From the IMG/VR virus record IMGVR_UViG_3300032294_002797, positions 124,001-188,000 of that record: 64,000 bases of DNA; one strand, given 5' to 3'. How positions within the stretch are numbered: position 1 is the first letter of the stretch; each line of letters begins with the position of its first letter. The notes beneath the pieces are model-generated. The model ran no database searches, was not told where the DNA came from, and saw nothing but the letters and a program-made list of their open reading frames with translations. The position numbers and the translations under genes are program-made. Of the stretch, positions 1 to 64,000 are shown in pieces.

Positions 1-344
1 TGATAATAGTCGATAGACTCTTGCCCATTTTTTTTATCTATATAGTGGTTAGATACTGTTTTTCCATCTCTAATTGCCTCCAAGCACCCAGGCCTTAATA
101 TGCTGATCAAAGCAGATAGATGTTCTATATTTCGAGGCTTTAGTTTTTTAGCCATAGACCGTCCAAGCCTAGACTCCAATTGAAAGCATCCTTTAGTATT
201 GCCGTCAGATATTAGGTCCCAGGTTTTAGAACAGTCTAGATTTAAACTATGTCTAATTGGATCAAACTCCACCAATAACTGGTTGTTTTCTGATGGAATA
301 ATATCGAATGAGCATCCACAATCGTAATTAAAAGTTTTAGGCAT
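1..344 (-). CDS. dnaE: DNA polymerase III alpha subunit, second (fingers/C-terminal) part; partial, runs off the window start; absent from the ORF track
   Basis: Manual translation from ATG at 344: MPKTFNYDCGCSFDII...WDLISDGNTKGCFQLESRLGRSMAKKLKPRNIEHLSALISILRPGCLEAIRDGK... This matches the DnaE pattern TxGVFQLES...LKP..FEDL.A..AL.RPG. The start overlaps the stop of the upstream exonuclease (ATGCCTAA). Confidence 0.9.
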   Translation of the reverse strand, partial: MPKTFNYDCGCSFDIIPSENNQLLVEFDPIRHSLNLDCSKTWDLISDGNTKGCFQLESRLGRSMAKKLKPRNIEHLSALISILRPGCLEAIRDGKTVSNHYIDKKNGQESIDYY

Positions 345-1044
345 GTTTATTTGACGACGATACAAATGAATCTTTGAACTTAACCTTTTGAGATACATTA
401 CGATGAAGTTTTAGAAATCTCATCAGTATCTCTGCACAGTCCTTAACATCTTTAAGAGCATCATGAGCACCTTTTTTATCTATGCCTAGATAATCTCTAA
501 GATTATCCATAGAATAGCTTTTAAGATCGTTATTTTGTTCAAACCAATAAAATACTAAGTTCATAATATCTATAACATCTCTTTGAAAGAAAATATTGCT
601 ATTACCTTCTTTATTGGTATCCCCATATTTCTGACTTAATCTATCAATAATTTTTAGATCAAAGCGATTAATATTGTATCCAGCTGGTAGCGGCGCAGAA
701 AATTGATTTTTCTTAGAACTTCTACTATGGTATTTTGTTAAATATTCTGTAAACATTTTCCAGGATTGTTCTTGAGGAGGATACTTGAGCCATTCGTCCA
801 GTACTTCTTTTTTGGAAGAACCCTTAACTTTGGCATGAAAATCCAAGATATCAGTTTCATATACATACTCAGGATTTTTTTCCAAAACTTCGGGCTTGAA
901 GTAAATATTAAATTCTGAATCTGGAATAATCTCTAGAGATATTGGATCAATTATCACCGAGGCTATCTGAACAGGACTACATTGAGTAGGATCGGAGCCG
1001 TCCGTCTCAAAATCAAAGACACATATTTTATTGTAGTTTATCAT
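337..1044 (-). CDS. DEDDh 3'-5' exonuclease (DnaQ/epsilon-like)
   Basis: ExoI VFDFETDG, ExoII AGYNINRFD, ExoIII AHDALKD. Confidence 0.9.
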   Translation of the reverse strand: MINYNKICVFDFETDGSDPTQCSPVQIASVIIDPISLEIIPDSEFNIYFKPEVLEKNPEYVYETDILDFHAKVKGSSKKEVLDEWLKYPPQEQSWKMFTEYLTKYHSRSSKKNQFSAPLPAGYNINRFDLKIIDRLSQKYGDTNKEGNSNIFFQRDVIDIMNLVFYWFEQNNDLKSYSMDNLRDYLGIDKKGAHDALKDVKDCAEILMRFLKLHRNVSQKVKFKDSFVSSSNKHA

Positions 1045-1226
1045 GAGTTATTAGATTGAATTACTTCCACCTCTGTAATGGGCACAACTTGTATCTTTTC
1101 TCCCGTAGCAACAGACTGAGCATTAAATACTTTGCAGCAACTCAATCTTTCGTCTGGTATTCTCAGGTATTCTTGTTGATTGTATAAAAATTTATCACCA
1201 TTTTTTAAATCTGCCATTCTTGTCAT
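1041..1226 (-). CDS. Small hypothetical beta-barrel-like protein, probable paralogue of 60840..61085
   Basis: 61 aa; GGGAGAATAAAATG RBS and tight coupling to both neighbours; LKNGDKFLY...ATG...TEVE pattern. Confidence 0.65.
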   Translation of the reverse strand: MTRMADLKNGDKFLYNQQEYLRIPDERLSCCKVFNAQSVATGEKIQVVPITEVEVIQSNNS

Positions 1227-1227
1227 T

Positions 1228-3102
1228 TTATTCTCCCTTTTTTAAAATATCTTGTATAGTCATAATTTTATCTAACATAGCAACTCCCAATATGTCAAAC
1301 TTTATTATACCCAAAGATTCTAAATCTTGCATCTCCATACCGGCTATCGTTTGCTCATTTTTTACATCGTACACCATAGGACATATATCTTTTAAAGCAT
1401 GGGAGCTGATGGCTATGCCGGCGGCATGCTTGGATTGATTAGATTTCGTGCCCTCTAATCTTATAGCCTGTTCGAACCTTTTGGCAAGTGGTCCTTGTAA
1501 TTGTTGATTCTCATCTAAATAGCACCAATCTTTTAATTTATCTCCATTATTTTCTAATGCCCAGCGTATAATAGACGCTTCTCCCGTTTCTTCTTTCATT
1601 TCTTGTAGATCGTCAGCTATTTTAGCTTCATCTGGTATGTGCTTGGTGATATTGTTCATTTCATCGAAAGAAATATTACCATAAACACGCAATACATCTT
1701 TCAAGGCTCCTCTTCCTTTGATTGTATTAAACGTAATCATCTGAGAAACTTTATCATGTCCATATTTCTTTTTAATATATTCGATAATATTTTCTCTTTG
1801 ATTGATAGGAACATCAACATCTATATCTGGCATAGAGATATGTTCTGCAGTATTTCTACCAGCATTATAAAATCTATCAAACATTAGATTATACTTAATT
1901 GGATCTATATTGGTAATACCTATTAAATAGGAGACCAAACAACCAGCAGCACTTCCTCTGCCCGGCCCGGGAAGCCAGTTATTGCTTCTTACATAGTTCA
2001 CTATATCCTGCACTATTAGAAAATAGCTAGATAGGTCAGCACCTTGTAGAACTTCTAGTTCGTATTTGATTCTATCTACATATGCGCCATGTTGTTCTTT
2101 ATCTACTAGTGGAACTATTTTTTCTTTCCATCCTTTTCTACACAACTCTCTGAGATATTCTGCATCATCATAACCCTGAGGACAAGAGAACGGAGGTAAA
2201 TTAGGCTTGCTCAAGATATTGTATTCTTCACATAAAGAATCTATATAATTCGTATTCTCTATTTCTTCTTCGGTATGAAGGGTTCGTATTTCATCTTGTG
2301 ATAGTATATGAAAATTATCAGATAGGAAAAAGGCTGATAAACCTATATCCTCGGAATTTGATAATTTTTTATTGATCTCTGGAAATGTTGTTTTTAAATT
2401 ATTGCATAATAGGATTCTTTGATCTACCGCATCTTCTTTTCTACAATAATGGGCATCTGGTGTGCAGACCACTTTGGTATTTGTAATCTTAGATAATTCC
2501 CTAATACACTCCGTCAAATGTACTTGAATAGTCAAATTATGCTTATCCATCAATTGACTTTCCAAGAAAACATTTTCCTTACCAAATACATCTTGCAACT
2601 TATGTATATTTTGAGATCCAATATTTTTCCAGTCGGATATGATTTTATCACTATCTATCAATTTATCAGACAAAACAGAGCCTAAGTGTCCGCATATAGC
2701 TATCAGATTGCCATTAACTAAATGCCCTAATCTATCAAGATCTAGCCTAGGTCTGTGGTAATATAGGTCTGGCTTGTTTGATTCTGACACTATCTGTATC
2801 AAGTTTTTCCATCCATCATAGTTTTTTGCTAATACTAAAAGATGGCTTAATTTTTTATTCGATTTGTCCTGTATGGCAGCATCTTGTGACGAAATGTATA
2901 ATTCACAGCCCAAAATCGGCTTGATGCCATTTCGTCTCATTTCTGTATAAAATTTAATAGCGCCAGCTATATTACCATGATCGGTAAGAGCACAGGATTT
3001 GGCACCTATCTCCAAACAGCGAGAAGCGATCTGAGACGGTTTGGATAGTCCATCCAATAGGCTGTACATTGAATGCACATGGAGAGGAATGTATTTCTTC
3101 AT
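1228..3102 (-). CDS. dnaE: DNA polymerase III alpha subunit, N-terminal part (PHP + palm/thumb)
   Basis: PHP motifs HVHSMYSLLDG, TDHGN, GCE, DAHY; GPGRGSAAG; catalytic MPDIDVD and KFDILG; ends about 18 aa after the third Asp. Confidence 0.95.
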   Translation of the reverse strand: MKKYIPLHVHSMYSLLDGLSKPSQIASRCLEIGAKSCALTDHGNIAGAIKFYTEMRRNGIKPILGCELYISSQDAAIQDKSNKKLSHLLVLAKNYDGWKNLIQIVSESNKPDLYYHRPRLDLDRLGHLVNGNLIAICGHLGSVLSDKLIDSDKIISDWKNIGSQNIHKLQDVFGKENVFLESQLMDKHNLTIQVHLTECIRELSKITNTKVVCTPDAHYCRKEDAVDQRILLCNNLKTTFPEINKKLSNSEDIGLSAFFLSDNFHILSQDEIRTLHTEEEIENTNYIDSLCEEYNILSKPNLPPFSCPQGYDDAEYLRELCRKGWKEKIVPLVDKEQHGAYVDRIKYELEVLQGADLSSYFLIVQDIVNYVRSNNWLPGPGRGSAAGCLVSYLIGITNIDPIKYNLMFDRFYNAGRNTAEHISMPDIDVDVPINQRENIIEYIKKKYGHDKVSQMITFNTIKGRGALKDVLRVYGNISFDEMNNITKHIPDEAKIADDLQEMKEETGEASIIRWALENNGDKLKDWCYLDENQQLQGPLAKRFEQAIRLEGTKSNQSKHAAGIAISSHALKDICPMVYDVKNEQTIAGMEMQDLESLGIIKFDILGVAMLDKIMTIQDILKKGE

Positions 3103-4145
3103 TATTCGGCAGAACCGGGCGCTTTGTATTGACCGATATTATAGCCTTCGCGCTGGTATGTGTCAATGGCATATTCCATTCCGTGTAAGTCTATTTCATG
3201 TTTTATTTGTTCACACTGTGTCATATGTTTGTCAATCGGAGTAACTTGCTTCGATCTGTATTCTATGATCGGTAAATGCTCACTATTCTCGAATGTATTT
3301 TTACCAAAATGACATAATTTAGTGCATTTCCAACTTTTATTGAGTTGTGGATTTGTAGTATTTCTGATACTATCAAATTTATTTTTTAGCATCATTTCTA
3401 CTTGATGAAGATGAGAGTCGTCAAAACAAACAGAAAACATTCCGCCATCATTTATAAAATTAATAGATACAATCACATGCTTAATAGCAGGATACAACTG
3501 CTTAATGGCATAATAATATAACATTAATTGAGCGTCTCTATGTAATTTATCTAGAGTTTTTTCCTCTCCGGTTGCCCAATCTAATCTTTTCCCTGTTTTC
3601 CAGTCGATCACTTCTAGTGTATCGTCGTTAACTTTGGTAATAAGATCGATAGTTCCTTTGATAGCCAAATTACCTGTGAGTCGCCCTTCTTTGGTGAGAT
3701 AGTCATATTTTGCCCAATCTTTTTTTATTTCTATATCGAAATGTTGTTCGGGTTGAACTATATCTCGTTGTCTAGGATCGAACATTCCATTATTATGTTC
3801 TAAAGCTTTATATACCCACTTATAACAATCTTTATAGTCCGTGCTAGACCATGCATGATGAGTAAATAAACTAGTATAATATTGGTAAACCTGTTCTATA
3901 ATAGTGTCTAAATTATAGTTCTTGACATCTACTTGATTAACAATATCATCATAAAAATATGGTCTGCCTTGTTGTGTACACATCTTGATTTCTGCCAAAA
4001 TTTCAAAAACCTTATGGCATATTGTGCCCTTATCTGCTTTTTTATTGGATGGCGATTTTATACCTAGGTTATATTCTATAAAATATTGCATAGGACAAAA
4101 AGAATGAGTTCCATAACTGGAACTGCGTATATATGTAACAATCAT
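3102..4145 (-). CDS. PD-(D/E)XK nuclease, Cas4/AddB-like with probable Fe-S cysteines
   Basis: N-terminal CPMQY and GTICH; KGTIDLI...EVIDWKTG; QLMLYY; C-terminal CTKLC...C. Confidence 0.85.
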   Translation of the reverse strand: MIVTYIRSSSYGTHSFCPMQYFIEYNLGIKSPSNKKADKGTICHKVFEILAEIKMCTQQGRPYFYDDIVNQVDVKNYNLDTIIEQVYQYYTSLFTHHAWSSTDYKDCYKWVYKALEHNNGMFDPRQRDIVQPEQHFDIEIKKDWAKYDYLTKEGRLTGNLAIKGTIDLITKVNDDTLEVIDWKTGKRLDWATGEEKTLDKLHRDAQLMLYYYAIKQLYPAIKHVIVSINFINDGGMFSVCFDDSHLHQVEMMLKNKFDSIRNTTNPQLNKSWKCTKLCHFGKNTFENSEHLPIIEYRSKQVTPIDKHMTQCEQIKHEIDLHGMEYAIDTYQREGYNIGQYKAPGSAE

Positions 4146-4723
4146 ATTTTGTCCTTTAGTAATTGGGTCAAAAATTGAGCTATAATTGTATTTTGCTCTG
4201 GTATTTTAATATCGTGGTTCTCTATTACCAAATCAAATACAGAATGATCGTATCCAGGGGCGTCGAGCGCTATCTCACTCTCATGGTTTGAGCTATAAGG
4301 GTTTCTATTTAATTTGATAATGCAACCACCAGCCTTTTTTATAGCGGACACCTCGTTGGGAAATCGACAATCTGCGATAATGGCCAAATCCACGTTATCT
4401 CTATGAATTTTATTAATAGTAGCATTGGCCCATACATCAGTTTGTATATTTCGAAAAATATCGGTGCCAACAAACTGCATAACTTCTCGTGAGGTCATTT
4501 GTTGTTTTTGCCAGTAACAATCGACTAGCTCATTTTTTTGAGCATCAGAACCGTAGCATTGATCATATGTCAATCCTAAAATATCCATACAAATATTTTT
4601 TTTGAGTGGATCAGCGAAATTATAGATACAACATTTGAGATCGGGATATAAAGATACCACAAACTCAGCGGATGTTGTTTTACCAGATTGTTTTTTACCG
4701 GCGAAAGCTATAATATGTGTCAT
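4142..4723 (-). CDS. Deoxynucleoside monophosphate kinase
   Basis: P-loop AGKKQSGKTT, FADPLK, REVMQFVGTD, IADCRFPNE, HESE. Confidence 0.88.
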   Translation of the reverse strand: MTHIIAFAGKKQSGKTTSAEFVVSLYPDLKCCIYNFADPLKKNICMDILGLTYDQCYGSDAQKNELVDCYWQKQQMTSREVMQFVGTDIFRNIQTDVWANATINKIHRDNVDLAIIADCRFPNEVSAIKKAGGCIIKLNRNPYSSNHESEIALDAPGYDHSVFDLVIENHDIKIPEQNTIIAQFLTQLLKDKI

Positions 4724-4728
4724 AAAAA

Positions 4729-5892
4729 TTAGTTAGGCAATAGAGGGAGAATATCTTGTTTAATCTCTTCTATTGTCATTTCTCCTATATCATTTTTTCG
4801 GATATTATCGGGTATAATAACTTTGTATGTATTTTGACATTTTGATCTAATTTGTTCTGCTGCTTTTTTTCCTGCTTCATCATTATCGGCCAAAACGAAC
4901 ACGCTCATCGCTCCTGATCCATCAAGAATCATTTTTTGACGATCACTAATAGATGAGCCGAAAATGGCAACGCTGTGATGAATACCGGCTTCTTCTAGTC
5001 TCCATACATTACCCGGACTCTCTACAATAATAACATATTGATCTTTGTGTATATGATCTTTTGCAAACCAATAGTTATATAAGTGATTTTGACTTTTAAA
5101 ATTTAAGCTGTGTTTCCATTTAGAATACATATATTTGTATTCTTCTTTGGGACACGCTAGTATAGGATCGTGAAACAGATGGCAGTCGTTACACTTCTCA
5201 TATATACTTCTGCCTGAGCATCCAATCATATACTCATGCTTATTATCATATATAGGAGCAACCACTCTATTATACATTTCTTTATTTGGCTTATTACATA
5301 AGCCTATATCATATTTATCTAAAATCTCTTTAGAAAATCCTCTATTAATAAAATACTCGGATGGAATAATCAAATTTTTTCTGACAGTATCTCTATTGGG
5401 ATGATTGGTTTTTTCAGACATGCGAGGATTCGACATCTGGTTAATAATGGATGTAAACTGTTGCTTATTTCTATGAGTAGTAGAGATTTTAATATCTGCT
5501 AAATTTTTATTGAGAAATTTAGAAACAAAATCTATAGTTTCTTTAAAAGAGCATGCTTCATCACCATCTTTTGACCAATCATATTTGGAATGAGATAAAA
5601 TGCCTCTCACAAAACCTAGTATAGAACCTTTAAAAATTTGTTCACAATTATGAGTTCTGCACTTCCAATTACCCCTATAAGAATCTCCTTGCACATAAAG
5701 ATTTATGGCACTTATATTATCTCCTCCATGTATAGGACAAGCCATAGAAATCATTTTAGAGGATGTTTTGTATTCTAAAGAAAAATGATTTAGTAGTTCT
5801 TCTATATTATCACAAAGATTATCGCACAAAATTTTAAGTTTTGCTTGATCATTCAAATGGGATTTCTGATTCGTTTTTTTCATTGTTTTCAT
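4729..5892 (-). CDS. dnaG: DNA primase (zinc finger + TOPRIM)
   Basis: CPIHGGDN...WKCRTHNC zinc finger; IIVESPGNVW and LADNDEAG TOPRIM motifs. Confidence 0.88.
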   Translation of the reverse strand: MKTMKKTNQKSHLNDQAKLKILCDNLCDNIEELLNHFSLEYKTSSKMISMACPIHGGDNISAINLYVQGDSYRGNWKCRTHNCEQIFKGSILGFVRGILSHSKYDWSKDGDEACSFKETIDFVSKFLNKNLADIKISTTHRNKQQFTSIINQMSNPRMSEKTNHPNRDTVRKNLIIPSEYFINRGFSKEILDKYDIGLCNKPNKEMYNRVVAPIYDNKHEYMIGCSGRSIYEKCNDCHLFHDPILACPKEEYKYMYSKWKHSLNFKSQNHLYNYWFAKDHIHKDQYVIIVESPGNVWRLEEAGIHHSVAIFGSSISDRQKMILDGSGAMSVFVLADNDEAGKKAAEQIRSKCQNTYKVIIPDNIRKNDIGEMTIEEIKQDILPLLPN

Positions 5893-7333
5893 CGATAATA
5901 AATCCGTTAGAGCGGGATCCGCTGTTCTTCATTAGTTCAAGTTTGGTTTGACCTTCAGTGATCTTGGCGCACCAGCCCTTCATGTGACAATTAATATAAT
6001 CGTTGTCGTCGAGTCCGCCACCATGTCGGCTCACAAGCGGTACGAGCTTCCTATTTCCATTATCCGGACCATCTTCTGCGATTTCCTCTGGTGTTTTTCT
6101 TTTGAATATACTGAAATTGCTACACAACCATATAATTCTATCCGAGCCAGATGCGGTATCTGTGCTTTCTTTAGAGATACCATCTCTATTTAATTGAACA
6201 AAAGCAACAATAGGAATTTTATATTTACTGGCAAAATTATGCAATGATGTCATCATAAAACCAAGAACCTGGTATTCTTTTAAGTCTTGTGACATACCTT
6301 GGGTGTCCATCAATTTAAGATAATCATAAAAAATTACACAATCTTTAGCGGAGCCATCTGGATTAAGGCCAACCTCTTTGACTATCCATCGTCTCATTAT
6401 GGCTAGTTGATCCTCAAAGGGCTTGCCTGCAATAGATTTGTAATACAAAGGAGTTTGTTTAAGATCAGCCGTTGCGACCTTGATTTTTTCTAACTTGCTG
6501 GCAGACTCGGCAAATTTTCCGGTTTCTATATGGTTTATTTCCATCTCTGTCATCATAGCAATAACACGATTAACATGATCTTCCTTGGTCATTTCTGTAT
6601 CCATATTGAGCACAGGAATTTTTAGTTTATTGGCAATATAAAATCCTATATTATCAGACAACAAGGTTTTACCTGTTTTGGGTCGTGCAGCAATAACGTT
6701 TATGGTGCTTTTTCTAAGACCACCACCTATTGCATTATCATATGCAGGAAACCCTGTCGGGATACCCACTTGATCTATGGGATTATTTATGAGTTGATCT
6801 ATATATTCGTCTAAATTAGAGGCTATGCTTTCCGGTCCAGAATCAGAATCATTTAGCAACGACGAAAAATCAAAAATGGCATCCTCTGCTATGCCAAGTA
6901 TCGAACCTACACTCTCCGTTCCTGTAACATCTAAGATTTTATCCTGCGCTTTTTCTAGCTGGTTTCTTAGAAGCCTAGCGATTTCTAGCTTTCTAATTTT
7001 TGCTGCAAATTTTCTAATATTTTCACTATTGACAGGAAAATCTAGAATAGCTTTAAGGTGTTGTGTTTCTTCTTTTTTGTTAAAAAAGTGAGATAAACCC
7101 AGTTCCGAAGAAGCAGATAAAATAGTGGCAACGTCGATCTTAGGACGATGTTCTTGATCAAAAATATGTTTTAAGCATCTATAGATAATCTTATTGCTAT
7201 CTACAGTAAAAGTGCTTTCTTGTATCAGGTCGGCTATCTCTAAATAGCTTTCATCCCCATATACAGATATTCCCGCCAAAACAGCTCTCTCTGCTGCTGT
7301 ATCACAAAGTATCATCCTGGACTCCTGGCACAA
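5849..7333 (-). CDS. dnaB: Replicative DNA helicase DnaB-like (true start probably near 7315)
   Basis: AERAVLAG N-terminus; Walker A AARPKTGKT; DTEM; FYDYLKLM; FVQLNR. Confidence 0.92.
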   Translation of the reverse strand: MCQESRMILCDTAAERAVLAGISVYGDESYLEIADLIQESTFTVDSNKIIYRCLKHIFDQEHRPKIDVATILSASSELGLSHFFNKKEETQHLKAILDFPVNSENIRKFAAKIRKLEIARLLRNQLEKAQDKILDVTGTESVGSILGIAEDAIFDFSSLLNDSDSGPESIASNLDEYIDQLINNPIDQVGIPTGFPAYDNAIGGGLRKSTINVIAARPKTGKTLLSDNIGFYIANKLKIPVLNMDTEMTKEDHVNRVIAMMTEMEINHIETGKFAESASKLEKIKVATADLKQTPLYYKSIAGKPFEDQLAIMRRWIVKEVGLNPDGSAKDCVIFYDYLKLMDTQGMSQDLKEYQVLGFMMTSLHNFASKYKIPIVAFVQLNRDGISKESTDTASGSDRIIWLCSNFSIFKRKTPEEIAEDGPDNGNRKLVPLVSRHGGGLDDNDYINCHMKGWCAKITEGQTKLELMKNSGSRSNGFIIDENNEKNESEIPFE

Positions 7334-7695
7334 GCATTACACTTGTATCTCTCTTTCGCTTCCGATAAAAGATTTGGATTTATTTCCTCTGTTCTGCCAC
7401 AAACCCTGCACTTAACGGATACAGGTTCGAATTTTCTTGATCTAGGAGTTGGGCCATATACAGATAGTGCCTTATCGATTGCAGTATCTGCTTTATGTAG
7501 TTGTGCCTCCATCATACTGTCAAATTTATTGGCAAAATTTCCGGGCGTCCGTCTATTGGTTTTTGTTTTGATAGGACTAGCATCAATTGTTTCTAATTCA
7601 TGGTCACCAGAAGAAACTGGTTCCTTTTGTTGAGGCAACATAGACTGCAACATCGCAATCATTTGAGTAATTTGTTCTGGCGTTAAATTATCCAT
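7312..7695 (-). CDS. Hypothetical protein with C-terminal zinc ribbon
   Basis: CRVC...CNAC. Confidence 0.65.
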   Translation of the reverse strand: MDNLTPEQITQMIAMLQSMLPQQKEPVSSGDHELETIDASPIKTKTNRRTPGNFANKFDSMMEAQLHKADTAIDKALSVYGPTPRSRKFEPVSVKCRVCGRTEEINPNLLSEAKERYKCNACARSPG

Positions 7696-8179
7696 TATAT
7701 TTCATCCCTTTACTTTTTTGTATTGATATCAAAATGTCGGATAAATTTTTTATAGATGTGGCTAAATATGTGAGCCTATCTGCTCGTTGTTTGGCAAATT
7801 TTTTAATTTTGTTTAGAGAAGATGCTCTGTCATTATGTTTGATAGCCTGCGAAGATTTTTCTACATAGCCATAGCCTTTATAATTATTGATATCATCGGC
7901 TATAACCTCTTTGAGCGTTTCTTCTGCCCAATTAATTCTAGCTATTTCTCGGTTCAATGTTCGCTGCACATGAAAAGCAAATTGTCCAAGCCGATATGCT
8001 ATTTGTCCACAATCTTCTGTGGTTAACTTTTCTAAGATATCTCGTGACATTGTGAGATATTGGTTTAGCTCTGTTTCTGGTAAAGTATCACTAATATATT
8101 TGTTCAGACCTATACTAGATTCATATTCATCCAGAATCTTATCCCATTCTGATACTTCTTCTTTTGATGTTTTATTCAT
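7688..8179 (-). CDS. Hypothetical coiled-coil protein (position near recA suggests a recombination mediator; weak)
   Basis: 163 aa helical ORF coupled to neighbours; no diagnostic motif. Confidence 0.5.
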   Translation of the reverse strand: MNKTSKEEVSEWDKILDEYESSIGLNKYISDTLPETELNQYLTMSRDILEKLTTEDCGQIAYRLGQFAFHVQRTLNREIARINWAEETLKEVIADDINNYKGYGYVEKSSQAIKHNDRASSLNKIKKFAKQRADRLTYLATSIKNLSDILISIQKSKGMKYNG

Positions 8180-8585
8180 TCAATAGCCTTTGTTTCCATT
8201 CGTCTGGAGTTTCATTATACGGTAGTTCTATATATCTGATATTATTGATTTCGCACCATTCTTTTTTTTCAGCGTCTCTTTTTTTATGCTTAGCAAAGCC
8301 CATTTGGTTAACATGGAAAAAGCCCACAAACTTGTAATGTTGTTCTCCGTGTACTTCTATACATTTTTTAGTTAGCGGTAAGTAAAAATCTAGATATAAA
8401 GTTTCTGATCTTCTGATTGATATCGGAACCTCTTCGAGAATTTGCAAAGTAGGATAACATTCTTTTACTAGGGTCCTAGCGGTTAAATGCAAGTCTGATT
8501 TATTATTATAAGTATGACCATGAGATATGCCTCCAGACAAGCTCCAATTTTGTATATTACCATCAAGATCTATTACTTGCTGCAT
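8172..8585 (-). CDS. Restriction-like (Vsr/DUF559-type) endonuclease
   Basis: LYLDFYLP...CIEVHGEQHY...RD.EK..WC. Confidence 0.75.
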   Translation of the reverse strand: MQQVIDLDGNIQNWSLSGGISHGHTYNNKSDLHLTARTLVKECYPTLQILEEVPISIRRSETLYLDFYLPLTKKCIEVHGEQHYKFVGFFHVNQMGFAKHKKRDAEKKEWCEINNIRYIELPYNETPDEWKQRLLNE

Positions 8586-9592
8586 TTTATGCCCATTGTT
8601 TGGTATAATTCTGTGGTAAGAGCATCATAAACAGTAGGATTATCTATCACAAATTGACGTAATTTTTCTGTGCCTTGAAATTTAGGCTTATCTTCTGCAG
8701 ATGTTACGGTGTACCATGCTCCTCCCTTTGCTATTATGCCCAGATCTATACAGAGCATAATCAGTTCCATTGCCTTGTCAATACCAGAACCGTACCTGAG
8801 GTAGCTTTTGATAGTTCCTCCTGGTGGCCCAAGAGCCGAACAAAGTACTTGCCAATCTATTTCTTGTCCTATTTGCGGACCATCAGCGGTTGCTCGCCAA
8901 GCAGTAAACATTTTAGCTTTTAATTTTACGTCGGTTTGGTATGCAATTGCCTGTCCAGATTTTTCCTTCCACTCTACATTGCCGTATCCGGGATTACCCA
9001 TTAGATGGGTTATACCTATTACGATATTTTTATTTACTGGTATAACATTAGCAACTTTTCTACAAAACTTTGCTAATAATTTTGCACCATCAGCTCGTTG
9101 CATTTTGTCCATATCAGAAGTAATTTCTGCTTCTGTACACAATGCTGAATATGAATCGATAATGATAATAGATCCTGGTTCTTCATTAATAATTCTTTCT
9201 GCTATTTGAAGATATTCTTCTGCATGTAAAATTTTACCTTGTTGAGAACCTATTACATCAAATCTTTCCAAATCTAAGCCGGGTATACCTTCTAAGTCTC
9301 TTTTCTTAAGACGGCCTTCTATATTCAGGTAATAGACATGTCTGGCCTTTTTAAGATCCCCACGATACTGCTCTTTTTGAGCCGTTGCGGCAAAATCGAG
9401 AGAAGTAGTGGTTTTTCCGCACTTTGGTTGTCCAGTAAAAATAACAAAACTACCTTCTGGTATGCCCCCATTGAGTACTATATCTAGTGCAGGACTGACT
9501 GGGATGGTTATTAATTCTCTATCAACTATCGAAGTAGCAGATAGCATAATATCCGAACCAAAATTTTTCTTAACATCCTCTTTAAGTGTCAT
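8573..9592 (-). CDS. recA: RecA-like recombinase
   Basis: LDIVLNGGIPEG, Walker A GQPKCGKTT, IIIDSYSAL, GAWY. Confidence 0.92.
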   Translation of the reverse strand: MTLKEDVKKNFGSDIMLSATSIVDRELITIPVSPALDIVLNGGIPEGSFVIFTGQPKCGKTTTSLDFAATAQKEQYRGDLKKARHVYYLNIEGRLKKRDLEGIPGLDLERFDVIGSQQGKILHAEEYLQIAERIINEEPGSIIIIDSYSALCTEAEITSDMDKMQRADGAKLLAKFCRKVANVIPVNKNIVIGITHLMGNPGYGNVEWKEKSGQAIAYQTDVKLKAKMFTAWRATADGPQIGQEIDWQVLCSALGPPGGTIKSYLRYGSGIDKAMELIMLCIDLGIIAKGGAWYTVTSAEDKPKFQGTEKLRQFVIDNPTVYDALTTELYQTMGIKCSK

Positions 9593-10010
9593 TGTCTATG
9601 TCCTCTAATCTAGATATAATATTTTTTTTATGATGAATCGAATTCGAACAGTCTTTGAATACAATACTATCTTTTCTTTCTATCTGTTTAGTGAGGGTGT
9701 GGTTCTCTTGTGAAATCTGAACCTCGGCTGTTTGTATCATAGCTGGTAAGTGAGGAGCTCGCAAAGAAAAAATTTTTTGACCCTCTGTACTCAGCAGAGC
9801 CTTGATAATAGCTTTAGCACTATATGTTTGCAACAGCTTATTTGCGGTGCCTATCTGGTTTCTGTAAAATAGACTCCATTTTTTATTGGTCCAAAATCTA
9901 TAATGTAAATCTACTTTATCTTTTTTAGCTTTTTGTTCACATATAATTTCTGTAATATATTGTGCTGCTGATACCTCTTTATTATTAGAGTATCGAGATA
10001 TGTATTTCAT
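9582..10010 (-). CDS. Hypothetical phage protein
   Basis: 142 aa ORF in an operon-like run. Confidence 0.6.
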   Translation of the reverse strand: MKYISRYSNNKEVSAAQYITEIICEQKAKKDKVDLHYRFWTNKKWSLFYRNQIGTANKLLQTYSAKAIIKALLSTEGQKIFSLRAPHLPAMIQTAEVQISQENHTLTKQIERKDSIVFKDCSNSIHHKKNIISRLEDIDNDT

Positions 10011-10015
10011 TATAT

Positions 10016-10417
10016 CTATTGATTACTCTCGGTAATTTTCTTTGCGCACTGGCCTATATCTTTTTCAAAAACAGACAAGAATTGATCTAATAAAGGTCTA
10101 TAGTCTGTATCAGGAGGCACTGGTATATGATACAAGTTTTCAAAGCATACGTCTATGTCTTTTAATCTTCCATTATCGTCTATTGTGGAAATCTCAGCCA
10201 GTGTTCTAATTAATATTTCCCTCTGATAATCTGTTATATGTCTGCTGGGTTCTGCCACATTATAGGGTTCGGATGAGTTATTCTTATTAATATCTGTATT
10301 TAATTTGTCTATATTGTCTTCATATATTTTACTTATATGATCTTGATATTTAGTTTGAATCTTATCCAAAAATTTTTGTTCTTCATCATCGAGAATACTC
10401 TTGATGTCAATATGCAT
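10016..10417 (-). CDS. Hypothetical phage protein
   Basis: 133 aa acidic ORF in an operon-like run. Confidence 0.55.
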   Translation of the reverse strand: MHIDIKSILDDEEQKFLDKIQTKYQDHISKIYEDNIDKLNTDINKNNSSEPYNVAEPSRHITDYQREILIRTLAEISTIDDNGRLKDIDVCFENLYHIPVPPDTDYRPLLDQFLSVFEKDIGQCAKKITESNQ

Positions 10418-10431
10418 AGTTCGTTATATCC

Positions 10432-10758
10432 TTATGGCTGCTTAAAAATATATGGCTTATCGGTAGAAACAGGAGTATGCTTTTTCTTATGCTCATCACT
10501 AATTTGAGATGCTTCTTTGGTCATAATAGCTACTTTTTGTCTTTTTGCTGTGCTCTCAGTAATCATCATTTGTTTCATGTGAGAATTGACAGGACCATGA
10601 GATTCCTTTTTTATATTAGACTCAGTATGCTCTTGTATAAGATTAACCACCTGCTCTAATGGTAATTTTGTTTCTTTACTTATGTTCTCAGCAGACAAGG
10701 ATTGAAAATTAAGCCACATCACGGCATATTTTTGAATATTATTTAATTTTTTAGACAT
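10432..10758 (-). CDS. Hypothetical protein, possible N-terminal HTH
   Basis: SAENISKETKLPLEQVVNLI resembles a helix-turn-helix. Confidence 0.5.
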   Translation of the reverse strand: MSKKLNNIQKYAVMWLNFQSLSAENISKETKLPLEQVVNLIQEHTESNIKKESHGPVNSHMKQMMITESTAKRQKVAIMTKEASQISDEHKKKHTPVSTDKPYIFKQP

Positions 10759-10759
10759 A

Positions 10760-11146
10760 TTAGAAGTCCTCTCTTTCGGAATTATTTAGCAAAGCCATGT
10801 TTTTACTGGCTAAAAATTTGACATAAAGCATAAAAGATTTTTCATTTACTTCTTTGAATTTTTTATCAGACCTACATACGCTTTCTAAGAAAGTCGTGAC
10901 ATTCTCTGAATCATAGATAGAAAAAGGATTAAAAAACTTGGACGCTCTATCTATTTTAATCATATATTTAGCTGTGCCATTATTTCTGACAATTTTTTTT
11001 GCACATACATAGTCGTTGTCTTCATAGCTTTTGGTTAGAGAATTTTCCGTATAGTCTTCGTGTCCAGCTGGTACATAAAATTCTGCTTGTTCTTCGTGAG
11101 AGTTTGTATTTTGAGTAAAAATATTGCTTGGATTAAAAATTGACAT
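10760..11146 (-). CDS. Hypothetical phage protein
   Basis: 128 aa ORF tightly coupled to neighbours. Confidence 0.6.
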   Translation of the reverse strand: MSIFNPSNIFTQNTNSHEEQAEFYVPAGHEDYTENSLTKSYEDNDYVCAKKIVRNNGTAKYMIKIDRASKFFNPFSIYDSENVTTFLESVCRSDKKFKEVNEKSFMLYVKFLASKNMALLNNSEREDF

Positions 11147-11150
11147 ACAA

Positions 11151-11498
11151 TTATCTCCATCTGGGTTTATATTGCGGTTTTTTCATACGAGACATACCTT
11201 TAGGCAGTTCTTTTGTAGATTCTTCTGCCTTGTAAGAATTGTGTTTTTGGTGCAATGCTTGTTTTTGATCTTCTGATAGCTTATCTCTATTTCTATTTGC
11301 TAGATCTCCCAAAGTACTAAGTTCCGAATCATTCTTCTTTATCGAAGCATTTATAGTTGAAACATCATCAATATAATTACGACAAGTTTTGGAAGTATTA
11401 CATTGTGGACATCTCGGACTACTATCATAGTCTCTAATAGAGAAAAAAAGCTCAAAATGATTATTGCATTTTGTACATATATATGAATATGTTGGCAT
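11151..11498 (-). CDS. FmdB-family zinc-ribbon protein
   Basis: MPTYSYICTKC...F......CPQC. Confidence 0.85.
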   Translation of the reverse strand: MPTYSYICTKCNNHFELFFSIRDYDSSPRCPQCNTSKTCRNYIDDVSTINASIKKNDSELSTLGDLANRNRDKLSEDQKQALHQKHNSYKAEESTKELPKGMSRMKKPQYKPRWR

Positions 11499-11501
11499 AA
11501 G

Positions 11502-12062
11502 TTATCCGAGATATACTAACCAATCCTTAGGAACGCTGTTGTTTATATTAATCACTTGTCGGTGCAGAGGCAAGTACTTAGATGATCTTCTAGGAATATG
11601 TGGCTGATTCATTAATTTCATGCGGGCTTGCGACGGAGTTTTATTTCCCTTTATAGCATTACATTTTCTACAAGATGTGACTATGTTGGTCCAGCACGTG
11701 GGCGTAGTTTGATTCAACCATTGTGATTTAGGTATAACATGATCATATGTTAATTCATTCAGATATAGTTTACGAGCACAGTATTGGCACGTATAGTTAT
11801 CTCTAATAAATAAATTATTTCTAGAGAAATTAACTTTTTGATTTAATTTAAAATATTTTATTGTTTTAATCACAGAAGGAATTAATATTTTTTTATTATT
11901 AATGCCTTGAATAAAATCATTCTCATAAAAATTTAAAACTTCTATATTTTTAGAAATACTATTATCTTTAAATGTTAAAGTAATAGCTTTCTTCCAATCT
12001 ATAATACCCAATGGAGAATAGTCCCCGTTGAGCACTAAGCATCTAGTGTGTTCTGCTTTCAT
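11502..12062 (-). CDS. HNH endonuclease (McrA-like)
   Basis: RDNYTCQYC, TYDHVIPKS, NIVTSCRKCNAIKG. Confidence 0.9.
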   Translation of the reverse strand: MKAEHTRCLVLNGDYSPLGIIDWKKAITLTFKDNSISKNIEVLNFYENDFIQGINNKKILIPSVIKTIKYFKLNQKVNFSRNNLFIRDNYTCQYCARKLYLNELTYDHVIPKSQWLNQTTPTCWTNIVTSCRKCNAIKGNKTPSQARMKLMNQPHIPRRSSKYLPLHRQVININNSVPKDWLVYLG

Positions 12063-12762
12063 TTTCGTAAGAATCTAATCTATTTATAATTTTGCCTATA
12101 ATTGGATTTCTAACAATATCGCTATTATTCAGTACAGCCAAGCCTATGCCTTCAACTCCATGAAGAGCATCAATCATATTATAAAATCCTCCCTGCATAT
12201 GTCTATGTAGATCAGATTGACTAGTATCTCCAGTTAAAATCATTTTACTATGATTACCTATTCTAGTTAATAGCATTTTTAATTGATCGTATGAAGCGTT
12301 TTGACATTCGTCCGCGACTATAAAAGCATTATGGAAATTACGACCTCTCATTAAGCCTAATGGTACAATTTCAACTCTATTATTAGTCTTCAATGATGTA
12401 TACTCAGCCATAGAGATAAAATGATTAATTTCATCTAATAATGGTAATAAGTAAGGGTGTAATTTTTCTTCTGCTGTTCCTGGTAAATATCCAATTTTTT
12501 CACCCGACTCTACTACTGGTCTAGTGATAATAATTTTCTTAACTTTATTATCCAATAAGTATTCTAGTGCCATGCCTATAGCTATATGACTCTTCCCTGA
12601 TCCTGCAACACCTTGACAAAATGTTATGGTGTTTTCGGCTACTGTTCTGATATACTCTTTTTGATTTTCACTCCTGGGTTTTAATTGATTTCTGTATAAT
12701 TGAGGAACTTGTAATTCTTTTGTAGCATCTATAACCTTCTTCTTCTTATTATTTTTTCTCAA
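12043..12762 (-). CDS. phoH: PhoH-like ATPase
   Basis: GVAGSGKS, ITRPVVE, LGLMRGRNF, ADECQN, TGDTSQSDL. Confidence 0.95.
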   Translation of the reverse strand: MRKNNKKKKVIDATKELQVPQLYRNQLKPRSENQKEYIRTVAENTITFCQGVAGSGKSHIAIGMALEYLLDNKVKKIIITRPVVESGEKIGYLPGTAEEKLHPYLLPLLDEINHFISMAEYTSLKTNNRVEIVPLGLMRGRNFHNAFIVADECQNASYDQLKMLLTRIGNHSKMILTGDTSQSDLHRHMQGGFYNMIDALHGVEGIGLAVLNNSDIVRNPIIGKIINRLDSYENESRTH

Positions 12763-12808
12763 TTGTTACCCTTTACCTATAGAGTTATGTATACCAATTT
12801 TACATTGA

Positions 12809-12818
12809 TATATACACC
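12809..12818 (-). promoter_or_regulatory. Putative phage promoter motif GGTGTATATA
   Basis: Intergenic, about 46 nt upstream of phoH; the same motif recurs in other intergenic gaps. Confidence 0.55.
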
Positions 12819-12823
12819 ATACT

Positions 12824-13189
12824 CTATATAACATAGGGTTTCAGATTTGGAGATTCCCAATTATCTGGCTTTAAAACTTTTCCATCTGCTCGTTTTTTAA
12901 CCTTACCAGTTTCTGAATCAATTTTTGCAAAGTTTGTTCTCATAACCTCATCCCATGCGGCTTCTCCATCAGCTCCCATACTATTAATAGCACCTGCGGT
13001 AACAACCAAAATATCTATAAGAGCATCTAGAATTTCTATTCTATCATTATTGTCAAAAGCTTCTTGGAGTTCTTGAGCTTCTTCCTTAATTAGATTATGA
13101 TACATATTTAATTGAGATTCATTCCATTCACAAACTGTTTGATCACAAGCAACCATAAATTTTGTCTGATCTTGAAAAACATTTCCCAT
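12824..13189 (-). CDS. MazG-like / phosphoribosyl-ATP pyrophosphohydrolase-like nucleotide pyrophosphatase
   Basis: LIKEEAQELQEA...EILDALIDILVV; SNF-like TNFAK...GKVLKP tail. Confidence 0.8.
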   Translation of the reverse strand: MGNVFQDQTKFMVACDQTVCEWNESQLNMYHNLIKEEAQELQEAFDNNDRIEILDALIDILVVTAGAINSMGADGEAAWDEVMRTNFAKIDSETGKVKKRADGKVLKPDNWESPNLKPYVI

Positions 13190-13205
13190 ATATTATATTT
13201 CCTTA

Positions 13206-14858
13206 TTAAGATTCACAACTACTACATGTTAAAATACTACGAGCCAACTCTTGAGCGGGGTTTGAGCTTCTTTGGTAATAAAAAGTCTTTATGCCATTTT
13301 CCCAGCCATATATCAATAAGTCACTCACGTCTTTAGCTGCACAATTAGGAGGTATCATAAGATTCAAAGACACCGCTTGGTCGATATATTTTTGTCGCTG
13401 GATATTCTGAATGACAATTTCTTTTTGACTTATTTCTCCAAATGTTTTGAAAATATCCTTTTCTTCCTGTGTTAGACATTCCAAATGCTGTACACTTCCT
13501 CCACGAACCAAGATATCTTTCCATACCTGTTCAGTATCATGATTTTTATCTTTCAGTATCTTTTTTAGATAAGGGTTTTTATATGTGAAACTGCCTTTAG
13601 CTAATTTCTTAACAAAATAATTACTATTCAGAGGCTCTATGCTAGGACTAACCTGGCCAAGTATAAATGAGCTACTAGTGGTTGGTGCTACTGCAAGCGT
13701 TGTAACATTACGACGATTATATCCTTTTAATAATTCTGGTTCTCCAAACAGTTTAGCTAATTCTATAGAAGCCTTATCTGCTCGTGATCTTATTGTTTTC
13801 CATATCTCTACATTTAAACTTTTAGCCATCATAGATTCAAAAGATATCATTTTAGATTGTAGCAAAGAATGCCAGCCTAATACTCCCATTCCTAATGCTC
13901 GTTGATTCTTGGCAAAGTTATGAGCCGCCGACATAAATTTACTATTACTAGTTTTACGAATAAATTCTTCATTAACAGTGTCTAGGAAATAAATTAATAT
14001 TTCTATAGCATCTGTTTCCTTGATCTCGTTCCAATGTAATAAATTTAAAGAGGATAATACACAAACAAAACTATTATCCTTATCAGAGTAAAGTTCTATT
14101 TCACTACATAAATTACTACTTCTTATTTTTAATCGTTTGTCTTTATATGCTTGAGGGGCGTTATTATTCACATTGTCACTAAACATCAAATACGGATAAC
14201 CAGTCTGAAATCTTTTTTGAATAATTTTTGCCCAAATTTTTCTTTTATCTTTATCTCCAGACACCATATCTTTCATCCAATCGTCAGATATAGTAATTCC
14301 TATACTCATATTTTGAATAGGATGTCCTTCTGATCTTATTTGTAAGAATTCTTCTATGTCTGGATGTTCTACTGGTAAATAAGCAGCAAATGATCCTCGT
14401 CTAGCCGATCCCTGAGAAACTACTTCTGCAACCTTATCAAATAACTCCATAAAGTGGACAGGGCCGCTACTTTCTCCACCAACACTTATTTTTGCACCAC
14501 GGGGTCTAAGGTCACCAAAGTAACCGCTAGTACCACCCCCTAGCTTGCTCATCATTCCGACCTCAGCGACTTTATTTAAAATATCGTCCATTGTATCAGG
14601 AATATAAGAATTAAAGCAGGACACCGGCAAACCTCTATCGTTACCAAAGTTTGTCCAGACAGGCGTGGCTAAGGAATAGAATCCTCTAGCCATATAGTCC
14701 TCAAACTTGTCTGCAAAACCATCTATATTTAGAATAGCCTGAGCGGTTTCTGCTATTTGGCGTATTCTAACTTCTGGAGTTATGCCTTCTTTTAGGTATC
14801 CTCTCTCTAAAAATATGCGACTATGAGAATTTAGCCAATAATACTTTTTACTTGTCAT
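13206..14858 (-). CDS. nrdA: Ribonucleotide reductase class I alpha subunit (short, no ATP cone)
   Basis: PVSCF, SNLCSEI (thiyl Cys), APTTSSS, TFYY, C-terminal CSSC. Confidence 0.95.
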   Translation of the reverse strand: MTSKKYYWLNSHSRIFLERGYLKEGITPEVRIRQIAETAQAILNIDGFADKFEDYMARGFYSLATPVWTNFGNDRGLPVSCFNSYIPDTMDDILNKVAEVGMMSKLGGGTSGYFGDLRPRGAKISVGGESSGPVHFMELFDKVAEVVSQGSARRGSFAAYLPVEHPDIEEFLQIRSEGHPIQNMSIGITISDDWMKDMVSGDKDKRKIWAKIIQKRFQTGYPYLMFSDNVNNNAPQAYKDKRLKIRSSNLCSEIELYSDKDNSFVCVLSSLNLLHWNEIKETDAIEILIYFLDTVNEEFIRKTSNSKFMSAAHNFAKNQRALGMGVLGWHSLLQSKMISFESMMAKSLNVEIWKTIRSRADKASIELAKLFGEPELLKGYNRRNVTTLAVAPTTSSSFILGQVSPSIEPLNSNYFVKKLAKGSFTYKNPYLKKILKDKNHDTEQVWKDILVRGGSVQHLECLTQEEKDIFKTFGEISQKEIVIQNIQRQKYIDQAVSLNLMIPPNCAAKDVSDLLIYGWENGIKTFYYQRSSNPAQELARSILTCSSCES

Positions 14859-14899
14859 GCTTTCCCTTTTACTTGTCTGATATGTTTCTAATAATAGTA

Positions 14900-15874
14900 T
14901 CAGCTAAACAGATCGTCCACATCAAAACTTTGTGAACATTTAGCATATTCAACAGGACGACTATGAAAGAAGTCGGTCATATTGTTTCCTAATACTTGCT
15001 CATCAAACCAAGACGTCTTGGAAATAATATCTTGGTCGGTGTCAAATATGCCGTTATAGCCTATCTTTATTAAAGATTCGTTCATTCTATTCTTAATAAA
15101 TTCTTTTAATAGTGGAGAACTTAATTTTTCATGATCATAACCATTTACAATCCATTCTATAATCTGACATTCATACTTGACAGCATCTCGGGCTTCGTGT
15201 TCTATTTTGGCTTGTAGTTCATCATCAAATAATTCTGGATACTCTTGTTTGATAGTATTAATGATTTTGATACCGATCATAGCGTGTAAGTTTTCTTCGC
15301 GTGATGTATATTCTACTTGTTTATTTGTATCTTTAAGAACATTTTTATACCGACCAAAAAAGCTAATAGTATAAAACTGAGAAAATAAAGCTATATTTTC
15401 TACAAATAATGTAAAGAGTATCAATGAATAAACAAACTGCTTCTTGTTGTTGTCATGAAATTTATGTAAGTGTTTTCTAAGATAGTTTACACGGCCCTTT
15501 ATAATATCAAGTTCTAATATATTATCAAAAGCATCGTCTATACCAAGCACTTCCAGAAGTCTTTCATAAGCATCACCATGAACAACTTCAACATTAGCCA
15601 TTACATATCCCATATCATTAAGACTTGGATGAGGAAGATTATCACCAAGTTTGGCCCAAAACTTTTTGACACTAATCTCTAGTTGACCGATAGTAGAAAG
15701 GGCTCTAGTAACGATTTGTTGTTCTTGTTCTGAAAGATTAACACGAAAATCTTGAATATCGCTACTAAAATTAAATTCTCTGTGCGTCCAAAAGCCATTA
15801 TGCATAGCCTCTATGAACTCTTGGGTCCAAGGATAATTGTCTGGCTTGCGACTAATTTGTTCATCAAATATCAT
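14900..15874 (-). CDS. nrdB: Ribonucleotide reductase class I beta subunit (class Id-like signature)
   Basis: QLEISVKKFW, EVVHGDAY, FVENIALF, REENLH, DFFHSRPVEY. Confidence 0.93.
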   Translation of the reverse strand: MIFDEQISRKPDNYPWTQEFIEAMHNGFWTHREFNFSSDIQDFRVNLSEQEQQIVTRALSTIGQLEISVKKFWAKLGDNLPHPSLNDMGYVMANVEVVHGDAYERLLEVLGIDDAFDNILELDIIKGRVNYLRKHLHKFHDNNKKQFVYSLILFTLFVENIALFSQFYTISFFGRYKNVLKDTNKQVEYTSREENLHAMIGIKIINTIKQEYPELFDDELQAKIEHEARDAVKYECQIIEWIVNGYDHEKLSSPLLKEFIKNRMNESLIKIGYNGIFDTDQDIISKTSWFDEQVLGNNMTDFFHSRPVEYAKCSQSFDVDDLFS

Positions 15875-16020
15875 GTTTTATCTCCATTTTTCATTAGTAG
15901 TGTTAGCAAGCCGAATATAACCAAATTCGCAAACTCTCTACCGACAGGGTTAAAATTGTTAGTCATGTACAACTGATAATAGTAACCAATAGCGAATATA
16001 TAAAACAGCGTGTGCATCAT
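15871..16020 (-). CDS. Small 49-aa membrane protein absent from the ORF track
   Basis: MMHTLFYIFAIGYYYQLYMTNNFNPVGREFANLVIFGLLTLLMKNGDKT; ATGA overlaps at both ends exactly fill the gap between the deaminase and nrdB. Confidence 0.65.
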   Translation of the reverse strand: MMHTLFYIFAIGYYYQLYMTNNFNPVGREFANLVIFGLLTLLMKNGDKT

Positions 16021-16517
16021 ATTACACCAGCTAATTGTCTCAGCCACGAAAGATCCGGATCTATTTTAAATATTTTTATACCGCTCATTTCCACAAAAGT
16101 ATCGAATCTTTTTTGAGCCTCCTGGTCAAATAAATGTGTACCATGATCATCTATCATATAAATAGTGGAAATCCCCTCTTGCCACAAAGCTATTGTGCAA
16201 TCATTGCAGCATTGACCGGTAACATATGCTATTCCATTGTCTGGTCTGACAATACAATTAGATAAAGCATTTCTTTCGCTATGTACCATCCAATAATATT
16301 TTTCCGGTCTAGAGGTTGGCAATTCACTATCTTTTAATCCTTTCGGAAAACCATTATATCCTACTCCAAGAATCCTGTGACTTTGATCAGTAATTATACA
16401 ACCATGCTTGGTATGAATATCATGACTTCGTTCTGCCACGACTTTGGCTAATCCTAAAAAATAATCTGTCCAGGTTGGTCTCATGTCATATGATACAGAG
16501 AGGTCCTCTATCCTCAA
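16017..16517 (-). CDS. dCMP deaminase (true start probably MRPTW near 16487)
   Basis: WTDYFL, GVGYNGFP, HSERNA, CCNDC zinc ligands. Confidence 0.9.
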   Translation of the reverse strand: MRIEDLSVSYDMRPTWTDYFLGLAKVVAERSHDIHTKHGCIITDQSHRILGVGYNGFPKGLKDSELPTSRPEKYYWMVHSERNALSNCIVRPDNGIAYVTGQCCNDCTIALWQEGISTIYMIDDHGTHLFDQEAQKRFDTFVEMSGIKIFKIDPDLSWLRQLAGVI

Positions 16518-16542
16518 GGAGGCTTTTTACTTTGAAAACCCA

Positions 16543-17721
16543 CTAAAGGACATTTAATGCTTTGCAGAGCCACTCTATTTGTTCTTCTTTTAGAGCTGGA
16601 TATAACCCCACATAGAAACCATTAGTGTGTAAAAACTGTGAATTCGAATACTCTCTATCTATGTTATGTGTTTGATTAAATATGTTTTTATAACATGTTT
16701 GCTTACCTAAAAATCCAGATATGATAGGTCTATACTCTATGCCAGAATCGTTGCAAAATTTCATGGCTTTTTTAGTAATCTCAAGATCCTGTGAAACGAT
16801 AGGTAAACAGAACGGAACGTCTGTACACAGTAATCTTGGATCTGGCAAATAAAATTTATTCTTATCCAATAAAGTTTTGTATAATGCATATAGTTCTATA
16901 CGTCTTTTTTGATAATATGTGGCTCTATCCAGATCTAACATTCCTATAAAAGCATTAAGATCACTATTTCTATAGTTAGAACCAAAACAATAAAAATCAA
17001 AAGATTCATCTACATCATCATTTATAAATTGGTCTTTATTTATACCATATGAGTCTAGGCTTCTGGTCATTCCATGATTGCGCAACATCAAAAAATACTC
17101 GTATTCTTTTAGACTAGAAGTGAACACAAAGCCCCCTTCGATGGATTGTATTTGATGTCCAAAATAGGTGGATGTAGTAGATGTAAAATATGACGAAATG
17201 TTCCTATTATCAAATAGTCCTAAAGTATTTTCACAGTTATCCATCATTACGGGGATTCCGTATTGTTTATGAATATTTTGATAAAAGGTAATATTAGGAA
17301 CAAAACCTATAAGAGATGTGGGAAAGATAGCAGCTATACTATCGCTATATTTGTCTAGTAGACTCATCAGCATATCTTCATTGATGCAAAAATCTTTGAG
17401 TTGAATATCCACAAAAAGAGGCTCATACCCTTCTCTTATCCATGGAGAGCAAGAGGTTTGCCATGTGGTAGATGGAAGCACAATAAATTTTTTATCTGTT
17501 TCGTGCCGATCTTTGAAGTATTGTACCAGTAGAGTATTGGCTGCCGAGCCGCTTGATACAAATAAAGCGTATTTAATTCCAATAAATTTTGACATTTTGT
17601 CTTCAATATCTTGAACTTTGACAGATTGTGTCCATCTATTTTTTTGATCAAGTATAAAATTAGCAATTTGCTCTCTGTCGGATAATGTAAAATTATTTGT
17701 ATTTAATGGCCAACTAATCAT
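16543..17721 (-). CDS. PLP-dependent DegT-family enzyme, ColD-like NDP-4-keto-6-deoxysugar 3-dehydratase
   Basis: FVSSGSAAN, MDNCE, STYFGHQIQSIEGG (His at the usual Lys position), LRNHGMTR, YRPIISG. Confidence 0.8.
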   Translation of the reverse strand: MISWPLNTNNFTLSDREQIANFILDQKNRWTQSVKVQDIEDKMSKFIGIKYALFVSSGSAANTLLVQYFKDRHETDKKFIVLPSTTWQTSCSPWIREGYEPLFVDIQLKDFCINEDMLMSLLDKYSDSIAAIFPTSLIGFVPNITFYQNIHKQYGIPVMMDNCENTLGLFDNRNISSYFTSTTSTYFGHQIQSIEGGFVFTSSLKEYEYFLMLRNHGMTRSLDSYGINKDQFINDDVDESFDFYCFGSNYRNSDLNAFIGMLDLDRATYYQKRRIELYALYKTLLDKNKFYLPDPRLLCTDVPFCLPIVSQDLEITKKAMKFCNDSGIEYRPIISGFLGKQTCYKNIFNQTHNIDREYSNSQFLHTNGFYVGLYPALKEEQIEWLCKALNVL

Positions 17722-18740
17722 TATCTCAGCTCCTGTAATACTTTTATAAGATTATCGCATGTATTATCCCAGCTAAAATTCTCTCTTATATATTGATGAA
17801 TAGTATCTGGTTTAAATGTTTTATAGTTTGTTAATATAGCTTCTATTTGTTTCGCTATACTAACCTCATCTAGTTCAAATATATATGGTTGATATTTATA
17901 ATGAGTCATGGGTATATAATTATCTATACCTATTGTCTGCATTCTATCAACCATAGCTTGGGTAAAAGGCACCTCTTTTCCTTGAATCAGATATCCAACT
18001 TTCTCCGAAACAATTTCTGGCGGAGCTGAATAGTTAGTAACAATATTGGGTATTCCACAAGACAAAGTTTGTGTTATAGTCATCCCAAAACCCGTACATA
18101 AAATAGGATATATATGAGCATGACACCTATTATAAAGAATTCTCAGTTCTTCATCTGTTGCATCTGATGTGTCATAAATAATATCACTATTATATTGTTT
18201 ATTAATATTTTCTATAAAAGGAGCCAATTTAGAATTTGGTCTATCTTTAATATATAATCGGATATTCTTATTTTGAAAATATTTTCCAAACACTGGAATA
18301 AGAGTATCTAAACCAGATCTACTGTTGGATGTTGTGTGGCACAAAATAGTGAATTTATCGAACTTATTTATATTGTCTAAAGGTTTCCAAAAATCAACAT
18401 CGCAGCCCAATAGAACTGAAGAAGTATTGTTATATCCAGATCTGTTCCAGCAGTCCTCTACCCATTTTGCTGTTCCGATCATCATATCTTTTCCGATCCA
18501 CTGTACAAGATAATCGGGTACTGTAGAAACTTCCCATGCACAATAGTAAAAATTCTTTTTAGTTTTATCAGGATGTTTGTGAGCAACATTAGTAGAAGAA
18601 CATACTCCATAATGAGTCAGTTCATTATCTGTTGAAGCCAATAAGCCTCGTCGTTCCAAGGCCATATTGATATTATCTGATACTATTCTATAAGACCCCT
18701 TGGACCCCGGGGCTTCTGGCGTATCTATATAGATTTTCAT
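17721..18740 (-). CDS. Glycosyltransferase family 4-like (GT-B)
   Basis: CTGFGMTITQTLSCGIPNIVTNYSAPPE, FSWDNT. Confidence 0.85.
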   Translation of the reverse strand: MKIYIDTPEAPGSKGSYRIVSDNINMALERRGLLASTDNELTHYGVCSSTNVAHKHPDKTKKNFYYCAWEVSTVPDYLVQWIGKDMMIGTAKWVEDCWNRSGYNNTSSVLLGCDVDFWKPLDNINKFDKFTILCHTTSNSRSGLDTLIPVFGKYFQNKNIRLYIKDRPNSKLAPFIENINKQYNSDIIYDTSDATDEELRILYNRCHAHIYPILCTGFGMTITQTLSCGIPNIVTNYSAPPEIVSEKVGYLIQGKEVPFTQAMVDRMQTIGIDNYIPMTHYKYQPYIFELDEVSIAKQIEAILTNYKTFKPDTIHQYIRENFSWDNTCDNLIKVLQELR

Positions 18741-19699
18741 TGGATATTTCTTTTTACTAAGATATTATCTATAATATCCAAAGGAGCACCGGGAATCAAG
18801 TTTGTGTTGTATTTAGAACATACTTCAATCAGTTGTTGCACATTTGAAATTGGATAATGTAATGGCATTACGCTCCATATAAAAGGATTCCATCTTATAT
18901 ACTGATGAACCGGTAGATTTCCGTACTCTGTGATTTGAGACAAGAAATTAATAGTGGGAGTATTAACCGAATATCCTAAAAATTTCAAGCCACTATCTAA
19001 TGTTAAAAATAGTTCTGAATTTTGTATAATTTTGGCCACATTGGTTATATTATTCACCACTACGGCTGCATACTGAGCACATGAATCATAAAAGTGTTTA
19101 TTGGCATCCGTAGCTAATATTACTAGTGAATATTTTTGTGCTAATTGTTTGATTAGATTTTGTACATACTCTGTATCAAGCCTATTGGCTGCGTTAGAGT
19201 CCGAATATAAGTTGATAGCTATTTGATTTTTTATTACTTTTTTTGGCCCCAAATTTATTTCAATAGGTAAGAATCGATAAAAATATTTATTCCAATTAAA
19301 ATCATAATTCATCCATTTCAGACCATCTATATGTAGATCATACAATGTGTCATAATCATTTAACATTTTGTATCTATATTCATCTGGAATATTATCAAAA
19401 GATGCTATATATTTTTCTGTGCCAAATTGATGAGTAATAATATAGTTTTTATTTTTTTTTGTAGGTATTACTTCTATGTTTTCAAAAAGCGTGGGCCACA
19501 AAGTTTCTATCAAATTTTTTGCAGCATAGTTATTCTCTGTGTCAGAAAATCCATAAAATTCACAATCAGCATATAACTCTTTAATAGCGGGTAAAAATCT
19601 TATAGCGCATAGGTGATCTCCTATGCCTCCTTCTAATCTTAATGCTATTTTTTTTATCATTATATTATTTACCACACAGTAAAGAAAGTACTGCTTCAC
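18737..19699 (-). CDS. GT9-like (heptosyltransferase-type) glycosyltransferase
   Basis: RLEGGIGDHL N-terminal motif; ELFLTLDSGLKFLGYSVNTPTI C-terminal motif. Confidence 0.75.
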   Translation of the reverse strand: MKQYFLYCVVNNIMIKKIALRLEGGIGDHLCAIRFLPAIKELYADCEFYGFSDTENNYAAKNLIETLWPTLFENIEVIPTKKNKNYIITHQFGTEKYIASFDNIPDEYRYKMLNDYDTLYDLHIDGLKWMNYDFNWNKYFYRFLPIEINLGPKKVIKNQIAINLYSDSNAANRLDTEYVQNLIKQLAQKYSLVILATDANKHFYDSCAQYAAVVVNNITNVAKIIQNSELFLTLDSGLKFLGYSVNTPTINFLSQITEYGNLPVHQYIRWNPFIWSVMPLHYPISNVQQLIEVCSKYNTNLIPGAPLDIIDNILVKRNIQ

Positions 19700-20222
19700 T
19701 TATCTCTAATGGATCAATTTTTTGTATTAGATTATTCGGGTCATTGTACCCATAAGTTGGCTTAATTTGGCTAAAATCTGGCTGTAATATTCTAATATCT
19801 TTGTATGATGAAAAATAGGGGCCAGAGATAGAACTATAATGACAGTATATGGCTACTATCTTTTTATTATAGTGAGATGCAAGATGCACAGGCAAACTAT
19901 CAAAACCTAAATGTAATTCTGAGTGTTTTATCAAATACGCCAAATTATTATAAGAAGTAGCTCCAAGATACTCTGTGTTAATACCATTAAATCTATGGTC
20001 GATCAGTCCGCCGACTTGTACAATCTCATGATCAAATTCTTTATGCTGCAATAGTGTGTCGATAACTATTTGCCAATGTTCGTATTGTCTGGACGAACCC
20101 TTAGGATTGAAGCCATGAAAAGTTATGTACTTATTTTTTGGCAGAGGCATGCTTTCTTCTTTGATAAAACATTTACCAATTTGAGCACCACAAGACACGG
20201 CGTATGTTTCTAATAAATGCAT
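19665..20222 (-). CDS. GT9-like glycosyltransferase, C-terminal domain only
   Basis: IVQVGG...LAYLIKHSELHLGFDSLPVHLASHYNKKIVAIY; no N-terminal GD motif. Confidence 0.75.
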   Translation of the reverse strand: MHLLETYAVSCGAQIGKCFIKEESMPLPKNKYITFHGFNPKGSSRQYEHWQIVIDTLLQHKEFDHEIVQVGGLIDHRFNGINTEYLGATSYNNLAYLIKHSELHLGFDSLPVHLASHYNKKIVAIYCHYSSISGPYFSSYKDIRILQPDFSQIKPTYGYNDPNNLIQKIDPLEISEAVLSLLCGK

Positions 20223-20223
20223 T

Positions 20224-20661
20224 TTATTTCTTTATATTAAAGGCTATTTTTGTTTGACCATTATTCAAATAGTTTAAGTGTCTTTGAGTAAAAATAGATA
20301 AAATAATGCTTATATCAAAAAGACCTTTCCATAATCCCGACCCCTCCATCGCTATCTGGTTCTCCATGATGGGATAGTATTTGATCACTTTGTATATATG
20401 AGGATTATCCTCTAAAATACGAAAATATTCAGGTTTGCAAGCATAATAAATGTATGATTCAGGATATAGCTCTTTGAATGACTCCAATAAGCTAGTAGAT
20501 AAGAAAATATCACCAGCACTTTCCGGTAAAATGAGTAGTATATTTAATTTATCGGTGGTGTCTACAAGACTATTAATAATATCTATTTGTTCTTGTTCTT
20601 TTGATATCATGGTATTTATCAAACAGACTGTCGTGATATAGGAAATTTGTGAATGATACAA
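20224..20661 (-). CDS. GT9-like glycosyltransferase, N-terminal domain only (true start probably MISKEQ near 20610)
   Basis: LPESAGDIFLSTSLLESFKELYP...LEDNPHIYKVI. Confidence 0.7.
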   Translation of the reverse strand: MYHSQISYITTVCLINTMISKEQEQIDIINSLVDTTDKLNILLILPESAGDIFLSTSLLESFKELYPESYIYYACKPEYFRILEDNPHIYKVIKYYPIMENQIAMEGSGLWKGLFDISIILSIFTQRHLNYLNNGQTKIAFNIKK

Positions 20662-21236
20662 TAAAATAGGCGATCAATGACTATTTTTTCGTAAAGAATA
20701 TCGCTATTGTCGAAATATTCTAAAATTGCTTTTTCTACTCCCAAACCATGATGTCGTTTATAATGATTGAAAACCATAACGCCTCCCTCTACTAATCTGG
20801 GCCAAAATAAATTGATGGCTGCTTTTGTGGATTCATATAAATCTAAATCTATATGAACCAAGCTAAATTTTTCATCGGTTAAAAATGATGCAGATTCGGG
20901 GAGCCATCCGGGGAAAAAAAGACAGTTGGGTTTGTCGTCCAGATAATCTTTAACTTGTAGTAAGGAGGTATCAGAGAAATCACCTTTTCTATGGTCACTG
21001 GGCAGAACATCGTTTTCATGAATACCGTCAAAAGAATCAAACAAAAATATTTTTTTATTAGGAAAAATAGTAGCTAATAATCTAGCGCTACCCCCTTTAT
21101 ATACTCCGCATTCAGCTATGTCACCAGGAAGATTTTTTTTAAGAATATTAACGGAGGCCCCCTCCAAAACAGACATTTTTGGACCCAGCAAAGAATTATC
21201 GGGCTTCTGACTAAATGCTGATTCTATATAGGACAT
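20619..21236 (-). CDS. TylF/MycF-family O-methyltransferase
   Basis: GDIAECGVYKGGS, FLFDSFDG, VHIDLDLYES. Confidence 0.88.
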   Translation of the reverse strand: MSYIESAFSQKPDNSLLGPKMSVLEGASVNILKKNLPGDIAECGVYKGGSARLLATIFPNKKIFLFDSFDGIHENDVLPSDHRKGDFSDTSLLQVKDYLDDKPNCLFFPGWLPESASFLTDEKFSLVHIDLDLYESTKAAINLFWPRLVEGGVMVFNHYKRHHGLGVEKAILEYFDNSDILYEKIVIDRLFYCIIHKFPISRQSV

Positions 21237-21637
21237 ATATTTGCTTTTATGGATAAAAGTATGCTAGATGTAGATACCGATGATATTTTGGGGAACAAAA
21301 TAGTTGCTCTACTATGTTCTGATCCAATCACGGTCTTATCTCTATAATCATCTCCAACCACTATAGTATCAACATCATTATTTTTAATCAAGCCTCTTAG
21401 TGCATCGTCGCTATTAAAAATATAGACACTATCTATATACTTTATAGACTCTAATAACATTTTTCTATTTTGTTCATTATTAATTGGTCTATTGGAACCT
21501 TTGAGTAGTTTTACTCTCTCGTCTCCGTCTATACCAACAATGAGTTTATCTCCTAGTGATTTAGCATATTCAAAGAGTTTGATATGTCCTATGTGTAATA
21601 TATCAAAACATCCATTTGTCCAAATCGTACGACTCAT
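21224..21637 (-). CDS. RfaE domain II/HldC-like sugar-1-phosphate nucleotidyltransferase
   Basis: WTNGCFDILHIGH, KGSNRPIN, VGDDY, STS. Confidence 0.88.
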   Translation of the reverse strand: MSRTIWTNGCFDILHIGHIKLFEYAKSLGDKLIVGIDGDERVKLLKGSNRPINNEQNRKMLLESIKYIDSVYIFNSDDALRGLIKNNDVDTIVVGDDYRDKTVIGSEHSRATILFPKISSVSTSSILLSIKANICPI

Positions 21638-22392
21638 GGTGTTACTACTCCAAACTGACCTACGACCTTAGAAGCACATTGATTAGCAAACATAATAGCG
21701 TTTTCAATATTAGCATGTTGTACATAGGCTATAACTAATGCTGCTAAAAAAGTATCTCCAGCACCACAAACATCTCTTAATATTACTTTGTCGGTAGGAA
21801 ATTGTCTTTTGGACCCATTTTGATATAATGATGCTCCGTCTTCTCCTTCTGTGACTATTAACGAGCAGTGTTTAATGCTCGTAGCATCCGTTACATTTTG
21901 TTTAAATTCATTGGAGTTAATTTTAATGTAATCTACAGCTTGGGTTAAGATTGAACAGACAGACTTTTTGGTATCTAAAAAGGTCACGCAGGATTCTTTT
22001 TTTTGCGAACAAATTTTACTAATATCATCTGAGCTTAAGAAACCTTTACAATAGTCCGAAAAAACTATCACATCATAATTACTAAAATCATACCCGTCAA
22101 TATCTATGGGCTCACAAACATCATTAATATCTTCTCTAAAAACAATAGTATTATATTTTTTATCTACAAATCGTTTTTTAATTATATTAGATCTGGTAGT
22201 GATTAATTCTATATTATGATTTGTATTCAAAGCTAATAAATTTTGGTAAACATTACCAGCCATACCAGGATTGAATGTTATATCTTCATTGTGCTTGAAA
22301 CACAAGGCTGCCGCTTCTGGACACACCCTGTCGCATGTGCCATACACATACTGATCGGTACAAGATTCTCCTATTACAGCTATTCTGATCAT
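21634..22392 (-). CDS. PfkB-family kinase, RfaE domain I/HldA-like
   Basis: IAVIGESCTDQYVYGTCDRVCPEA, SDYCKG, DVCGAGDTF. Confidence 0.88.
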   Translation of the reverse strand: MIRIAVIGESCTDQYVYGTCDRVCPEAAALCFKHNEDITFNPGMAGNVYQNLLALNTNHNIELITTRSNIIKKRFVDKKYNTIVFREDINDVCEPIDIDGYDFSNYDVIVFSDYCKGFLSSDDISKICSQKKESCVTFLDTKKSVCSILTQAVDYIKINSNEFKQNVTDATSIKHCSLIVTEGEDGASLYQNGSKRQFPTDKVILRDVCGAGDTFLAALVIAYVQHANIENAIMFANQCASKVVGQFGVVTP

Positions 22393-22682
22393 GAGAAAAA
22401 TATTTCTGAGTTTATAGACTTGTCATCAATATAAAGATCATAAACTGGTTTATGAAATAATAATGAATGATATAAACAACCCCAGCTATTAAGCTGCTGA
22501 ATAGTTAGTGATTGCCAATCAATGCCACTTTTTGATCCTCTTGCGGTCCAGTATACTATAGTATGACCACTATTATATAACAAGTTAATTTTTTCTATAC
22601 GCGTTTTTATTGGTTGCGAATTAACATAATCACTACCGGATGTTAAGCATATGGTATTGTCTATATCTACTGCGTATATCAT
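22389..22682 (-). CDS. Small HAD-superfamily phosphatase
   Basis: DIDNTI, YWTARG, KP..DLYIDDK. Confidence 0.85.
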   Translation of the reverse strand: MIYAVDIDNTICLTSGSDYVNSQPIKTRIEKINLLYNSGHTIVYWTARGSKSGIDWQSLTIQQLNSWGCLYHSLLFHKPVYDLYIDDKSINSEIFFS

Positions 22683-23059
22683 GGTATACTAGGTATGATC
22701 CTATATGAATCATTATCATCATGATGAGTAGAAATCTCTATAAAATCGCAAGGAGTATCCGTATTATTACTAGAAAACCTATGTACAGTATATGGTTCTA
22801 TAGTGAAAGATTCCCCCTTTTTTAGTATAATCGTATCTACTAAGTCCAAATTCCATATATCCTCATTCATGTTCTGCGAATACTTGAGAAGCAATTCTCC
22901 GTCGATCACATAAAAAGTCTCTTTTTTATTTTTGTGAAAATGGGCAGAGCACCATTTATTTGGTTTTACATGAAGATGTTTGCCACAATATAGGTCATTA
23001 TTTTCTATCCATATTTCATATCCCCAAACTTTATCTACAAATTTATGCATACATAACAT
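22679..23059 (-). CDS. Cupin-fold sugar isomerase/epimerase
   Basis: KVWGYE, SAHFHKNKKETFYV, PYTVHRF, EIST. Confidence 0.8.
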   Translation of the reverse strand: MLCMHKFVDKVWGYEIWIENNDLYCGKHLHVKPNKWCSAHFHKNKKETFYVIDGELLLKYSQNMNEDIWNLDLVDTIILKKGESFTIEPYTVHRFSSNNTDTPCDFIEISTHHDDNDSYRIIPSIP

Positions 23060-23104
23060 CTCCGTGTAATAGATTTAATATTATAGATTGGATACGTGAT
23101 AACG

Positions 23105-25555
23105 TCAAGGAGCCAAAAAGCTAAATGATGGAGGCCCGCATATCAACTGATCCAATGACGGATCCCATGTTCCTTCTTCTAGACTAATGCCTGTTTGAGT
23201 CACACTAGGATGGTAATATCCTTTGGTAACGCTACCCAGATTAGACGAACCGATATAAAATCTAGCCTCTCCAAAAATAAATCCGTAGTTTACTGATCCG
23301 GACCCAAATGAAGCTACGCCAATACCTGTGCCTATATTATTGCTATTTTCACAATATGAAATATTATCAGCAGTGATTTTACCTTCATTATTAGAATCAT
23401 ATAATGAAACATTGTTAGCAAATAATTGCGTATTTTTTTTACATGTGCTTCCACCAAAAAAACCAACAGAATTAATATAAGATTGTCCACTTGGGGTTGA
23501 GGCACCATCGACGAATAATGCGGACTGTGAGACAACAGCATAAACCAACTTGGCATTGCCCATAATCAATCCTTGTATGAAAGATTTAGAAAAGAATTGA
23601 CTATTATCACTCAAACTTACTTTAGTTACTGCACCAGAAACTTTAGCATTGTCATAAGCATCAATCATAGTATGAACACCATTACCAGCAGAACTTTGAT
23701 CTCTAAGAGTTATTAATCCCTTGCTGTTTAAGCATATGGATGAGTCATACAAAGTGCCCATTGTATCTAAATTTTCGACTTTAGAATTGTCATATAACTT
23801 AATATTGCCTGATCCTTTGATTGTCTCCACCCAGCTATTGTCATACAATTGAAGTGATCCACTATAGCTGGTCATCGTTATTTCTTTAGCATAACTAGTA
23901 TCGTACATGCTACAGATGCCGCTATTAATAGTAATAGTACCGCTACTCTTAGTATTAGAGTAACAATTCAAAAAGCCACTTGGTAATGTAGCACCAACTA
24001 TACTACTAGTATCATAAAAATTAGTATTTATTAAACTAGCATTCGAGGACATGCCGCTATTATAAAAAGATGCTTCCCAGAGCGGCCCAATGTTTGTGGA
24101 TTTATCGTAGAATAAGTGGCCTGTTCCGGCAACTTTATTAATACTCTCATTCTTAAATATACCATTAGATATAGTGCCGTTATTTTGAGATTGGTCAAAA
24201 AATAAACAAGTCGTCGGTTGACCCATATTCTGAGAATTACAATAAAATTCCGCAGCACCTCCGAAGCCATAATTGAGACTACCACATAAATAATGACCCT
24301 TATTTACTAAACCATAGTTATATGAGCCATCAAAATAAATTTCGCTACCGGAGCCATAATTTATAGACTGTTGATTAAAGCTAATATTATTACCTTTAAT
24401 AGAACCAGAATTTATAGAGTTTTCAAAACTAAATGATCCTTCTATGATTCCTTTTTCTTTATTAAGACTAGATACAAAAGAAGCATTATTGTCAACTAAG
24501 CAGAATGCATTATTAGTTAATTTTAAAGCTCCAGAAGCACTTACAGTCAAACGACCATAATTAGTAATATGTGGCTTAGATAATCCAGATACAGATGATA
24601 AAGATAATACTCCGCTATTACTAATAGAACCCAAGAAATGTGTTGTATTTATTGTACCACTAGCTAGGATCATATTGTCTTGATTTTGAGATTCTAATGT
24701 TTGTGATACAATATTTCCATTAATTGTCACACTGTTCTGTAAATCAAGGGTGTCCGCAGATATACTAGATCCGGCCAGTATACGACTATTTGATATTGAT
24801 AATAGTTTATTATTACTACCTTCTTGAGAAATAGTACTCTTTATGTCGCAGTCTGTTAAAGTGCCTAATTCACAAAAAATACTACAATCAATAAGTGGAG
24901 TATTGGAACAGTCAAAAACTATGGTTTCCAGCGCACACTCAGCAATAGAACTATTTTCTATTTTTATATATTCTGTATTAGCTGCAATACTATCTATTTT
25001 TGTATTATTTTTTATATCTATATCAGAGCATGTAATATTGATATTATAGAGGTAAGCATCGGTAATTTCTAAATTGTTGGTGGATACCACTCCGTCTGCA
25101 TAGGTTGCATTATTAACTTTAGTATTATATGCATTTAATTCTTTATTATTCAAGCCTATATTATCTATTTTGATTTGACTATTGGAAGACAGATAGCCTA
25201 TACTATATGTAGGATCTATAGTATACCATCCATGGGTTGCTCGTAAAGGATTATTGGCCATGATACCGCTAAGGGCTTCTCCAGTAGGGTGTCTAGGATT
25301 ATTATCCCCTTCAGCTGTAAAAACCCCTTTACTAGAACCTTGTATGGTTAAAATTCTATCTTGTTTATCAAAAGTTGTAGTAATAGAGCCTATCCCGCTA
25401 AGACCACAACTTCCCGCATTAACCATATTAATAGTTTCATCGTTCTTAATAACACCTATAATTTCTATGTCCTCAATAGGTCTAGGTACTCTTTTGCTCG
25501 GAATAGATCCGTCTGGATCTAATGAATATTTATTAGTATTACATAAATTAATCAT
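23105..25555 (-). CDS. Large S/N/G-rich beta-helix repeat virion/fibre protein
   Basis: Recurring FxDxSxNxG and LYDxS repeats; 816 aa. Confidence 0.7.
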   Translation of the reverse strand: MINLCNTNKYSLDPDGSIPSKRVPRPIEDIEIIGVIKNDETINMVNAGSCGLSGIGSITTTFDKQDRILTIQGSSKGVFTAEGDNNPRHPTGEALSGIMANNPLRATHGWYTIDPTYSIGYLSSNSQIKIDNIGLNNKELNAYNTKVNNATYADGVVSTNNLEITDAYLYNINITCSDIDIKNNTKIDSIAANTEYIKIENSSIAECALETIVFDCSNTPLIDCSIFCELGTLTDCDIKSTISQEGSNNKLLSISNSRILAGSSISADTLDLQNSVTINGNIVSQTLESQNQDNMILASGTINTTHFLGSISNSGVLSLSSVSGLSKPHITNYGRLTVSASGALKLTNNAFCLVDNNASFVSSLNKEKGIIEGSFSFENSINSGSIKGNNISFNQQSINYGSGSEIYFDGSYNYGLVNKGHYLCGSLNYGFGGAAEFYCNSQNMGQPTTCLFFDQSQNNGTISNGIFKNESINKVAGTGHLFYDKSTNIGPLWEASFYNSGMSSNASLINTNFYDTSSIVGATLPSGFLNCYSNTKSSGTITINSGICSMYDTSYAKEITMTSYSGSLQLYDNSWVETIKGSGNIKLYDNSKVENLDTMGTLYDSSICLNSKGLITLRDQSSAGNGVHTMIDAYDNAKVSGAVTKVSLSDNSQFFSKSFIQGLIMGNAKLVYAVVSQSALFVDGASTPSGQSYINSVGFFGGSTCKKNTQLFANNVSLYDSNNEGKITADNISYCENSNNIGTGIGVASFGSGSVNYGFIFGEARFYIGSSNLGSVTKGYYHPSVTQTGISLEEGTWDPSLDQLICGPPSFSFLAP

Positions 25556-27431
25556 ATTGAAAATACATAGTTTGTTCTTGCATCAGTTCTTTTATTCTCA
25601 TTACAGGATAATATTTTTGATGTTCTAGCTCTTGTTTTGGAAAGCCTTCAGATAAGGAAACCGCCATAACATATCCCATAGTTCTTTGTTGAGGATTACA
25701 TCTATATGGTTCACACTTATATTCTTCTGTATGTCCTCCACAACCAGCTAATTCTAGGATAACATCTGGGTCTTGGCAATCGTCAAATAAAGGATTACAC
25801 GGACCTTGGTTTTTGCAACCAAGATACTCTCTATCCGGATAGTATGTTAACATACACTTCAAGTGAGATTCTGTAACTAAAAAACACCCATCCGGCAATG
25901 GTCCCCAAGACGGATGTCCCCCATTGATCCATTTACCCCACGGACAGGACAATACATAGACGCATTCATTAAACTCTAATTTTGTATCGTCGTACCCTAT
26001 AATAGTATAAGTATTATAAGAGATTCTATCGGGGTATGATAAGCCACTAGAGTCTCTGGTATTAGGAAATCCTACATTTGAGAATAGTATAACTCCATAT
26101 CCGTTCCATAATAAGTCTTTTATTTCATTCGCCATTTTTTGAGTATCAGAAACAGGAGATCTGCCTGAAGATGCCGTAGCATATAACAATAAAGAAATAG
26201 TTCTAGCTCTCAGGATATAATCAGTAATATTATTTTCTATCGGATCTATATATTCGTTTTCTTCATAATTCCATAAATTTTTTCCTTGAAAATATTCCAG
26301 CAAAGTATCATCCATTATGGCGTAATGATTAGATCCACTATTATCAATTAAATTAATATATCCTCCATATAACTTTCTTTCTAAAAGACCAATGTGTCTT
26401 AATTTATATGAATAAGCTACATATTTACTAACATCTGTTTTATCAGTAGCAAAATTACTATAACCAATATATATCCAAGTAGTATTATCTTTAAAAGCTA
26501 ATCCTGTCCCATTAGTAATCTTTGCCGGAGATGCGCCTATGATTTCTTGTATTTTATTTTTTCTATCAGCAGTTAATGTTGTTGAATTTGTATTGAGATC
26601 TTTAAGAACAGCAAAGTTATCAACATCCCTGAAATCTATAATTTTTGTGGGCCTAATATTTATGCCAATAGTGTCCTCATCAACAGGCATCAAATATCCA
26701 AAATCTAGTCTCGTGGTCATCGGAGCTTTACAACATATGTTTAAGCGCACTAACCCTCCCGCACAACACGGATCATCTGGAGGAGAATTTTCATCACAAA
26801 ATCCACAACTACGACACTGAGGCTCTGGACGACCACTAGTTTGTCCCGGCGGTATCATACAACTTCTTATACCTCCAGCCACACCCCATCCGTCTCCTGG
26901 TAAACAACCCATTCCTTTATATAATTGTGAATCAGACGTTTCATTTGTAGACGGCGCTCGTCCAACATCAGCCACACTTTCTGGTACCAAATCCGGCCCG
27001 GCTACCATTAAACAATCAGGCAATGAATTCTCACCAAAATGCTCTAGATATTCTGAGCCCATTCGGTGAAACCATAGATTTTTAGTATCATCAGCGGTTA
27101 ATTTACAAGATCTTGCTATATCGCACGCATTACGAACAGAATGAGATGTTGTGCTTTTTAAAGCGGCAGCACTTTCTGTAAAAGCTTCTATATCTAAACT
27201 TTGTAAAAATTTAAAGGGTAGTCCTATTTTGCCTAATCCTGTATCTTTGATTAAAGCATAATCCGGAGTATCTCCTATGCATGGATATTTAACATGTTTT
27301 AGAAATTGCACTAATCTTCTAGAATGCCATGGTGTGACTTTACCGTTAGGTCCATCACCTCTTAGTGTGTCATTAACATCTTCACATGGCTGAACAGAAG
27401 CAGATTCGTATAGTTCTTGTGGTGTTAACAT
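25548..27431 (-). CDS. Catalytically inactive papain-like (C1) peptidase paralogue with Cys-rich insertions
   Basis: Aligns by eye with 31134..32060 (SHSVRNACDIAR vs SHATRNACDISR; WGKWINGGHPSWGPLPDG vs WGKWNDGGHPDWGPIPDG) but lacks the catalytic Cys, His and Asn. Confidence 0.8.
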   Translation of the reverse strand: MLTPQELYESASVQPCEDVNDTLRGDGPNGKVTPWHSRRLVQFLKHVKYPCIGDTPDYALIKDTGLGKIGLPFKFLQSLDIEAFTESAAALKSTTSHSVRNACDIARSCKLTADDTKNLWFHRMGSEYLEHFGENSLPDCLMVAGPDLVPESVADVGRAPSTNETSDSQLYKGMGCLPGDGWGVAGGIRSCMIPPGQTSGRPEPQCRSCGFCDENSPPDDPCCAGGLVRLNICCKAPMTTRLDFGYLMPVDEDTIGINIRPTKIIDFRDVDNFAVLKDLNTNSTTLTADRKNKIQEIIGASPAKITNGTGLAFKDNTTWIYIGYSNFATDKTDVSKYVAYSYKLRHIGLLERKLYGGYINLIDNSGSNHYAIMDDTLLEYFQGKNLWNYEENEYIDPIENNITDYILRARTISLLLYATASSGRSPVSDTQKMANEIKDLLWNGYGVILFSNVGFPNTRDSSGLSYPDRISYNTYTIIGYDDTKLEFNECVYVLSCPWGKWINGGHPSWGPLPDGCFLVTESHLKCMLTYYPDREYLGCKNQGPCNPLFDDCQDPDVILELAGCGGHTEEYKCEPYRCNPQQRTMGYVMAVSLSEGFPKQELEHQKYYPVMRIKELMQEQTMYFQYD

Positions 27432-27445
27432 AAAAATACTATTTA

Positions 27446-28978
27446 TTAATCTATTGGATCTACTTCCATATGTCTGTGTCCATTTGCTACTACTGCATCT
27501 ATATTGCCAGCAGAAATTGTTGTTGTACTCACGGAAACATTTGACATGGATCCAGCGTTATAATAATAACCAGCCCATCCGATTATACAACTGGGGTAGG
27601 TGCAGCTGGCTATAATCGACCCATAAGCATTTTCTATATTATGATAAAATGCTAAAAAATGGATTTTTTTTTGAAAAACCGTAACAGACCCTATACTTGT
27701 GTGGTTTGTGGTTATAATTTGATCAGTGTAGTCATAGTCTGGAGCAGAATCGAGCATAAGATAGGAAGTAATCACAGGGTGGGGTTTTAGTCTAGCCATG
27801 TTAAGAGACACCACCCCTTGAGTAATATTCCCACTATTAACAGAATATCCTGTCCAATTGATGGGTTCTCCATTAGGTCCTGTCATAGATGGATAGACCA
27901 GCGGAAGAGTGGATGTAATGTATATTTCTTTATAATATCCTTCACATTTAACTTTATTATAGTTTAATCGTTTAATATTATTTGGTAAAAACAATGGAAA
28001 GATAAATTGTTGATCTATATTAGATATAGCAGCTAATAGATTATTAGGAGAGATATTACTGGGGATATGTACTTTTTTAAGCAAACCTATCTCATATGGG
28101 TATGGCCAACTGTTTGTGGGTTTCAAATAAATACCAGATCCTGGGTTTGCATTTAAACCGGTGGTAGAGATCATGCCGCTATTAAATTTACCTCCTAGTC
28201 CACCATATACAGAGCCAGCAGATGATGACGAACTAAAAGATATTTCTATATTATTACCAGCTCTAGCATTTAAACCAGTAGTATATATAATACCACTATA
28301 CGGCCATGTATTTTCGAATTCTACTGATATGAGATTGTCTGTTTTGGTATTCAATCCTGTGGTTGAAATAATACCACTCCAATATTTACCTTCTGTTCCT
28401 CCATACTTATTACTAGCCGGGGAGCCTGATTGAAATTGTACTTCGATATTATTTCCTGGTCTAGCATTTAATCCGGACTGATATAACACACCACTATAAG
28501 GCCATATGGTCTCATGTTCTTTAACAATCAGATTTTCTGTACGAGTATTTAATCCTGTCGTAGAAATGATGCCGCTGTAATATGGCGAACCAACCCCGCC
28601 GTATCTGTTAGCTGCTATAGTACCACTATTAAATTGTATATCTATATTATTGCCATTTTTGGCATTGAGGCCCGTAGTAGATATTACTTGTGGACTATGG
28701 GGATAAACCTCGGGATAATCTAAACGAATTAAATTACCAATACTTTGATGAGTAGTGATATAAAATAAATTTTCTCCAGTATTATAGTATCCAGAAAAAC
28801 CGGATATAAAAAAAATCATTTCATTTAATCGAACTATATCTTTACGAATTCTGTCAAGGCTGATTTTCTTATTTTCTGGATATGAGCCCGGAGAATTATA
28901 GCCCGTTACCACAACCATAAGATCGTGGTCATAAATTTTATCTGCTGATTCTAATTGAGATATTTTTGAATCAGGCAT
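27446..28978 (-). CDS. Virion structural protein with an internal (AB)3 repeat
   Basis: N-terminal KISQL fibre-type motif; ISTTGLN-type repeats. Confidence 0.7.
   Translation of the reverse strand: MPDSKISQLESADKIYDHDLMVVVTGYNSPGSYPENKKISLDRIRKDIVRLNEMIFFISGFSGYYNTGENLFYITTHQSIGNLIRLDYPEVYPHSPQVISTTGLNAKNGNNIDIQFNSGTIAANRYGGVGSPYYSGIISTTGLNTRTENLIVKEHETIWPYSGVLYQSGLNARPGNNIEVQFQSGSPASNKYGGTEGKYWSGIISTTGLNTKTDNLISVEFENTWPYSGIIYTTGLNARAGNNIEISFSSSSSAGSVYGGLGGKFNSGMISTTGLNANPGSGIYLKPTNSWPYPYEIGLLKKVHIPSNISPNNLLAAISNIDQQFIFPLFLPNNIKRLNYNKVKCEGYYKEIYITSTLPLVYPSMTGPNGEPINWTGYSVNSGNITQGVVSLNMARLKPHPVITSYLMLDSAPDYDYTDQIITTNHTSIGSVTVFQKKIHFLAFYHNIENAYGSIIASCTYPSCIIGWAGYYYNAGSMSNVSVSTTTISAGNIDAVVANGHRHMEVDPID
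28085..28690 (-). repeat. Intragenic repeat, about 66 aa (198 bp) period, 3 copies
   Basis: TTGLNA..GNNI.I.F.SG......YGG......SG alternates with IISTTGLNT.T.NLI......WPYSG. Confidence 0.85.
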
Positions 28979-28997
28979 AATTAGTATCTACTAAGTT

Positions 28998-29798
28998 TTA
29001 TACGATCTTTTCTGTTTTTAGCCAACTACCAGCTAATACCGCTCCATCTACATTGTTTGCTGCAAATCTAACCAATATTCTATCAGACTCGGTAGCATAG
29101 GTGGATACAGTAAACTTATTTATAGAAGTGGTTAGACTATTATTTACACCATCAGCTATAGTTGACCAGCCGCTCATTGATGACGAGGTATTATAAGTAG
29201 ATTGATTAACAAGATCGTTGGTATTCCAAGTACCATATATATTTAATAGATTATTGTTAGTAGCTAATATACCAGTAGAACTAATTTGACCAGATATTCG
29301 TGTTGAGCTAGTTGTTTGATTCAATATTAATCCAACTTCACAAAGATATTTGGTATTGGGTTTTAAATTTATGCTTAGTTCGTTTAATGCAGTAGGGGCG
29401 CCTGTATACGATACTGGCGTGCCTAAGATTTTAATCTGTTGCTCGATAAGGCCGCTAACAGCATTACCAAAATCAGTAATATCTGCTGATGTATGCTTAT
29501 GTCCAGTATAAGAAACCCCTGTTGTACAAATACTAATTTTATTCATCGATGGTGGAAATAGTCCAGTATTTATATGAGGTATAATCTGAATACCTGTGCA
29601 GCCACTCACCATTTCATTAACCCTAAAAGACCATGCTGCTAGACCGGATACTGGCATTCTAGAAGTAACTAAATCAACAAAGCCCTGACTAGGATCACTA
29701 GGATTCCTATACTGCCCTACTCCTGTTACAACTACTAGATAATCTTTATCAAAAACTCTGCCAGCTTCATTTAGTTCTGAAATTTTACGGTCGGCCAT
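28998..29798 (-). CDS. Virion/fibre structural protein
   Basis: KISEL N-terminus shared with the neighbour; GHKHTSADITDF HxH module. Confidence 0.7.
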   Translation of the reverse strand: MADRKISELNEAGRVFDKDYLVVVTGVGQYRNPSDPSQGFVDLVTSRMPVSGLAAWSFRVNEMVSGCTGIQIIPHINTGLFPPSMNKISICTTGVSYTGHKHTSADITDFGNAVSGLIEQQIKILGTPVSYTGAPTALNELSINLKPNTKYLCEVGLILNQTTSSTRISGQISSTGILATNNNLLNIYGTWNTNDLVNQSTYNTSSSMSGWSTIADGVNNSLTTSINKFTVSTYATESDRILVRFAANNVDGAVLAGSWLKTEKIV

Positions 29799-29847
29799 CG
29801 TGTGTCCTTTCTGAAAGAAAAACGGTCATTATGTTCAGTATACTTAC

Positions 29848-29856
29848 TTATACACC
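29848..29856 (-). promoter_or_regulatory. Putative phage promoter motif GGTGTATAA
   Basis: Intergenic, about 49 nt upstream of the ATG at 29798. Confidence 0.5.
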
Positions 29857-29902
29857 TTTGAATCAAAATGAGAGGTATATGATTTGAATCTTGTTTAAGC
29901 GG

Positions 29903-30154
29903 CTATTTTGTTTGTGACAGCTTGTTATATAGTACCAAACTAAGTACTGCTCCGACAGTACCCGCAAACAATCCGGTAGGAGACAGTGATTCATATGAAC
30001 CGATTAGATATAGAATAGCGCCACCCATGTAAGATCCGGCTACACCTAATGCTACAGTTTTGACAAAACCAAAATTTTCATCGCCAGGAACAATACTTTT
30101 AGCGATACTACCCACAAATAAACCATATACGCACCATACTAATAAACTAAACAT
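29903..30154 (-). CDS. GlsB/YeaQ/YmgE (transglycosylase-associated) membrane protein
   Basis: GLFVGSIAKSIVPG...TVALGVAGSYMGG...GTVGAVL. Confidence 0.85.
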   Translation of the reverse strand: MFSLLVWCVYGLFVGSIAKSIVPGDENFGFVKTVALGVAGSYMGGAILYLIGSYESLSPTGLFAGTVGAVLSLVLYNKLSQTK

Positions 30155-30545
30155 TTGCTGTCTCCACTAGGGTTTGTAATTCTTCATCCGTGAGGGTTTC
30201 TCCATTATCTAAAAGACTGTTAACTATCGACAAAGAATATTTATTATAATCGTCAGGTTTCATTTCACGACGTAAGATTTTTTTGATTCTCATTTTGGTA
30301 AACCATCCTTGGCGCACACTATACTCTTTTACTTGTTGTCCATATAATGAGCATTTGTCGCTTAGTGAGCAATCTTTATTAAGTTTATTTTTATTGCATT
30401 CTTGAAGTATTCTTATTAAAGTTAGTATAACACTAATTATCATCAAGATGGTAAAAGGGTCGAAACTATGATTATCATTCTTAGGAAGATTAGACTTCTC
30501 TAATACTTTTAATGCAATATTTTTAAGTTGTTCTTTATTATCCAT
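30147..30545 (-). CDS. Hypothetical protein with one hydrophobic segment
   Basis: FDPFTILMIISVILTLIRILQEC. Confidence 0.6.
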   Translation of the reverse strand: MDNKEQLKNIALKVLEKSNLPKNDNHSFDPFTILMIISVILTLIRILQECNKNKLNKDCSLSDKCSLYGQQVKEYSVRQGWFTKMRIKKILRREMKPDDYNKYSLSIVNSLLDNGETLTDEELQTLVETANV

Positions 30546-30551
30546 TATTAT

Positions 30552-30872
30552 TTACCTTGTGGTTTTTTTAATAGGACAAACACCATTGGGACAATCGTTT
30601 TTGGCTGGGGCAGTCGGGGCTTGGGTAGACGACCCCTTTTCTGGCTCACAATAATTACATTCTATTTTTTTAATACCATCACCACTCATATACCACCCCT
30701 TGCCTTTGCAAACAGGACAGTCTTTACGCTTATATTTAACAACAGCGTCGTCTGAGTGCTTACTTTTAATAATAGCTCCAGCAAGTGTTACTGGGGCGGT
30801 TGTGGATCCATAATAAGATCCTCCAAACCATAATAATGAAATCCCTAATAAGCAAAGAATAGGCTTGTTCAT
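30552..30872 (-). CDS. Secreted/membrane protein with a DnaJ-like CxxCxGxG motif
   Basis: Hydrophobic N-terminus; CPVCKGKG...CNYC; CPNGVCP. Confidence 0.65.
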   Translation of the reverse strand: MNKPILCLLGISLLWFGGSYYGSTTAPVTLAGAIIKSKHSDDAVVKYKRKDCPVCKGKGWYMSGDGIKKIECNYCEPEKGSSTQAPTAPAKNDCPNGVCPIKKTTR

Positions 30873-30873
30873 A

Positions 30874-31080
30874 TTATTTTTTTCTCCATGGAAGAGGAAC
30901 TATATTGTCTATAGTATCAACCACTTTTTTAAGAGGTCGTGGACGATCAGGTTTATTAACTGGAGGATTGTCAACTTTAGGCTTTGGAGATAGTTTGATT
31001 ATTAGACTAACCAAACGCTCAAGAACACTTACTATCAGATTTACGAGACCTCGTATTTTTAATCGATCTCTAAGATTCAT
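30874..31080 (-). CDS. Small hypothetical protein (start reassigned to MNLRDR at 31080)
   Basis: GGAG RBS upstream of the ATG at 31080; amphipathic helix followed by a Pro-rich tail. Confidence 0.6.
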   Translation of the reverse strand: MNLRDRLKIRGLVNLIVSVLERLVSLIIKLSPKPKVDNPPVNKPDRPRPLKKVVDTIDNIVPLPWRKK

Positions 31081-31104
31081 AGAATACTCCTTATGGTATA
31101 TATT

Positions 31105-31114
31105 ATAATACACC
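31105..31114 (-). promoter_or_regulatory. Putative phage promoter motif GGTGTATTAT
   Basis: About 24 nt upstream of the ATG at 31080. Confidence 0.5.
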
Positions 31115-31133
31115 ATTAATAGTAGTCTAATAA

Positions 31134-32060
31134 TTATAGATAATCATCAAATCCGTAGTCTGGTAGTTTTTGTACAGGAAAGCCGTCAAAATTGCTAAAT
31201 GCGTAGGCCCCGTTTTGAGCTAGCATACCTTTTGCTACATCTGCATGGATTAAAAAAGAACCGTCTGGGATAGGACCCCAATCTGGATGTCCACCATCAT
31301 TCCATTTGCCCCAACTGTTTTGAACCAGAAATGATAGTTCTCCATTAGTATCATCACATGCTGTCCATGCCATAGCATGTGCCCATGAACCGGACTGTTT
31401 GGCAAAACCCTTCTTGTCTCGTGTACTACTAAATCCATAATTGGAACAAACACTTAATCCATAACCATTAGCTAAAGCGTCTCGTGCTTCTTCTACTGTT
31501 CTTACAAGACTGACTGTTTTTATTTGATGGTCATTTGCTAAATCTATAACGGGGTCTGGCAATCCTCGACCACCCCATCCTGCTCCAAGCATACCTTGGT
31601 ACTTAGAAAGATCCACAACACCCTTGTAGTTTTTCCTTACTAAAACACCACCATACTTACTCACAAACTCTGCTGCTCTAGCACAACTCATACCCTGTCC
31701 GCCGTGTCCACGAGCACCGTAAATCCCCTCTGTTGCGCCCCTGGCTATCCAACTCTCTCTATCTGCATGAACATCAATTTCTACTGCTCGACTAATATCA
31801 CAAGCGTTCCGTGTAGCATGTGAAACACAATCTCCAGTAACTTGTCTTTCATTATAAGGATGTTTATCAAACTTTAAAACACTCTTATAGGGCGTTGACA
31901 GCTTGCCTTTTCCTGTGCCGCTTACTCTTCTGCTAGCATCGCCGAATAATGGATATTTAGACACCTCCATTAAATGGTCATATACGTGAGGCTCCCAAAG
32001 GCACCCGCTAAATCCTTGACGATATTGATCGTATAATTCTTTTGGAGTAAAACGTGGCAT
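31134..32060 (-). CDS. Papain-like cysteine peptidase (C1-like), catalytic residues intact
   Basis: QVTGDCVSHA (Gln, Cys), SWAHAM (His), VQNSWG (Asn). Confidence 0.85.
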   Translation of the reverse strand: MPRFTPKELYDQYRQGFSGCLWEPHVYDHLMEVSKYPLFGDASRRVSGTGKGKLSTPYKSVLKFDKHPYNERQVTGDCVSHATRNACDISRAVEIDVHADRESWIARGATEGIYGARGHGGQGMSCARAAEFVSKYGGVLVRKNYKGVVDLSKYQGMLGAGWGGRGLPDPVIDLANDHQIKTVSLVRTVEEARDALANGYGLSVCSNYGFSSTRDKKGFAKQSGSWAHAMAWTACDDTNGELSFLVQNSWGKWNDGGHPDWGPIPDGSFLIHADVAKGMLAQNGAYAFSNFDGFPVQKLPDYGFDDYL

Positions 32061-32581
32061 TACTTACTAGCCTCATTATAAGCCCAGGCTAAAGCATTAA
32101 AACCTTCTACTGCTTTCACTCTTAGGTCAGGAGTTAAATTAATATTATCATCACCGATACTTGCTACAATAACTTCTTTAGCTTCTTTAGGCAGATCAGC
32201 ATACTTGCCCTTAATGTCTAATCGTAGCATAACACCGGCTATGCTATTAGCTTGACGAATTTCATCAGTACTTTTAATTACTAAATCTTCACCATCTAAT
32301 TGTACCAATCGCCCTAAATCTAAAGTTAAATCTCGTAATCTTTTGAAATCATTCTTTGAGCCGCTAGAGGCTTTTAACAGATTAATAACATCTTGTGCTT
32401 CTTTCTTAACATTTTCATCTGATGGAGATACCAATTCCATAACATCAACATTGGATGGTGATGGTCGAACAGGATTTAATCGTCCAAGATCAAATTTGGT
32501 CAATCCCAACAAGATTAATAAGCCACCGACTACTAATACTAAATTTTTATTCATGATACAACGTCCTCTTTTTTCGAGCAT
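32060..32581 (-). CDS. Membrane-anchored hypothetical protein (probable start MNKNL)
   Basis: LVLVVGGLLILLGL followed by a helical domain. Confidence 0.6.
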   Translation of the reverse strand: MLEKRGRCIMNKNLVLVVGGLLILLGLTKFDLGRLNPVRPSPSNVDVMELVSPSDENVKKEAQDVINLLKASSGSKNDFKRLRDLTLDLGRLVQLDGEDLVIKSTDEIRQANSIAGVMLRLDIKGKYADLPKEAKEVIVASIGDDNINLTPDLRVKAVEGFNALAWAYNEASK

Positions 32582-32958
32582 ACTGTTGGGCTAAGATAAG
32601 GAAACATTTGATCAGCAGCCTTTACTGCTTCATCACAATTGCTTTGTAATGCAAGATCCCTTGTTTGTTTCCAGCTTACAACTAACTTAAAAAACAAATC
32701 ATCACTATCCACAACGGGTTGTTGTGTTGATACTGGCAATACCGGAACATTTGGAGTAAATACAGGAAGCGACGGAACTTTTGAGTTAGACCCTAAAAGA
32801 GTTTTAACTTTTTCTACAACAGACAAAACTAAAGATTGTACAGGACTTAGCTTGTCCTTGAATAAAACCCATAGTACTAATCCGGCGCCCGCATATAGGG
32901 CTAAATCTGTGGTTGTTAGTCTGCTAGCAAATTGATCAAAACTTTCTGTGAAATTCAT
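32551..32958 (-). CDS. Membrane hypothetical protein
   Basis: LALYAGAGLVLWVLF transmembrane segment. Confidence 0.6.
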   Translation of the reverse strand: MNFTESFDQFASRLTTTDLALYAGAGLVLWVLFKDKLSPVQSLVLSVVEKVKTLLGSNSKVPSLPVFTPNVPVLPVSTQQPVVDSDDLFFKLVVSWKQTRDLALQSNCDEAVKAADQMFPYLSPTVCSKKEDVVS

Positions 32959-32970
32959 TTTATAACCTCG

Positions 32971-33399
32971 TTATTTGTCTGAAACTCGTGGCTTAGTGTC
33001 CATAAAAGCATTTATTTTTGCGGCGGGATCAACAAAGACTCCGGTATTCCTAAAAGTTGTTACCATAGCATCAATTGTGGAACTGACCAAGATCATAAGA
33101 AATGCTTTAACGTACTTATGTATAATAGGCTCAACCAGATTAGGAACAAACGGAACATCTACTACTATAAAAACATTATCATAGAACTTATTCAATAATT
33201 CCATAGCAATAGCTTTTTTATCTTTTCCAGCTAAATCAACGGCTGTATTTTCTATAATCTGAATTGTGGCCGCTACGGCTAATTGTAGTATTTTCCAAGC
33301 TTGAGCTAGTGCTACTACCTTAACTTCATTTAGGGATTTTTTTGCTTGATTTACTAGTTTTTCTACTTCTAGGCTTACTAGTTCTTTTGTTGTTAACAT
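32971..33399 (-). CDS. Hypothetical helical protein, holin-like neighbourhood
   Basis: GKDKKAIAMELL motif recalls small phage membrane/holin families (weak). Confidence 0.5.
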   Translation of the reverse strand: MLTTKELVSLEVEKLVNQAKKSLNEVKVVALAQAWKILQLAVAATIQIIENTAVDLAGKDKKAIAMELLNKFYDNVFIVVDVPFVPNLVEPIIHKYVKAFLMILVSSTIDAMVTTFRNTGVFVDPAAKINAFMDTKPRVSDK

Positions 33400-33682
33400 C
33401 TTTTTTTCTCCCGTCGTTTATAGAATTTGCTATTTCTCGCTCTGTTCTGTCTGCAGTATCCCACCAAGTTTTCTTAATTTCTTTTCTACTATTAATATAT
33501 TTATATAATATTGCTAATTGACCACCAATAAGAATACAACTTTCTACAGCATGGCTCACATTACCAATCAATTCTTCTTTATGATTATTGTCATTAATTA
33601 TACCTAATAGGTATAAACCACTAAAAATAAAGCTTACGGCGGTAAACCAAAACTCACTTGTGCGATATCCTGGTTTGATCAT
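33326..33682 (-). CDS. Putative holin-like membrane protein
   Basis: KPGYRTSEFW N-terminus, two hydrophobic segments, basic C-terminal tail. Confidence 0.55.
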   Translation of the reverse strand: MIKPGYRTSEFWFTAVSFIFSGLYLLGIINDNNHKEELIGNVSHAVESCILIGGQLAILYKYINSRKEIKKTWWDTADRTEREIANSINDGRKKDVNNKRTSKPRSRKTSKSSKKIPK

Positions 33683-33717
33683 GTCTGTTCTCCAAAGTAA
33701 GATTTAACGATTATTGT

Positions 33718-33727
33718 TATATACACC
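33718..33727 (-). promoter_or_regulatory. Putative phage promoter motif GGTGTATATA
   Basis: Intergenic, about 35 nt upstream of the ATG at 33682. Confidence 0.55.
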
Positions 33728-33765
33728 TTCTGAGAATATTTGTATATCAATAGAATTTGACCATA

Positions 33766-34140
33766 TTATGTATTTAATGCGGCTTCTTTTCTATTAGCAT
33801 ACTCCACAGAAAGCTCGGCTCTGTAGTGTCCATAGGCTAACATTAATTGAGTTATTTCTATCAAATTCATAGAGTGAGGAATCCCATCAGTATCAACAAT
33901 TTGTGGAAGAGGTAATCCCATTTCGTCCGCTTGCTTGGCTAATACAAAGGCTCCTGTTAAAAGCGTAACATCAGTATCTTTTAACCCTAACTTCCAAGCA
34001 TAAGAGGTTGTAAAACCTAAAGATATTTGGTCTGAAAACCAATCATCCACAGATTTTAACTCAATTTGTTTATCTATTTCTGCTTTTTTAATAGGATCTA
34101 TAAAAATTTTAGACATGATAGTCTGCCTCCTGTTCTGCAA
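33766..34140 (-). CDS. Tail-fibre-associated small protein (DUF4376-like, weak)
   Basis: Follows a fibre gene; helical C-terminus LMLAYG. Confidence 0.5.
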   Translation of the reverse strand: MQNRRQTIMSKIFIDPIKKAEIDKQIELKSVDDWFSDQISLGFTTSYAWKLGLKDTDVTLLTGAFVLAKQADEMGLPLPQIVDTDGIPHSMNLIEITQLMLAYGHYRAELSVEYANRKEAALNT

Positions 34141-34372
34141 ACCATGCGTCGTGTCCTATGCCGTATCCATCAGGATTAGAAAAATCAGCATTCCAAGCTG
34201 ATCTATAGGTTCTATCAGATGGAATATCGTCTACCGAAACAATCAAGAAAGGAACCCCTGATGGAACATCTTTTCTTGCTATTTCAAATATTGGTATTGT
34301 ATCAGTACATGGAATAATAACCGCTATGGTATTATCTGCTGGATAAATAATTCGTTCTGTTATAGAAATCAT
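34109..34372 (-). CDS. Tail-fibre assembly chaperone-like protein
   Basis: IARKDVPSGVPFLIV...IPSDRTYRSAW; directly follows a fibre gene. Confidence 0.65.
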   Translation of the reverse strand: MISITERIIYPADNTIAVIIPCTDTIPIFEIARKDVPSGVPFLIVSVDDIPSDRTYRSAWNADFSNPDGYGIGHDAWFAEQEADYHV

Positions 34373-34375
34373 ATT

Positions 34376-35779
34376 TCACCTAAAAATAGCTACAGAAATA
34401 TTAGAAGTATCAAATAATGTGTTAGTCGCCCCCTGCATAACGACAACAGGAACTGCGGTAGTTGTTTTGGTTCTTTGTGAATTTTGACCTACTACTCCTG
34501 CTCTAGATTGTCCATCCCAATTTGCAGATCCTATAATAGCGTATAGTGTGTCTGGCATACTTACGCCCAAATTCAGAGTATAATCTCCAACACCATTATC
34601 TGTGATAGATGAAAAATTAATTGCCCCAATTATACTTGGTGTTGATGTACCATTAAAAACAACCCAACCTCGACAAAAACAGGCTGGTTTAACCCCAGAT
34701 GCCACTGCTCCAGCTACTGTGCAGTCCCAAAAACCATTAGAGCTTAATACTAATTGGGTGTGTCTACGATCAACAGTTTTACTACCTGCTTCAGTATTAC
34801 TAAAAGTCATTGACGTAGAGCCGTCGGGATTTCTTAATAGTAGAATACTAGAATCTTCTATTCCATTCTGGTTTGCTGAAGAAAGAAACCCTGCTGACTG
34901 AGCTGCTGTGGTATCTAGATTAGATCGTAACCTCATGCCGACAAAAGTTGACGAAGAAGTAACTGTGGCCGTATCTGTGAATGTTGGTGTGACCAATCCT
35001 AGAGTAGATCGAGCGGTGGCCGCGTCGGCATCATCAATTAAACTACGGCCAAATGATGTGCAAGTTATTTCTTGAACCACGCCAGCACCAGCACCAGATC
35101 GTCCCAAGATTCTATCTGTGGCTGAAACGTTTTGTATTTTGGCGTATGTAACGTTAGCATCTACTATTTTAGCTGTTGTTACAGTTCCATCAGTTGGTGT
35201 GCGAGTATCAGATAAACGACTATCATTACCTACACAGAAACTATTAGCGGTATTTCCGAATGATCCTACTGTAATAGCGCCAGCAGTTGTGGTAATAAGG
35301 GGCAAATTAGCAGTTGCTCCAATTGCTCCAGCATTTGTGATATTACCGTGAGTGTGACTAAGCGGAGTACGAGAATCAGATAACCTACTATCATTACCTT
35401 GGCAAAAGGTATTAGCTGTAGTACCAAATGATCCTGTTGTAATAGCGCCAGCTGTTGTTGTGATAAGCGGTAAATTTGCGGTAGATCCTATGGCTCCAGC
35501 ATTAGTAATATTACCATGAGTATGGCCGCTGACACTAACAGCTATGCCACCAACGCTTAAACTAGTAAAATTACCGCTACTACTACTTAATAGGGCTCCG
35601 CTTATAGAAACTCCGCTATTTGGCAAGATAGCATATGGTAAACTATTCCATGTAGAAGTACCATCTCCAAACTTTATGCGTCCGGTATCTGTTTCTAAAA
35701 TCATCTCTCCAGCTAATAGAACGGGATTAACCGAAGCTAAATTAGCTGCTGTACCTCTTAAATTTTGTATTTGTGGCAT
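34376..35779 (-). CDS. Tail fibre protein with Mtd_N/hyaluronidase-type N-terminus
   Basis: NPVLLAGEMILETDTGRIKFGDGTSTWNSLPY; HTHGNIT modules; C-terminal SSITDNGVGDYTLN. Confidence 0.85.
   Translation of the reverse strand: MPQIQNLRGTAANLASVNPVLLAGEMILETDTGRIKFGDGTSTWNSLPYAILPNSGVSISGALLSSSSGNFTSLSVGGIAVSVSGHTHGNITNAGAIGSTANLPLITTTAGAITTGSFGTTANTFCQGNDSRLSDSRTPLSHTHGNITNAGAIGATANLPLITTTAGAITVGSFGNTANSFCVGNDSRLSDTRTPTDGTVTTAKIVDANVTYAKIQNVSATDRILGRSGAGAGVVQEITCTSFGRSLIDDADAATARSTLGLVTPTFTDTATVTSSSTFVGMRLRSNLDTTAAQSAGFLSSANQNGIEDSSILLLRNPDGSTSMTFSNTEAGSKTVDRRHTQLVLSSNGFWDCTVAGAVASGVKPACFCRGWVVFNGTSTPSIIGAINFSSITDNGVGDYTLNLGVSMPDTLYAIIGSANWDGQSRAGVVGQNSQRTKTTTAVPVVVMQGATNTLFDTSNISVAIFR
35195..35524 (-). 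repeat. Tandem duplication of a 56-aa (168 bp) fibre segment
   Basis: HTHGNITNAGAIG.TANLPLITTTAGAIT.GSFG.TAN.FC.GNDSRLSD.RTP, twice. Confidence 0.9.
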
Positions 35780-35782
35780 AAT

Positions 35783-36298
35783 TTACTCCTGTAATGATCT
35801 CCACAACTCTATATCTTTAGAATATATGTAGTGTATTTTATCTAGCTCGTCAACAGATAAAGGCGTTATAGATCCGTAAGATTGATTACAAATCTCTAAG
35901 GGTTTATATAAGCCCAACCATTTTGCACAATCTTGTAGCTGGGCTTCAAACAAAAAATACTTATCAAAATGTCCAGTGGGTAGTGGTTGCGGAGGTCTAG
36001 AGAGCCAATAGTCAATATTATAATCTGGCTTATGTCTTAACATAGATACGAATCTATCTATTGGATTTCTAACTATAACGCATGTATTGCTCTGTGATCC
36101 ATCATAAAATTCTTGTGTTGGTAAAAAAACTGCTGGATGAATATCTCTAACCGTAACGGTATTAGGCCAATAGCAATCAATAGCACACTTGGTAAAAGAA
36201 GTAGATGCTGAACGATGAGTTAACACCAAAGATTTACCATTTGGCATTTTTAATATATTACTCATATTATGATCCTCCTGCCAATAGAGATATCTCAC
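35783..36298 (-). CDS. Sulfotransferase-like protein (PAPS-binding motifs)
   Basis: THRSASTSF resembles the 5'-PSB loop; VRNPIDRFVS resembles 3'-PB; YSKDIEL C-terminus. Confidence 0.65.
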   Translation of the reverse strand: MRYLYWQEDHNMSNILKMPNGKSLVLTHRSASTSFTKCAIDCYWPNTVTVRDIHPAVFLPTQEFYDGSQSNTCVIVRNPIDRFVSMLRHKPDYNIDYWLSRPPQPLPTGHFDKYFLFEAQLQDCAKWLGLYKPLEICNQSYGSITPLSVDELDKIHYIYSKDIELWRSLQE

Positions 36299-38786
36299 TA
36301 TCCGTTAATATACTATCATATATTTTTAAATTATCTATTAAGCCATTGAATGATCCGTATTTAACAGATCCTCCTATGACGAAGGATGTAAATGCTGTTT
36401 TAGCACCAGTGGGGCCGGTCATAGACGTTTCAAAAATTCCATCTATATAAATTTTCATTTGTCCAGTAGAAGAATTTCTTGTGCAAGTTACGTGCTTCCA
36501 GGTTCCCGTGTTAATTAAAGAATTAGAAAGCAATGTTGTATCAGGATTGCCTACTCCAAAAGCCACTTTATTATTTAAATAAGTGATACCAAAATCATTG
36601 ACACTTCCGGGTGCCTCTCCGTTCACTAAAGAAACTCCATCATACCAATTGCTATATGAAGGCGAAGAAGAAGACGTATTAACAAAAAATGCTATGGTCC
36701 AATTTGTAGATATAGATCTTGGTATTGTGACATATTTAGCCCCAGTATTTAGTTGTATAGCATTATTAACTCGACCAGTAACAAAAGACGGAGAACCAAA
36801 AGCAGTACCATTATATGATGGATTAGTACTATTCACATTAGAATCAAATGGGTAAGCAGCTAATGGGGTTGTTAAAGACGGACCTGATGGAACAATAACT
36901 CCGCAATCTATTATGCCAATACCTATTGTATAATTATTTCCACTACTAGAAACAATAATACCACTAACCCCTGATATATTAATATTAGATATACCAGAAC
37001 TATTAATAGTAAAAATTCCGCTATTATTATTTATAGATATTCCGCTACCAGCTGTTATATTTTTAACGGCAAGTAGGCCACTAACACTACTATTAAAATT
37101 ACTAATTAACGAAGAATTAATTCCAGAGCTTGATGTTAATGAACCGCCTGTTGTTGTAACAACTAATAATCCGCTAGTAGAGCCAATTTTTCCTGTATAT
37201 GCTGTTTCTTGTACTGTATTATCGCTAAATATAATTGCTTCGGGGGCTAACACCATACCACCATTGGCTATATAATCACCACTAATACCAATGAAAATAC
37301 TAGAGCATTCAAACTGAACATCACTATTTGCAACTAATAATCCACTATCGCTAGTAGTAATAACACGATTAGCAACACTTCCGATTTGACCAGAACTATT
37401 TATGTTTCCGTGGGAATGAACCAAGGGAGAGGCAAATATAGAATCTCGTAATTGAATATGTACATCATTAAGGATAGCTTCTGTACCCCAAACCGGCGTG
37501 GCATCTGAAAAAGATAGAATATCCCAGTTGTTAACCGGATCATAAAGAATTTGCGATTTTGGCGCATAATCTGTTGTTGTAATGACTCCATCGACATCAG
37601 TAATAAGAACCTTATTTCCAGAAGCTCCTATTGTTCCACTGCTTGTGATATTTCCATGGGAGTGTACCTCTAAACCTATAACGCCACCCCCATTATCTGG
37701 AAAAGTAAAAGTACTGTTTGTCGTCATATATGGAGAAGCTACTAGTCTACAATAATTACCATTAGTAGCATTTAAGTCTATCGTGGGTGGCTCGTCTGTA
37801 GGAGCAGGAGAGACATATCCGTTAACTATAAGTTTATTTGTTGTGGTAGAGCCTGGATTAATTGCATTATATATATTTTCTGGGATTATAGAGCCGACAG
37901 CCATAATATCTCTAAAGTTGCCAGTTCCAGCAACATCTAATTTATAGACTGGAGAATCAACACCTATCCCAACATTTCCATCAGAGCCAAATTTCGCAAC
38001 CTCATACTGATAACCAAAACCTCCAGCTTCAAATACAATAGCTGCTTGAGCACCAAAGGCTAGATTACCACCATTATCTCCTTTAACGTAACATTGGGTT
38101 GCGTCTGTTGCGTCAACGAACCCTAAAGGAATTTGACTGCCTTGACTTTTAATATTTAAAATAGTAGTACTAACATCATTGCTAGTTGCTTCGAATACAG
38201 TATGCGTGTGTCCGCTCAAACTAACACCCGTCCCATTAACTAATAAACTTTGAGTAAAATTCCCACTAGGACTAGTAATAGAACCAGTAAAAGAAGCCCC
38301 ACTTAAATTAGCCTTACCAGCCAAACTATTTGTGACCGTTGTGCTAAAGTTAGCATCATTGCCGAGCGCAGTTGCTAATTCATTAAGAGTATCAAGGGTT
38401 GATGGGGCAGATGCCACTAGATTACTGATTTCGGTTCTGACAAATGCTGTGCTGGCAATTTGATTAGTATTAGTACCACTAGATGCTGTGGGAGCTAGCG
38501 GAACTCCTGTCAAGGTTGGGCTGTTTAGTGGAGCATAAATACCGTTGATCAAACCACTGACACTGCTGTTAAAATCAGTAATATTCGCAGAGGTATGGGT
38601 ATGACCACTAGCACTAACCGCAACGCCATTGATTAATAATCCGCTAGACGAACTAATACTTATATTGCCACTAGCGCTAGATAAAACTAAACTATTACCT
38701 GACAAAGCCACACTAGCAGCATTATCACTAATATTTTGGCTAAATCTAATATTACCACTAGATGGTGTTATTAATACATCTGGCAT
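36267..38786 (-). CDS. Tail fibre protein with C-terminal LamG (concanavalin A-like) domain
   Basis: APTASSGTNTNQIASTAFV, APSTLDTLNELATALGND, HxH modules; C-terminal WKHVTCTR...IYIDG...GLIDNLKIY. Confidence 0.88.
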   Translation of the reverse strand: MPDVLITPSSGNIRFSQNISDNAASVALSGNSLVLSSASGNISISSSSGLLINGVAVSASGHTHTSANITDFNSSVSGLINGIYAPLNSPTLTGVPLAPTASSGTNTNQIASTAFVRTEISNLVASAPSTLDTLNELATALGNDANFSTTVTNSLAGKANLSGASFTGSITSPSGNFTQSLLVNGTGVSLSGHTHTVFEATSNDVSTTILNIKSQGSQIPLGFVDATDATQCYVKGDNGGNLAFGAQAAIVFEAGGFGYQYEVAKFGSDGNVGIGVDSPVYKLDVAGTGNFRDIMAVGSIIPENIYNAINPGSTTTNKLIVNGYVSPAPTDEPPTIDLNATNGNYCRLVASPYMTTNSTFTFPDNGGGVIGLEVHSHGNITSSGTIGASGNKVLITDVDGVITTTDYAPKSQILYDPVNNWDILSFSDATPVWGTEAILNDVHIQLRDSIFASPLVHSHGNINSSGQIGSVANRVITTSDSGLLVANSDVQFECSSIFIGISGDYIANGGMVLAPEAIIFSDNTVQETAYTGKIGSTSGLLVVTTTGGSLTSSSGINSSLISNFNSSVSGLLAVKNITAGSGISINNNSGIFTINSSGISNINISGVSGIIVSSSGNNYTIGIGIIDCGVIVPSGPSLTTPLAAYPFDSNVNSTNPSYNGTAFGSPSFVTGRVNNAIQLNTGAKYVTIPRSISTNWTIAFFVNTSSSSPSYSNWYDGVSLVNGEAPGSVNDFGITYLNNKVAFGVGNPDTTLLSNSLINTGTWKHVTCTRNSSTGQMKIYIDGIFETSMTGPTGAKTAFTSFVIGGSVKYGSFNGLIDNLKIYDSILTDSEISLLAGGS

Positions 38787-38813
38787 AAAAATTCCTTAAA
38801 GTTTGAATAATAT

Positions 38814-38823
38814 ATTATACACT
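38814..38823 (-). promoter_or_regulatory. Putative promoter motif variant AGTGTATAAT
   Basis: Overlaps the stop of the upstream ORF, about 27 nt upstream of the ATG at 38786. Confidence 0.4.
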
Positions 38824-39156
38824 ATCTGGACTTGGCGGTTGATCATCATTATTGGCTATAATACCTTGATTTTGTCCAACCTTCATAATATAGTTCATTA
38901 ATCCAACAATTATACCCCCAAGCTCTGGATCAGTAGCTGCATTAGATAATAAATTATCCATATTCATAAAAACTACTTCATTAGACACTATAGCATTGCC
39001 GTCTGGACCAGTGGCAAATTTAATTAGTGTTACTTGTGCTGAGGCGTCCCCATTGGGATTTGGTGCTCCGATATCAATACGTTGAACCCACCATTTATCG
39101 TATACAATGGCTGGTACTGTCGTTGGATTACTTGCTGATAATATTGGTAAACTCAT
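38815..39156 (-). CDS. Small fibre-associated hypothetical protein
   Basis: 113 aa between fibre genes, with RBS. Confidence 0.6.
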   Translation of the reverse strand: MSLPILSASNPTTVPAIVYDKWWVQRIDIGAPNPNGDASAQVTLIKFATGPDGNAIVSNEVVFMNMDNLLSNAATDPELGGIIVGLMNYIMKVGQNQGIIANNDDQPPSPDSV

Positions 39157-39171
39157 AAAAATTCCTTATTG

Positions 39172-39819
39172 TTAAAGATTGAAACGACCCTTGATAGCAT
39201 TATAATTTTGTAAAATCTCGGAAGAAGATAAAGATCTGCTATAAATAGCTACAGGACCTATCGATCCACTAAAATATGTAGTCCCAGTTCTTCCTATCCT
39301 AAGAGGTTTAGTAGAGCCGGATCCAGTAAACGTCGTTGTTCCAATAAGTGTTCCATTTCTATATATAGGTCCAGTTCTATTCAAAACCAATTGGTTCCAT
39401 TTTTGTAAATATATAGTAGATAATGATCCAATATTTGTTCCACCTCCACCAGGGTTACCCCTGCATAACATACTACCTCCATAAGGGAAAATACTCCAAT
39501 CCCAAACGGCGCTATTATAACTATTGTCTCCCGCGCAAATTAATATTCTGTCTGATATAGAATTTAGATAAAACCATATTTCTATAGTTACAGCATTATT
39601 AAAGATATTATTACTTGGAAAATCAATATAATCATTAGAACCATCTAATACAACTACTCCTCTATTAGATGGAGATAATGTTGCTCCATTAGTTAAATTA
39701 CCATTACATCCATTATTAGTTAAATCAAAAATACTACTAGAAGTAGATGAAGCATATCCTGGATTCATATAAAAAATTAAACTATTTCTAGTAATACCGG
39801 GACCATTTTGATAACTCAT
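39172..39819 (-). CDS. LamG domain protein
   Basis: GPGITRNSLIFYMNPG, LDGSNDYI, IYSRSLSSSEILQNYNAIKGRF. Confidence 0.88.
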   Translation of the reverse strand: MSYQNGPGITRNSLIFYMNPGYASSTSSSIFDLTNNGCNGNLTNGATLSPSNRGVVVLDGSNDYIDFPSNNIFNNAVTIEIWFYLNSISDRILICAGDNSYNSAVWDWSIFPYGGSMLCRGNPGGGGTNIGSLSTIYLQKWNQLVLNRTGPIYRNGTLIGTTTFTGSGSTKPLRIGRTGTTYFSGSIGPVAIYSRSLSSSEILQNYNAIKGRFNL

Positions 39820-39846
39820 TAAATTATTCTCTATCTTAATTAATTT

Positions 39847-40638
39847 TTAGTATGTTGGTAATAATAACCTATATCTAATAATAACTATTCCACTACCTCC
39901 ATATCCAGATCTACCACCCCCACCACCACCTAAACCATCAACGCCTCTTTGGGCAGAATTTCCTCCTCCTCCTAATCCCCCGGCACCAGACGTAACAGTA
40001 TTCCCATAACTATTCACCCCACCGGCACCACCACCACCATAATATTGAGATGTACCAGTAATATTCGACATTAATCCGATACCTCCATCTCCAGCTTTAG
40101 AAGTAGTACCATCCTGTCCATTCCCTCCGGCTCCACCACCACCTCCATAGGCATATAACCAAGATCCTATACCTCCACCATATCCCTGTCCCGTAGTTCC
40201 TAGCGTTCTAAAAAGCCCACAGCAACTATGTGCTAATCCTCCACCAGATGCCCCATTAGTCGGTTGCTGAGTATAGTATCCTCCTGGTCCTCCGCCAAGA
40301 GCAACAATATTATTAAAAGATGAATTATCTCCATTATTTGCCATATTAAATGTTGGATTCGAACTATTTGGAGTACCTCCTAGGCCAACTACAGCACCAT
40401 ATCGTCCTTTGGATATATTCATAGACCCTGTTAAAACTCCACCACCTCCTCCTCCCCCACTATCTGCTAGAGGGGTTCCTCCACCACCACCAACTATTAA
40501 ATAATCTATATCTAGATTAGTTGTTGCAATAAAATTTGCAGTATTTTTAAATATATGTACAAAGTAAATATAATTATTTTGAATATATCTATAAAAATCT
40601 CCTCCTAATCCTAAATTTTTTCCATAAACTATTCCCAT
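39847..40638 (-). CDS. Glycine-rich virion protein
   Basis: YLIVGGGGG, ALGGGPGG, YYGGGGAG, GGSGIVIIRY. Confidence 0.85.
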   Translation of the reverse strand: MGIVYGKNLGLGGDFYRYIQNNYIYFVHIFKNTANFIATTNLDIDYLIVGGGGGTPLADSGGGGGGGVLTGSMNISKGRYGAVVGLGGTPNSSNPTFNMANNGDNSSFNNIVALGGGPGGYYTQQPTNGASGGGLAHSCCGLFRTLGTTGQGYGGGIGSWLYAYGGGGGAGGNGQDGTTSKAGDGGIGLMSNITGTSQYYGGGGAGGVNSYGNTVTSGAGGLGGGGNSAQRGVDGLGGGGGGRSGYGGSGIVIIRYRLLLPTY

Positions 40639-41399
40639 TATAATCCAAACCTTCCTTTTGAAGCATTATAATTTTGTAATATTTCGCTAGTACTTAATAA
40701 TTTATTATAAATAGAAAAATTACTAATCAACATATTGCTATAACAATACCCGCAATTAACAGTATATGCCCCAAGTCTTAATAAATTAGTTAAATTAAAT
40801 ACAGCTGGCATAAGATTAGAAAATGTCAATATGCCATTCCTATAAGTATAGATTATTTGAGTAGTATTACTATATGTAATAGTAAGATAGGTCCAAGTAT
40901 TGATAATACTAGTTGCATTAGAACTTATGCTCAAATATTTTGCAGTGGTGCTATTCGATCTGGCGGATACATCTAATCTATTTGTATTTCCATTAGTATA
41001 CATATTAATATAATCTCCATAGCCGCTGCTAATTTCGAAAATCATTCTAGTTGTTGGACATGGACATGAGCCGCCTCCGACTACCAAATTATTTATCCAT
41101 AAATTGATAGAAAAATCTGTATTTATTGTATAATTATTATCCGATGTAATGTATTGATTAGTTCCATTTAAAGTGAATCTTCCATTACTAAAAGAAGGAT
41201 TATTAGATAAAGTAAAATGTCTATTATTACCGCTAATATCGTACCATTTATTCCCACTTCCTGGATAACTACGGTTGTTAGCAGCGTCCAGATGTAGAGT
41301 TAAATTATTTGTAATTATATCTGGGCCGCCATATATGCTCATAAGGAGTATTCTGTAACTATTTGAGGAATATCTTTTCTTAATCCGGTAAATGTCCAA
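40638..41399 (-). CDS. LamG domain protein (probable start MSIYGG)
   Basis: GPDIITNNLTLHLDAAN..SYPGSG..WYDISGN; EILQNYNASKGRF. Confidence 0.88.
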   Translation of the reverse strand: MDIYRIKKRYSSNSYRILLMSIYGGPDIITNNLTLHLDAANNRSYPGSGNKWYDISGNNRHFTLSNNPSFSNGRFTLNGTNQYITSDNNYTINTDFSINLWINNLVVGGGSCPCPTTRMIFEISSGYGDYINMYTNGNTNRLDVSARSNSTTAKYLSISSNATSIINTWTYLTITYSNTTQIIYTYRNGILTFSNLMPAVFNLTNLLRLGAYTVNCGYCYSNMLISNFSIYNKLLSTSEILQNYNASKGRFGL

Positions 41400-44257
41400 A
41401 AGAAATCATATAGTCCATTAGTATCACAACCAACAGTAAACGTATTGTGTGGTATCTTAATGTCTTGTATATAAAGAATCTTATTGTGTTTATAGTTAGT
41501 AATTTGTATATTAATACTATCGTCATCCAAAACTAAATCTTTAATATAGTCTGGTAAATTTACTACACAAACTCCATTTACAACAGTATCTTTTCCTGTT
41601 AATCGTACTCCGTGATATGGGCTTTCTAATGAGCCGTATTCTAAAACATATCCAGGTTTTGATGGATGGCTTATTTTAAAGCTTTTAGTTGTAGCAGAAA
41701 AGGCTCCCGATACTGCCACATCTCCTACTACATCTAGTTTAACGGCTGGATTATTTTTACCAATTCCTACATTTCCTATATTATCTATTCTTAATCTTTC
41801 GGTGCCGCTAGTACTAATAGACAAGGTATTGGCTGATGGAGAAAATAAGCCTGTATCTGGATCATTGATAAATTCGAATGATGGTAAAGAAGAGGTACCC
41901 GATCCTGCTATAAATGATCCTGTACAACTAACGTCTCCATTAAATGTACTGTTTCCAACTACATGAAATTTAGTTGAGGGTACTCCTGTTCCTATTCCAA
42001 TATTGCCGCCACTAGAAATCACAAAATCATTTTGATTAAATCTTCCTCCAATTATACTATCGTCACTAAATACTTCAAATATTGGCAAACCAGCATTATT
42101 ATTAACGCTCATTAAGCTACCGCTAAGACTGTCTACAACGCTGAATAGACTACCATTAGTACCTTCAACATTAAATACCAATTCTCCGCTAGTAGTAGAA
42201 TAAACGTCTAATAAAGCATTAGGGACTAATCCAGTGGTTGAGGCAAATAATCCTGTTCCCACAACATGTAAACGTCCACTAGGAGCTGTTGTTCCTACTC
42301 CTAAATTACCAACCGACGTTAATCTCATTCTTTCGGTAGCAGCCGGAGAAAATCTGATATGTTGGTTAGCCGTTCCTGCATTATAACTATTTCCTATTTC
42401 AACCTCTTGACTAAATGCTAAAACTCTTATTCTTCCAGCTTGACCTTCTAAATTAATTGTATTATCTCCACCCCTAACTATTAAACTATCACTAGTATCA
42501 TTATATAACCTATTATATGTTAGCGGTACTGCCGTACCTGATCGTGATATGTATAAAGAACCTTGAGAATAAGAATCTCCAAAAATATGTAAAAGACCAC
42601 TTGGCGTTAATGTATTTATCCCAACAGCTCCAGCAAAATAGGCTCCTCCAGACGCATTAATATTAGAAAACATTATAGACCCATCTGCATTTCTGGTTTC
42701 TATAGCGTTAGCAGTTTGACTGGCTACCTGTGATATGTAGATTCCTCTTCGACTAGGAATAACTGTGCTTACCTCCAATGAGGCGAGTCCGTTCCATGTT
42801 GTTTTAGAAACAGCTAATGTTGTATTATTAATAAATCCAGTTGAACCAAAAGATAAAAATCTTGTACCGCTTCCTTGACTAACATAAAAAGCATTCACGC
42901 TGTCTGTTCTAACATCTAAATCAAACGTTGGATTATTAGTGCCTATTCCTATTCTAGATGATACTATCCCGGTACCCAAAACATGTAGTTGTCCACTTGG
43001 TGTTGATGTTCCTATGCCAAAACTACCAGACGGTGTAATTCTAGCTTTTTCGCTACCGCCGGGATTAAACATAACATAAGCATTAGCAAATGCTGATCCT
43101 ATTTCGACTCCAACGCTTGATGATGACAGAACAAGTTTACCTCCATCTCCTTGTAGCTGTAAAGAATTACTTCCTCCAGCTAAAGTAAGATTTTGAGCAC
43201 CAGCTCTTTGAATACTGCATCTATTTCTACTAGTGTCGGCGTAGTCTGTATCGTTTTGATTAAAATATAAAATTCCTTGAATTCTAGATTCTCCATTAAT
43301 ATCCAAAACAGAGGATGGAGCAACCCGATTAACGGCTATGCCTGAAGAAAATATTCCCGTTCCTATAACATGTAATTGGCTACTAGGACTAGTTGTTCCT
43401 ATGCCCATATGTCCATTATTTCTGTTTATATGCAAAACATCAGACCAGCTTGTAGATCCTGCTCTGCGAGCAAGTCTAAGATTACCGTCAGTTGCTCTAT
43501 CAAAAAATCCCCATCCATTATTTCCACTAGACAATTGAATATTATTGGTACTAGCTAAGAATGGAACTGAATCGTTATTGCCGACTCCGATGTGGGTCTT
43601 TACTACATTGCTTGGATTACTTAAGAGTACGTAGCTATTATTAGCTACAATTCTTTCTATATGAAGTGCCCCGCTAGGATTAGTCGTTCCTATACCAACA
43701 CTAGTATCATTATCAAAAATAACTCCACTAGTTAAACTATTACTTCCATTCCATCGTGAAACATAACCACTAATTCCAATTCCGGTAGTTAAATTAGCTG
43801 GAAATAGTCCACTTACGCTAGAGTTAAAATTAGTAATATTTGATGACGTATGAGTATGGCCGCTGACACTAATAGGAATATTGTTTAATAACCATGGTCC
43901 GCTAAAATTTAAAACTTCGTCGCCTTCGCTTGCTTCTATCGAGCCAGAAACATTATTACCATTAAAATATATTCTATGTATTCCATTAGAATTTATGGCT
44001 GGATTTATTTCTATTCCACCTTCATAATAAGAAGGAGCATAAATCGATAAATTTTGAAATTGACCACTAGCTGGAGATATCAAACCAGAGGAACTAGCAA
44101 CATTTTTTAAACTATTCCAATTAGATACTCCGTCACCAATCTTTAAAATATTATTGGATAGATCATATCCTGGCTCTCCACTAGCTAGTATAGGATTGGT
44201 ACTGCTCCACTGAGATCCTGTTCCTTTTCGTATTGTAATGGCCGTATTAACTGGCAT
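41339..44257 (-). CDS. Long tail fibre: Mtd_N, repeated GIGT..P...LHV units, C-terminal chaperone-like domain
   Basis: NPILASGEPGYD...KIGDG..WNSL; several GIGTxxPS.xLHV repeats; KSFKISHPSKPG.VLEYGSLE. Confidence 0.88.
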   Translation of the reverse strand: MPVNTAITIRKGTGSQWSSTNPILASGEPGYDLSNNILKIGDGVSNWNSLKNVASSSGLISPASGQFQNLSIYAPSYYEGGIEINPAINSNGIHRIYFNGNNVSGSIEASEGDEVLNFSGPWLLNNIPISVSGHTHTSSNITNFNSSVSGLFPANLTTGIGISGYVSRWNGSNSLTSGVIFDNDTSVGIGTTNPSGALHIERIVANNSYVLLSNPSNVVKTHIGVGNNDSVPFLASTNNIQLSSGNNGWGFFDRATDGNLRLARRAGSTSWSDVLHINRNNGHMGIGTTSPSSQLHVIGTGIFSSGIAVNRVAPSSVLDINGESRIQGILYFNQNDTDYADTSRNRCSIQRAGAQNLTLAGGSNSLQLQGDGGKLVLSSSSVGVEIGSAFANAYVMFNPGGSEKARITPSGSFGIGTSTPSGQLHVLGTGIVSSRIGIGTNNPTFDLDVRTDSVNAFYVSQGSGTRFLSFGSTGFINNTTLAVSKTTWNGLASLEVSTVIPSRRGIYISQVASQTANAIETRNADGSIMFSNINASGGAYFAGAVGINTLTPSGLLHIFGDSYSQGSLYISRSGTAVPLTYNRLYNDTSDSLIVRGGDNTINLEGQAGRIRVLAFSQEVEIGNSYNAGTANQHIRFSPAATERMRLTSVGNLGVGTTAPSGRLHVVGTGLFASTTGLVPNALLDVYSTTSGELVFNVEGTNGSLFSVVDSLSGSLMSVNNNAGLPIFEVFSDDSIIGGRFNQNDFVISSGGNIGIGTGVPSTKFHVVGNSTFNGDVSCTGSFIAGSGTSSLPSFEFINDPDTGLFSPSANTLSISTSGTERLRIDNIGNVGIGKNNPAVKLDVVGDVAVSGAFSATTKSFKISHPSKPGYVLEYGSLESPYHGVRLTGKDTVVNGVCVVNLPDYIKDLVLDDDSINIQITNYKHNKILYIQDIKIPHNTFTVGCDTNGLYDFFWTFTGLRKDIPQIVTEYSL

Positions 44258-44294
44258 AAGAATAATCCATAGTAATTTACTTTATAATAATCAA

Positions 44295-44615
44295 CTATCT
44301 AATAGCTAGCAAACTATTTAATTTATTTTCTAAATCATTACCAAACCTATTCAAAATCTCTTGGGTTATCTGCTCGTCTGTTAAACTATCCAAAGATTGA
44401 TAATTAGTTCCTGAGTATAAAAATATGGGTATTTTAGCCGGTTTTACCCAAACTTTAATAATACTATTTTCACTATCGTCTACCAATAATACATTTAATA
44501 TTGAAGATATTTGTTCGGTATATCCACCGGAGCTATTTTGAACTTGTAGAGTAATACTTTGTTCTAAATTAATAATTAAATTTTTATTCATGTTAATATG
44601 TACAACTCCCATCAT
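44295..44615 (-). CDS. Small fibre-associated protein, paralogue of 45466..45789
   Basis: L...ITLQ ... LY...Y..L...TDEQI...I shared pattern. Confidence 0.6.
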   Translation of the reverse strand: MMGVVHINMNKNLIINLEQSITLQVQNSSGGYTEQISSILNVLLVDDSENSIIKVWVKPAKIPIFLYSGTNYQSLDSLTDEQITQEILNRFGNDLENKLNSLLAIR

Positions 44616-45462
44616 TCACATTAGCATTAGGATCATAATTGGTGGCGAATGAATCAGTACAACCATAATATAAACACCCATAAGTATAATCTGCAACAGA
44701 ATCATAGACTGGGTTACCAATCACATTACAGCCAACTCTGTATACTGATACTAAGTCGTTCGTGAAGCCATAGGTTCTTTTAGTTTTGTAATAAATTTTA
44801 CTTATTTCATCAACTGATAGTGCTCTATTATAAAGGGCCGTTCGACCTATGCTCATGCTAAAGCCGGTATCTCCTATTTGTATATTATATTCATTATCAA
44901 CTATTGTTCCTGTAGCAGCTGTTCTATAAATATACAACTTATTATCATATCCAATATATAAATAGTGATTAAAACCCGATACAGAAGAATCGTAAGAATG
45001 ACCAATAAAATTCCAACCCAACACACTAGGATGAAAGCCCATACCATTTCTCTGATCAGTATTAAAGTCTGCTAAGATAAAATTTCCTCCCATCCATTCT
45101 ACTATAAGTCCATAGTCATAGAAAGCTGGCTTGCCAAATAACGTCTTAAACGAACCGGTAAGTTCATAATCGAATTTAGCCCAAATAATTTGAGTAAAAC
45201 TATCACTCATAACTAATGAGCTATTATGATTTACAGTAATATTATTCGACTGTAGGGGTAGTGCTGGACCATTCGTAGAAACTGAGCTAGAAATAGTTCC
45301 ATGATTATTAAGTCCACTCAAATCATAAATAGTATCTGATCCATTACTATTAAAACTATTACTATTAGCAGGATCAAAATAAAGCACAAGCCCGTTACTA
45401 TTAGTTAGTATGGGGTCATATAAATTACACTGATTAGCTTTAGTTTTAATTCCATTTAACAT
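44593..45462 (-). CDS. LamG domain protein with C-terminal YGCTD...NYDP motif
   Basis: GLVLYFDPAN, YDLSGLNNHGT, YNRALSVDEI, YGCTDSFATNYDPNANVNDGSC. Confidence 0.85.
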   Translation of the reverse strand: MLNGIKTKANQCNLYDPILTNSNGLVLYFDPANSNSFNSNGSDTIYDLSGLNNHGTISSSVSTNGPALPLQSNNITVNHNSSLVMSDSFTQIIWAKFDYELTGSFKTLFGKPAFYDYGLIVEWMGGNFILADFNTDQRNGMGFHPSVLGWNFIGHSYDSSVSGFNHYLYIGYDNKLYIYRTAATGTIVDNEYNIQIGDTGFSMSIGRTALYNRALSVDEISKIYYKTKRTYGFTNDLVSVYRVGCNVIGNPVYDSVADYTYGCLYYGCTDSFATNYDPNANVNDGSCTY

Positions 45463-45465
45463 TAT

Positions 45466-45789
45466 TTATCTCTGTGGTGGAACAAATAAACCTTCTAATA
45501 CTCCCACAGGATTGTCTCCTAATAATTCATTTATTCGATCTTCTACCTGAGCTGTAGTATAATCGCCAATGTTGGTATAGTCGGTATCTTTCCATAAAAC
45601 TAAAGGATAAGGACAAGGAACTATTCTAACCATACAGGTTTTACGCTTAATATTATCAAATATAGTATAATCTAGTTCATTAATAGTGATAGGTTTTTGA
45701 ACTCTTACTTCTCCATTAGAGCGAGTGATGGTTGGAGGTTGTATAGTTATTGGGTTGTTTAGATTCATTTTTGATTCCTTTATGGACAA
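45466..45789 (-). CDS. Small fibre-associated protein (probable start MNLNNP)
   Basis: LVLWKDTDYTNIGDYTTAQVEDRINELLG; follows the beta-helix gene. Confidence 0.65.
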   Translation of the reverse strand: MSIKESKMNLNNPITIQPPTITRSNGEVRVQKPITINELDYTIFDNIKRKTCMVRIVPCPYPLVLWKDTDYTNIGDYTTAQVEDRINELLGDNPVGVLEGLFVPPQR

Positions 45790-47045
45790 GATGGTGGTGG
45801 GTTGGGAACAAAGGTTATGGCCGTGCCGAAGCCGGTTACGTTGCAGGCAGAGCCTGTGAAGGTGGCGGTGCCGGTCACTGTGGCTTCGTTGTACGAACTG
45901 TCGTTGAAATTCGCGTCTCCGGTGACGGTGCTGGGGTTGCCGTTGTACGAACTGTCATTAAACGTCGCGTCTCCGGTGCCGCCGCTGTAGTTGTACGCGG
46001 TGTCGTTGAATGTCGCGTCTCCGGTGACGGTGCCGTCGTTGTACGAACTGTTGTTGAACGTCGCATTGCCACTGACGGTGCCGCTGTAGTAGTTGTACGC
46101 GGTGTCGTTGAACGTCGCGTTGCCGGCGACGATCAAGGTGTTGCTCGAACTGTTGTTGAACGTAGCGTTGCCAGTGACGGTGCCGTTGTTGGACGCATTA
46201 TCGTTGAACGTCGCGTCTACATTGACGGTGCTAAAGTTGCCCGAACTGTCGTTGAAATTACCGTCGCCAGATACGGTGTCGTAGTTACTCGAACTGTCGT
46301 TGAAAGTACCGTTGCCAGTGATCGTGCCGTCATTATTAGAACTTCCATTAAACGTTGCGTTGCCGTTGATAGTGCCAAAGAAGATGCTCGAATTGTCGTT
46401 AAAAGTAGCGTCTCCATTAATGGTACTGAAGTTAATAGAATTGTTGTTAAAAGTCGCATCTCCATTGACCGTACCACCATTGTTCTGCGAGTTATCATTG
46501 AAAATAGCGTTTCCATTGACCGTGGCGGTGTTGTACGAATAATCGTTGAATGTCACTTCCCCATAAGCGTAACTGAAGTTACGCGAAATATCGTTAAATG
46601 TCGGGTTGTTAGCGTCGCCTTGGTTGGACGAATAACTATTGAAAGCAGCATTACTGACGCTTCCGAAGTTTTGTGAGCTGTTGTTAAAATGCGCATCGCC
46701 AGTGATGGTGCCGACGTTGATCGAATTGTCATTGAAATTAGCGTTGCCAGTAACGGTAATGGATACGAAAAAGAAAAAGTTGCCATTAATAGTAAAGTTC
46801 ACCAGTGTCGGCTCGCTGGCACTATTGGTATTAACAGAGGCGCTCGCAATTACACTATCTATACTTCGTGGTAAATGAGTGGCAGGAACACTAAATTGAT
46901 CATCCAACCACCAATTACCCAAAGTATTCCAATCATTATCAACAGCACCATTAAAGTACAAAACCTTACTCGTTGCTACTCTTACCTTAGCAGCGCCGTT
47001 GACTATTTTGAATTTATTTCCCCCTACAGCTCGGAAAAAGCTCAT
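45780..47045 (-). CDS. Beta-helix/solenoid repeat protein (putative receptor-binding fibre)
   Basis: About 20 copies of a roughly 16-aa unit GTVTGNATFNDSSYN; N-terminal W..LGNWW. Confidence 0.85.
   Translation of the reverse strand: MSFFRAVGGNKFKIVNGAAKVRVATSKVLYFNGAVDNDWNTLGNWWLDDQFSVPATHLPRSIDSVIASASVNTNSASEPTLVNFTINGNFFFFVSITVTGNANFNDNSINVGTITGDAHFNNSSQNFGSVSNAAFNSYSSNQGDANNPTFNDISRNFSYAYGEVTFNDYSYNTATVNGNAIFNDNSQNNGGTVNGDATFNNNSINFSTINGDATFNDNSSIFFGTINGNATFNGSSNNDGTITGNGTFNDSSSNYDTVSGDGNFNDSSGNFSTVNVDATFNDNASNNGTVTGNATFNNSSSNTLIVAGNATFNDTAYNYYSGTVSGNATFNNSSYNDGTVTGDATFNDTAYNYSGGTGDATFNDSSYNGNPSTVTGDANFNDSSYNEATVTGTATFTGSACNVTGFGTAITFVPNPPPSCP
45800..46750 (-). repeat. Degenerate tandem repeat, about 48 bp period, GC-rich relative to the rest of the window
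   Basis: Recurring GTCGTTGAA and ACGGTG words on the + strand. Confidence 0.85.
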
Positions 47046-49084
47046 GGGGTACCTCCATCAACAAACTGAATAATAATATTAGCAGACCCATCAAAATTAG
47101 TGCCGTTAATAGTACGAGGAGTTTGTAGTGCTGTTGCTGTACTAGCATTACCAGTTAAGGCGCCCACAAAAGTTGTACTAGATACACTAGTTAAACCGCT
47201 CACACTAACTACCGTATCACCAAGATTAATAGCAGTTGATCCGATAGTCACACGACTATTTTCTAGTTGAGAGTTACCAACACCAGATGCTCTGATACTA
47301 ACAGCACCGCTTGTTACACTAAAGTCACCACTATCAAAACTAGCTATACCTTTGACAGTTGTACTAGCATCAGGAATTAAACCAGAAGCAACGCTGGTAA
47401 CTCGTCCATAACTATCAGTGGTTACTCCAACAACCACATTACCAGAACCACTATCAGTTCTACTAACTGTAGCAAGGTCAATATTGTCAGCATTTACAAC
47501 GATTCGACTACTACTAGCTGTTCCAACATTAAGAGTATTTCCACTCTTAACCATACCATCGCCCGCTGTAATTTGACCAGCACCGCTAAACTGAGCAAAA
47601 TTCAAAGCGGTTCCAACAATGCCGTTAATAGTAATAGGATCGTTTGTAGTTAAAACCCAACCGCTATCAGCATTGACAGTACCTTCTGTTACAAAAACAA
47701 ACATACCAGCCGTAACCTCTTCGCTACTATTTGCATCAGCAGCTCTGCTCCAAGATCCACTTGCGGCTACCCAGATACCGTTAATTCTTGGTTCTGCATG
47801 ATTTTTTACCAGTACTCTATCGCCTGCTACTAATGTGACTCCATCTATAGTTTGCAAACCGCTAACACTTAAAGAGCTATCAGCTGATGTTGTAGCAACC
47901 CTAACACTTTGCTTAACGTCTAATCCTGCTCTTGCAGCATCAACATACGCTTTTGTTGCAGCATCACTATCATCTGTTGGTGTTGCTAAATTAGTGATCT
48001 TTTGGCTATTTAACGACACACTACCTGTTGGAGCTGCCATTTGATCCAAACGAGATGTTCTTACCTGAGAGTCAAAGTTATTAATATTACTAGCAACTAA
48101 ACCACTACCTACTAAAGTAAGATTACCGCTAATGCTTGCATTATTACGAACTATTAAATTATTAGTATTAATAGTTTGCGCAGCATATACTTCTCCTAAA
48201 GAGCTAACAGAAAAAACGCCATCTCCAACATCAACAGCATTAACTCGAAGTAGACCCGTGGCGTTGATACCTGTTGCACCCAGATTCCCAATATACAATC
48301 CAGATGCCCTAACTTCTCCAACGTCTCCATAAATTACTGCTTTATTGGCAACAATAGTTTCGGGAGCGGACCCATCTAGCAAATTAAGTTCGCTAGCGCT
48401 AGAAGTCAAGTCTGTAATATCCGACACTTGAATAGTTGGATCACTTAAACTTACAATATAATTACCACCAGAGTGAGACAAACTAATACCACTACCAGCA
48501 GTTAATGGACTACTAACAGTAAGAGTATTATTTCCACTATTATATACAATATCAACACCAGATCCGGCCACAATACTAGTACTAACAGCACTATCAATCA
48601 GACTGTTAACCCCACTAGCAAAATTTGTAATATCAGACACTTGAATGGTAGGATCACTAAGACTAATGGTTGTATAACCAGTAGTATCATTATAACTAAC
48701 GGCAATACCACTAACGCCAGTAACCGATACCCCAATAATATCTTGTATAGTTTCACTATTAATAAGAGTATTAACAGCGCTAGCAAAATCATTAACTTGG
48801 CTAGATTGAATACCTGTTACACTAATAGTAATAGGCACTCCGGTTACAGAAGAAAATGATAATCCAATACCACTAGCTCCTATTAAGTCTGTATTACTAG
48901 GTAATATGGATGAGTATGCTAAACTATTCCATGGAGTTAGTCCATCTCCAATTTTATATCTTTTTGTGGTGGTATCTAGTCCCCATTCACCGGCGCTTAA
49001 TGTAGGATTAAGTTGGCTCCAACCACTACCATTAGGAAGAGTAAGTTCTCCTCTACGCATTTGAATTCTTGTTTGAACAGCCAT
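47042..49084 (-). CDS. Tail fibre/baseplate-proximal protein with Mtd_N N-terminus
   Basis: NPTLSAGEWGLDTTTKRYKIGDG..WNSL; TPTDDSDAATKAYVD..GLDVKQSVRVATT; DRVLVKN; ends DGGTP. Confidence 0.85.
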   Translation of the reverse strand: MAVQTRIQMRRGELTLPNGSGWSQLNPTLSAGEWGLDTTTKRYKIGDGLTPWNSLAYSSILPSNTDLIGASGIGLSFSSVTGVPITISVTGIQSSQVNDFASAVNTLINSETIQDIIGVSVTGVSGIAVSYNDTTGYTTISLSDPTIQVSDITNFASGVNSLIDSAVSTSIVAGSGVDIVYNSGNNTLTVSSPLTAGSGISLSHSGGNYIVSLSDPTIQVSDITDLTSSASELNLLDGSAPETIVANKAVIYGDVGEVRASGLYIGNLGATGINATGLLRVNAVDVGDGVFSVSSLGEVYAAQTINTNNLIVRNNASISGNLTLVGSGLVASNINNFDSQVRTSRLDQMAAPTGSVSLNSQKITNLATPTDDSDAATKAYVDAARAGLDVKQSVRVATTSADSSLSVSGLQTIDGVTLVAGDRVLVKNHAEPRINGIWVAASGSWSRAADANSSEEVTAGMFVFVTEGTVNADSGWVLTTNDPITINGIVGTALNFAQFSGAGQITAGDGMVKSGNTLNVGTASSSRIVVNADNIDLATVSRTDSGSGNVVVGVTTDSYGRVTSVASGLIPDASTTVKGIASFDSGDFSVTSGAVSIRASGVGNSQLENSRVTIGSTAINLGDTVVSVSGLTSVSSTTFVGALTGNASTATALQTPRTINGTNFDGSANIIIQFVDGGTP

Positions 49085-49121
49085 GATCGGTGCCTTTCTT
49101 TGGGAAATTATTTATTTAACA

Positions 49122-49400
49122 TTATGGGGATCCACAATCAAATTCATATTCGTCTAAGTATTCATCTAAGCCTTCTATTCTAGCCACATCTAAATTACCA
49201 ACTATTTTACTCATAGGAATATTGTCTGGTAAGTCACTAACTAATATTTTTTCAGTATTAACTATTTCCAAATTAAAACTATCAAAAAGTTCAATTTCAA
49301 TATTATTAACAATACTACCAAAAGAAGTTTCAACTTCTAATATATTTGTTGTAGGCTCCAATATTTCTAAGATAAAATCACTCATATGATTTATACACAA
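49122..49400 (-). CDS. Small acidic structural protein (probable start MSDFIL)
   Basis: Ends FDCGSP, similar to the DGGTP end of the neighbour. Confidence 0.6.
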   Translation of the reverse strand: MCINHMSDFILEILEPTTNILEVETSFGSIVNNIEIELFDSFNLEIVNTEKILVSDLPDNIPMSKIVGNLDVARIEGLDEYLDEYEFDCGSP

Positions 49401-49792
49401 TTAAGAGGTTGTTGAGCTTGACTAAAGCGTTTTACTATATTAACTGTGCCAAATAATAATCGCGTGGTATATTTACCACCACCAGCATACAAATCATCAG
49501 GACTTTGTAATTCAAGATCATATTTAGCTGTATTAAAATTAAAAGAGTTTGTTGTACTTGATGGCATCATTAAGGTTAATTTGCCATTAGGATCATCTAT
49601 AGTAAACTTATAAACATTATGATCAATATTGTCACTACTAAATATTTGAGTAATATTAGTATTAGTTTTCCATATTAATCTAGCACACCACCCTGTTAAA
49701 TTTACTGGATTTCCACCATTGTCCTTATAAATTAATGATATTTTAAAAGATGTTCCTTGTTCGATAGTAAAATCGTATTTGCTAGCTGCCAT
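49391..49792 (-). CDS. Baseplate/tail Ig-like small structural protein
   Basis: IEQGTSF...PVNLTG..AR...YDLEL...RLLFGTV. Confidence 0.7.
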   Translation of the reverse strand: MAASKYDFTIEQGTSFKISLIYKDNGGNPVNLTGWCARLIWKTNTNITQIFSSDNIDHNVYKFTIDDPNGKLTLMMPSSTTNSFNFNTAKYDLELQSPDDLYAGGGKYTTRLLFGTVNIVKRFSQAQQPLNCV

Positions 49793-49837
49793 AATTTGGC
49801 CTTATTATATATAATAATACGAATGAGACAATAACTA

Positions 49838-49847
49838 TAGATACACT
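49838..49847 (-). promoter_or_regulatory. Putative promoter motif variant AGTGTATCTA
   Basis: Intergenic, about 45 nt upstream of the ATG at 49792. Confidence 0.35.
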
Positions 49848-49923
49848 AAATAGTATTAGTATTAATATGTCTGCAAACAATAGTAAAATTCAGTCGTTAC
49901 TTTTTCTTTGCTATCAAAATAAT

Positions 49924-50136
49924 TTAGCCACCAACTACTGTTTGATTGCCTACTAATTGTACAAAAATACCATTATAGAATCTGTTGTCATATTTAGCTT
50001 CAATACTACTCATAGCTGGAGTAGTTTTAACATCACGATTATATGTTTGGTATGCTCCGGTAAAAGAGGTTGATGTTACTACGGATCCATTTTTAACTGG
50101 ATTAGACGATATTGCTTTATTTATGTCATTAGCCAT
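49924..50136 (-). CDS. Small hypothetical (probably virion) protein
   Basis: 70 aa with AGG RBS. Confidence 0.55.
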   Translation of the reverse strand: MANDINKAISSNPVKNGSVVTSTSFTGAYQTYNRDVKTTPAMSSIEAKYDNRFYNGIFVQLVGNQTVVGG

Positions 50137-50145
50137 AATATTTTA

Positions 50146-50487
50146 TTACCTTTCTATTCTAGATTCTAAAGTTTCTAATGTTTTTGCTAGCATAGCTATT
50201 TGTACTTTCAGCTCATTCATAACATCACTATTTCTTTGAAGCGCAGAGGCAAAAGCCGCCTGGTTTTCTTTATTACTATTTAATCTTTCCATAATAAATT
50301 GCTTGTCATGTAAATAAGGACTTTGTGTTTCTATCATATGCAAAACTTCGGTTTTAGATGCCATATTACGTCCTATGGCTACCCAAAATCCCATCATAGT
50401 CACTATTATTCCTACGCAGGTAGTTGCTAAATTTTCCCAGAAATGAATAATAGTATCACTCATAATAAATACCTCGTGGATGATCAA
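50146..50487 (-). CDS. Membrane-anchored coiled-coil protein (probable start MSDTII at 50463)
   Basis: Transmembrane segment CVGIIVTMMGFWVAI followed by a heptad pattern; GAGGT RBS. Confidence 0.65.
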   Translation of the reverse strand: MIIHEVFIMSDTIIHFWENLATTCVGIIVTMMGFWVAIGRNMASKTEVLHMIETQSPYLHDKQFIMERLNSNKENQAAFASALQRNSDVMNELKVQIAMLAKTLETLESRIER

Positions 50488-50507
50488 TATGACAAAGCAA
50501 GAGTCTT

Positions 50508-50517
50508 TATATACACC
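50508..50517 (-). promoter_or_regulatory. Putative phage promoter motif GGTGTATATA
   Basis: Intergenic, directly downstream of a terminator hairpin. Confidence 0.55.
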
Positions 50518-50523
50518 TTATAC

Positions 50524-50551
50524 AAAAAGAACCAGGACAACGCCTGGTTCT
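50524..50551 (-). terminator. Rho-independent terminator
   Basis: Perfect 9-bp stem AGAACCAGG-CGTTGT-CCTGGTTCT followed by TTTT on the minus strand, about 30 nt after the stop at 50584. Confidence 0.8.
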
Positions 50552-50583
50552 CTATGTATACTCGATAGTAGTAAAACACTATA

Positions 50584-51168
50584 TTAGGTAGTTTTCCCAG
50601 AATACCCTACGGATACCGGAGTTTTGCTGCCTAGCTTGTAGGTCAAATCACCAGGAGCCGTTCTGGTTACACTAGCAGCAACATCTGTAGAAGTTGTTGA
50701 TGTACCGGTAGTGGCGCCCCAAAAATTATCTACTGCTGTAGTAGGAGGTGTAGTATATTGGCCAGTATATATGTTCCAGTATCCAGCCCTATATGCAGTA
50801 GTAAATCTGGTGCTTCTGACTTTTTCTTGGCGATGAATACTACGACGAGAAGCTAGGTCAGATGCACCACCCTTAAGAAAAGAATTGCTAACTGTACCAG
50901 CTAATACTGAAGTATATTTGATACTAATAGGTTTTTGATTATTATTAGCAAAAACACCACCACTTAATGCCGGATCGGCGTAGTCACTATTGGCATTAGA
51001 AATTACTTTAGAGCCAAAAACGCCCAGGTCTTTTGTGCCAAGAGCGTTGTTCTGTAATACCGAAGACTTTGAACCCGCATTAGTTGCTACTCCGCGATTA
51101 TTACGGGTAGATGATTTGGTTGTCGCTGACGAACCGTCTGTTTGTACTGTAGCCATTTTAGTCTCCAT
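50584..51168 (-). CDS. S/T/G-rich hypothetical (probably virion) protein
   Basis: 194 aa; has its own terminator. Confidence 0.6.
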   Translation of the reverse strand: METKMATVQTDGSSATTKSSTRNNRGVATNAGSKSSVLQNNALGTKDLGVFGSKVISNANSDYADPALSGGVFANNNQKPISIKYTSVLAGTVSNSFLKGGASDLASRRSIHRQEKVRSTRFTTAYRAGYWNIYTGQYTTPPTTAVDNFWGATTGTSTTSTDVAASVTRTAPGDLTYKLGSKTPVSVGYSGKTT

Positions 51169-51212
51169 AAAAAGTGGGATAGGTATTAATTACTTACCCC
51201 AAAATTTGCAGA

Positions 51213-51878
51213 TTAATGGTAATTTTGACTTTTTTTAGTAATTTTTTCTAAAGTATATATATTAGAGGTTTTGTATCCATAGATTTTGGTACTATTTAGT
51301 ATATTATTGATTTGATCATCAGTCCATGCACTACCATTGACTATTATATTCATATTGGTATTTTTTTGACTAATTAACATAGCAGCTAGGATATTATCAG
51401 AGATATTATCCATTAAAAAATTAGCAGATGGATAGATGGTATTAATGCCAAATTCGGTCAAAATACTAGCTGTTTTATATAGAAGTTCTGGAACAAAAAT
51501 CTTATATTCTAGCACATATCTCAAATCCACTGATGATCGCTTGCATAGTTCGGTTTGCGCCTCTAGCTCTTTTCGAAATTTATCATATTTTCTATTGCAT
51601 AGAATGTTTGATGGAGCTACCATCTCAATAATGTCAGTCCCATTTTGTATTGCATTTTCAATTAGTTTGTATCTAGAATCGCTGTCAGATAGTCCAAAAG
51701 GATAATCTAAAATGGTACTTATGGGAATTTGATTTTTTAATAGAGGTTTTATTACTTTTACATAGTAAGGAAATACAGAAATAACAGTAGGATTGTAATA
51801 AAGAGATTTACTAATATTCTCTTTTGTCTCGTTTTCATTACTAGCTATATCATAGTAGCCATATTCTATAATATTCAT
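51213..51878 (-). CDS. DeoC-like TIM-barrel protein with degenerate active site
   Basis: STILDYPFG...AIQNGTDIIEMV...LRYVLEY resembles DeoC; the catalytic lysines appear absent. Confidence 0.7.
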   Translation of the reverse strand: MNIIEYGYYDIASNENETKENISKSLYYNPTVISVFPYYVKVIKPLLKNQIPISTILDYPFGLSDSDSRYKLIENAIQNGTDIIEMVAPSNILCNRKYDKFRKELEAQTELCKRSSVDLRYVLEYKIFVPELLYKTASILTEFGINTIYPSANFLMDNISDNILAAMLISQKNTNMNIIVNGSAWTDDQINNILNSTKIYGYKTSNIYTLEKITKKSQNYH

Positions 51879-52549
51879 TATTTAATTTTATTTTTGAGTA
51901 TATCGATATTAGGAAACTTTCTATCTCCAAGTACACCATCAGCAAACCCATACTCTACTGCTTCATTAGATTTTAAAATCCAATCACACTTATTTGCTAA
52001 TTGAGAAGTAATATGTTTTCTTGCCATCATCTTTTTCCAATTTTTATTTTTAGCCATTTCACTTTCCATGCATCTATCCGTAAAAATATCTATCATTTTA
52101 TCACACTCATCTTCGTTCCATTTTACAGAACTAACGGCGGCTTTTGAGTGTTCTCCATCCAAACTAAAAGAACCGTAGTGTATCAACATTGTAGTATTGG
52201 GCATCAAGATTCTTAAGCATGGAGATTGGAAGAGTACGCTACTAGATGATTCTACTTTGGCATAAGCTAAAATAGCAATTTTAGATTTGGAAAAACGCAC
52301 TGTATCATACATACCTAAACAATCTTGCCAGTATCCGCCGGGTAGATGCATATGTACTAGAATCGGATCGTGAGACAATGTATTGAGATATCTAATATTC
52401 TTCTCAAATAAAACAGCTGACCTATAATCAACTCCGCTTTCTTCTTCTCCATCAATATATGAATGTAGATATACTTCTCTATTTTTTAGATCTAAACCAA
52501 AATTATGAATATGGTTCAGCTCAGAGTCCGTGTTCAATGAATGATTCAT
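51878..52549 (-). CDS. clpP: ClpP-like protease
   Basis: HLPGG, MYDT, KVESSS (Ser), MLIHYG (His), CDWILKSNEAVEYGFAD (Asp). Confidence 0.85.
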   Translation of the reverse strand: MNHSLNTDSELNHIHNFGLDLKNREVYLHSYIDGEEESGVDYRSAVLFEKNIRYLNTLSHDPILVHMHLPGGYWQDCLGMYDTVRFSKSKIAILAYAKVESSSSVLFQSPCLRILMPNTTMLIHYGSFSLDGEHSKAAVSSVKWNEDECDKMIDIFTDRCMESEMAKNKNWKKMMARKHITSQLANKCDWILKSNEAVEYGFADGVLGDRKFPNIDILKNKIK

Positions 52550-53004
52550 AATAATAATCCAGATAGGTAAGAATATATTGTTTGATTGATATTAGATAGT
52601 GTATCGCTAGAGTTAAATAACTGGCCTATTCCTATGCGGAATCTATATCTTGTATACACATCTAAAACTTCCACCCCTTCATTATTCTCTATGATAGCGG
52701 CTATTTTTGGCGTTAAATCGAAATTGGTATGCCCTATCCAAAAATTAAAAGAAGACCCTATATTATATTGATCATTATATGGCATCAGACCAAATGGCGT
52801 GATAATAGCCTTAATATGTTTTTTTGCAAAGCTGTTTTCAGGCTCATCACTATGATCATTTGGATAGTGATCATCTTCGTTTATATCATCTATAAAGTCG
52901 GGAGATTTGACAAAATCTTCTGGAGATGAATATACAGACTCATCAGAAAATGGATCCTGCCACTTCTGCCAAACTATTTTAGGCGAAACTATTTTTGCAT
53001 CCAT
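52546..53004 (-). CDS. Hypothetical phage protein
   Basis: WQKWQDP...FWIGHTNFD...TRYRFRIGIG. Confidence 0.6.
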   Translation of the reverse strand: MDAKIVSPKIVWQKWQDPFSDESVYSSPEDFVKSPDFIDDINEDDHYPNDHSDEPENSFAKKHIKAIITPFGLMPYNDQYNIGSSFNFWIGHTNFDLTPKIAAIIENNEGVEVLDVYTRYRFRIGIGQLFNSSDTLSNINQTIYSYLSGLLL

Positions 53005-53011
53005 TATTGGT

Positions 53012-53437
53012 TTATGACGGTAAAAAACTTTTAAATACTTGTGATGGTCTAACTACCGGCATATTTTTCTCTGTGTTAGATTTTTGTTTTAGATAAGAAA
53101 GCTCCGTCAATTTATAATAAACATTCTGTGCAAAAAGTATATCATATGATTTATAACTTTTATAATTTTTGATAGTTGATATAATCTCTGATTCTAATAA
53201 ACCCTCATTAATAGCATCAAGCATTAAAGCATAATTATTAGATAGAGATAGTATTTGATCTTTATTATTTTCATTAAACTCTGGCCAATAGCATATTATA
53301 TTGATAGTACCATCAATATTCATTTGTATATTTAAAGAACATGCTATATTTTTATTGGTTTTTTTATTATTCTGTTGTGAAAAGTGACCGAACAAATTTT
53401 GCAGAAATTTATACATACGCCATAGCCTTCCTTGCAA
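53012..53437 (-). CDS. Hypothetical phage protein
   Basis: ORF coupled to neighbours; ends PVVRPSQVF. Confidence 0.55.
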   Translation of the reverse strand: MQGRLWRMYKFLQNLFGHFSQQNNKKTNKNIACSLNIQMNIDGTINIICYWPEFNENNKDQILSLSNNYALMLDAINEGLLESEIISTIKNYKSYKSYDILFAQNVYYKLTELSYLKQKSNTEKNMPVVRPSQVFKSFLPS

Positions 53438-53786
53438 CAGGATTTATAACTGCTAAATTCGGACTAATCAAGAAAGCGTTTTTTACTTTGGTGTCTGATG
53501 GTAGAATAGTTGTATAATTAATTTCTAATATACTTCCATTCTTTTTAACCCCCAATAAATTATAATAAGGAGTATATTTCTCTGGACTAGTAGTTATATT
53601 TTTTTCTATATGATCATATAAAAAATTAGTTAGATGATCATCTAAAGTTAGGTTGTGTGTATCTTTATCAAGATTCAAGAAAAAAGATAAAGGCATATAG
53701 TGTCCATCGGTAGATGAGACAAAATATCTATTGCTTTTATCTTTTATATAGATAGCTGCCACTAGATTACATTTAACTTCAGGCAT
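53409..53786 (-). CDS. Hypothetical phage protein
   Basis: 125 aa ORF coupled to the sigma gene. Confidence 0.5.
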   Translation of the reverse strand: MPEVKCNLVAAIYIKDKSNRYFVSSTDGHYMPLSFFLNLDKDTHNLTLDDHLTNFLYDHIEKNITTSPEKYTPYYNLLGVKKNGSILEINYTTILPSDTKVKNAFLISPNLAVINPVARKAMAYV

Positions 53787-54369
53787 ATTGTCTGATCCTG
53801 GATAGACCCTTTTGAATATTTTGTCTAATTGCTTCTCTAGTGACGCTGTATTTATTACCTATCTCTAGTAATGTCTTATTATTAAAATAATATTCATAGA
53901 TTTGATCTTTTTGCTTATCAGACAAGATATCTGAATTCAAAATACATTCTATATATTTTGCTATCATATCTTTCTCTTCTTGTTCGGATACAATTTCAAA
54001 GGGATCAGACACTCCCTTGGTCTCTATATTTGATATATAGCTACGATTTTCCTTGTTATCGGAGGCATATTGATCCAGAGAATAATTGGTATTTTTCTTT
54101 TTATAACGATTAGATAAATATGTTTTAATAGCCCATAAACCGCACTGATTACGATAAGAATACTTGGTTTTCGATTTACCATTGTATCCCGTGCGAGTCT
54201 TGTCCCATTTCCAATCTGCTATCATTATAGCTTCTGCAATTTCTGATATTGCTTCTTCATTAGATAATAATTCTTGTCTTAAATTATTGTAAAATGACGG
54301 AGCAAACTTAGAAATAATTTTTTTAGCTAAATTTATATAGGTATCCAGAGTCTCAAATTGCTGTTCCAT
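53779..54369 (-). CDS. RNA polymerase sigma70-like factor
   Basis: Region 4 HTH LSDKQKDQIYEYY...KTLLEIGNKYSVTREAIRQ; region 2-like helix. Confidence 0.8.
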   Translation of the reverse strand: MEQQFETLDTYINLAKKIISKFAPSFYNNLRQELLSNEEAISEIAEAIMIADWKWDKTRTGYNGKSKTKYSYRNQCGLWAIKTYLSNRYKKKNTNYSLDQYASDNKENRSYISNIETKGVSDPFEIVSEQEEKDMIAKYIECILNSDILSDKQKDQIYEYYFNNKTLLEIGNKYSVTREAIRQNIQKGLSRIRQYA

Positions 54370-54398
54370 TTAATGTCCTTATAAAAGTAAATTTTGGC

Positions 54399-54839
54399 TT
54401 ATTTTTTCTGAGTCTTTTTTGTCAGTTCTTCCCATTGTTTGGGATTAGGTCTATCTTTATCTCCGGGCTTGGCTGGTCTGTATTTTTTACCCTCTCTTTC
54501 TCTTTTTTTACGGATGTTTTCCCACAGACCCGGGCGAGAACTACCAGTAGATTCATCGTCACTTTCTGTGACATACATCACAAAATCATGGATGGTTCTA
54601 ACATAATCCTCAGTTATGGCAATTTTACCCTGAAGCCAGCTCTCTGTCAAGTTTTCTTTTACGTGCGGAGAGTCAATAGAATTTATTATATTATTGATAT
54701 TAGCCACCATGGCTTTTAAAGATCCTAGACTCATTTCATAGAAATCTTCTTTGTATTCTTGTAGATCATCATTAGTCGAAGACAGTACCTGATCGATATG
54801 TGATAGAATTTCATTCTTACGATTGGTCATTATTATCAC
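54399..54839 (-). CDS. Hypothetical phage protein
   Basis: C-terminal GLWENIRKKR...KPGDKDRP basic motif. Confidence 0.6.
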   Translation of the reverse strand: MIIMTNRKNEILSHIDQVLSSTNDDLQEYKEDFYEMSLGSLKAMVANINNIINSIDSPHVKENLTESWLQGKIAITEDYVRTIHDFVMYVTESDDESTGSSRPGLWENIRKKREREGKKYRPAKPGDKDRPNPKQWEELTKKTQKK

Positions 54840-55509
54840 CTTTAGTATATTGTATTAAGTCGTTAAAAAGATTTTTTACTAATAGCACTGATGCGTCATT
54901 ATCGCTAGGAAAATGAACTCCTTGCTTAACTCTAGCTAACATTACTTTGCGAGTAGCTTCTGCTAATTCATCTTTCAAATGAGGGAATTCGACAGTTAAT
55001 AGTTGTTCGGCAAGTGCCGCGTATGCTACATGACCCGAGGGATAAGCTGGCGTATGATGAGTTCCAGTGTGTATTACATCTATATTAAGATTATAGAATT
55101 CAGCTATTTGATTAGGTCTGGGTCTATTAAATAGTATTTTTAAATCAGACACAATCTCATACAATAAAGCATATAGTGTATCAAATTTGTTTTGGGGAAA
55201 AGGTAGACTATATTTTTTAAGTATCGTCTTATAAATAATTAATGGATCCTCATCTATTAAGAGAATAGTTTCTTTGATATTAAGAGGGATATTTGAAGTT
55301 TCTTTAATAAGATGCTGAATTTCTGCCTTAGTAATATCACTAGAATTACTTGGAGGACAATCTATTAGATCTATATATTTAAAAGGTAAATAAGATTCTA
55401 ATTCTGTAGGTCTACTCTTATGTATATAATTTTTATATACTAAATTATCTAAATTGGATTGTTTTTTATTAACAATAATATCTTGTATTTTTTTGATTAA
55501 ACTGAACAT
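54817..55509 (-). CDS. PAP2/vanadium haloperoxidase-family phosphatase
   Basis: KILFNRPRP, AYPSGH, ARVKQGVHFPSD. Confidence 0.88.
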   Translation of the reverse strand: MFSLIKKIQDIIVNKKQSNLDNLVYKNYIHKSRPTELESYLPFKYIDLIDCPPSNSSDITKAEIQHLIKETSNIPLNIKETILLIDEDPLIIYKTILKKYSLPFPQNKFDTLYALLYEIVSDLKILFNRPRPNQIAEFYNLNIDVIHTGTHHTPAYPSGHVAYAALAEQLLTVEFPHLKDELAEATRKVMLARVKQGVHFPSDNDASVLLVKNLFNDLIQYTKGDNNDQS

Positions 55510-55514
55510 ATTTA

Positions 55515-56075
55515 TTATACTTGTAATGTTAAAAAATTATCTATTCCCATTTGTTCTATCAATTTAAGATATCCTTCATATAGTTTAATGCCATCTTCAC
55601 TACCTTGAAGTAGCGGGATCATAGTATTGGCCGTAAGTTCGTCTCCTACGGCTCGTGCAGCAACAATAGTGGCTCGTTCTGCTGTCGATGCTTCTCTAAC
55701 TGAGGCTAGATTGTAATTAATCATTGCCACCATATCATGTCTTGTCCATCTTGGTAGAGATACATTAAGTGGCTGGTAATCAACATCAAAAAACTCTAAA
55801 CGTGTTAAGTTTATCATAGCATGTTCATGTTCTTCCAAAGCATCAGCTTTAATAATTGCTGCTAATTTTTTATAGCCCCATCTTTCAAGATGCACTGCTT
55901 GTGCCGATAATACTGTTGTTTGTTGCCAGTGAATATTAAGAGATTTTTTAAGAAGTTCTATCACCGTTTCTGTAGAATATTTTGTGACTTCTTGAGCTTG
56001 TGTGTTTTCTGATTTGTTGTCCATATTAGATATTTTGCTTTCTTGATCTTGTAATAGTTCTGATATAGGTTTCAT
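55515..56075 (-). CDS. Bacterioferritin-like ferritin-fold protein
   Basis: HLERWGYKKLA...EEHEHA...RLEFFD...E. Confidence 0.75.
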   Translation of the reverse strand: MKPISELLQDQESKISNMDNKSENTQAQEVTKYSTETVIELLKKSLNIHWQQTTVLSAQAVHLERWGYKKLAAIIKADALEEHEHAMINLTRLEFFDVDYQPLNVSLPRWTRHDMVAMINYNLASVREASTAERATIVAARAVGDELTANTMIPLLQGSEDGIKLYEGYLKLIEQMGIDNFLTLQV

Positions 56076-56079
56076 ATTA

Positions 56080-56640
56080 TCACCAAGCTTTGCATGACCA
56101 GTATCGGGCTTTATACTTAGGTCCAGGATTATCGCAGTTGTGTCGTGCTCTAAAACTTTTACGTCTTTCGGGAATATTTTTTTTAATTTTCATATTAGGA
56201 TCACCAAATCTAACTATTATAACCTTGCCTTTTTCATTTTTAACATAAACCGCAGATTTTTTAGGTCCATCAGGAGTTCTGAAAGGTTTATTAAGAGTTA
56301 CTTTCCGTCCTTGATATTCTGATGCTATCAGATGAGAAATATCATATTCTTCTATTTCTTCACCAAAGTCAATATAGTCTTCTTCTTTAGGAATCAATAG
56401 ATTTGATAATGTAAGAAGTTCTTCTGGATCATCACAATCCTCACAATCATAGGCTAGGCTGAAACCTAATATCTCCATGACCTGATCAATCAAACTACTC
56501 TTAGATTTTTTGGTTTGACCCAAACATACGGACACTCTTTGTTTGGTGTCTTTATAGTCTTTTTTCATTGTTTCGTCACTCATGCAACGACTAACAAATT
56601 TTTGACTATCTTCATCTTTTCTTGGCTTTGGAATTGGCAT
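56080..56640 (-). CDS. Conserved-looking large-phage hypothetical protein
   Basis: MPIPKP..E....FVSRCM; VRFGDPNM...RRKSFRARHNC...ARYWSC. Confidence 0.65.
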   Translation of the reverse strand: MPIPKPRKDEDSQKFVSRCMSDETMKKDYKDTKQRVSVCLGQTKKSKSSLIDQVMEILGFSLAYDCEDCDDPEELLTLSNLLIPKEEDYIDFGEEIEEYDISHLIASEYQGRKVTLNKPFRTPDGPKKSAVYVKNEKGKVIIVRFGDPNMKIKKNIPERRKSFRARHNCDNPGPKYKARYWSCKAW

Positions 56641-56661
56641 AGAGTATCTCCTAGATAAATA

Positions 56662-56671
56662 TTAATACACC
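56662..56671 (-). promoter_or_regulatory. Putative phage promoter motif GGTGTATTAA
   Basis: Intergenic, about 21 nt upstream of the ATG at 56640. Confidence 0.5.
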
Positions 56672-56694
56672 AATAAAATAACTGAATTTGACCA

Positions 56695-57765
56695 CTAAAT
56701 GTGGTTTTTTAAACAGTCTATGGTGCTGGACCAGCTAAGTTTTTTAGCAGTTTCTAAGCCATTGCTATTTGTTCTGATATTATTCTTATACACGTGTTGC
56801 ATATAACCTATAGTCTGATCTATTTGTGATTGTCCTAATTTCGCCCAATTTCCATTACCAAAAAACCATTTATTATCTATCGCAGGTTCTTTATCTTCGA
56901 TTTGCACAAGATAACTATTGTTTTCATTACAATATTCTGTATGAGCAGAATAATTCGATGCTATAACAGGTTTATTCATAGCCATAGTTTCTAATAATTC
57001 CATATTCCAGCCTTCTCCTCTGGAGATATAGACACCACAATCTGTATAAGAAATAATTTTTGCTACATCTTTTTGTGATGGTACTCTAGGGAAAATTTTA
57101 ATTTTATCTTTTAGTTTGCATTCCATGACTTTGGTAATCCAGACATTTTCTTCTTCAGGAGTAAGAAAGCCGTTATGAGTCAACATCCATAATTCTACAT
57201 TATCATTTGTATTAAAAGCTTTATTAAAACAATCTATAATAGTATCATGTGCTTTTCTTTTTTCCCATTTTCCTATAGTAATAAAAATGTATTTATCTCG
57301 TGGTATGGCTTGATGAGTATTTAGAGCGTTGTCAAAAATAGATCTATCTACTCCTAGTTTTACTATATCAATTTTAGTTTTAATATCATTATCTATCAAT
57401 ACTTGTTTGGCCCAAGATGAGGAAACTATGATTTGATCTGGAAAATTTAGATTAATTTTATCTTTATTAGACAGAGAATCCGTCTCAAAAAATGGCATAG
57501 CCATATATTTCCCCTTGCCTATACGAGACATAAGATCAAACTGGTGCCATATTTTCAGACATGTTGCATTGTATTCTATACTGTCTAGGTTAGACATATA
57601 TTTTTTTACAATGGACGCATCGTCTTCATGATCTATACTAGGATTTCCTATGGGGTATAAGCCAATATTATCTAAATTATGATCTATATAAAATCCCTTA
57701 AGAATATTTAACCCGACATAACCATATCCAGTATATCCTATTGGACTCATAATTGTAGTTTGCAT
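56695..57765 (-). CDS. Glycosyltransferase family 4-like
   Basis: IGKWEKRKAHD, SRGEGWNMELLETMAMNKPVIASNYSAH. Confidence 0.88.
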   Translation of the reverse strand: MQTTIMSPIGYTGYGYVGLNILKGFYIDHNLDNIGLYPIGNPSIDHEDDASIVKKYMSNLDSIEYNATCLKIWHQFDLMSRIGKGKYMAMPFFETDSLSNKDKINLNFPDQIIVSSSWAKQVLIDNDIKTKIDIVKLGVDRSIFDNALNTHQAIPRDKYIFITIGKWEKRKAHDTIIDCFNKAFNTNDNVELWMLTHNGFLTPEEENVWITKVMECKLKDKIKIFPRVPSQKDVAKIISYTDCGVYISRGEGWNMELLETMAMNKPVIASNYSAHTEYCNENNSYLVQIEDKEPAIDNKWFFGNGNWAKLGQSQIDQTIGYMQHVYKNNIRTNSNGLETAKKLSWSSTIDCLKNHI

Positions 57766-57771
57766 AGTAAC

Positions 57772-58896
57772 TTATATTCCTAATAATGGATTTTTATTAT
57801 TGTGTATTGTATTCGCTTTACAAAATTGGCTGCACTTTGACATGTATTTAATCTGAGAAGCCCCTATGTAACAACAGCAGGAGCGTATGCCTCCTAACAG
57901 TTCTTGTATTACTTTGTCTAAAGAACCTTTATATTTAACTATTATTTTTGTGCCTTCACTTGCTCTATACTCTTTCACTGTATCTTCGTATAGTTGTTGA
58001 GAGTGGTGTGTGCTCATACCATAATAAGAAAATTTAACTTTACGTTTTTCTGTTGGGTATCCAGGATCATTTGGTTGATAAAAATTGCCATGACGAACTA
58101 GATATTCATATTCCCATTCTCCGTCGCACGGATCACTTCCAGCAAAATAACCACCCAACATAACAAAATCTGCCCCAGCACATAGAGCCTTAGAAACATC
58201 TCCAGAAGTCTTATGTCCTCCATCAGAAACGATTAAGCCGAGTTTCTTGGGTCCATTTTGAAGACCATGAGCGACATAAGCATTTTCTAAACAGGCGGAT
58301 AACTGAGGCATTCCGCAGCCGGTTAGGAATCTTGTGGTACAGGCCGATCCCCCGCCTATTCCGACTTTTACTATGTCTACGCCGCCATAAATCAAAAGTT
58401 CTTGAGTAGATGATGTATTAGTGACATTTCCTGCAATAATAATTGATTCTGGAAAATGCTCTCTAACCTTATGACAATACTTAACAAAAACATCCATATG
58501 ACCATTGGGAACATCAATGCAGATATTTGGTTGTTTGCCTAGTTTTTGTTTAAGTTCTAGCAAATGAGCTAGGTCACTCTTTTTATATCCTATAGATACG
58601 AAAGTATAGTCAATATTGTTCGGATGTTTTATAAAATAATTTACTAATTCATCTACACTATGGTATTTATGTAAACATGCTATTATCTTATGATTAGCTA
58701 AGTCTTTAGCCATATCAAAACTACAAAAACTCATATTAGCACACATGATAGGTATACCAGTCCAAGTTCTTGGACTATGGTAAAAACTAAATGTTCTTTC
58801 TAAATGAATTTCTGATCGACTAGTTAGAGTGGATCGTTGAGGTACTATAAGAATATCATCAAAATCCAATTTGGTTTCATCAATAATTTTTTGCAT
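57772..58896 (-). CDS. guaC: GMP reductase
   Basis: LDFDDILIVP, IDVPNGH, AGNV, KVGIGGGSACTTR, SDGG, RASEG. Confidence 0.92.
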   Translation of the reverse strand: MQKIIDETKLDFDDILIVPQRSTLTSRSEIHLERTFSFYHSPRTWTGIPIMCANMSFCSFDMAKDLANHKIIACLHKYHSVDELVNYFIKHPNNIDYTFVSIGYKKSDLAHLLELKQKLGKQPNICIDVPNGHMDVFVKYCHKVREHFPESIIIAGNVTNTSSTQELLIYGGVDIVKVGIGGGSACTTRFLTGCGMPQLSACLENAYVAHGLQNGPKKLGLIVSDGGHKTSGDVSKALCAGADFVMLGGYFAGSDPCDGEWEYEYLVRHGNFYQPNDPGYPTEKRKVKFSYYGMSTHHSQQLYEDTVKEYRASEGTKIIVKYKGSLDKVIQELLGGIRSCCCYIGASQIKYMSKCSQFCKANTIHNNKNPLLGI

Positions 58897-58902
58897 ATAA
58901 TA

Positions 58903-59382
58903 TTACTTATCTTCCTTGTGAATAGTATTCTTTCCTTCTGGAAATTGATATAATACTCCGTAACTTATAAAAATTTCTTGGTTTTCTCGTATTGGTTGAG
59001 TTGCTTTACATCTACCTATAAGTTGTGTGTAATCTATTACAATCTCTGCATTGGGGTCGTCTTGATGATTATATATTCCTCCATACCCTAATCTTAGACA
59101 TAAAACTTCTCCGTGTCTTTTGCATTCCTCACACTCGCATTTTTTTGCAACAGAGTACTCTAGGACTCTGGTATCTCCTTGGTAATGTGTGCGGAAATAC
59201 AACGGCACCAAAGGAAATATTTCTATCACATCGCCTATAGAAAAATTTTTCTTTGCAAAAACCCCTATACCATGAACATCCGAAGCTTTAACATAAACTA
59301 ATTCTGAGGAGCATGCTATTTCAGGTAGTTTTGTAGACTCTGGTATATTTGGTATGGCTTTGGTTTTTGTTGTATCTAGCAT
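58903..59382 (-). CDS. SET-domain protein
   Basis: HGIGVFA, YNHQDDPNA, EIFISYG. Confidence 0.88.
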   Translation of the reverse strand: MLDTTKTKAIPNIPESTKLPEIACSSELVYVKASDVHGIGVFAKKNFSIGDVIEIFPLVPLYFRTHYQGDTRVLEYSVAKKCECEECKRHGEVLCLRLGYGGIYNHQDDPNAEIVIDYTQLIGRCKATQPIRENQEIFISYGVLYQFPEGKNTIHKEDK

Positions 59383-59392
59383 TATGACTTCC

Positions 59393-59926
59393 TTATTTTA
59401 AGTTGAAAAAGCACCATCTTTTATTATGATAATCGGAATTAGTATTATTTATTTTATCTAGATATAGGATCATTTCATCCCAGTGACTAAAAATAAATTC
59501 ATGTGGCAATGTACCGAATAGCCAATCTGGCGCGTGATGTTTGCCTTGTTCCATCCTAACAAGAATCGGTTTTTTTTGTCTATTAGCCCAAAAAATTTCT
59601 TCCAAGGTTCCGCAAGGATGGGTATTGAGATCTAGATTAACTATCAAGAAATCACTGATATCCACCATCCTCAAATCTATAGATCTAATCTCTTTCATTA
59701 ATATAGATAATTCATCGAAAGACCCTTGCTCTTTAAGAGATTTCTTTTTTGCTACGACATTCTCATTTTCGACACCAGCACCTATAGGCTTATGTATAGG
59801 ATTAAGAACATGTACTCCATAACCTACTAATATGGGACTGATATAATCTCTCCATCCTACTCCTCTGTCGGGCACTCTGTCCATAGCACCAGCCAAGTAA
59901 CATCTTTGATTAGAAAGTTTATTCAT
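59393..59926 (-). CDS. Nucleoside 2-deoxyribosyltransferase-like protein
   Basis: YLAGAMD, DLRMVDISDFLIV, GTLEEIFWA..KKP. Confidence 0.8.
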   Translation of the reverse strand: MNKLSNQRCYLAGAMDRVPDRGVGWRDYISPILVGYGVHVLNPIHKPIGAGVENENVVAKKKSLKEQGSFDELSILMKEIRSIDLRMVDISDFLIVNLDLNTHPCGTLEEIFWANRQKKPILVRMEQGKHHAPDWLFGTLPHEFIFSHWDEMILYLDKINNTNSDYHNKRWCFFNLK

Positions 59927-59932
59927 GAAATA

Positions 59933-60124
59933 TTATTTTCCTAAGAAAAAATCTATCACTGATCTATCTGAATTCTTTACAGTTTTAAAATTTGGAGAAT
60001 ATAATTTTACTAAGCCGTCTATAAAACCACATATGATCATTAACAAAAAAGCAAAATAAAGCATATTTTTATTTCGAAGAGATAGGATTGTAAATAAATA
60101 CAGGAATGTCATTCCATATGTCAT
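59933..60124 (-). CDS. Small membrane protein (probable start MLYFAF)
   Basis: Hydrophobic LYFAFLLMIICGFIDGLV. Confidence 0.45.
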   Translation of the reverse strand: MTYGMTFLYLFTILSLRNKNMLYFAFLLMIICGFIDGLVKLYSPNFKTVKNSDRSVIDFFLGK

Positions 60125-60626
60125 GTATCAAACATTCGATAAATTTCCATTGACCACCAGCAAGTCCGCTGCCAAATTTGGGAGCATGAATCTCTACGGT
60201 TGATGTGTCTGATTGAGAATTAAGATTTTTAACAAGATGCTTGATATTTAACATACACATAGACAATGCTCCGTAATTTAATGGTCTTATATTTTGTTTA
60301 TTAATTAAACCATTTTGAGCAATCATATTAATTACTATCAATTCATGTCCATATTGTTTATTTTTCATGACTAATATATTTTGATTCTGACCAAGTACAG
60401 GCTTGCGTAAAAGATGAAAATTTTCTTTGACTATAGGAAATGTATGAGCAATAGCATCAGCAAATCCAGCCCCAAAAGCATTAACATTATTACATACATG
60501 AGGTATAATAACTGTCGCTCCTGTAGAAGCGGATTCTACTCGGTCTTTGGTTATGGTAAAGATATTTTTGTTTAGATAGTGCAGCTTAGAAGATGAATCG
60601 GTTTGAATGGTCATTTTTTGCTCCAT
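60069..60626 (-). CDS. Macrodomain (Poa1p-like ADP-ribose hydrolase)
   Basis: IPHVCNNVNAFGAGFA, INMIAQ, PKFGSGLAGGQW. Confidence 0.85.
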   Translation of the reverse strand: MEQKMTIQTDSSSKLHYLNKNIFTITKDRVESASTGATVIIPHVCNNVNAFGAGFADAIAHTFPIVKENFHLLRKPVLGQNQNILVMKNKQYGHELIVINMIAQNGLINKQNIRPLNYGALSMCMLNIKHLVKNLNSQSDTSTVEIHAPKFGSGLAGGQWKFIECLIHDIWNDIPVFIYNPISSK

Positions 60627-60859
60627 TTACCTAAAGGACATTCTTGATCCGCCCAGGCTAATTTATTTAAGAATACTTTCTTTCGATTCACATTACATCC
60701 ACAGACCATACAAGTAGAATCTTTTGTATTATACATGTCACATCCTCCTGAACAAATAGCAAATCGTTCAAAAATTTCTTGCTTAGAACACTTGGGAAAT
60801 CCTGCATAAATATGAAAAAACAAGGATTTCAAAAAAGTCTTAATTTTTAGTATGGTCAT
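60611..60859 (-). CDS. Small Cys-rich zinc-binding protein
   Basis: RFAICSGGC...CMVCGC...ECPLGKW. Confidence 0.7.
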   Translation of the reverse strand: MTILKIKTFLKSLFFHIYAGFPKCSKQEIFERFAICSGGCDMYNTKDSTCMVCGCNVNRKKVFLNKLAWADQECPLGKWSKK

Positions 60860-61085
60860 TGCTATTATCTTGTATTGGTATTATATTCTTATCTTTATCA
60901 ATATAATAAATTTCTGTAGATTCTACCGTAGTGTTTTCTGGTAGCCATATTCCGGCTCCGCTAGTTATGTTGATAGCATAACAATATTTATTTTTATCTC
61001 TAAACTTAAAGTCTATAGTCAAGACAAATATATTCTCTCTATAAAAGAATATGTTCCCGGGTTTTAGTTCCTCAAGATATTTCAT
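60840..61085 (-). CDS. Small hypothetical protein, probable paralogue of 1041..1226
   Basis: LEELKPGNIFFY...ITSG...TTVE. Confidence 0.6.
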   Translation of the reverse strand: MKYLEELKPGNIFFYRENIFVLTIDFKFRDKNKYCYAINITSGAGIWLPENTTVESTEIYYIDKDKNIIPIQDNSNDHTKN

Positions 61086-61257
61086 TCTCCCAGTCTTCCC
61101 AAAGTTCTTCTGCTCTTAGTTGTTGTTTTTTTTGTTTGAACTGTTTTTTAAGTTTATTGCGATCTTTAGATTCTACAATACCGTCATCTCTAGCATCGAG
61201 ATGCTTTTTCTTAAAACTGTCTCTTCTCTGAATTTTTCTATCGTTTTCTTCGTTCAT
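61072..61257 (-). CDS. Small highly charged hypothetical protein
   Basis: Lys/Arg-rich body, acidic tail EELWEDWENE. Confidence 0.55.
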   Translation of the reverse strand: MNEENDRKIQRRDSFKKKHLDARDDGIVESKDRNKLKKQFKQKKQQLRAEELWEDWENEIS

Positions 61258-61311
61258 ATCGATCTTTCATATAATTATACAACAACCGGGGAATGGGTCA
61301 AGAATCGTTTT

Positions 61312-62232
61312 TTACATAGTTGGTCTAATAATACCATTACCTTCGTATCTCCTTAATCCTCTATATTTAGCATTATTTAATGGCATAGTATTTTTTTTAA
61401 AATGATCTATGTATTCTTTTTGTTGAGGTTTTGCTAAGGGATCTTTTTTTCTCAATAAGGAAAGCCATAAAGCTGCACACCCCACAGCAAAAGGAGTAGA
61501 CATACTAGTACCAGACATTACGGCATAACTATTGCCTGGTGCTGCGCTAATAATATCTGCTCCTGGGGCTAGGAAATCCAAAGAATCACCAGTACAACTA
61601 AATTGACAAATATCTAGACTCCGATCAATTGCTCCTATACTTATAGTCTCATCATATTTAGCAGGAAAATTTATTTCATGTTTTAATCCACTATTACCGG
61701 CGGCACAAAAAATAATCACTCCCTTACCTGTAGCATATAGCAATGCTCTTTCAATGGCTAAAGAAGGATAAGTTGATCCAAGTGACATTGTTATTATATC
61801 TGCCCCATGATCTGTCGCCCATACTATAGCAGAACCGACGTTGTTATTGGAACCCATACCACTATCATCAAGTGCTTTTATAGGCATAATTTTAACTGAT
61901 GGAGCCACCCCTACTATTCCTCTATTATTATTGATAGCGGCGATAGTTCCTGCAACATGAGTTCCGTGTCCATTAACATCTATGGGATCTGTATTCGGTT
62001 GAATAATATTGTACCCGTCAACTAGATTATCTTTAATATCATCATGATTGATATCACAACCGGTATCTATTACAGCAACAGTAACTCCTACCCCATTTGT
62101 TTTAGACCAACATGTTGGAACATCGAATAATGATATAGACCAAGGGAATATTTGTCCTGCAGAAGCTGATAATCCGTATATAGGCTCTTTAATATGCGGT
62201 AACAGTCTACATTCTTTACGATTTCTATTCAT
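61312..62232 (-). CDS. Subtilisin-like serine protease (S8)
   Basis: VIDTG (Asp), HGTHVAG (His), GTSMSTP (Ser), AAGN oxyanion residue. Confidence 0.95.
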   Translation of the reverse strand: MNRNRKECRLLPHIKEPIYGLSASAGQIFPWSISLFDVPTCWSKTNGVGVTVAVIDTGCDINHDDIKDNLVDGYNIIQPNTDPIDVNGHGTHVAGTIAAINNNRGIVGVAPSVKIMPIKALDDSGMGSNNNVGSAIVWATDHGADIITMSLGSTYPSLAIERALLYATGKGVIIFCAAGNSGLKHEINFPAKYDETISIGAIDRSLDICQFSCTGDSLDFLAPGADIISAAPGNSYAVMSGTSMSTPFAVGCAALWLSLLRKKDPLAKPQQKEYIDHFKKNTMPLNNAKYRGLRRYEGNGIIRPTM

Positions 62233-63010
62233 GGGGAGACACTTTCTCTAATAGTTGTTTATTTGTATCAATCCAATCTATATAATAGCTGATTCTTGTG
62301 TGTCCACTCTCATCTCCATAATTAGAGTCTGTTAATCTATCTGAGGCAAATACGCACGAGTGAATACCAGCTAATTTTTTATCTATAAATAATCCACCTC
62401 CACTATCACCAGGAGTGATTAAACACTCTAATGAGGTTTTTGGTTTGTCATCATTAGTACAAATAAGTAAATGATTTTCTATCCTATTGATTATATTGGA
62501 GCCTGCTCTTTTTTTATTTGCTGGTATATTTTTATCAAACCCTGTAATAAAATTGCCGGGGGATCCGAAACCGGCCTGACTACTAACTTTTCCTACCTCG
62601 TTAGTCTCATTATAAAGATTAGGATAAAAATTAAGCTTAATAGGGATTTCTAATTTGCCGATTGCTATGTCATAAAAACCTATCTTTCCACGCAAAAATT
62701 TGTCATGTATTATAAAAGAAGAGCAGGGATAAATATTTTTATCAAATAAAACCATAGGCTTATCTGAACCATCCAAGATGTGTGCGGCGGTTAAAAAATA
62801 ATAATCTCCAATTAACACACAAGATCCACGATAAGGAGTATGTAATTCATCTTTATAATTACCGATTATAGATAATACGCATTCATGTTGCGCCCCATAA
62901 TTAAGATATTCATCGTCTGATCGCACAGGATCCATAGTAATACTATAACTAGTAGTACTATATAATAAAATAGAAATACAAATAATAATTTTTAAAATAT
63001 ATGTAAACAT
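62225..63010 (-). CDS. Trypsin-like serine protease (S1) with signal peptide
   Basis: LTAAH, YDIAI, PGDSGGG. Confidence 0.92.
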   Translation of the reverse strand: MFTYILKIIICISILLYSTTSYSITMDPVRSDDEYLNYGAQHECVLSIIGNYKDELHTPYRGSCVLIGDYYFLTAAHILDGSDKPMVLFDKNIYPCSSFIIHDKFLRGKIGFYDIAIGKLEIPIKLNFYPNLYNETNEVGKVSSQAGFGSPGNFITGFDKNIPANKKRAGSNIINRIENHLLICTNDDKPKTSLECLITPGDSGGGLFIDKKLAGIHSCVFASDRLTDSNYGDESGHTRISYYIDWIDTNKQLLEKVSPHE

Positions 63011-63321
63011 TATTTACTCTTTTTAAGCTTAGCATTATATGCTAGACTATCAGATACAATATCAGGATTCCAGCTTTTCCAGTTCATTAAGTGTCCAAAT
63101 ATAAAATGACAATATTTATCACAAAGAGTAATTAAATTATTAGAATCTAATTCTTTGTCACTATCTATATGAACAGGAATGATATGATGAACTTCTGGAT
63201 TTTTTTTCGAACCACAAGCCATGCAATTAGGATATATTTTTAGATGCTCGTTTCTGATAGATTTCCATTTAGGGGATCTATATGCTTCACGAATACGAGT
63301 ATTTAATGGCCAAATTCTCAT
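63010..63321 (-). CDS. Small HNH endonuclease
   Basis: CMACG...EVHHIIP...NLITLC...CH...GH. Confidence 0.85.
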   Translation of the reverse strand: MRIWPLNTRIREAYRSPKWKSIRNEHLKIYPNCMACGSKKNPEVHHIIPVHIDSDKELDSNNLITLCDKYCHFIFGHLMNWKSWNPDIVSDSLAYNAKLKKSK

Positions 63322-63325
63322 TGTA

Positions 63326-64000
63326 TTATAATGATGCGGCTATTAGGCATCCTTTAGCTACAGCGTGTAACGGATTAGTAGACATACTGATTTCGGATAT
63401 TGCTAGTGGAAAATTACATTCTGTTAATTTTTGAGATAAACTTTCTATATAACCATCGGCTTGGGAAGTGCCTCCAGCAACTATAATTTTAATTGGTTTT
63501 TTAAACTTAGGCAAAGATTTATGATTACTTAATGCATAAGATAACTGTTTTGCTGTATATTCAACCAATCTTTCATAGTATGATGACACCGCGTTTAAAA
63601 CCGGATTGTCATTGGGGTGTCCGACTTTAAATCCGCCCGCCTCCTTCTCGATCTGAACTACGCTATCGGGTTCCCCTGTGGCAACAGAACTCATTCTATC
63701 AATCCAATCGCCGGATTTTGTTGTGGAGAATACAACGGTGGGCTCGCCGTTTAACATAACACATACATTAGTCATCCCGGCACCACAACTTATACCAATA
63801 CCAGTATAATCATCTCTTTCTAATTCTGCATAACATAAAGCTTCGGCTTCGTTGATAGATTTAGCATCATATCCCACCTCTGATAGTATAGTTTTAACGA
63901 CATCTTCATGATATCCTACATCAAAATCATCATCTTCTTGATCTATCGGCTGTGCAGGAACGCAGAATACTAATTTTTCATTTGCTTCTGTGGCTTTTCC
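63326..64000 (-). CDS. Actin-fold (MreB/MamK/ParM-like) ATPase; 5' partial
   Basis: The frame stays open to the window end (GKATEANEKLVFCVPAQP...); NEAEAL (connect 1), GISCGAGMTNV (phosphate 2), IVAGGTS (adenosine), NPLHAVAKG (connect 2). Confidence 0.8.
   Translation of the reverse strand, partial: GKATEANEKLVFCVPAQPIDQEDDDFDVGYHEDVVKTILSEVGYDAKSINEAEALCYAELERDDYTGIGISCGAGMTNVCVMLNGEPTVVFSTTKSGDWIDRMSSVATGEPDSVVQIEKEAGGFKVGHPNDNPVLNAVSSYYERLVEYTAKQLSYALSNHKSLPKFKKPIKIIVAGGTSQADGYIESLSQKLTECNFPLAISEISMSTNPLHAVAKGCLIAASL

Follow-up and report, generated by a model that had tools for sequence, protein, structure and literature searches.

A DnaE polymerase divided between two genes without an intein, and enclosing an exonuclease gene, is conserved across a large clade of uncultured phages

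The C-family DNA polymerase DnaE of a large uncultured freshwater phage, whose 223-kb genome was estimated to be 100% complete, was found to be encoded by two genes with two further genes lying between them. A large clade of uncultured phages shares this two-gene layout, which is conserved there and under purifying selection, and the split is an old and dominant state that spans the whole of this diverse clade. The divided enzyme is probably the replicative polymerase of the phage, made as two separate chains that come together non-covalently. Because it was the sole polymerase of family A, B or C found in this genome, and because each product holds only part of the active site, the locus is best explained by non-covalent assembly, in which the N and C halves would associate physically. 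The analyzed window is a stretch of 64,000 nt (positions 124,001 to 188,000 of IMG/VR record IMGVR_UViG_3300032294_002797), and all features described here lie on its minus strand.

The N-terminal part, dnaE-N (1228..3102, 624 aa), encodes the PHP, palm and thumb domains of a C-family polymerase. It is followed by s61 (1041..1226), the gene of a small conserved protein of 61 aa with a predicted KOW/SH3-like beta-barrel, and by the gene of a DEDDh 3'-5' exonuclease of the RNase_T family (337..1044, 235 aa; PF00929, 2.9e-13), the two genes that a first-pass annotation, made from the sequence alone, had described between the polymerase halves. The same annotation had placed the C-terminal part, dnaE-C, in a separate ORF from position 344; an ATG is present there and homologues begin at it, while an alternative ORF of 559 aa starts from an upstream ATG. 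Only the first 114 codons of dnaE-C (1..344) lie in the window, since the gene runs past its edge; the entire gene (122719-124344 in genome G000, corresponding to 8719-10344 in locus L001) encodes 541 aa, with fingers, HhH and OB domains.

These four genes would constitute one tightly packed unit. The stop of dnaE-N and the start of s61 are separated by a gap of +1 nt, with the sequence GGGAG approximately 9 nt upstream of the s61 start; the s61 stop and the exonuclease start overlap as ATGA (-4 nt), and the exonuclease stop and the dnaE-C start overlap by 8 nt. At each of these junctions re-initiation by ribosomes is probable, and the products would thus be made together. A candidate promoter that agrees with the sigma-70 consensus at 12/12 positions (TTGACA, 17 nt, TATAAT) was located at 3138..3166. 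It lies 36 nt ahead of the dnaE-N start, within the 3' end of the coding sequence of the upstream gene, a PD-(D/E)XK (Cas4-like) nuclease (3102..4145, 347 aa). This candidate was kept only in part among relatives and, judged by the consensus match alone, may drive the four-gene unit. The locus belongs to a conserved replication module (DnaB, primase, dNMP kinase, nuclease and dnaE), and the phage's own DnaB helicase, primase and SSB are encoded beside the split DnaE; no sliding clamp (PF00712), UDG or reverse transcriptase was found in the genome.

Pfam searches assigned the PHP domain to residues 7-183 of dnaE-N (PF02811, 4.6e-36) and showed that the palm/thumb model was covered in full (PF07733, positions 1-260 of 260, 5.6e-73). 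All the catalytic aspartates are in dnaE-N, namely D426 and D428 (motif PDIDVD) and D603 (KFDILG), which match D401, D403 and D555 of E. coli and were invariant among 32 sequences. The first-pass annotation, which had attributed the PHP domain and the three aspartates to 1228..3102, was therefore supported, as was the early stop that it saw after the last of them; the distance to that stop was 21 aa instead of the approximately 18 aa it had given, and the C-terminus falls directly after the palm helix. The fingers domain was assigned to dnaE-C (PF17657, 1.9e-45), with invariant RKAIGKKK and FNKSH motifs. The OB fold of dnaE-C scored 27.2 bits (cut-off 27), and HHH_6 scored 23.1 bits, slightly below its cut-off of 25.6. 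In the proposed assembly, dnaE-N would supply the PHP domain, the thumb and the palm with its three catalytic aspartates, and dnaE-C the HhH, the OB fold and the fingers motifs that bind dNTPs; with the active site shared out in this way, neither half would polymerise alone.

The DnaE is not encoded here as one polypeptide: a stop follows residue 624, and two genes precede the fingers. Full-length DnaE models were partitioned accordingly and nearly exactly, with positions 1-573 of TIGR00594 (1022 positions) on dnaE-N and 583-1022 on dnaE-C, and positions 5-576 and 585-1052 of PRK05673 on the respective halves. In alignments to PDB structures, dnaE-N extended to residue 566 of E. coli alpha (approximately 576 when its 10 further residues are counted) and dnaE-C began at 589, the values for Taq being 635 and 647. 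The break, predicted in the earlier reading to lie at the palm-fingers junction, corresponds to a loop at this junction equivalent to approximately residues 577-588 of E. coli alpha. This loop lies at the surface, and the two halves would dock via the native palm-fingers interface.

The first ~24 residues of dnaE-C are a split-specific extension with a CGC motif, which was found in distant split forms and was missing from unsplit forms. It was modelled as ordered strands (pLDDT 85-88), and this predicted beta-hairpin of the split C-parts may help docking. The extension was absent from one split subclade (L039, L042, L045 and L051) and is therefore dispensable.

An intact PHP site in one product and the HhH and OB DNA-binding modules in the other would also be compatible with separate jobs for the two halves, for example a PHP exonuclease or phosphatase (N) and a DNA-binding factor (C). 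Nevertheless, the palm triad in dnaE-N and the nucleotide-binding fingers motifs in dnaE-C are both invariant, so that only joint action makes sense, and the genes are always adjacent and co-oriented; separate functions were thus considered very unlikely.

A survey of gene order in related phages, suggested as a check in the first-pass annotation, showed the order nuclease, dnaE-N, s61, exonuclease, dnaE-C and SSB in 48 out of 48 complete loci, drawn from 80 IMG/VR relatives with 66-82% identity; intergenic distances among relatives were mostly between -14 and +10 nt. An assembly artefact, which would have undone that annotation, was excluded, as the arrangement is shared by contigs from three samples (X1-X3) and by the 48 independent IMG/VR loci. 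At a broader scale, among the 150 nearest clusters at 50% identity, the N-part ended at the identical split point in 141. Cultured relatives were distant (best tblastn identities of ~34% for N, ~31% for C and ~26% for the terminase). Values of dN/dS were 0.02-0.09 for dnaE-N, the exonuclease and dnaE-C, and 0.11-0.23 for s61, with synonymous sites saturated in the comparison of both halves.

These patterns bear on the possibility that the polymerase is broken and non-functional, host enzymes replicating the phage instead. Unsplit relatives in the same synteny and the lack of a phage clamp among the genes found in the genome are in line with it. Against it stand the strong purifying selection on both halves, the invariance of the catalytic, fingers and PHP residues across the aligned relatives, the retention of the split in most of the surveyed clusters, and the status of this enzyme as the sole polymerase of a phage with its own helicase, primase and SSB, which together make a broken enzyme highly improbable. 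Contiguous relatives, which the earlier reading had foreseen as a threat to its proposal, do exist, but the decayed copy that would have accompanied them here was contradicted by the low dN/dS of a sole polymerase.

Unsplit forms were found in six relatives (P0009, P0016, P0067 and three others), with the same synteny and the exonuclease gene elsewhere. In the best N-part tree they occupied two places, and the best trees require two changes, whereas a single origin of the split was not rejected by the AU test (p = 0.21). Of five deep-branching split relatives, four (L084, L085, L091 and L092) carried the exonuclease between N and C, and in the fifth (L093) the last gene on the contig is a UDG, and neither an exonuclease nor a C-part is reached. 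The two places of the unsplit forms could be the result of precise cassette loss, as would be expected if it were excised from DNA during infection and contiguous dnaE restored, in the manner of developmentally excised elements. Excision is, however, extremely improbable: flanking direct repeats were only at chance level (10-20 nt), no recombinase was found near the locus, no cassette-skipping contig was found in four runs and the X1-X3 contigs were unexcised, the cassette contains the conserved exonuclease, and the AU test allows a single split origin. The single joint reported in contigs lay on a contig of low depth (264 nt) from a relative.

Covalent joining of the halves was also considered, whether by trans-splicing through an intein that is degenerate or atypical (s61 or the dnaE-C extension being remnants of it), by RNA splicing or by translational bypassing. 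Inteins occur commonly within this family of polymerases (L032 and P0008 at LRPG|C; P0011 in GRG|SAAG), and "fractured" dnaE genes with split inteins are known from aquatic metagenomes (PMC2677866). In the present locus, no Pfam intein or Hint match was obtained on any product, including N, s61 and C, consistent with the original claim of a DnaE in two genes without an intein. Intein-type ends were likewise absent, as that claim had stated: dnaE-N ends after the palm helix and lacks the additional ~100 aa of an N-intein, and dnaE-C lacks an HN-C junction, the residue preceding the invariant C38 being D, E, N or S and never His-Asn. Moreover, the C38 segment also occurs in unsplit relatives, s61 is an ORF of its own, read in another frame, whose product is predicted to fold into a KOW-like barrel, an Rfam scan of the locus gave no match at E <= 1 and hence no intron, and the halves are separated by ~880 nt with two selected genes. 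A covalently joined product is thus highly improbable. The s61 protein and the dnaE-C extension were each rejected as intein remnants, as the s61 barrel is not a Hint fold and the motifs are wrong.

Non-covalently reassembled split enzymes are already known from phages. In the T4-related Aeromonas phages 25 and 44RR, the PolB enzyme gp43 is split into 43A and 43B, which co-purify and are active (PMC2988022), and in the split NrdA of phage Aeh1 the tails at the break are essential (PMC3045599). The present case resembles both in that a replication enzyme is cut into adjacent genes with no intein or intron, contiguous in relatives (the six unsplit forms) and interrupted here by an insertion at one site; as in Aeh1 NrdA, a novel tail is found at the break, here the ~24-aa dnaE-C extension that one subclade lacks. 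It differs in the enzyme, a C-family DnaE rather than a PolB or a ribonucleotide reductase, and in the inserts, a DEDDh exonuclease and small ORFs (with UDG in other lineages) instead of homing endonucleases, and also in that this split is ancient and shared by an entire, diverse clade. The cyanobacterial split-intein DnaE and the fractured dnaE are also encoded by two genes, the latter with a free-standing endonuclease gene between adjacent halves (PMC2677866); unlike these forms, the phage locus has no intein halves, no homing endonuclease and another break point, and its product would stay as two chains. In the full-text literature searched (mostly outside subscription journals), no non-intein split DnaE of phages was described, and none with accessory genes nested in it, so that this arrangement of a C-family polymerase is apparently new.

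C-family polymerases are the replicases of bacteria and antibiotic targets. To our knowledge, they have been treated as single chains of ~130 kDa, with the exception of the intein-spliced forms of cyanobacteria. A two-chain DnaE that is natural, ancient and widespread indicates that palm and fingers need not be on the same polypeptide, marks a permissive break point and offers a natural system for studies of active-site assembly. Through it, the T4-like theme of "split by insertion, rescued by assembly" also comes to include a third class of enzyme and a large clade of uncultured phages.

The exonuclease encoded between the halves has the complete set of DEDDh residues (D11, E13, D129, H194 and D199), of which the first three were invariant and H194 and D199 were kept in at least 90% of 37 sequences. 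It matched PHROG 192, "DNA polymerase exonuclease subunit" (1.3e-23), and its best matches were generic 3'-5' exonucleases and Exo I. The protein would act as an accessory proofreader and as a bound subunit of the polymerase, docking probably via its C-terminal tail, where F223 and F227 form a conserved motif. A DnaE-type polymerase with a separate DEDDh exonuclease and a small third protein is reminiscent of the E. coli Pol III core; there, however, alpha is one chain, and the phage exonuclease scored far below the cut-off of the epsilon equivalog NF004964 (22.3 vs. 236 bits). A DEDDh proofreader is also nested within the C-family polymerase in PolC of Firmicutes, where it is a domain fused into the PHP domain of a single chain and not, as here, a separate gene at the palm/fingers junction. 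A second editing activity may reside in the PHP domain of dnaE-N, whose metal ligands were reported as intact in the first-pass annotation and indeed occupied nine of nine positions (H8, H10, D17, H42, E67, H87, H139, D216 and H218), with H139 replacing the Cys found at the equivalent position in Taq and M. tuberculosis. In proteobacterial alpha, by contrast, these ligands are degenerate (PMC3919608). The question of whether PHP and DEDDh proofreading are mutually exclusive was raised in the same work, and the split DnaE may inform how proofreading is shared between the two sites.

The s61 protein was predicted with high confidence (pLDDT 94.6), and structure comparison related its model to domain I of EF-P/eIF5A (TM about 0.6, E >= 0.012). 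The theta subunit of E. coli Pol III is helical, in contrast to this predicted beta-barrel. Three residues (F13, C30 and C31) were invariant in the alignment of relatives, and a profile search of distant split and unsplit loci gave no significant match. In a complex prediction with dnaE-N and residues 1-300 of dnaE-C, run with no controls and scored for the s61 interface alone, ipSAE was 0.00, a value that speaks neither for nor against docking of s61 and does not bear on contacts between N and C. A more elaborate and rather unlikely possibility is that the split is a functional design, in which the gap between the halves would serve for docking and expressing exchangeable fidelity factors (the exonuclease in every case; UDG, s61 and others according to lineage), and the Cys hairpin of the C-part (CGC and C38) would form with the Cys-Cys of s61 a metal or disulfide staple joining N, C and accessories into a modular replicase. 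In the deep-branching relative L084, an ORF of 85 aa with a GCC motif resembled s61 when compared by eye.

Two genes at the left end of the window, dnaE-N and dnaE-C, encode the halves of a DnaE polymerase, all genes in this region lying on the minus strand. In the 5' to 3' direction, genes for a DnaB helicase, a DnaG-like primase, a dNMP kinase and a PD-(D/E)XK nuclease are followed by dnaE-N (1228-3102, 624 aa), a 61-aa ORF (s61, 1041-1226), an RNase_T-type exonuclease gene (exo, 337-1044, 235 aa) and dnaE-C, which starts at 344 and exits the window (541 aa when read in the whole genome); the whole-genome reading places an SSB gene and then glycosyltransferase genes 3' of it. The window spans bases 124001-188000 of a single virus record of 223,302 bp, with an estimated completeness of 100%. 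A single nucleotide separates the dnaE-N stop from the s61 start, upstream of which lies GGGAG; ATGA is shared by the s61 stop and the exo start, and the exo stop overlaps the dnaE-C start by 8 nt, the corresponding distances in relatives being mostly -14 to +10 nt. A perfect sigma-70 consensus 36 nt upstream of dnaE-N is regarded as a lead only, since it lies inside coding sequence and is only partly kept by relatives. No tRNA genes were detected in the 64-kb window (1-64000), and its GC skew is negative throughout, which fits nearly all genes being on the minus strand.

Pfam assigned the N product a PHP domain and a match to the complete palm/thumb model, and the C product fingers, HhH and OB. 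The two products divide the curated full-length DnaE models between them with hardly any loss: for TIGR00594, N takes positions 1-573 and C 583-1022; for PRK05673, N takes 5-576 and C 585-1052. In alignments to solved structures, N residue 614 corresponded to E. coli alpha 566, so that N would end near residue 576, and C residue 34 corresponded to alpha 589; in Taq the break is flanked by 635 and 647. The N stop comes 21 residues after D603, the third catalytic Asp, which corresponds to D555 of E. coli. In the 2006 E. coli structure of Lamers, the palm reportedly extends to about 560 and the fingers begin at 561. By these E. coli domain limits the cut is placed in the loop following the first fingers helix, that is, at the palm-to-fingers junction where the first-pass annotation had put it. 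Moreover, the catalytic triad resides in N, and C has the fingers motifs RKAIGKKK and FNKSH, both invariant; the active site is therefore composite.

Evidence of covalent joining was searched for at several levels. No Hint or intein domain was detected with Pfam on any of the four products (N, s61, exo and C), N terminates directly past the palm helix, and C carries just ~24 additional N-terminal residues, with no His-Asn/Cys junction. Rfam revealed no intron at the locus, no useful repeats flank the s61-exo cassette, and the same arrangement occurred on contigs from three different samples, none of which skipped the cassette. The observation of a DnaE in two genes without an intein is confirmed, and its earlier interpretation as a non-covalent assembly is supported in silico. 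As to s61, its fold, a small beta-barrel (pLDDT 94.6) with weak likeness to the KOW-like domain I of EF-P/eIF5A, ruled it out as an intein. Inteins do occur in this polymerase family at several sites other than the split point: an in-frame insert of ~245 aa or larger between LRPG and C of the C-part (L032, 8738-11092, and P0008), an intein between GRG and SAAG of the palm motif (P0011), and sequences breaking off within an insert after SFNK (P0006 and P0029).

Split DnaE proteins of cyanobacteria and of "fractured" metagenomic loci carry trans-splicing inteins (PMC2677866), whereas the present halves have no Hint or intein domain. Non-covalent rescue is established for phage genes split by insertion, namely gp43 (43A/43B; PMC2988022) and Aeh1 NrdA, in which the tails made at the break are essential (PMC3045599). 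Full-text literature searches returned no description of a split C-family polymerase that lacks an intein, or of polymerase halves with accessory fidelity genes nested between them. No cultured relative was found (best tblastn identities 26-34%).

The arrangement was widely conserved. A scan of IMG/VR yielded 80 loci at 66-82% protein identity, 48 of them with all four genes complete, and the gene order (nuclease, N, s61, exo, C, SSB) was kept in every sufficiently long one. Of the 150 nearest representatives of 50%-identity clusters (38-71% identical) in an exhaustive profile-free search, 141 ended at the split point. Among five deep-branching split members, four (L084, L085, L091 and L092) kept the exonuclease between N and C, beside variable passengers (a uracil-DNA glycosylase gene, up to 9 small ORFs, or none in L092), while the contig of the fifth (L093) stops past the glycosylase gene, ahead of any exonuclease or C-part; the exonuclease is therefore the constant element between the halves wherever a locus could be read from one half to the other. 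N, exo and C had dN/dS values of 0.02-0.09, and s61 of 0.11-0.23; synonymous sites were for the most part saturated. The glycosylase gene follows dnaE-N in L085 (7926-8474) and L091 (8253-8822), between the halves, and in L093 (8410-8967); none was found in the genome of the window's phage. In L048 (8769-9784) and L049 (8590-9605), dnaE-C is separated from the exonuclease gene by two further ORFs of 146 and 192 aa; the space between the halves can accommodate additional genes.

Contiguous dnaE was found in 6 of the 150 representatives, two of these having inteins or being cut at contig ends. The contiguous forms share the same replication module, but their exonuclease gene has another position: immediately upstream in L090, upstream by ~1 kb in L089, and some ~4 kb away on the downstream side in L088. 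They are missing the initial ~22 residues of the C-part extension, which distant split forms keep. In the N-part tree the six formed two trios among split forms; holding them together was not rejected by the AU test (p = 0.21), and the split may accordingly go back to a single ancient event. Three groups among the relatives (L015, ~5950-6010; L017; L058-L061, ~3830-3900; L064; L068) have a break in the dnaE-N frame just past the first PHP motif. There, TAG or TAA follows a leader of 14 codons with PLHVHS at its end; the leader's protein sequence is conserved despite synonymous differences, and the gene goes on in the -1 frame. These relatives have 11 or 14 nt in place of a single ATG codon of the window, the inserts sharing a length of 2 mod 3, an initial stop codon and a final His codon before Tyr. 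The break may represent a programmed -1 frameshift or a short translational hop, or else the N-part may lack two PHP ligands.

No A- or B-family polymerase or second DnaE was found in the phage genome, which encodes its own helicase, primase and SSB. Judged from sequence, the locus most likely specifies a two-chain replicase, in which N and C would dock via the native palm-fingers interface. The C-part extension, modelled as a beta-hairpin (pLDDT 85-88), may help this assembly as a structured docking element; it is not essential, because one subclade lacks it. In the exonuclease the DEDDh residues are present, and its C-terminal tail has a conserved Phe-x3-Phe motif; the protein matches PHROG 192 ("DNA polymerase exonuclease subunit"), but scores far under the epsilon equivalog cut-offs. 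The proposed epsilon-like subunit is described here as probably working like epsilon, not as belonging to the epsilon family. The PHP metal site, already noted as seemingly intact, has all nine of its ligand positions preserved, each of them invariant or almost so; two editing sites (PHP and exo) are possible. According to published surveys, an intact PHP site is compatible with epsilon binding (PMC3919608). s61 is a feature of the window phage's own subgroup. A complex prediction of N, C(1-300) and s61 with paired 32-row alignments scored the s61 interface only, at 0.00, a value that counts neither for nor against binding.

Elsewhere in the window, a 680-aa ORF (47042-49084, minus strand) weakly matched Mtd_N, the N-terminal domain of the major tropism determinant (4.6e-6), within the only GC-rich patch (46001-48000; 0.43 vs. 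~0.34). A reverse transcriptase was looked for in the genome and not found, so nothing points to a diversity-generating retroelement. The terminase, portal and capsid show only remote similarity to known phages, and the structural region outside the window contains giant plus-strand ORFs of 4690, 5391 and 2772 aa (47946-62018, 75495-91670 and 104609-112927 of the whole genome, G000).

What the first reader, a model, noticed from the sequence alone, without database searches (positions are those of the whole stretch)
16543..23059. Ten-gene phage cluster for making and transferring a modified heptose or deoxy-sugar
Seen: coupled genes encode a cupin, a HAD phosphatase, an HldA-like PfkB kinase, an HldC-like nucleotidyltransferase, a TylF O-methyltransferase, three GT9-like ORFs, a GT4 and a ColD-like enzyme. 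Known: kinase, phosphatase and nucleotidyltransferase form the core of NDP-heptose synthesis (HldE/GmhB), and GT9 enzymes are typically heptosyltransferases. Campylobacter capsule pathways further modify heptoses by 3-dehydration, epimerisation and O-methylation. Inference: the phage makes its own activated, modified sugar and transfers it. The cluster directly follows the virion genes in transcription order, so virion proteins are a plausible acceptor. Host surface glycans or DNA are alternatives. No GmhA or 4,6-dehydratase is visible in this window.
Basis: partly seen in the sequence, partly recalled or inferred. Interest (0 to 1): 0.7.

Follow-up and report, generated by a model that had tools for sequence, protein, structure and literature searches.

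The report
Phage heptose-sugar pathway with transferases
A 223-kb phage carries a compact gene set that most likely makes an activated seven-carbon sugar (NDP-heptose) from a common metabolite and attaches it to an unknown target; phage heptose genes were already known, but a small cupin protein here probably replaces the usual first enzyme, and that has not been described.

Summary

Three corrections:
- The "three GT9-like ORFs" are two enzymes. One is a GT9 that is conserved as two separate polypeptides (N and C halves).
- The ColD-like protein keeps ColD's diagnostic catalytic histidine. Its required partner, a GDP-mannose 4,6-dehydratase, lies about 100 kb away in the same genome.
- No GmhA exists anywhere in the genome.

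[quoted passage not shown] In it the metal-dependent cupin does the sedoheptulose-7-phosphate isomerase step. The evidence for the cupin role:
- The cupin travels with the kinase and transferase in every adequately flanked related viral locus.
- In archaea it sits in an operon with HldD, HldA, a GmhB-like HAD and HldC.
- It is fused to the kinase in over 100 Patescibacteria protein clusters.
- 25 phage records that carry it (24 phages) have no GmhA.

The two GT9-type transferases, a TylF O-methyltransferase and a GT4 then build a small glycan. The acceptor (virion proteins or host envelope) cannot be decided. DNA is unlikely, because there is no ThyA-like hydroxymethylase.

Phage heptose genes are already known from cyanophages, so this is a new variant of a known kind.

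The parts
22679..23059 (-). Metal-dependent cupin (123-126 aa). Proposed sedoheptulose-7-phosphate isomerase, the GmhA substitute.
   Evidence: Pfam Cupin_2, Lyx_isomer and MannoseP_isomer. Metal ligands H40, H42, E47 and H93 are invariant in 29 homologues. AF2 model pLDDT 95; the Foldseek top hits are D-lyxose isomerases at 25% identity, then CapF and Thermococcus PMI. Synteny and fusions.
22389..22682 (-). Minimal capless HAD phosphatase (97 aa). Proposed heptose-1,7-bisphosphate 7-phosphatase, the GmhB analogue.
   Evidence: TIGR01689 E 8e-9. PDB 9iqw E 8e-17. The DxDxT, T, K and DD motifs are visible in the sequence. The 97-98-aa gene sits between cupin and kinase in L113, L115, L120, L121, L122 and the DNA-less contig encoding P0033.
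21634..22392 (-). HldA-like PfkB kinase (252 aa).
   Evidence: TIGR02198 rfaE_dom_I 116.5 bits, against ribokinase at 49 bits. Best PDB hit is heptose 7-phosphate kinase 4e84. The GAGD motif is present.
21224..21637 (-). HldC-like nucleotidyltransferase (137 aa).
   Evidence: TIGR02199 rfaE_dom_II 107 bits, against TagD-type at 80 bits. HIGH motif present; 'SVSTS' aligns to the ISTT motif of TagD.
20619..21236 (-). TylF-family sugar O-methyltransferase (205 aa).
   Evidence: PF05711 71.6 bits. PDB relatives are NovP and MycF.
20224..20610 (-). GT9a N-terminal subunit (128 aa from the ATG at 20610; the mechanical ORF starts at the TTG at 20661).
   Evidence: Weak match to the first 54 positions of heptosyltransferase III. 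It is a separate ORF in L113, L115, L117 and L122. The predicted complex with the C-half scores 0.90 against a best control of 0.00.
19665..20222 (-). GT9a C-terminal subunit (185 aa), the donor-binding half.
   Evidence: PF01075 24.5 bits, above the cut-off of 22. Conserved as a separate ORF. No indel at the junction in contigs of two other samples.
18737..19660 (-). GT9b, a divergent GT9-fold glycosyltransferase (307 aa; the mechanical ORF starts at the GTG at 19699).
   Evidence: Pfam GT9 reaches only 15.7 bits. AF2 pLDDT 93; Foldseek best matches are WaaC, a Veillonella GT9 and WaaF, then TibC. There are 24 homologues, all metagenomic.
17721..18740 (-). GT4 glycosyltransferase (339 aa).
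   Evidence: PF00534 40.9 bits and PF13692 35.5 bits.
16543..17721 (-). ColD-like PMP-dependent sugar 3-dehydratase (392 aa).
   Evidence: PDB 2gms (E. coli O55 ColD) E 3e-36 over residues 1-388. The query His aligns with ColD His188, the position mutated in 3b8x and 2r0t.

Best explanation

Proposed steps:
1. The metal-dependent cupin isomerises sedoheptulose-7-P to D-glycero-D-manno-heptose-7-P. This is the same ketose-to-manno-aldose chemistry as phosphomannose and D-lyxose isomerases, and it replaces the SIS-fold GmhA. Inferred.
2. The HldA-like PfkB kinase phosphorylates C1. Inferred from homology.
3. The 97-aa HAD removes the 7-phosphate. Inferred.
4. The HldC-like transferase makes the NDP-heptose. 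The nucleotide is not determined. Inferred from homology.
5. Two GT9-type heptosyltransferases transfer heptose: one assembled from two separately encoded halves, and one divergent single-chain enzyme. The TylF-type enzyme O-methylates a sugar hydroxyl, probably after transfer as its solved relatives do. The GT4 adds a further sugar.

The ColD-like 3-dehydratase, together with the GDP-mannose 4,6-dehydratase encoded 100 kb away, most likely supplies a GDP-4-keto-3,6-dideoxyhexose (colitose-type) branch from host GDP-mannose for the same glycan.

The acceptor is unknown. My estimate is about 40% virion fibre or capsid proteins, about 40% host envelope glycan, and the rest other.
For: Domain calls for all ten ORFs.

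The pathway is heptose-specific:
- The best family hits of the kinase and transferase are the two HldE domains.
- Homologous modules sit beside HldD at equivalog level in archaea (274-285 bits) and beside HldD-like genes in phages.
- GT9-fold transferases follow the core genes.

The cupin as isomerase:
- A search seeded with the kinase alone found 25 related viral loci besides one identical record. All 23 with usable flank carry the cupin within about 3 kb, in several gene orders.
- None of 22 related viral records, nor this genome, nor cyanophages P-TIM68 and Sf-CH8, has a SIS_2/GmhA gene. That is 25 records of 24 phages, because two of the related loci have identical coordinates and scores and are probably one phage.
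- The archaeal operons read cupin, HldD, kinase, HAD, NT, which leaves only the isomerase step unassigned.
- Kinase-cupin fusions occur in about 118 of the best 120 homologues of one such fusion, mostly Patescibacteria. One cupin-SDR fusion, the SDR part not scored against HldD, was also found.
- The metal ligands are invariant.
- The nearest structures by sequence identity are D-lyxose isomerases and phosphomannose isomerases.

The split GT9 is real:
- The same two-ORF layout occurs in relatives with 64-87% identical cupins, with different junctions.
- There are no indels in contigs of other samples that differ by 3-7% substitutions.
- The predicted heterodimer scores ipSAE 0.90, against a best of 3 controls of 0.00. 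That mark was reached by 58 of 80 solved complexes and 2 of 110 mismatched pairs. The runs share at least 76% of contacts, and partner pLDDT is at least 88.

ColD and GMD:
-.
- In phage locus L013, SDR, ColD, GMD, cupin, NT and kinase lie in one row.
Against: - No enzyme was assayed.
- The kinase and transferase score below NCBIfam equivalog cut-offs (116 against 345 bits; 107 against 181 bits).
- The cupin fold does not discriminate function. Many unrelated cupins score Z 13.7-15.9, and CapF's cupin domain, a nucleotide-sugar C3-epimerase, ranks as high as the isomerases.
- Five of nine cellular genomes that carry the module also hold a SIS_2 protein that could be GmhA.
- More distant cellular cupins of the family lack kinase or NT neighbours.
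- No ColC-type reductase or any second SDR is in the genome, so the deoxy-sugar branch is incomplete on its own.
- GMD and ColD use alpha-GDP sugars, whereas HldA/HldC chemistry gives beta-NDP-heptose, so their link to heptose is uncertain.
- No RNA run was listed, so expression is untested.
Confidence: 0.6

Rival explanations
1. The phage relies on host GmhA for heptose-7-P, and the cupin does something else in the same pathway. One possibility is a CapF-like epimerisation of the nucleotide-sugar. Another is a phosphomannose isomerase feeding the GDP-mannose, GMD and ColD branch.
For: The CapF cupin domain (a C3-epimerase) is among the best structural matches. A cupin-SDR fusion exists (L040). 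GMD, ColD and an SDR lie next to the cupin in L013. Some cellular carriers have SIS_2 proteins.
Against: The cupin accompanies the kinase and NT even where no SDR, GMD or ColD is near, as in L004, L005, L121 and this cluster. An epimerase of keto-sugars needs an oxidoreductase partner, and this genome has none besides GMD. Fusion to the kinase, the enzyme of the next step, is far commoner than fusion to an SDR. The archaeal SDR partner scores as HldD, so those operons lack only an isomerase.
Confidence: 0.2
2. The cluster glycosylates phage DNA, as a hypermodified base carrying a sugar, in the manner of glucosyl- or arabinosyl-hydroxymethylcytosine phages.
For: The cluster abuts dCMP deaminase, RNR and a MazG-type pyrophosphohydrolase. 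Known arabinosyl-DNA clusters also combine GT4-like transferases, a small 1xpj-like HAD, a kinase and a nucleotidyltransferase (PMC13326640). The HAD here also hits 1xpj weakly.
Against: There is no thymidylate-synthase-like pyrimidine hydroxymethylase in the whole genome at E <= 1; only ThyX is present. GT9-fold enzymes are not known on DNA. The same module occurs in T4-like cyanophages within sugar-gene islands.
Confidence: 0.05
3. The split GT9, and possibly other genes of the cluster, are decaying remnants, so the cluster no longer transfers heptose.
For: A GT-B enzyme in two ORFs in different frames looks like a frameshift. GT9b fails the Pfam threshold.
Against: Both halves are conserved at 53-82% identity as separate ORFs in four diverged relatives, with different junction spacing. 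Strain variants carry substitutions but no indels. The halves are confidently predicted to dock.
Confidence: 0.05

Closest known systems
Bacterial ADP-L-glycero-beta-D-manno-heptose pathway (GmhA, HldA/HldE-N, GmhB, HldC/HldE-C, HldD)
   Same: The kinase and nucleotidyltransferase belong to the same families. The order of chemical steps is the same, and GT9 enzymes consume the product.
   Different: There is no SIS-fold GmhA; a cupin takes that slot. The phosphatase is a 97-aa capless HAD of the TIGR01689/9iqw type, not GmhB. This genome has no HldD, so the D,D-heptose form is expected. The kinase is about 60-80 residues shorter than HldA.
Heptose genes of T4-like cyanophages (P-TIM68, Sf-CH8; annotated heptose kinase/NT genes also in S-SM2, S-T4) and the 'viral NDP-heptose biosynthetic enzymes' of Tang et al. 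2024 (as summarised in PMC11461863)
   Same: The four-gene module is the same: kinase E 1e-40, NT 2e-39, cupin 3e-23 and HAD 3e-23 against P-TIM68. It is likewise embedded among glycosyltransferases and epimerases.
   Different: In those records the HAD is labelled 'phosphoheptose isomerase' and the cupin 'cysteine dioxygenase' or 'putative nucleotidyltransferase'. The commentary states that the phosphatase is absent in viruses. Here the module is joined to a split GT9, a second GT9-fold enzyme, TylF, GT4 and ColD in a 223-kb phage that is not T4-like in layout.
E. coli O55 colitose pathway (GMD, ColD, ColC)
   Same: The ColD homologue aligns over its full length with the catalytic His conserved. 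A GMD is present in the genome.
   Different: GMD and ColD lie 100 kb apart. No ColC-type reductase or epimerase is present, and no ManB or ManC, so substrate and final reduction must come from the host or an unrecognised enzyme.
Split GT-B glycosyltransferase Alg13/Alg14
   Same: The two Rossmann halves of one GT-B enzyme are encoded as separate polypeptides that must associate.
   Different: The family differs (GT9, not GT1/28-like). The break falls near the end of the N-domain, and there is no membrane anchor subunit. The resemblance is recalled from general knowledge and was not tested here.
Protein heptosyltransferases TibC/AAH (BAHT) and mycobacteriophage virion glycosylation operons
   Same: ADP-heptose-dependent GT-B enzymes that act on proteins do exist. 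TibC is among GT9b's structural matches. This phage encodes serine- and threonine-rich fibre proteins and a 421-aa repeat protein next to the region.
   Different: TibC ranks below WaaC and WaaF (E 1e-6 against 1e-9). Its iron-finger and dodecamer features were not examined. The mycobacteriophage comparison is from memory only.

Membership tests
Canonical NDP-heptose pathway | SIS-fold sedoheptulose-7-phosphate isomerase GmhA | tested here: not met
   PF13580 finds nothing in the 223-kb genome at E <= 1, while the control rings in 13 of 14 genomes.
Canonical NDP-heptose pathway | PfkB-type heptose-7-phosphate kinase (HldA / HldE domain I) | tested here: met
   TIGR02198 E 1e-33, 116.5 bits. 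It is the best family by a wide margin but below the equivalog cut-off of 345. Top PDB hit is HldA 4e84.
Canonical NDP-heptose pathway | GmhB-type HAD 7-phosphatase | tested here: inconclusive
   A HAD with all catalytic motifs is present, but it belongs to the TIGR01689/9iqw subfamily, not GmhB. Its substrate was not tested.
Canonical NDP-heptose pathway | HldC-type heptose-1-phosphate nucleotidyltransferase | tested here: met
   TIGR02199 E 6e-31, 107 bits, against a cut-off of 181.5. The HIGH and ISTT-like motifs are present. Nucleotide specificity is unresolved, and the STTR5 arginine could not be placed.
Canonical NDP-heptose pathway | HldD 6-epimerase | tested here: not met
   The only PF01370 hit in the genome is the GMD. 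HldD is present next to the module in archaeal and some phage relatives.
CAZy GT9 heptosyltransferases | GT-B fold with a match to the GT9 profile | tested here: met
   For GT9a: the C-half scores PF01075 24.5 bits, above 22. The N-half matches the start of TIGR02201. The halves are predicted to dock.
CAZy GT9 heptosyltransferases | The same, for GT9b | tested here: inconclusive
   Pfam gives 15.7 bits, below 22. There is no PDB hit by sequence. By predicted structure the nine best chains are WaaC, a Veillonella GT9 and WaaF, at E 1e-9 to 1e-8, TM about 0.53 and 11-13% identity.
ColD-type sugar 3-dehydratases | DegT-family fold with His in place of the Schiff-base Lys | tested here: met
   The alignment to 2gms is end to end at E 3e-36. 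The query His aligns to ColD His188, the position changed in the deposited variant sequences 3b8x and 2r0t.
Colitose pathway | GMD upstream and a ColC reductase/epimerase downstream | tested here: inconclusive
   GMD is present (TIGR01472 377 bits, cut-off 415). No ColC or other SDR is present.
TylF sugar O-methyltransferases | Match to PF05711 above threshold | tested here: met
   71.6 bits against a cut-off of 23. NovP and MycF are the nearest solved relatives.
Phage DNA sugar-hypermodification clusters (hmC / 5hodC type) | Thymidylate-synthase-like pyrimidine hydroxymethylase | tested here: not met
   PF00303 finds nothing at E <= 1. Only ThyX is present.
Metal-dependent cupin aldose-ketose isomerases (D-lyxose/mannose isomerase, cupin PMI) | Cupin barrel with a His-His-Glu-His metal site, and isomerase activity | tested here: inconclusive
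   The metal ligands are invariant. Pfam Lyx_isomer and MannoseP_isomer score above their cut-offs. The nearest structures by identity are lyxose isomerases. Activity is not testable here.

The most novel reading that the evidence does not exclude
The small cupin is a previously unrecognised class of sedoheptulose-7-phosphate isomerase that has replaced GmhA in a very large set of marine and freshwater phages (the ESM Atlas lists over a thousand almost exclusively viral members), in Patescibacteria (fused to the heptose kinase) and in DPANN and other archaea. Together with a mislabelled mini-HAD phosphatase, it gives these viruses a complete four-enzyme route from a central metabolite to NDP-heptose. 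In this phage group the sugar is then placed, and methylated, on virion proteins by a two-subunit GT9.
Probability: 0.35. Interest if true: 0.75.

Novelty: new variant of a known kind. Interest (0 to 1): 0.6.

Why it matters
NDP-heptoses are building blocks of LPS and glycoproteins, and they are innate-immune agonists sensed by ALPK1. Viral heptose genes are counted as auxiliary metabolic genes in ocean surveys.

If the cupin is the isomerase, four things follow:
- The pathway has a second, unrelated entry enzyme.
- Homology screens for GmhA undercount heptose producers in viruses, candidate-phyla bacteria and DPANN archaea.
- The current cyanophage labels are wrong: 'phosphoheptose isomerase' on a phosphatase, and 'cysteine dioxygenase' on the cupin.
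- The reported lack of a viral phosphatase would be explained.

The conserved two-piece GT9 is a natural example of a split GT-B enzyme. Knowing the acceptor would show whether large marine phages coat their particles with, or re-decorate their hosts with, a sugar that the host may not make.

Tried and rejected
- A sigma-70-like site (11 of 12 matches) lies exactly in the gap before the cupin, at 23108-23080. The total count equals that of shuffles, and the -10 part is missing in the 87%-identical relative, so it was not used as evidence.
- Sequence searches of GT9b and the GT9a C-half against PDB found nothing at E <= 1. Structure prediction was needed instead.
- A SIS_2 census in cellular carriers of the module is ambiguous, because SIS_2 also covers DiaA- and GlmS-type proteins and the genomes are partial MAGs.
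- The VIA second look showed that the cupin fold alone does not separate isomerases from other cupins.
- The STTR5 arginine that predicts CDP- or UDP-heptose synthesis could not be placed with confidence, because the motif is divergent.
- No RNA run was listed for the locus.
- Literature searches for cupin together with ADP-heptose or sedoheptulose-7-phosphate isomerase returned nothing relevant. A search for PDB entry 9iqw gave only chance string matches.
- tblastn found no HtrL, GlcNAc-transferase, GT_PLOD or 2OG-oxygenase genes in this genome, although relatives carry them.
- The context of the more distant cellular cupins (about 40% identity or less) was not resolved.

Full report
CONTEXT. 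The window is bases 124001-188000 of a 223,302-bp IMG/VR virus record that CheckV rates complete. All long ORFs lie on the minus strand. In transcription order, several tail-fibre-like proteins and large proteins of unknown function come first. The ten-gene cluster follows. After it come dCMP deaminase, ribonucleotide reductase, a MazG-type pyrophosphohydrolase, PhoH, a recombinase, helicase, primase, exonuclease and DNA polymerase.

THE OBSERVATION. Ten ORFs fill 16543-23059 with 1-13-nt overlaps or gaps of at most 8 nt. Pfam and NCBIfam give these assignments:
- A cupin with Cupin_2, D-lyxose isomerase and mannose-6-phosphate isomerase matches.
- A 97-aa HAD of the 'capsule biosynthesis phosphatase' type.
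- A PfkB kinase whose best family by far is HldE domain I.
- A cytidylyltransferase-fold enzyme whose best family is HldE domain II.
- A TylF methyltransferase.
- Two short ORFs that match the start and the donor-binding part of GT9 heptosyltransferases.
- A 307-320-aa ORF with a sub-threshold GT9 match.
- A GT4.
- A DegT-family enzyme.

The DegT-family enzyme aligns end to end with E. coli O55 ColD (E 3e-36). It has a histidine exactly where ColD has His188. That position carries Asn and Lys in the deposited variant sequences 3b8x and 2r0t, and aminotransferases of the family carry the Schiff-base lysine there (the lysine comparison is from family knowledge).

THE HEPTOSE MODULE IS CONSERVED AND INCLUDES THE CUPIN. 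A search of IMG/VR seeded only with the kinase returned one identical record and 25 related loci at 36-42% identity. In all 23 loci where the flank is available, a homologue of the cupin lies within about 3 kb of the kinase and the nucleotidyltransferase. Gene orders differ between loci, and the small HAD is usually present too.

Closer relatives were fetched through cupin homologues with 64-87% identity. They keep the exact order cupin, 97/98-aa HAD, kinase, transferase.

The cultured cyanophages P-TIM68 and Sf-CH8 carry the same four genes. There the HAD is annotated 'phosphoheptose isomerase', and the cupin 'cysteine dioxygenase' or 'putative nucleotidyltransferase'. The HAD has the DxDxT, Thr, Lys and DD motifs of a phosphatase, so the 'isomerase' label is a misnomer.

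WHY HEPTOSE. Three points support heptose:
- The family hits of the kinase and transferase point to HldE.
- In archaeal relatives the gene next to the cupin scores as ADP-glyceromanno-heptose 6-epimerase at the equivalog cut-off (274-285 bits). In phage loci L008 and L016 an HldD-like gene (203-241 bits) sits in the module. HldD acts on C6, a stereocentre that hexoses lack. This argues against a hexose version of the pathway.
- GT9-fold transferases follow the pathway genes here, in close relatives, and in a gammaproteobacterial locus.

WHY THE CUPIN IS PROBABLY THE ISOMERASE.
1. GmhA is absent. No SIS_2 gene is found in this genome, in 22 related viral records (three of them at least 90% complete), or in the two complete cyanophage genomes. 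Two of the related loci have identical coordinates and scores and are probably one phage, so the 25 records stand for 24 phages.
2. Elimination. The operons in a Woesearchaeota and a Methanosarcinales MAG read cupin, HldD, kinase, GmhB-like HAD, transferase. Every step but the first is assigned to a known family. The Methanosarcinales MAG has only GlmS-type SIS hits.
3. Fusion. In three bacterial loci the cupin is the C-terminal domain of the kinase. A search with one such protein found that about 118 of the 120 best clusters carry both PfkB and Cupin_2. Most are from Patescibacteria, and several are named heptose kinase by JGI. Fusion of consecutive pathway steps also occurs in E. coli HldE and in the isomerase/kinase/transferase fusions described by Tang et al. 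(via PMC11461863).
4. Chemistry. The four canonical cupin metal ligands are invariant across 29 homologues, as are several Lys, Glu and Asp residues. The model is confident (pLDDT 95). The closest solved structures by Foldseek and by sequence identity are D-lyxose/mannose isomerases (25-27%) and small archaeal phosphomannose isomerases (22-23%). Those enzymes interconvert a ketose and a manno-configured aldose, which is the GmhA reaction one carbon shorter (established enzymology).

Caveats on the cupin:
- The cupin fold is promiscuous, and many unrelated cupins score equally by Z.
- The CapF epimerase domain ranks high.
- A cupin-SDR fusion exists. Its SDR part was not scored against HldD, though the SDR that neighbours the cupin in two other archaeal operons is HldD.
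- Some cellular carriers also have SIS_2 proteins.
- More distant family members lack the heptose neighbours.
- I found no paper linking a cupin to this step. The ESM Atlas names the viral clusters only 'cupin' or 'putative nucleotidyltransferase'.

THE TRANSFERASES. The two short GT9 ORFs are in different frames with one base between them, which looks like a frameshift. Four lines of evidence say the split is real:
- Four diverged relatives have the same two ORFs (126-130 aa and 184-189 aa), with junctions of different length and 53-82% identity.
- A contig from another sample covers 17510-23100 with 167 substitutions and no gap. A third sample covers the junction with 42 substitutions and no gap.
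- An identical second record shows the same layout.
- The two halves are predicted to form one GT-B body, with score 0.90 against a best of three controls of 0.00. That mark was reached by 58 of 80 solved complexes and 2 of 110 mismatched pairs. The runs agree in at least 76% of contacts, and partner pLDDT is at least 88. My own shallow alignments were used, so the calibration holds only roughly.

GT9a is therefore a conserved two-subunit enzyme.

GT9b has only 24 homologues in 5.8 billion proteins, all metagenomic. Its model (pLDDT 93) matches WaaC, a Veillonella GT9 and WaaF best, and the protein heptosyltransferase TibC next.

The nearest solved relatives of the TylF enzyme (NovP, MycF) methylate sugars already attached to their aglycone (family knowledge). 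Methylation after transfer is therefore the default reading.

THE DEOXY-SUGAR BRANCH. ColD needs a 4-keto-6-deoxy substrate. The genome's only SDR is a GDP-mannose 4,6-dehydratase (383 bits to the Pfam model; 377 bits to TIGR01472, cut-off 415). It lies at 37.8 kb among unrelated genes. There is no ManC-type transferase and no ColC-type reductase. In another phage (L013) an SDR, a ColD homologue, a GMD and the heptose module lie side by side, so the two branches are co-inherited.

Whether GMD and ColD act on host GDP-mannose or on the phage's heptose nucleotide cannot be decided here. The first is favoured because these enzymes use alpha-GDP sugars. The second would resemble the 3,6-dideoxyheptoses of Campylobacter. 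ColD is present only in the closest relative, so it is an accessory to the conserved core.

THE ACCEPTOR.
- DNA is unlikely. No thymidylate-synthase-like hydroxymethylase exists in the genome, only ThyX. Known sugar-DNA clusters depend on such an enzyme (PMC13326640).
- For virion proteins: the cluster follows a battery of fibre genes here and in relatives. GT9b and GT9a have no close cellular homologues. Relatives carry a collagen-type GT_PLOD domain and 2OG oxygenase near the module.
- For the host envelope: GT9 enzymes classically act on LPS cores, and cyanophage heptose genes are usually read that way (PMC7378029).
- I leave these two at roughly equal odds.

NOVELTY. Phage heptose genes and viral NDP-heptose enzymes are known. 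What appears undescribed:
- The cupin as the entry enzyme.
- The recognition of the mini-HAD as the viral phosphatase.
- The conserved split GT9.
- The combination of these with TylF, GT4 and ColD in a jumbo phage.

I rate it a new variant of a known kind, of moderate to good interest. The cupin hypothesis is cheap to test and would change how heptose producers are counted.

Noticed in passing
window 45780-47045 (minus strand): A 421-aa protein built of about 16-residue repeats of the type G-D-A-T-F-N-D-S-S-x-N-x-G-T-V-T, with many N-x-S/T triplets. The DNA has a 48-nt tandem period and causes the local GC peak (0.43). A long ORF on the opposite strand is probably a by-product of the repeats. 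Beta-helix-like repeat proteins are the substrates of protein heptosyltransferases, so this is a candidate acceptor, but that is speculation only.
   Followed up: partly
window 47042-49084, 41339-44257, 34376-35779; and 28998-29798, 27446-28978: Two sets of fibre-like proteins share N-terminal anchor motifs: one of the type GE.G.D...K.GDG..WN.L, the other M-[AP]-D-x-K-I-S-x-L. This suggests a phage with many alternative receptor-binding proteins. The 816-aa protein just upstream of the cluster is only 57% identical in the closest relative, while its neighbour is 87% identical.
   Followed up: partly
window 56695-59926: A second sugar- and nucleotide-related group holds a GT4 (356 aa), IMPDH, a SET-domain protein and a nucleoside 2-deoxyribosyltransferase-like protein. 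It is conserved next to the heptose cluster in relatives L115, L117 and L122.
   Followed up: partly
G000:C1:37799-38740 (outside the window): A GDP-mannose 4,6-dehydratase gene stands alone between a sigma-factor-like gene, an HNH endonuclease and an ERCC4 nuclease, about 100 kb from its presumed partner ColD.
   Followed up: yes
L123 (P-TIM68) 5069-5838; L124 (Sf-CH8) 2566-3241: Public cyanophage records label the HAD phosphatase 'phosphoheptose isomerase' and the cupin 'cysteine dioxygenase' or 'putative nucleotidyltransferase'. Surveys that count 'gmhA' as a viral auxiliary gene may partly be counting this phosphatase.
   Followed up: partly
window 23080-23108 (minus strand): The best sigma-70-like match of a 19-kb scan (TTGACG, 17 nt, TATAAT) lies exactly in the 45-nt gap before the cupin gene. 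The -10 part is absent in the closest relative, and the overall count equals that of shuffles.
   Followed up: yes
L117 2891-3553 and 9160-10062; L115, L117, L122 and the DNA-less contig encoding P0033, upstream of the module; L120 676-2899: Relatives carry further glycan genes around the heptose module: HtrL/YibB, a PF11397 GlcNAc-transferase, GT25, GT7, a GT_PLOD domain next to a 2OG-Fe(II) oxygenase, and several methyltransferases. None of the four tested (HtrL, GlcNAc-transferase, GT_PLOD, 2OG oxygenase) was found in this genome by tblastn; GT25 and GT7 were not searched for.
   Followed up: partly
L113 18367 onward; L120 9045-11588: Relatives have host-like genes interrupted by mobile elements: PhoH with a LAGLIDADG/Hom_end insert, and IMPDH split around a Hint/NUMOD3 element.
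   Followed up: no
G000:C1:119603-121257 (just outside the window's left edge): Two further ORFs (394 and 559 aa) match Glycos_transf_1, one above and one below threshold.
   Followed up: no
L117 10423-11280: In this relative the mini-HAD (68% identical over 96 residues) is part of a 285-aa protein with a faint methyltransferase match, which may be a phosphatase-methyltransferase fusion.
   Followed up: no
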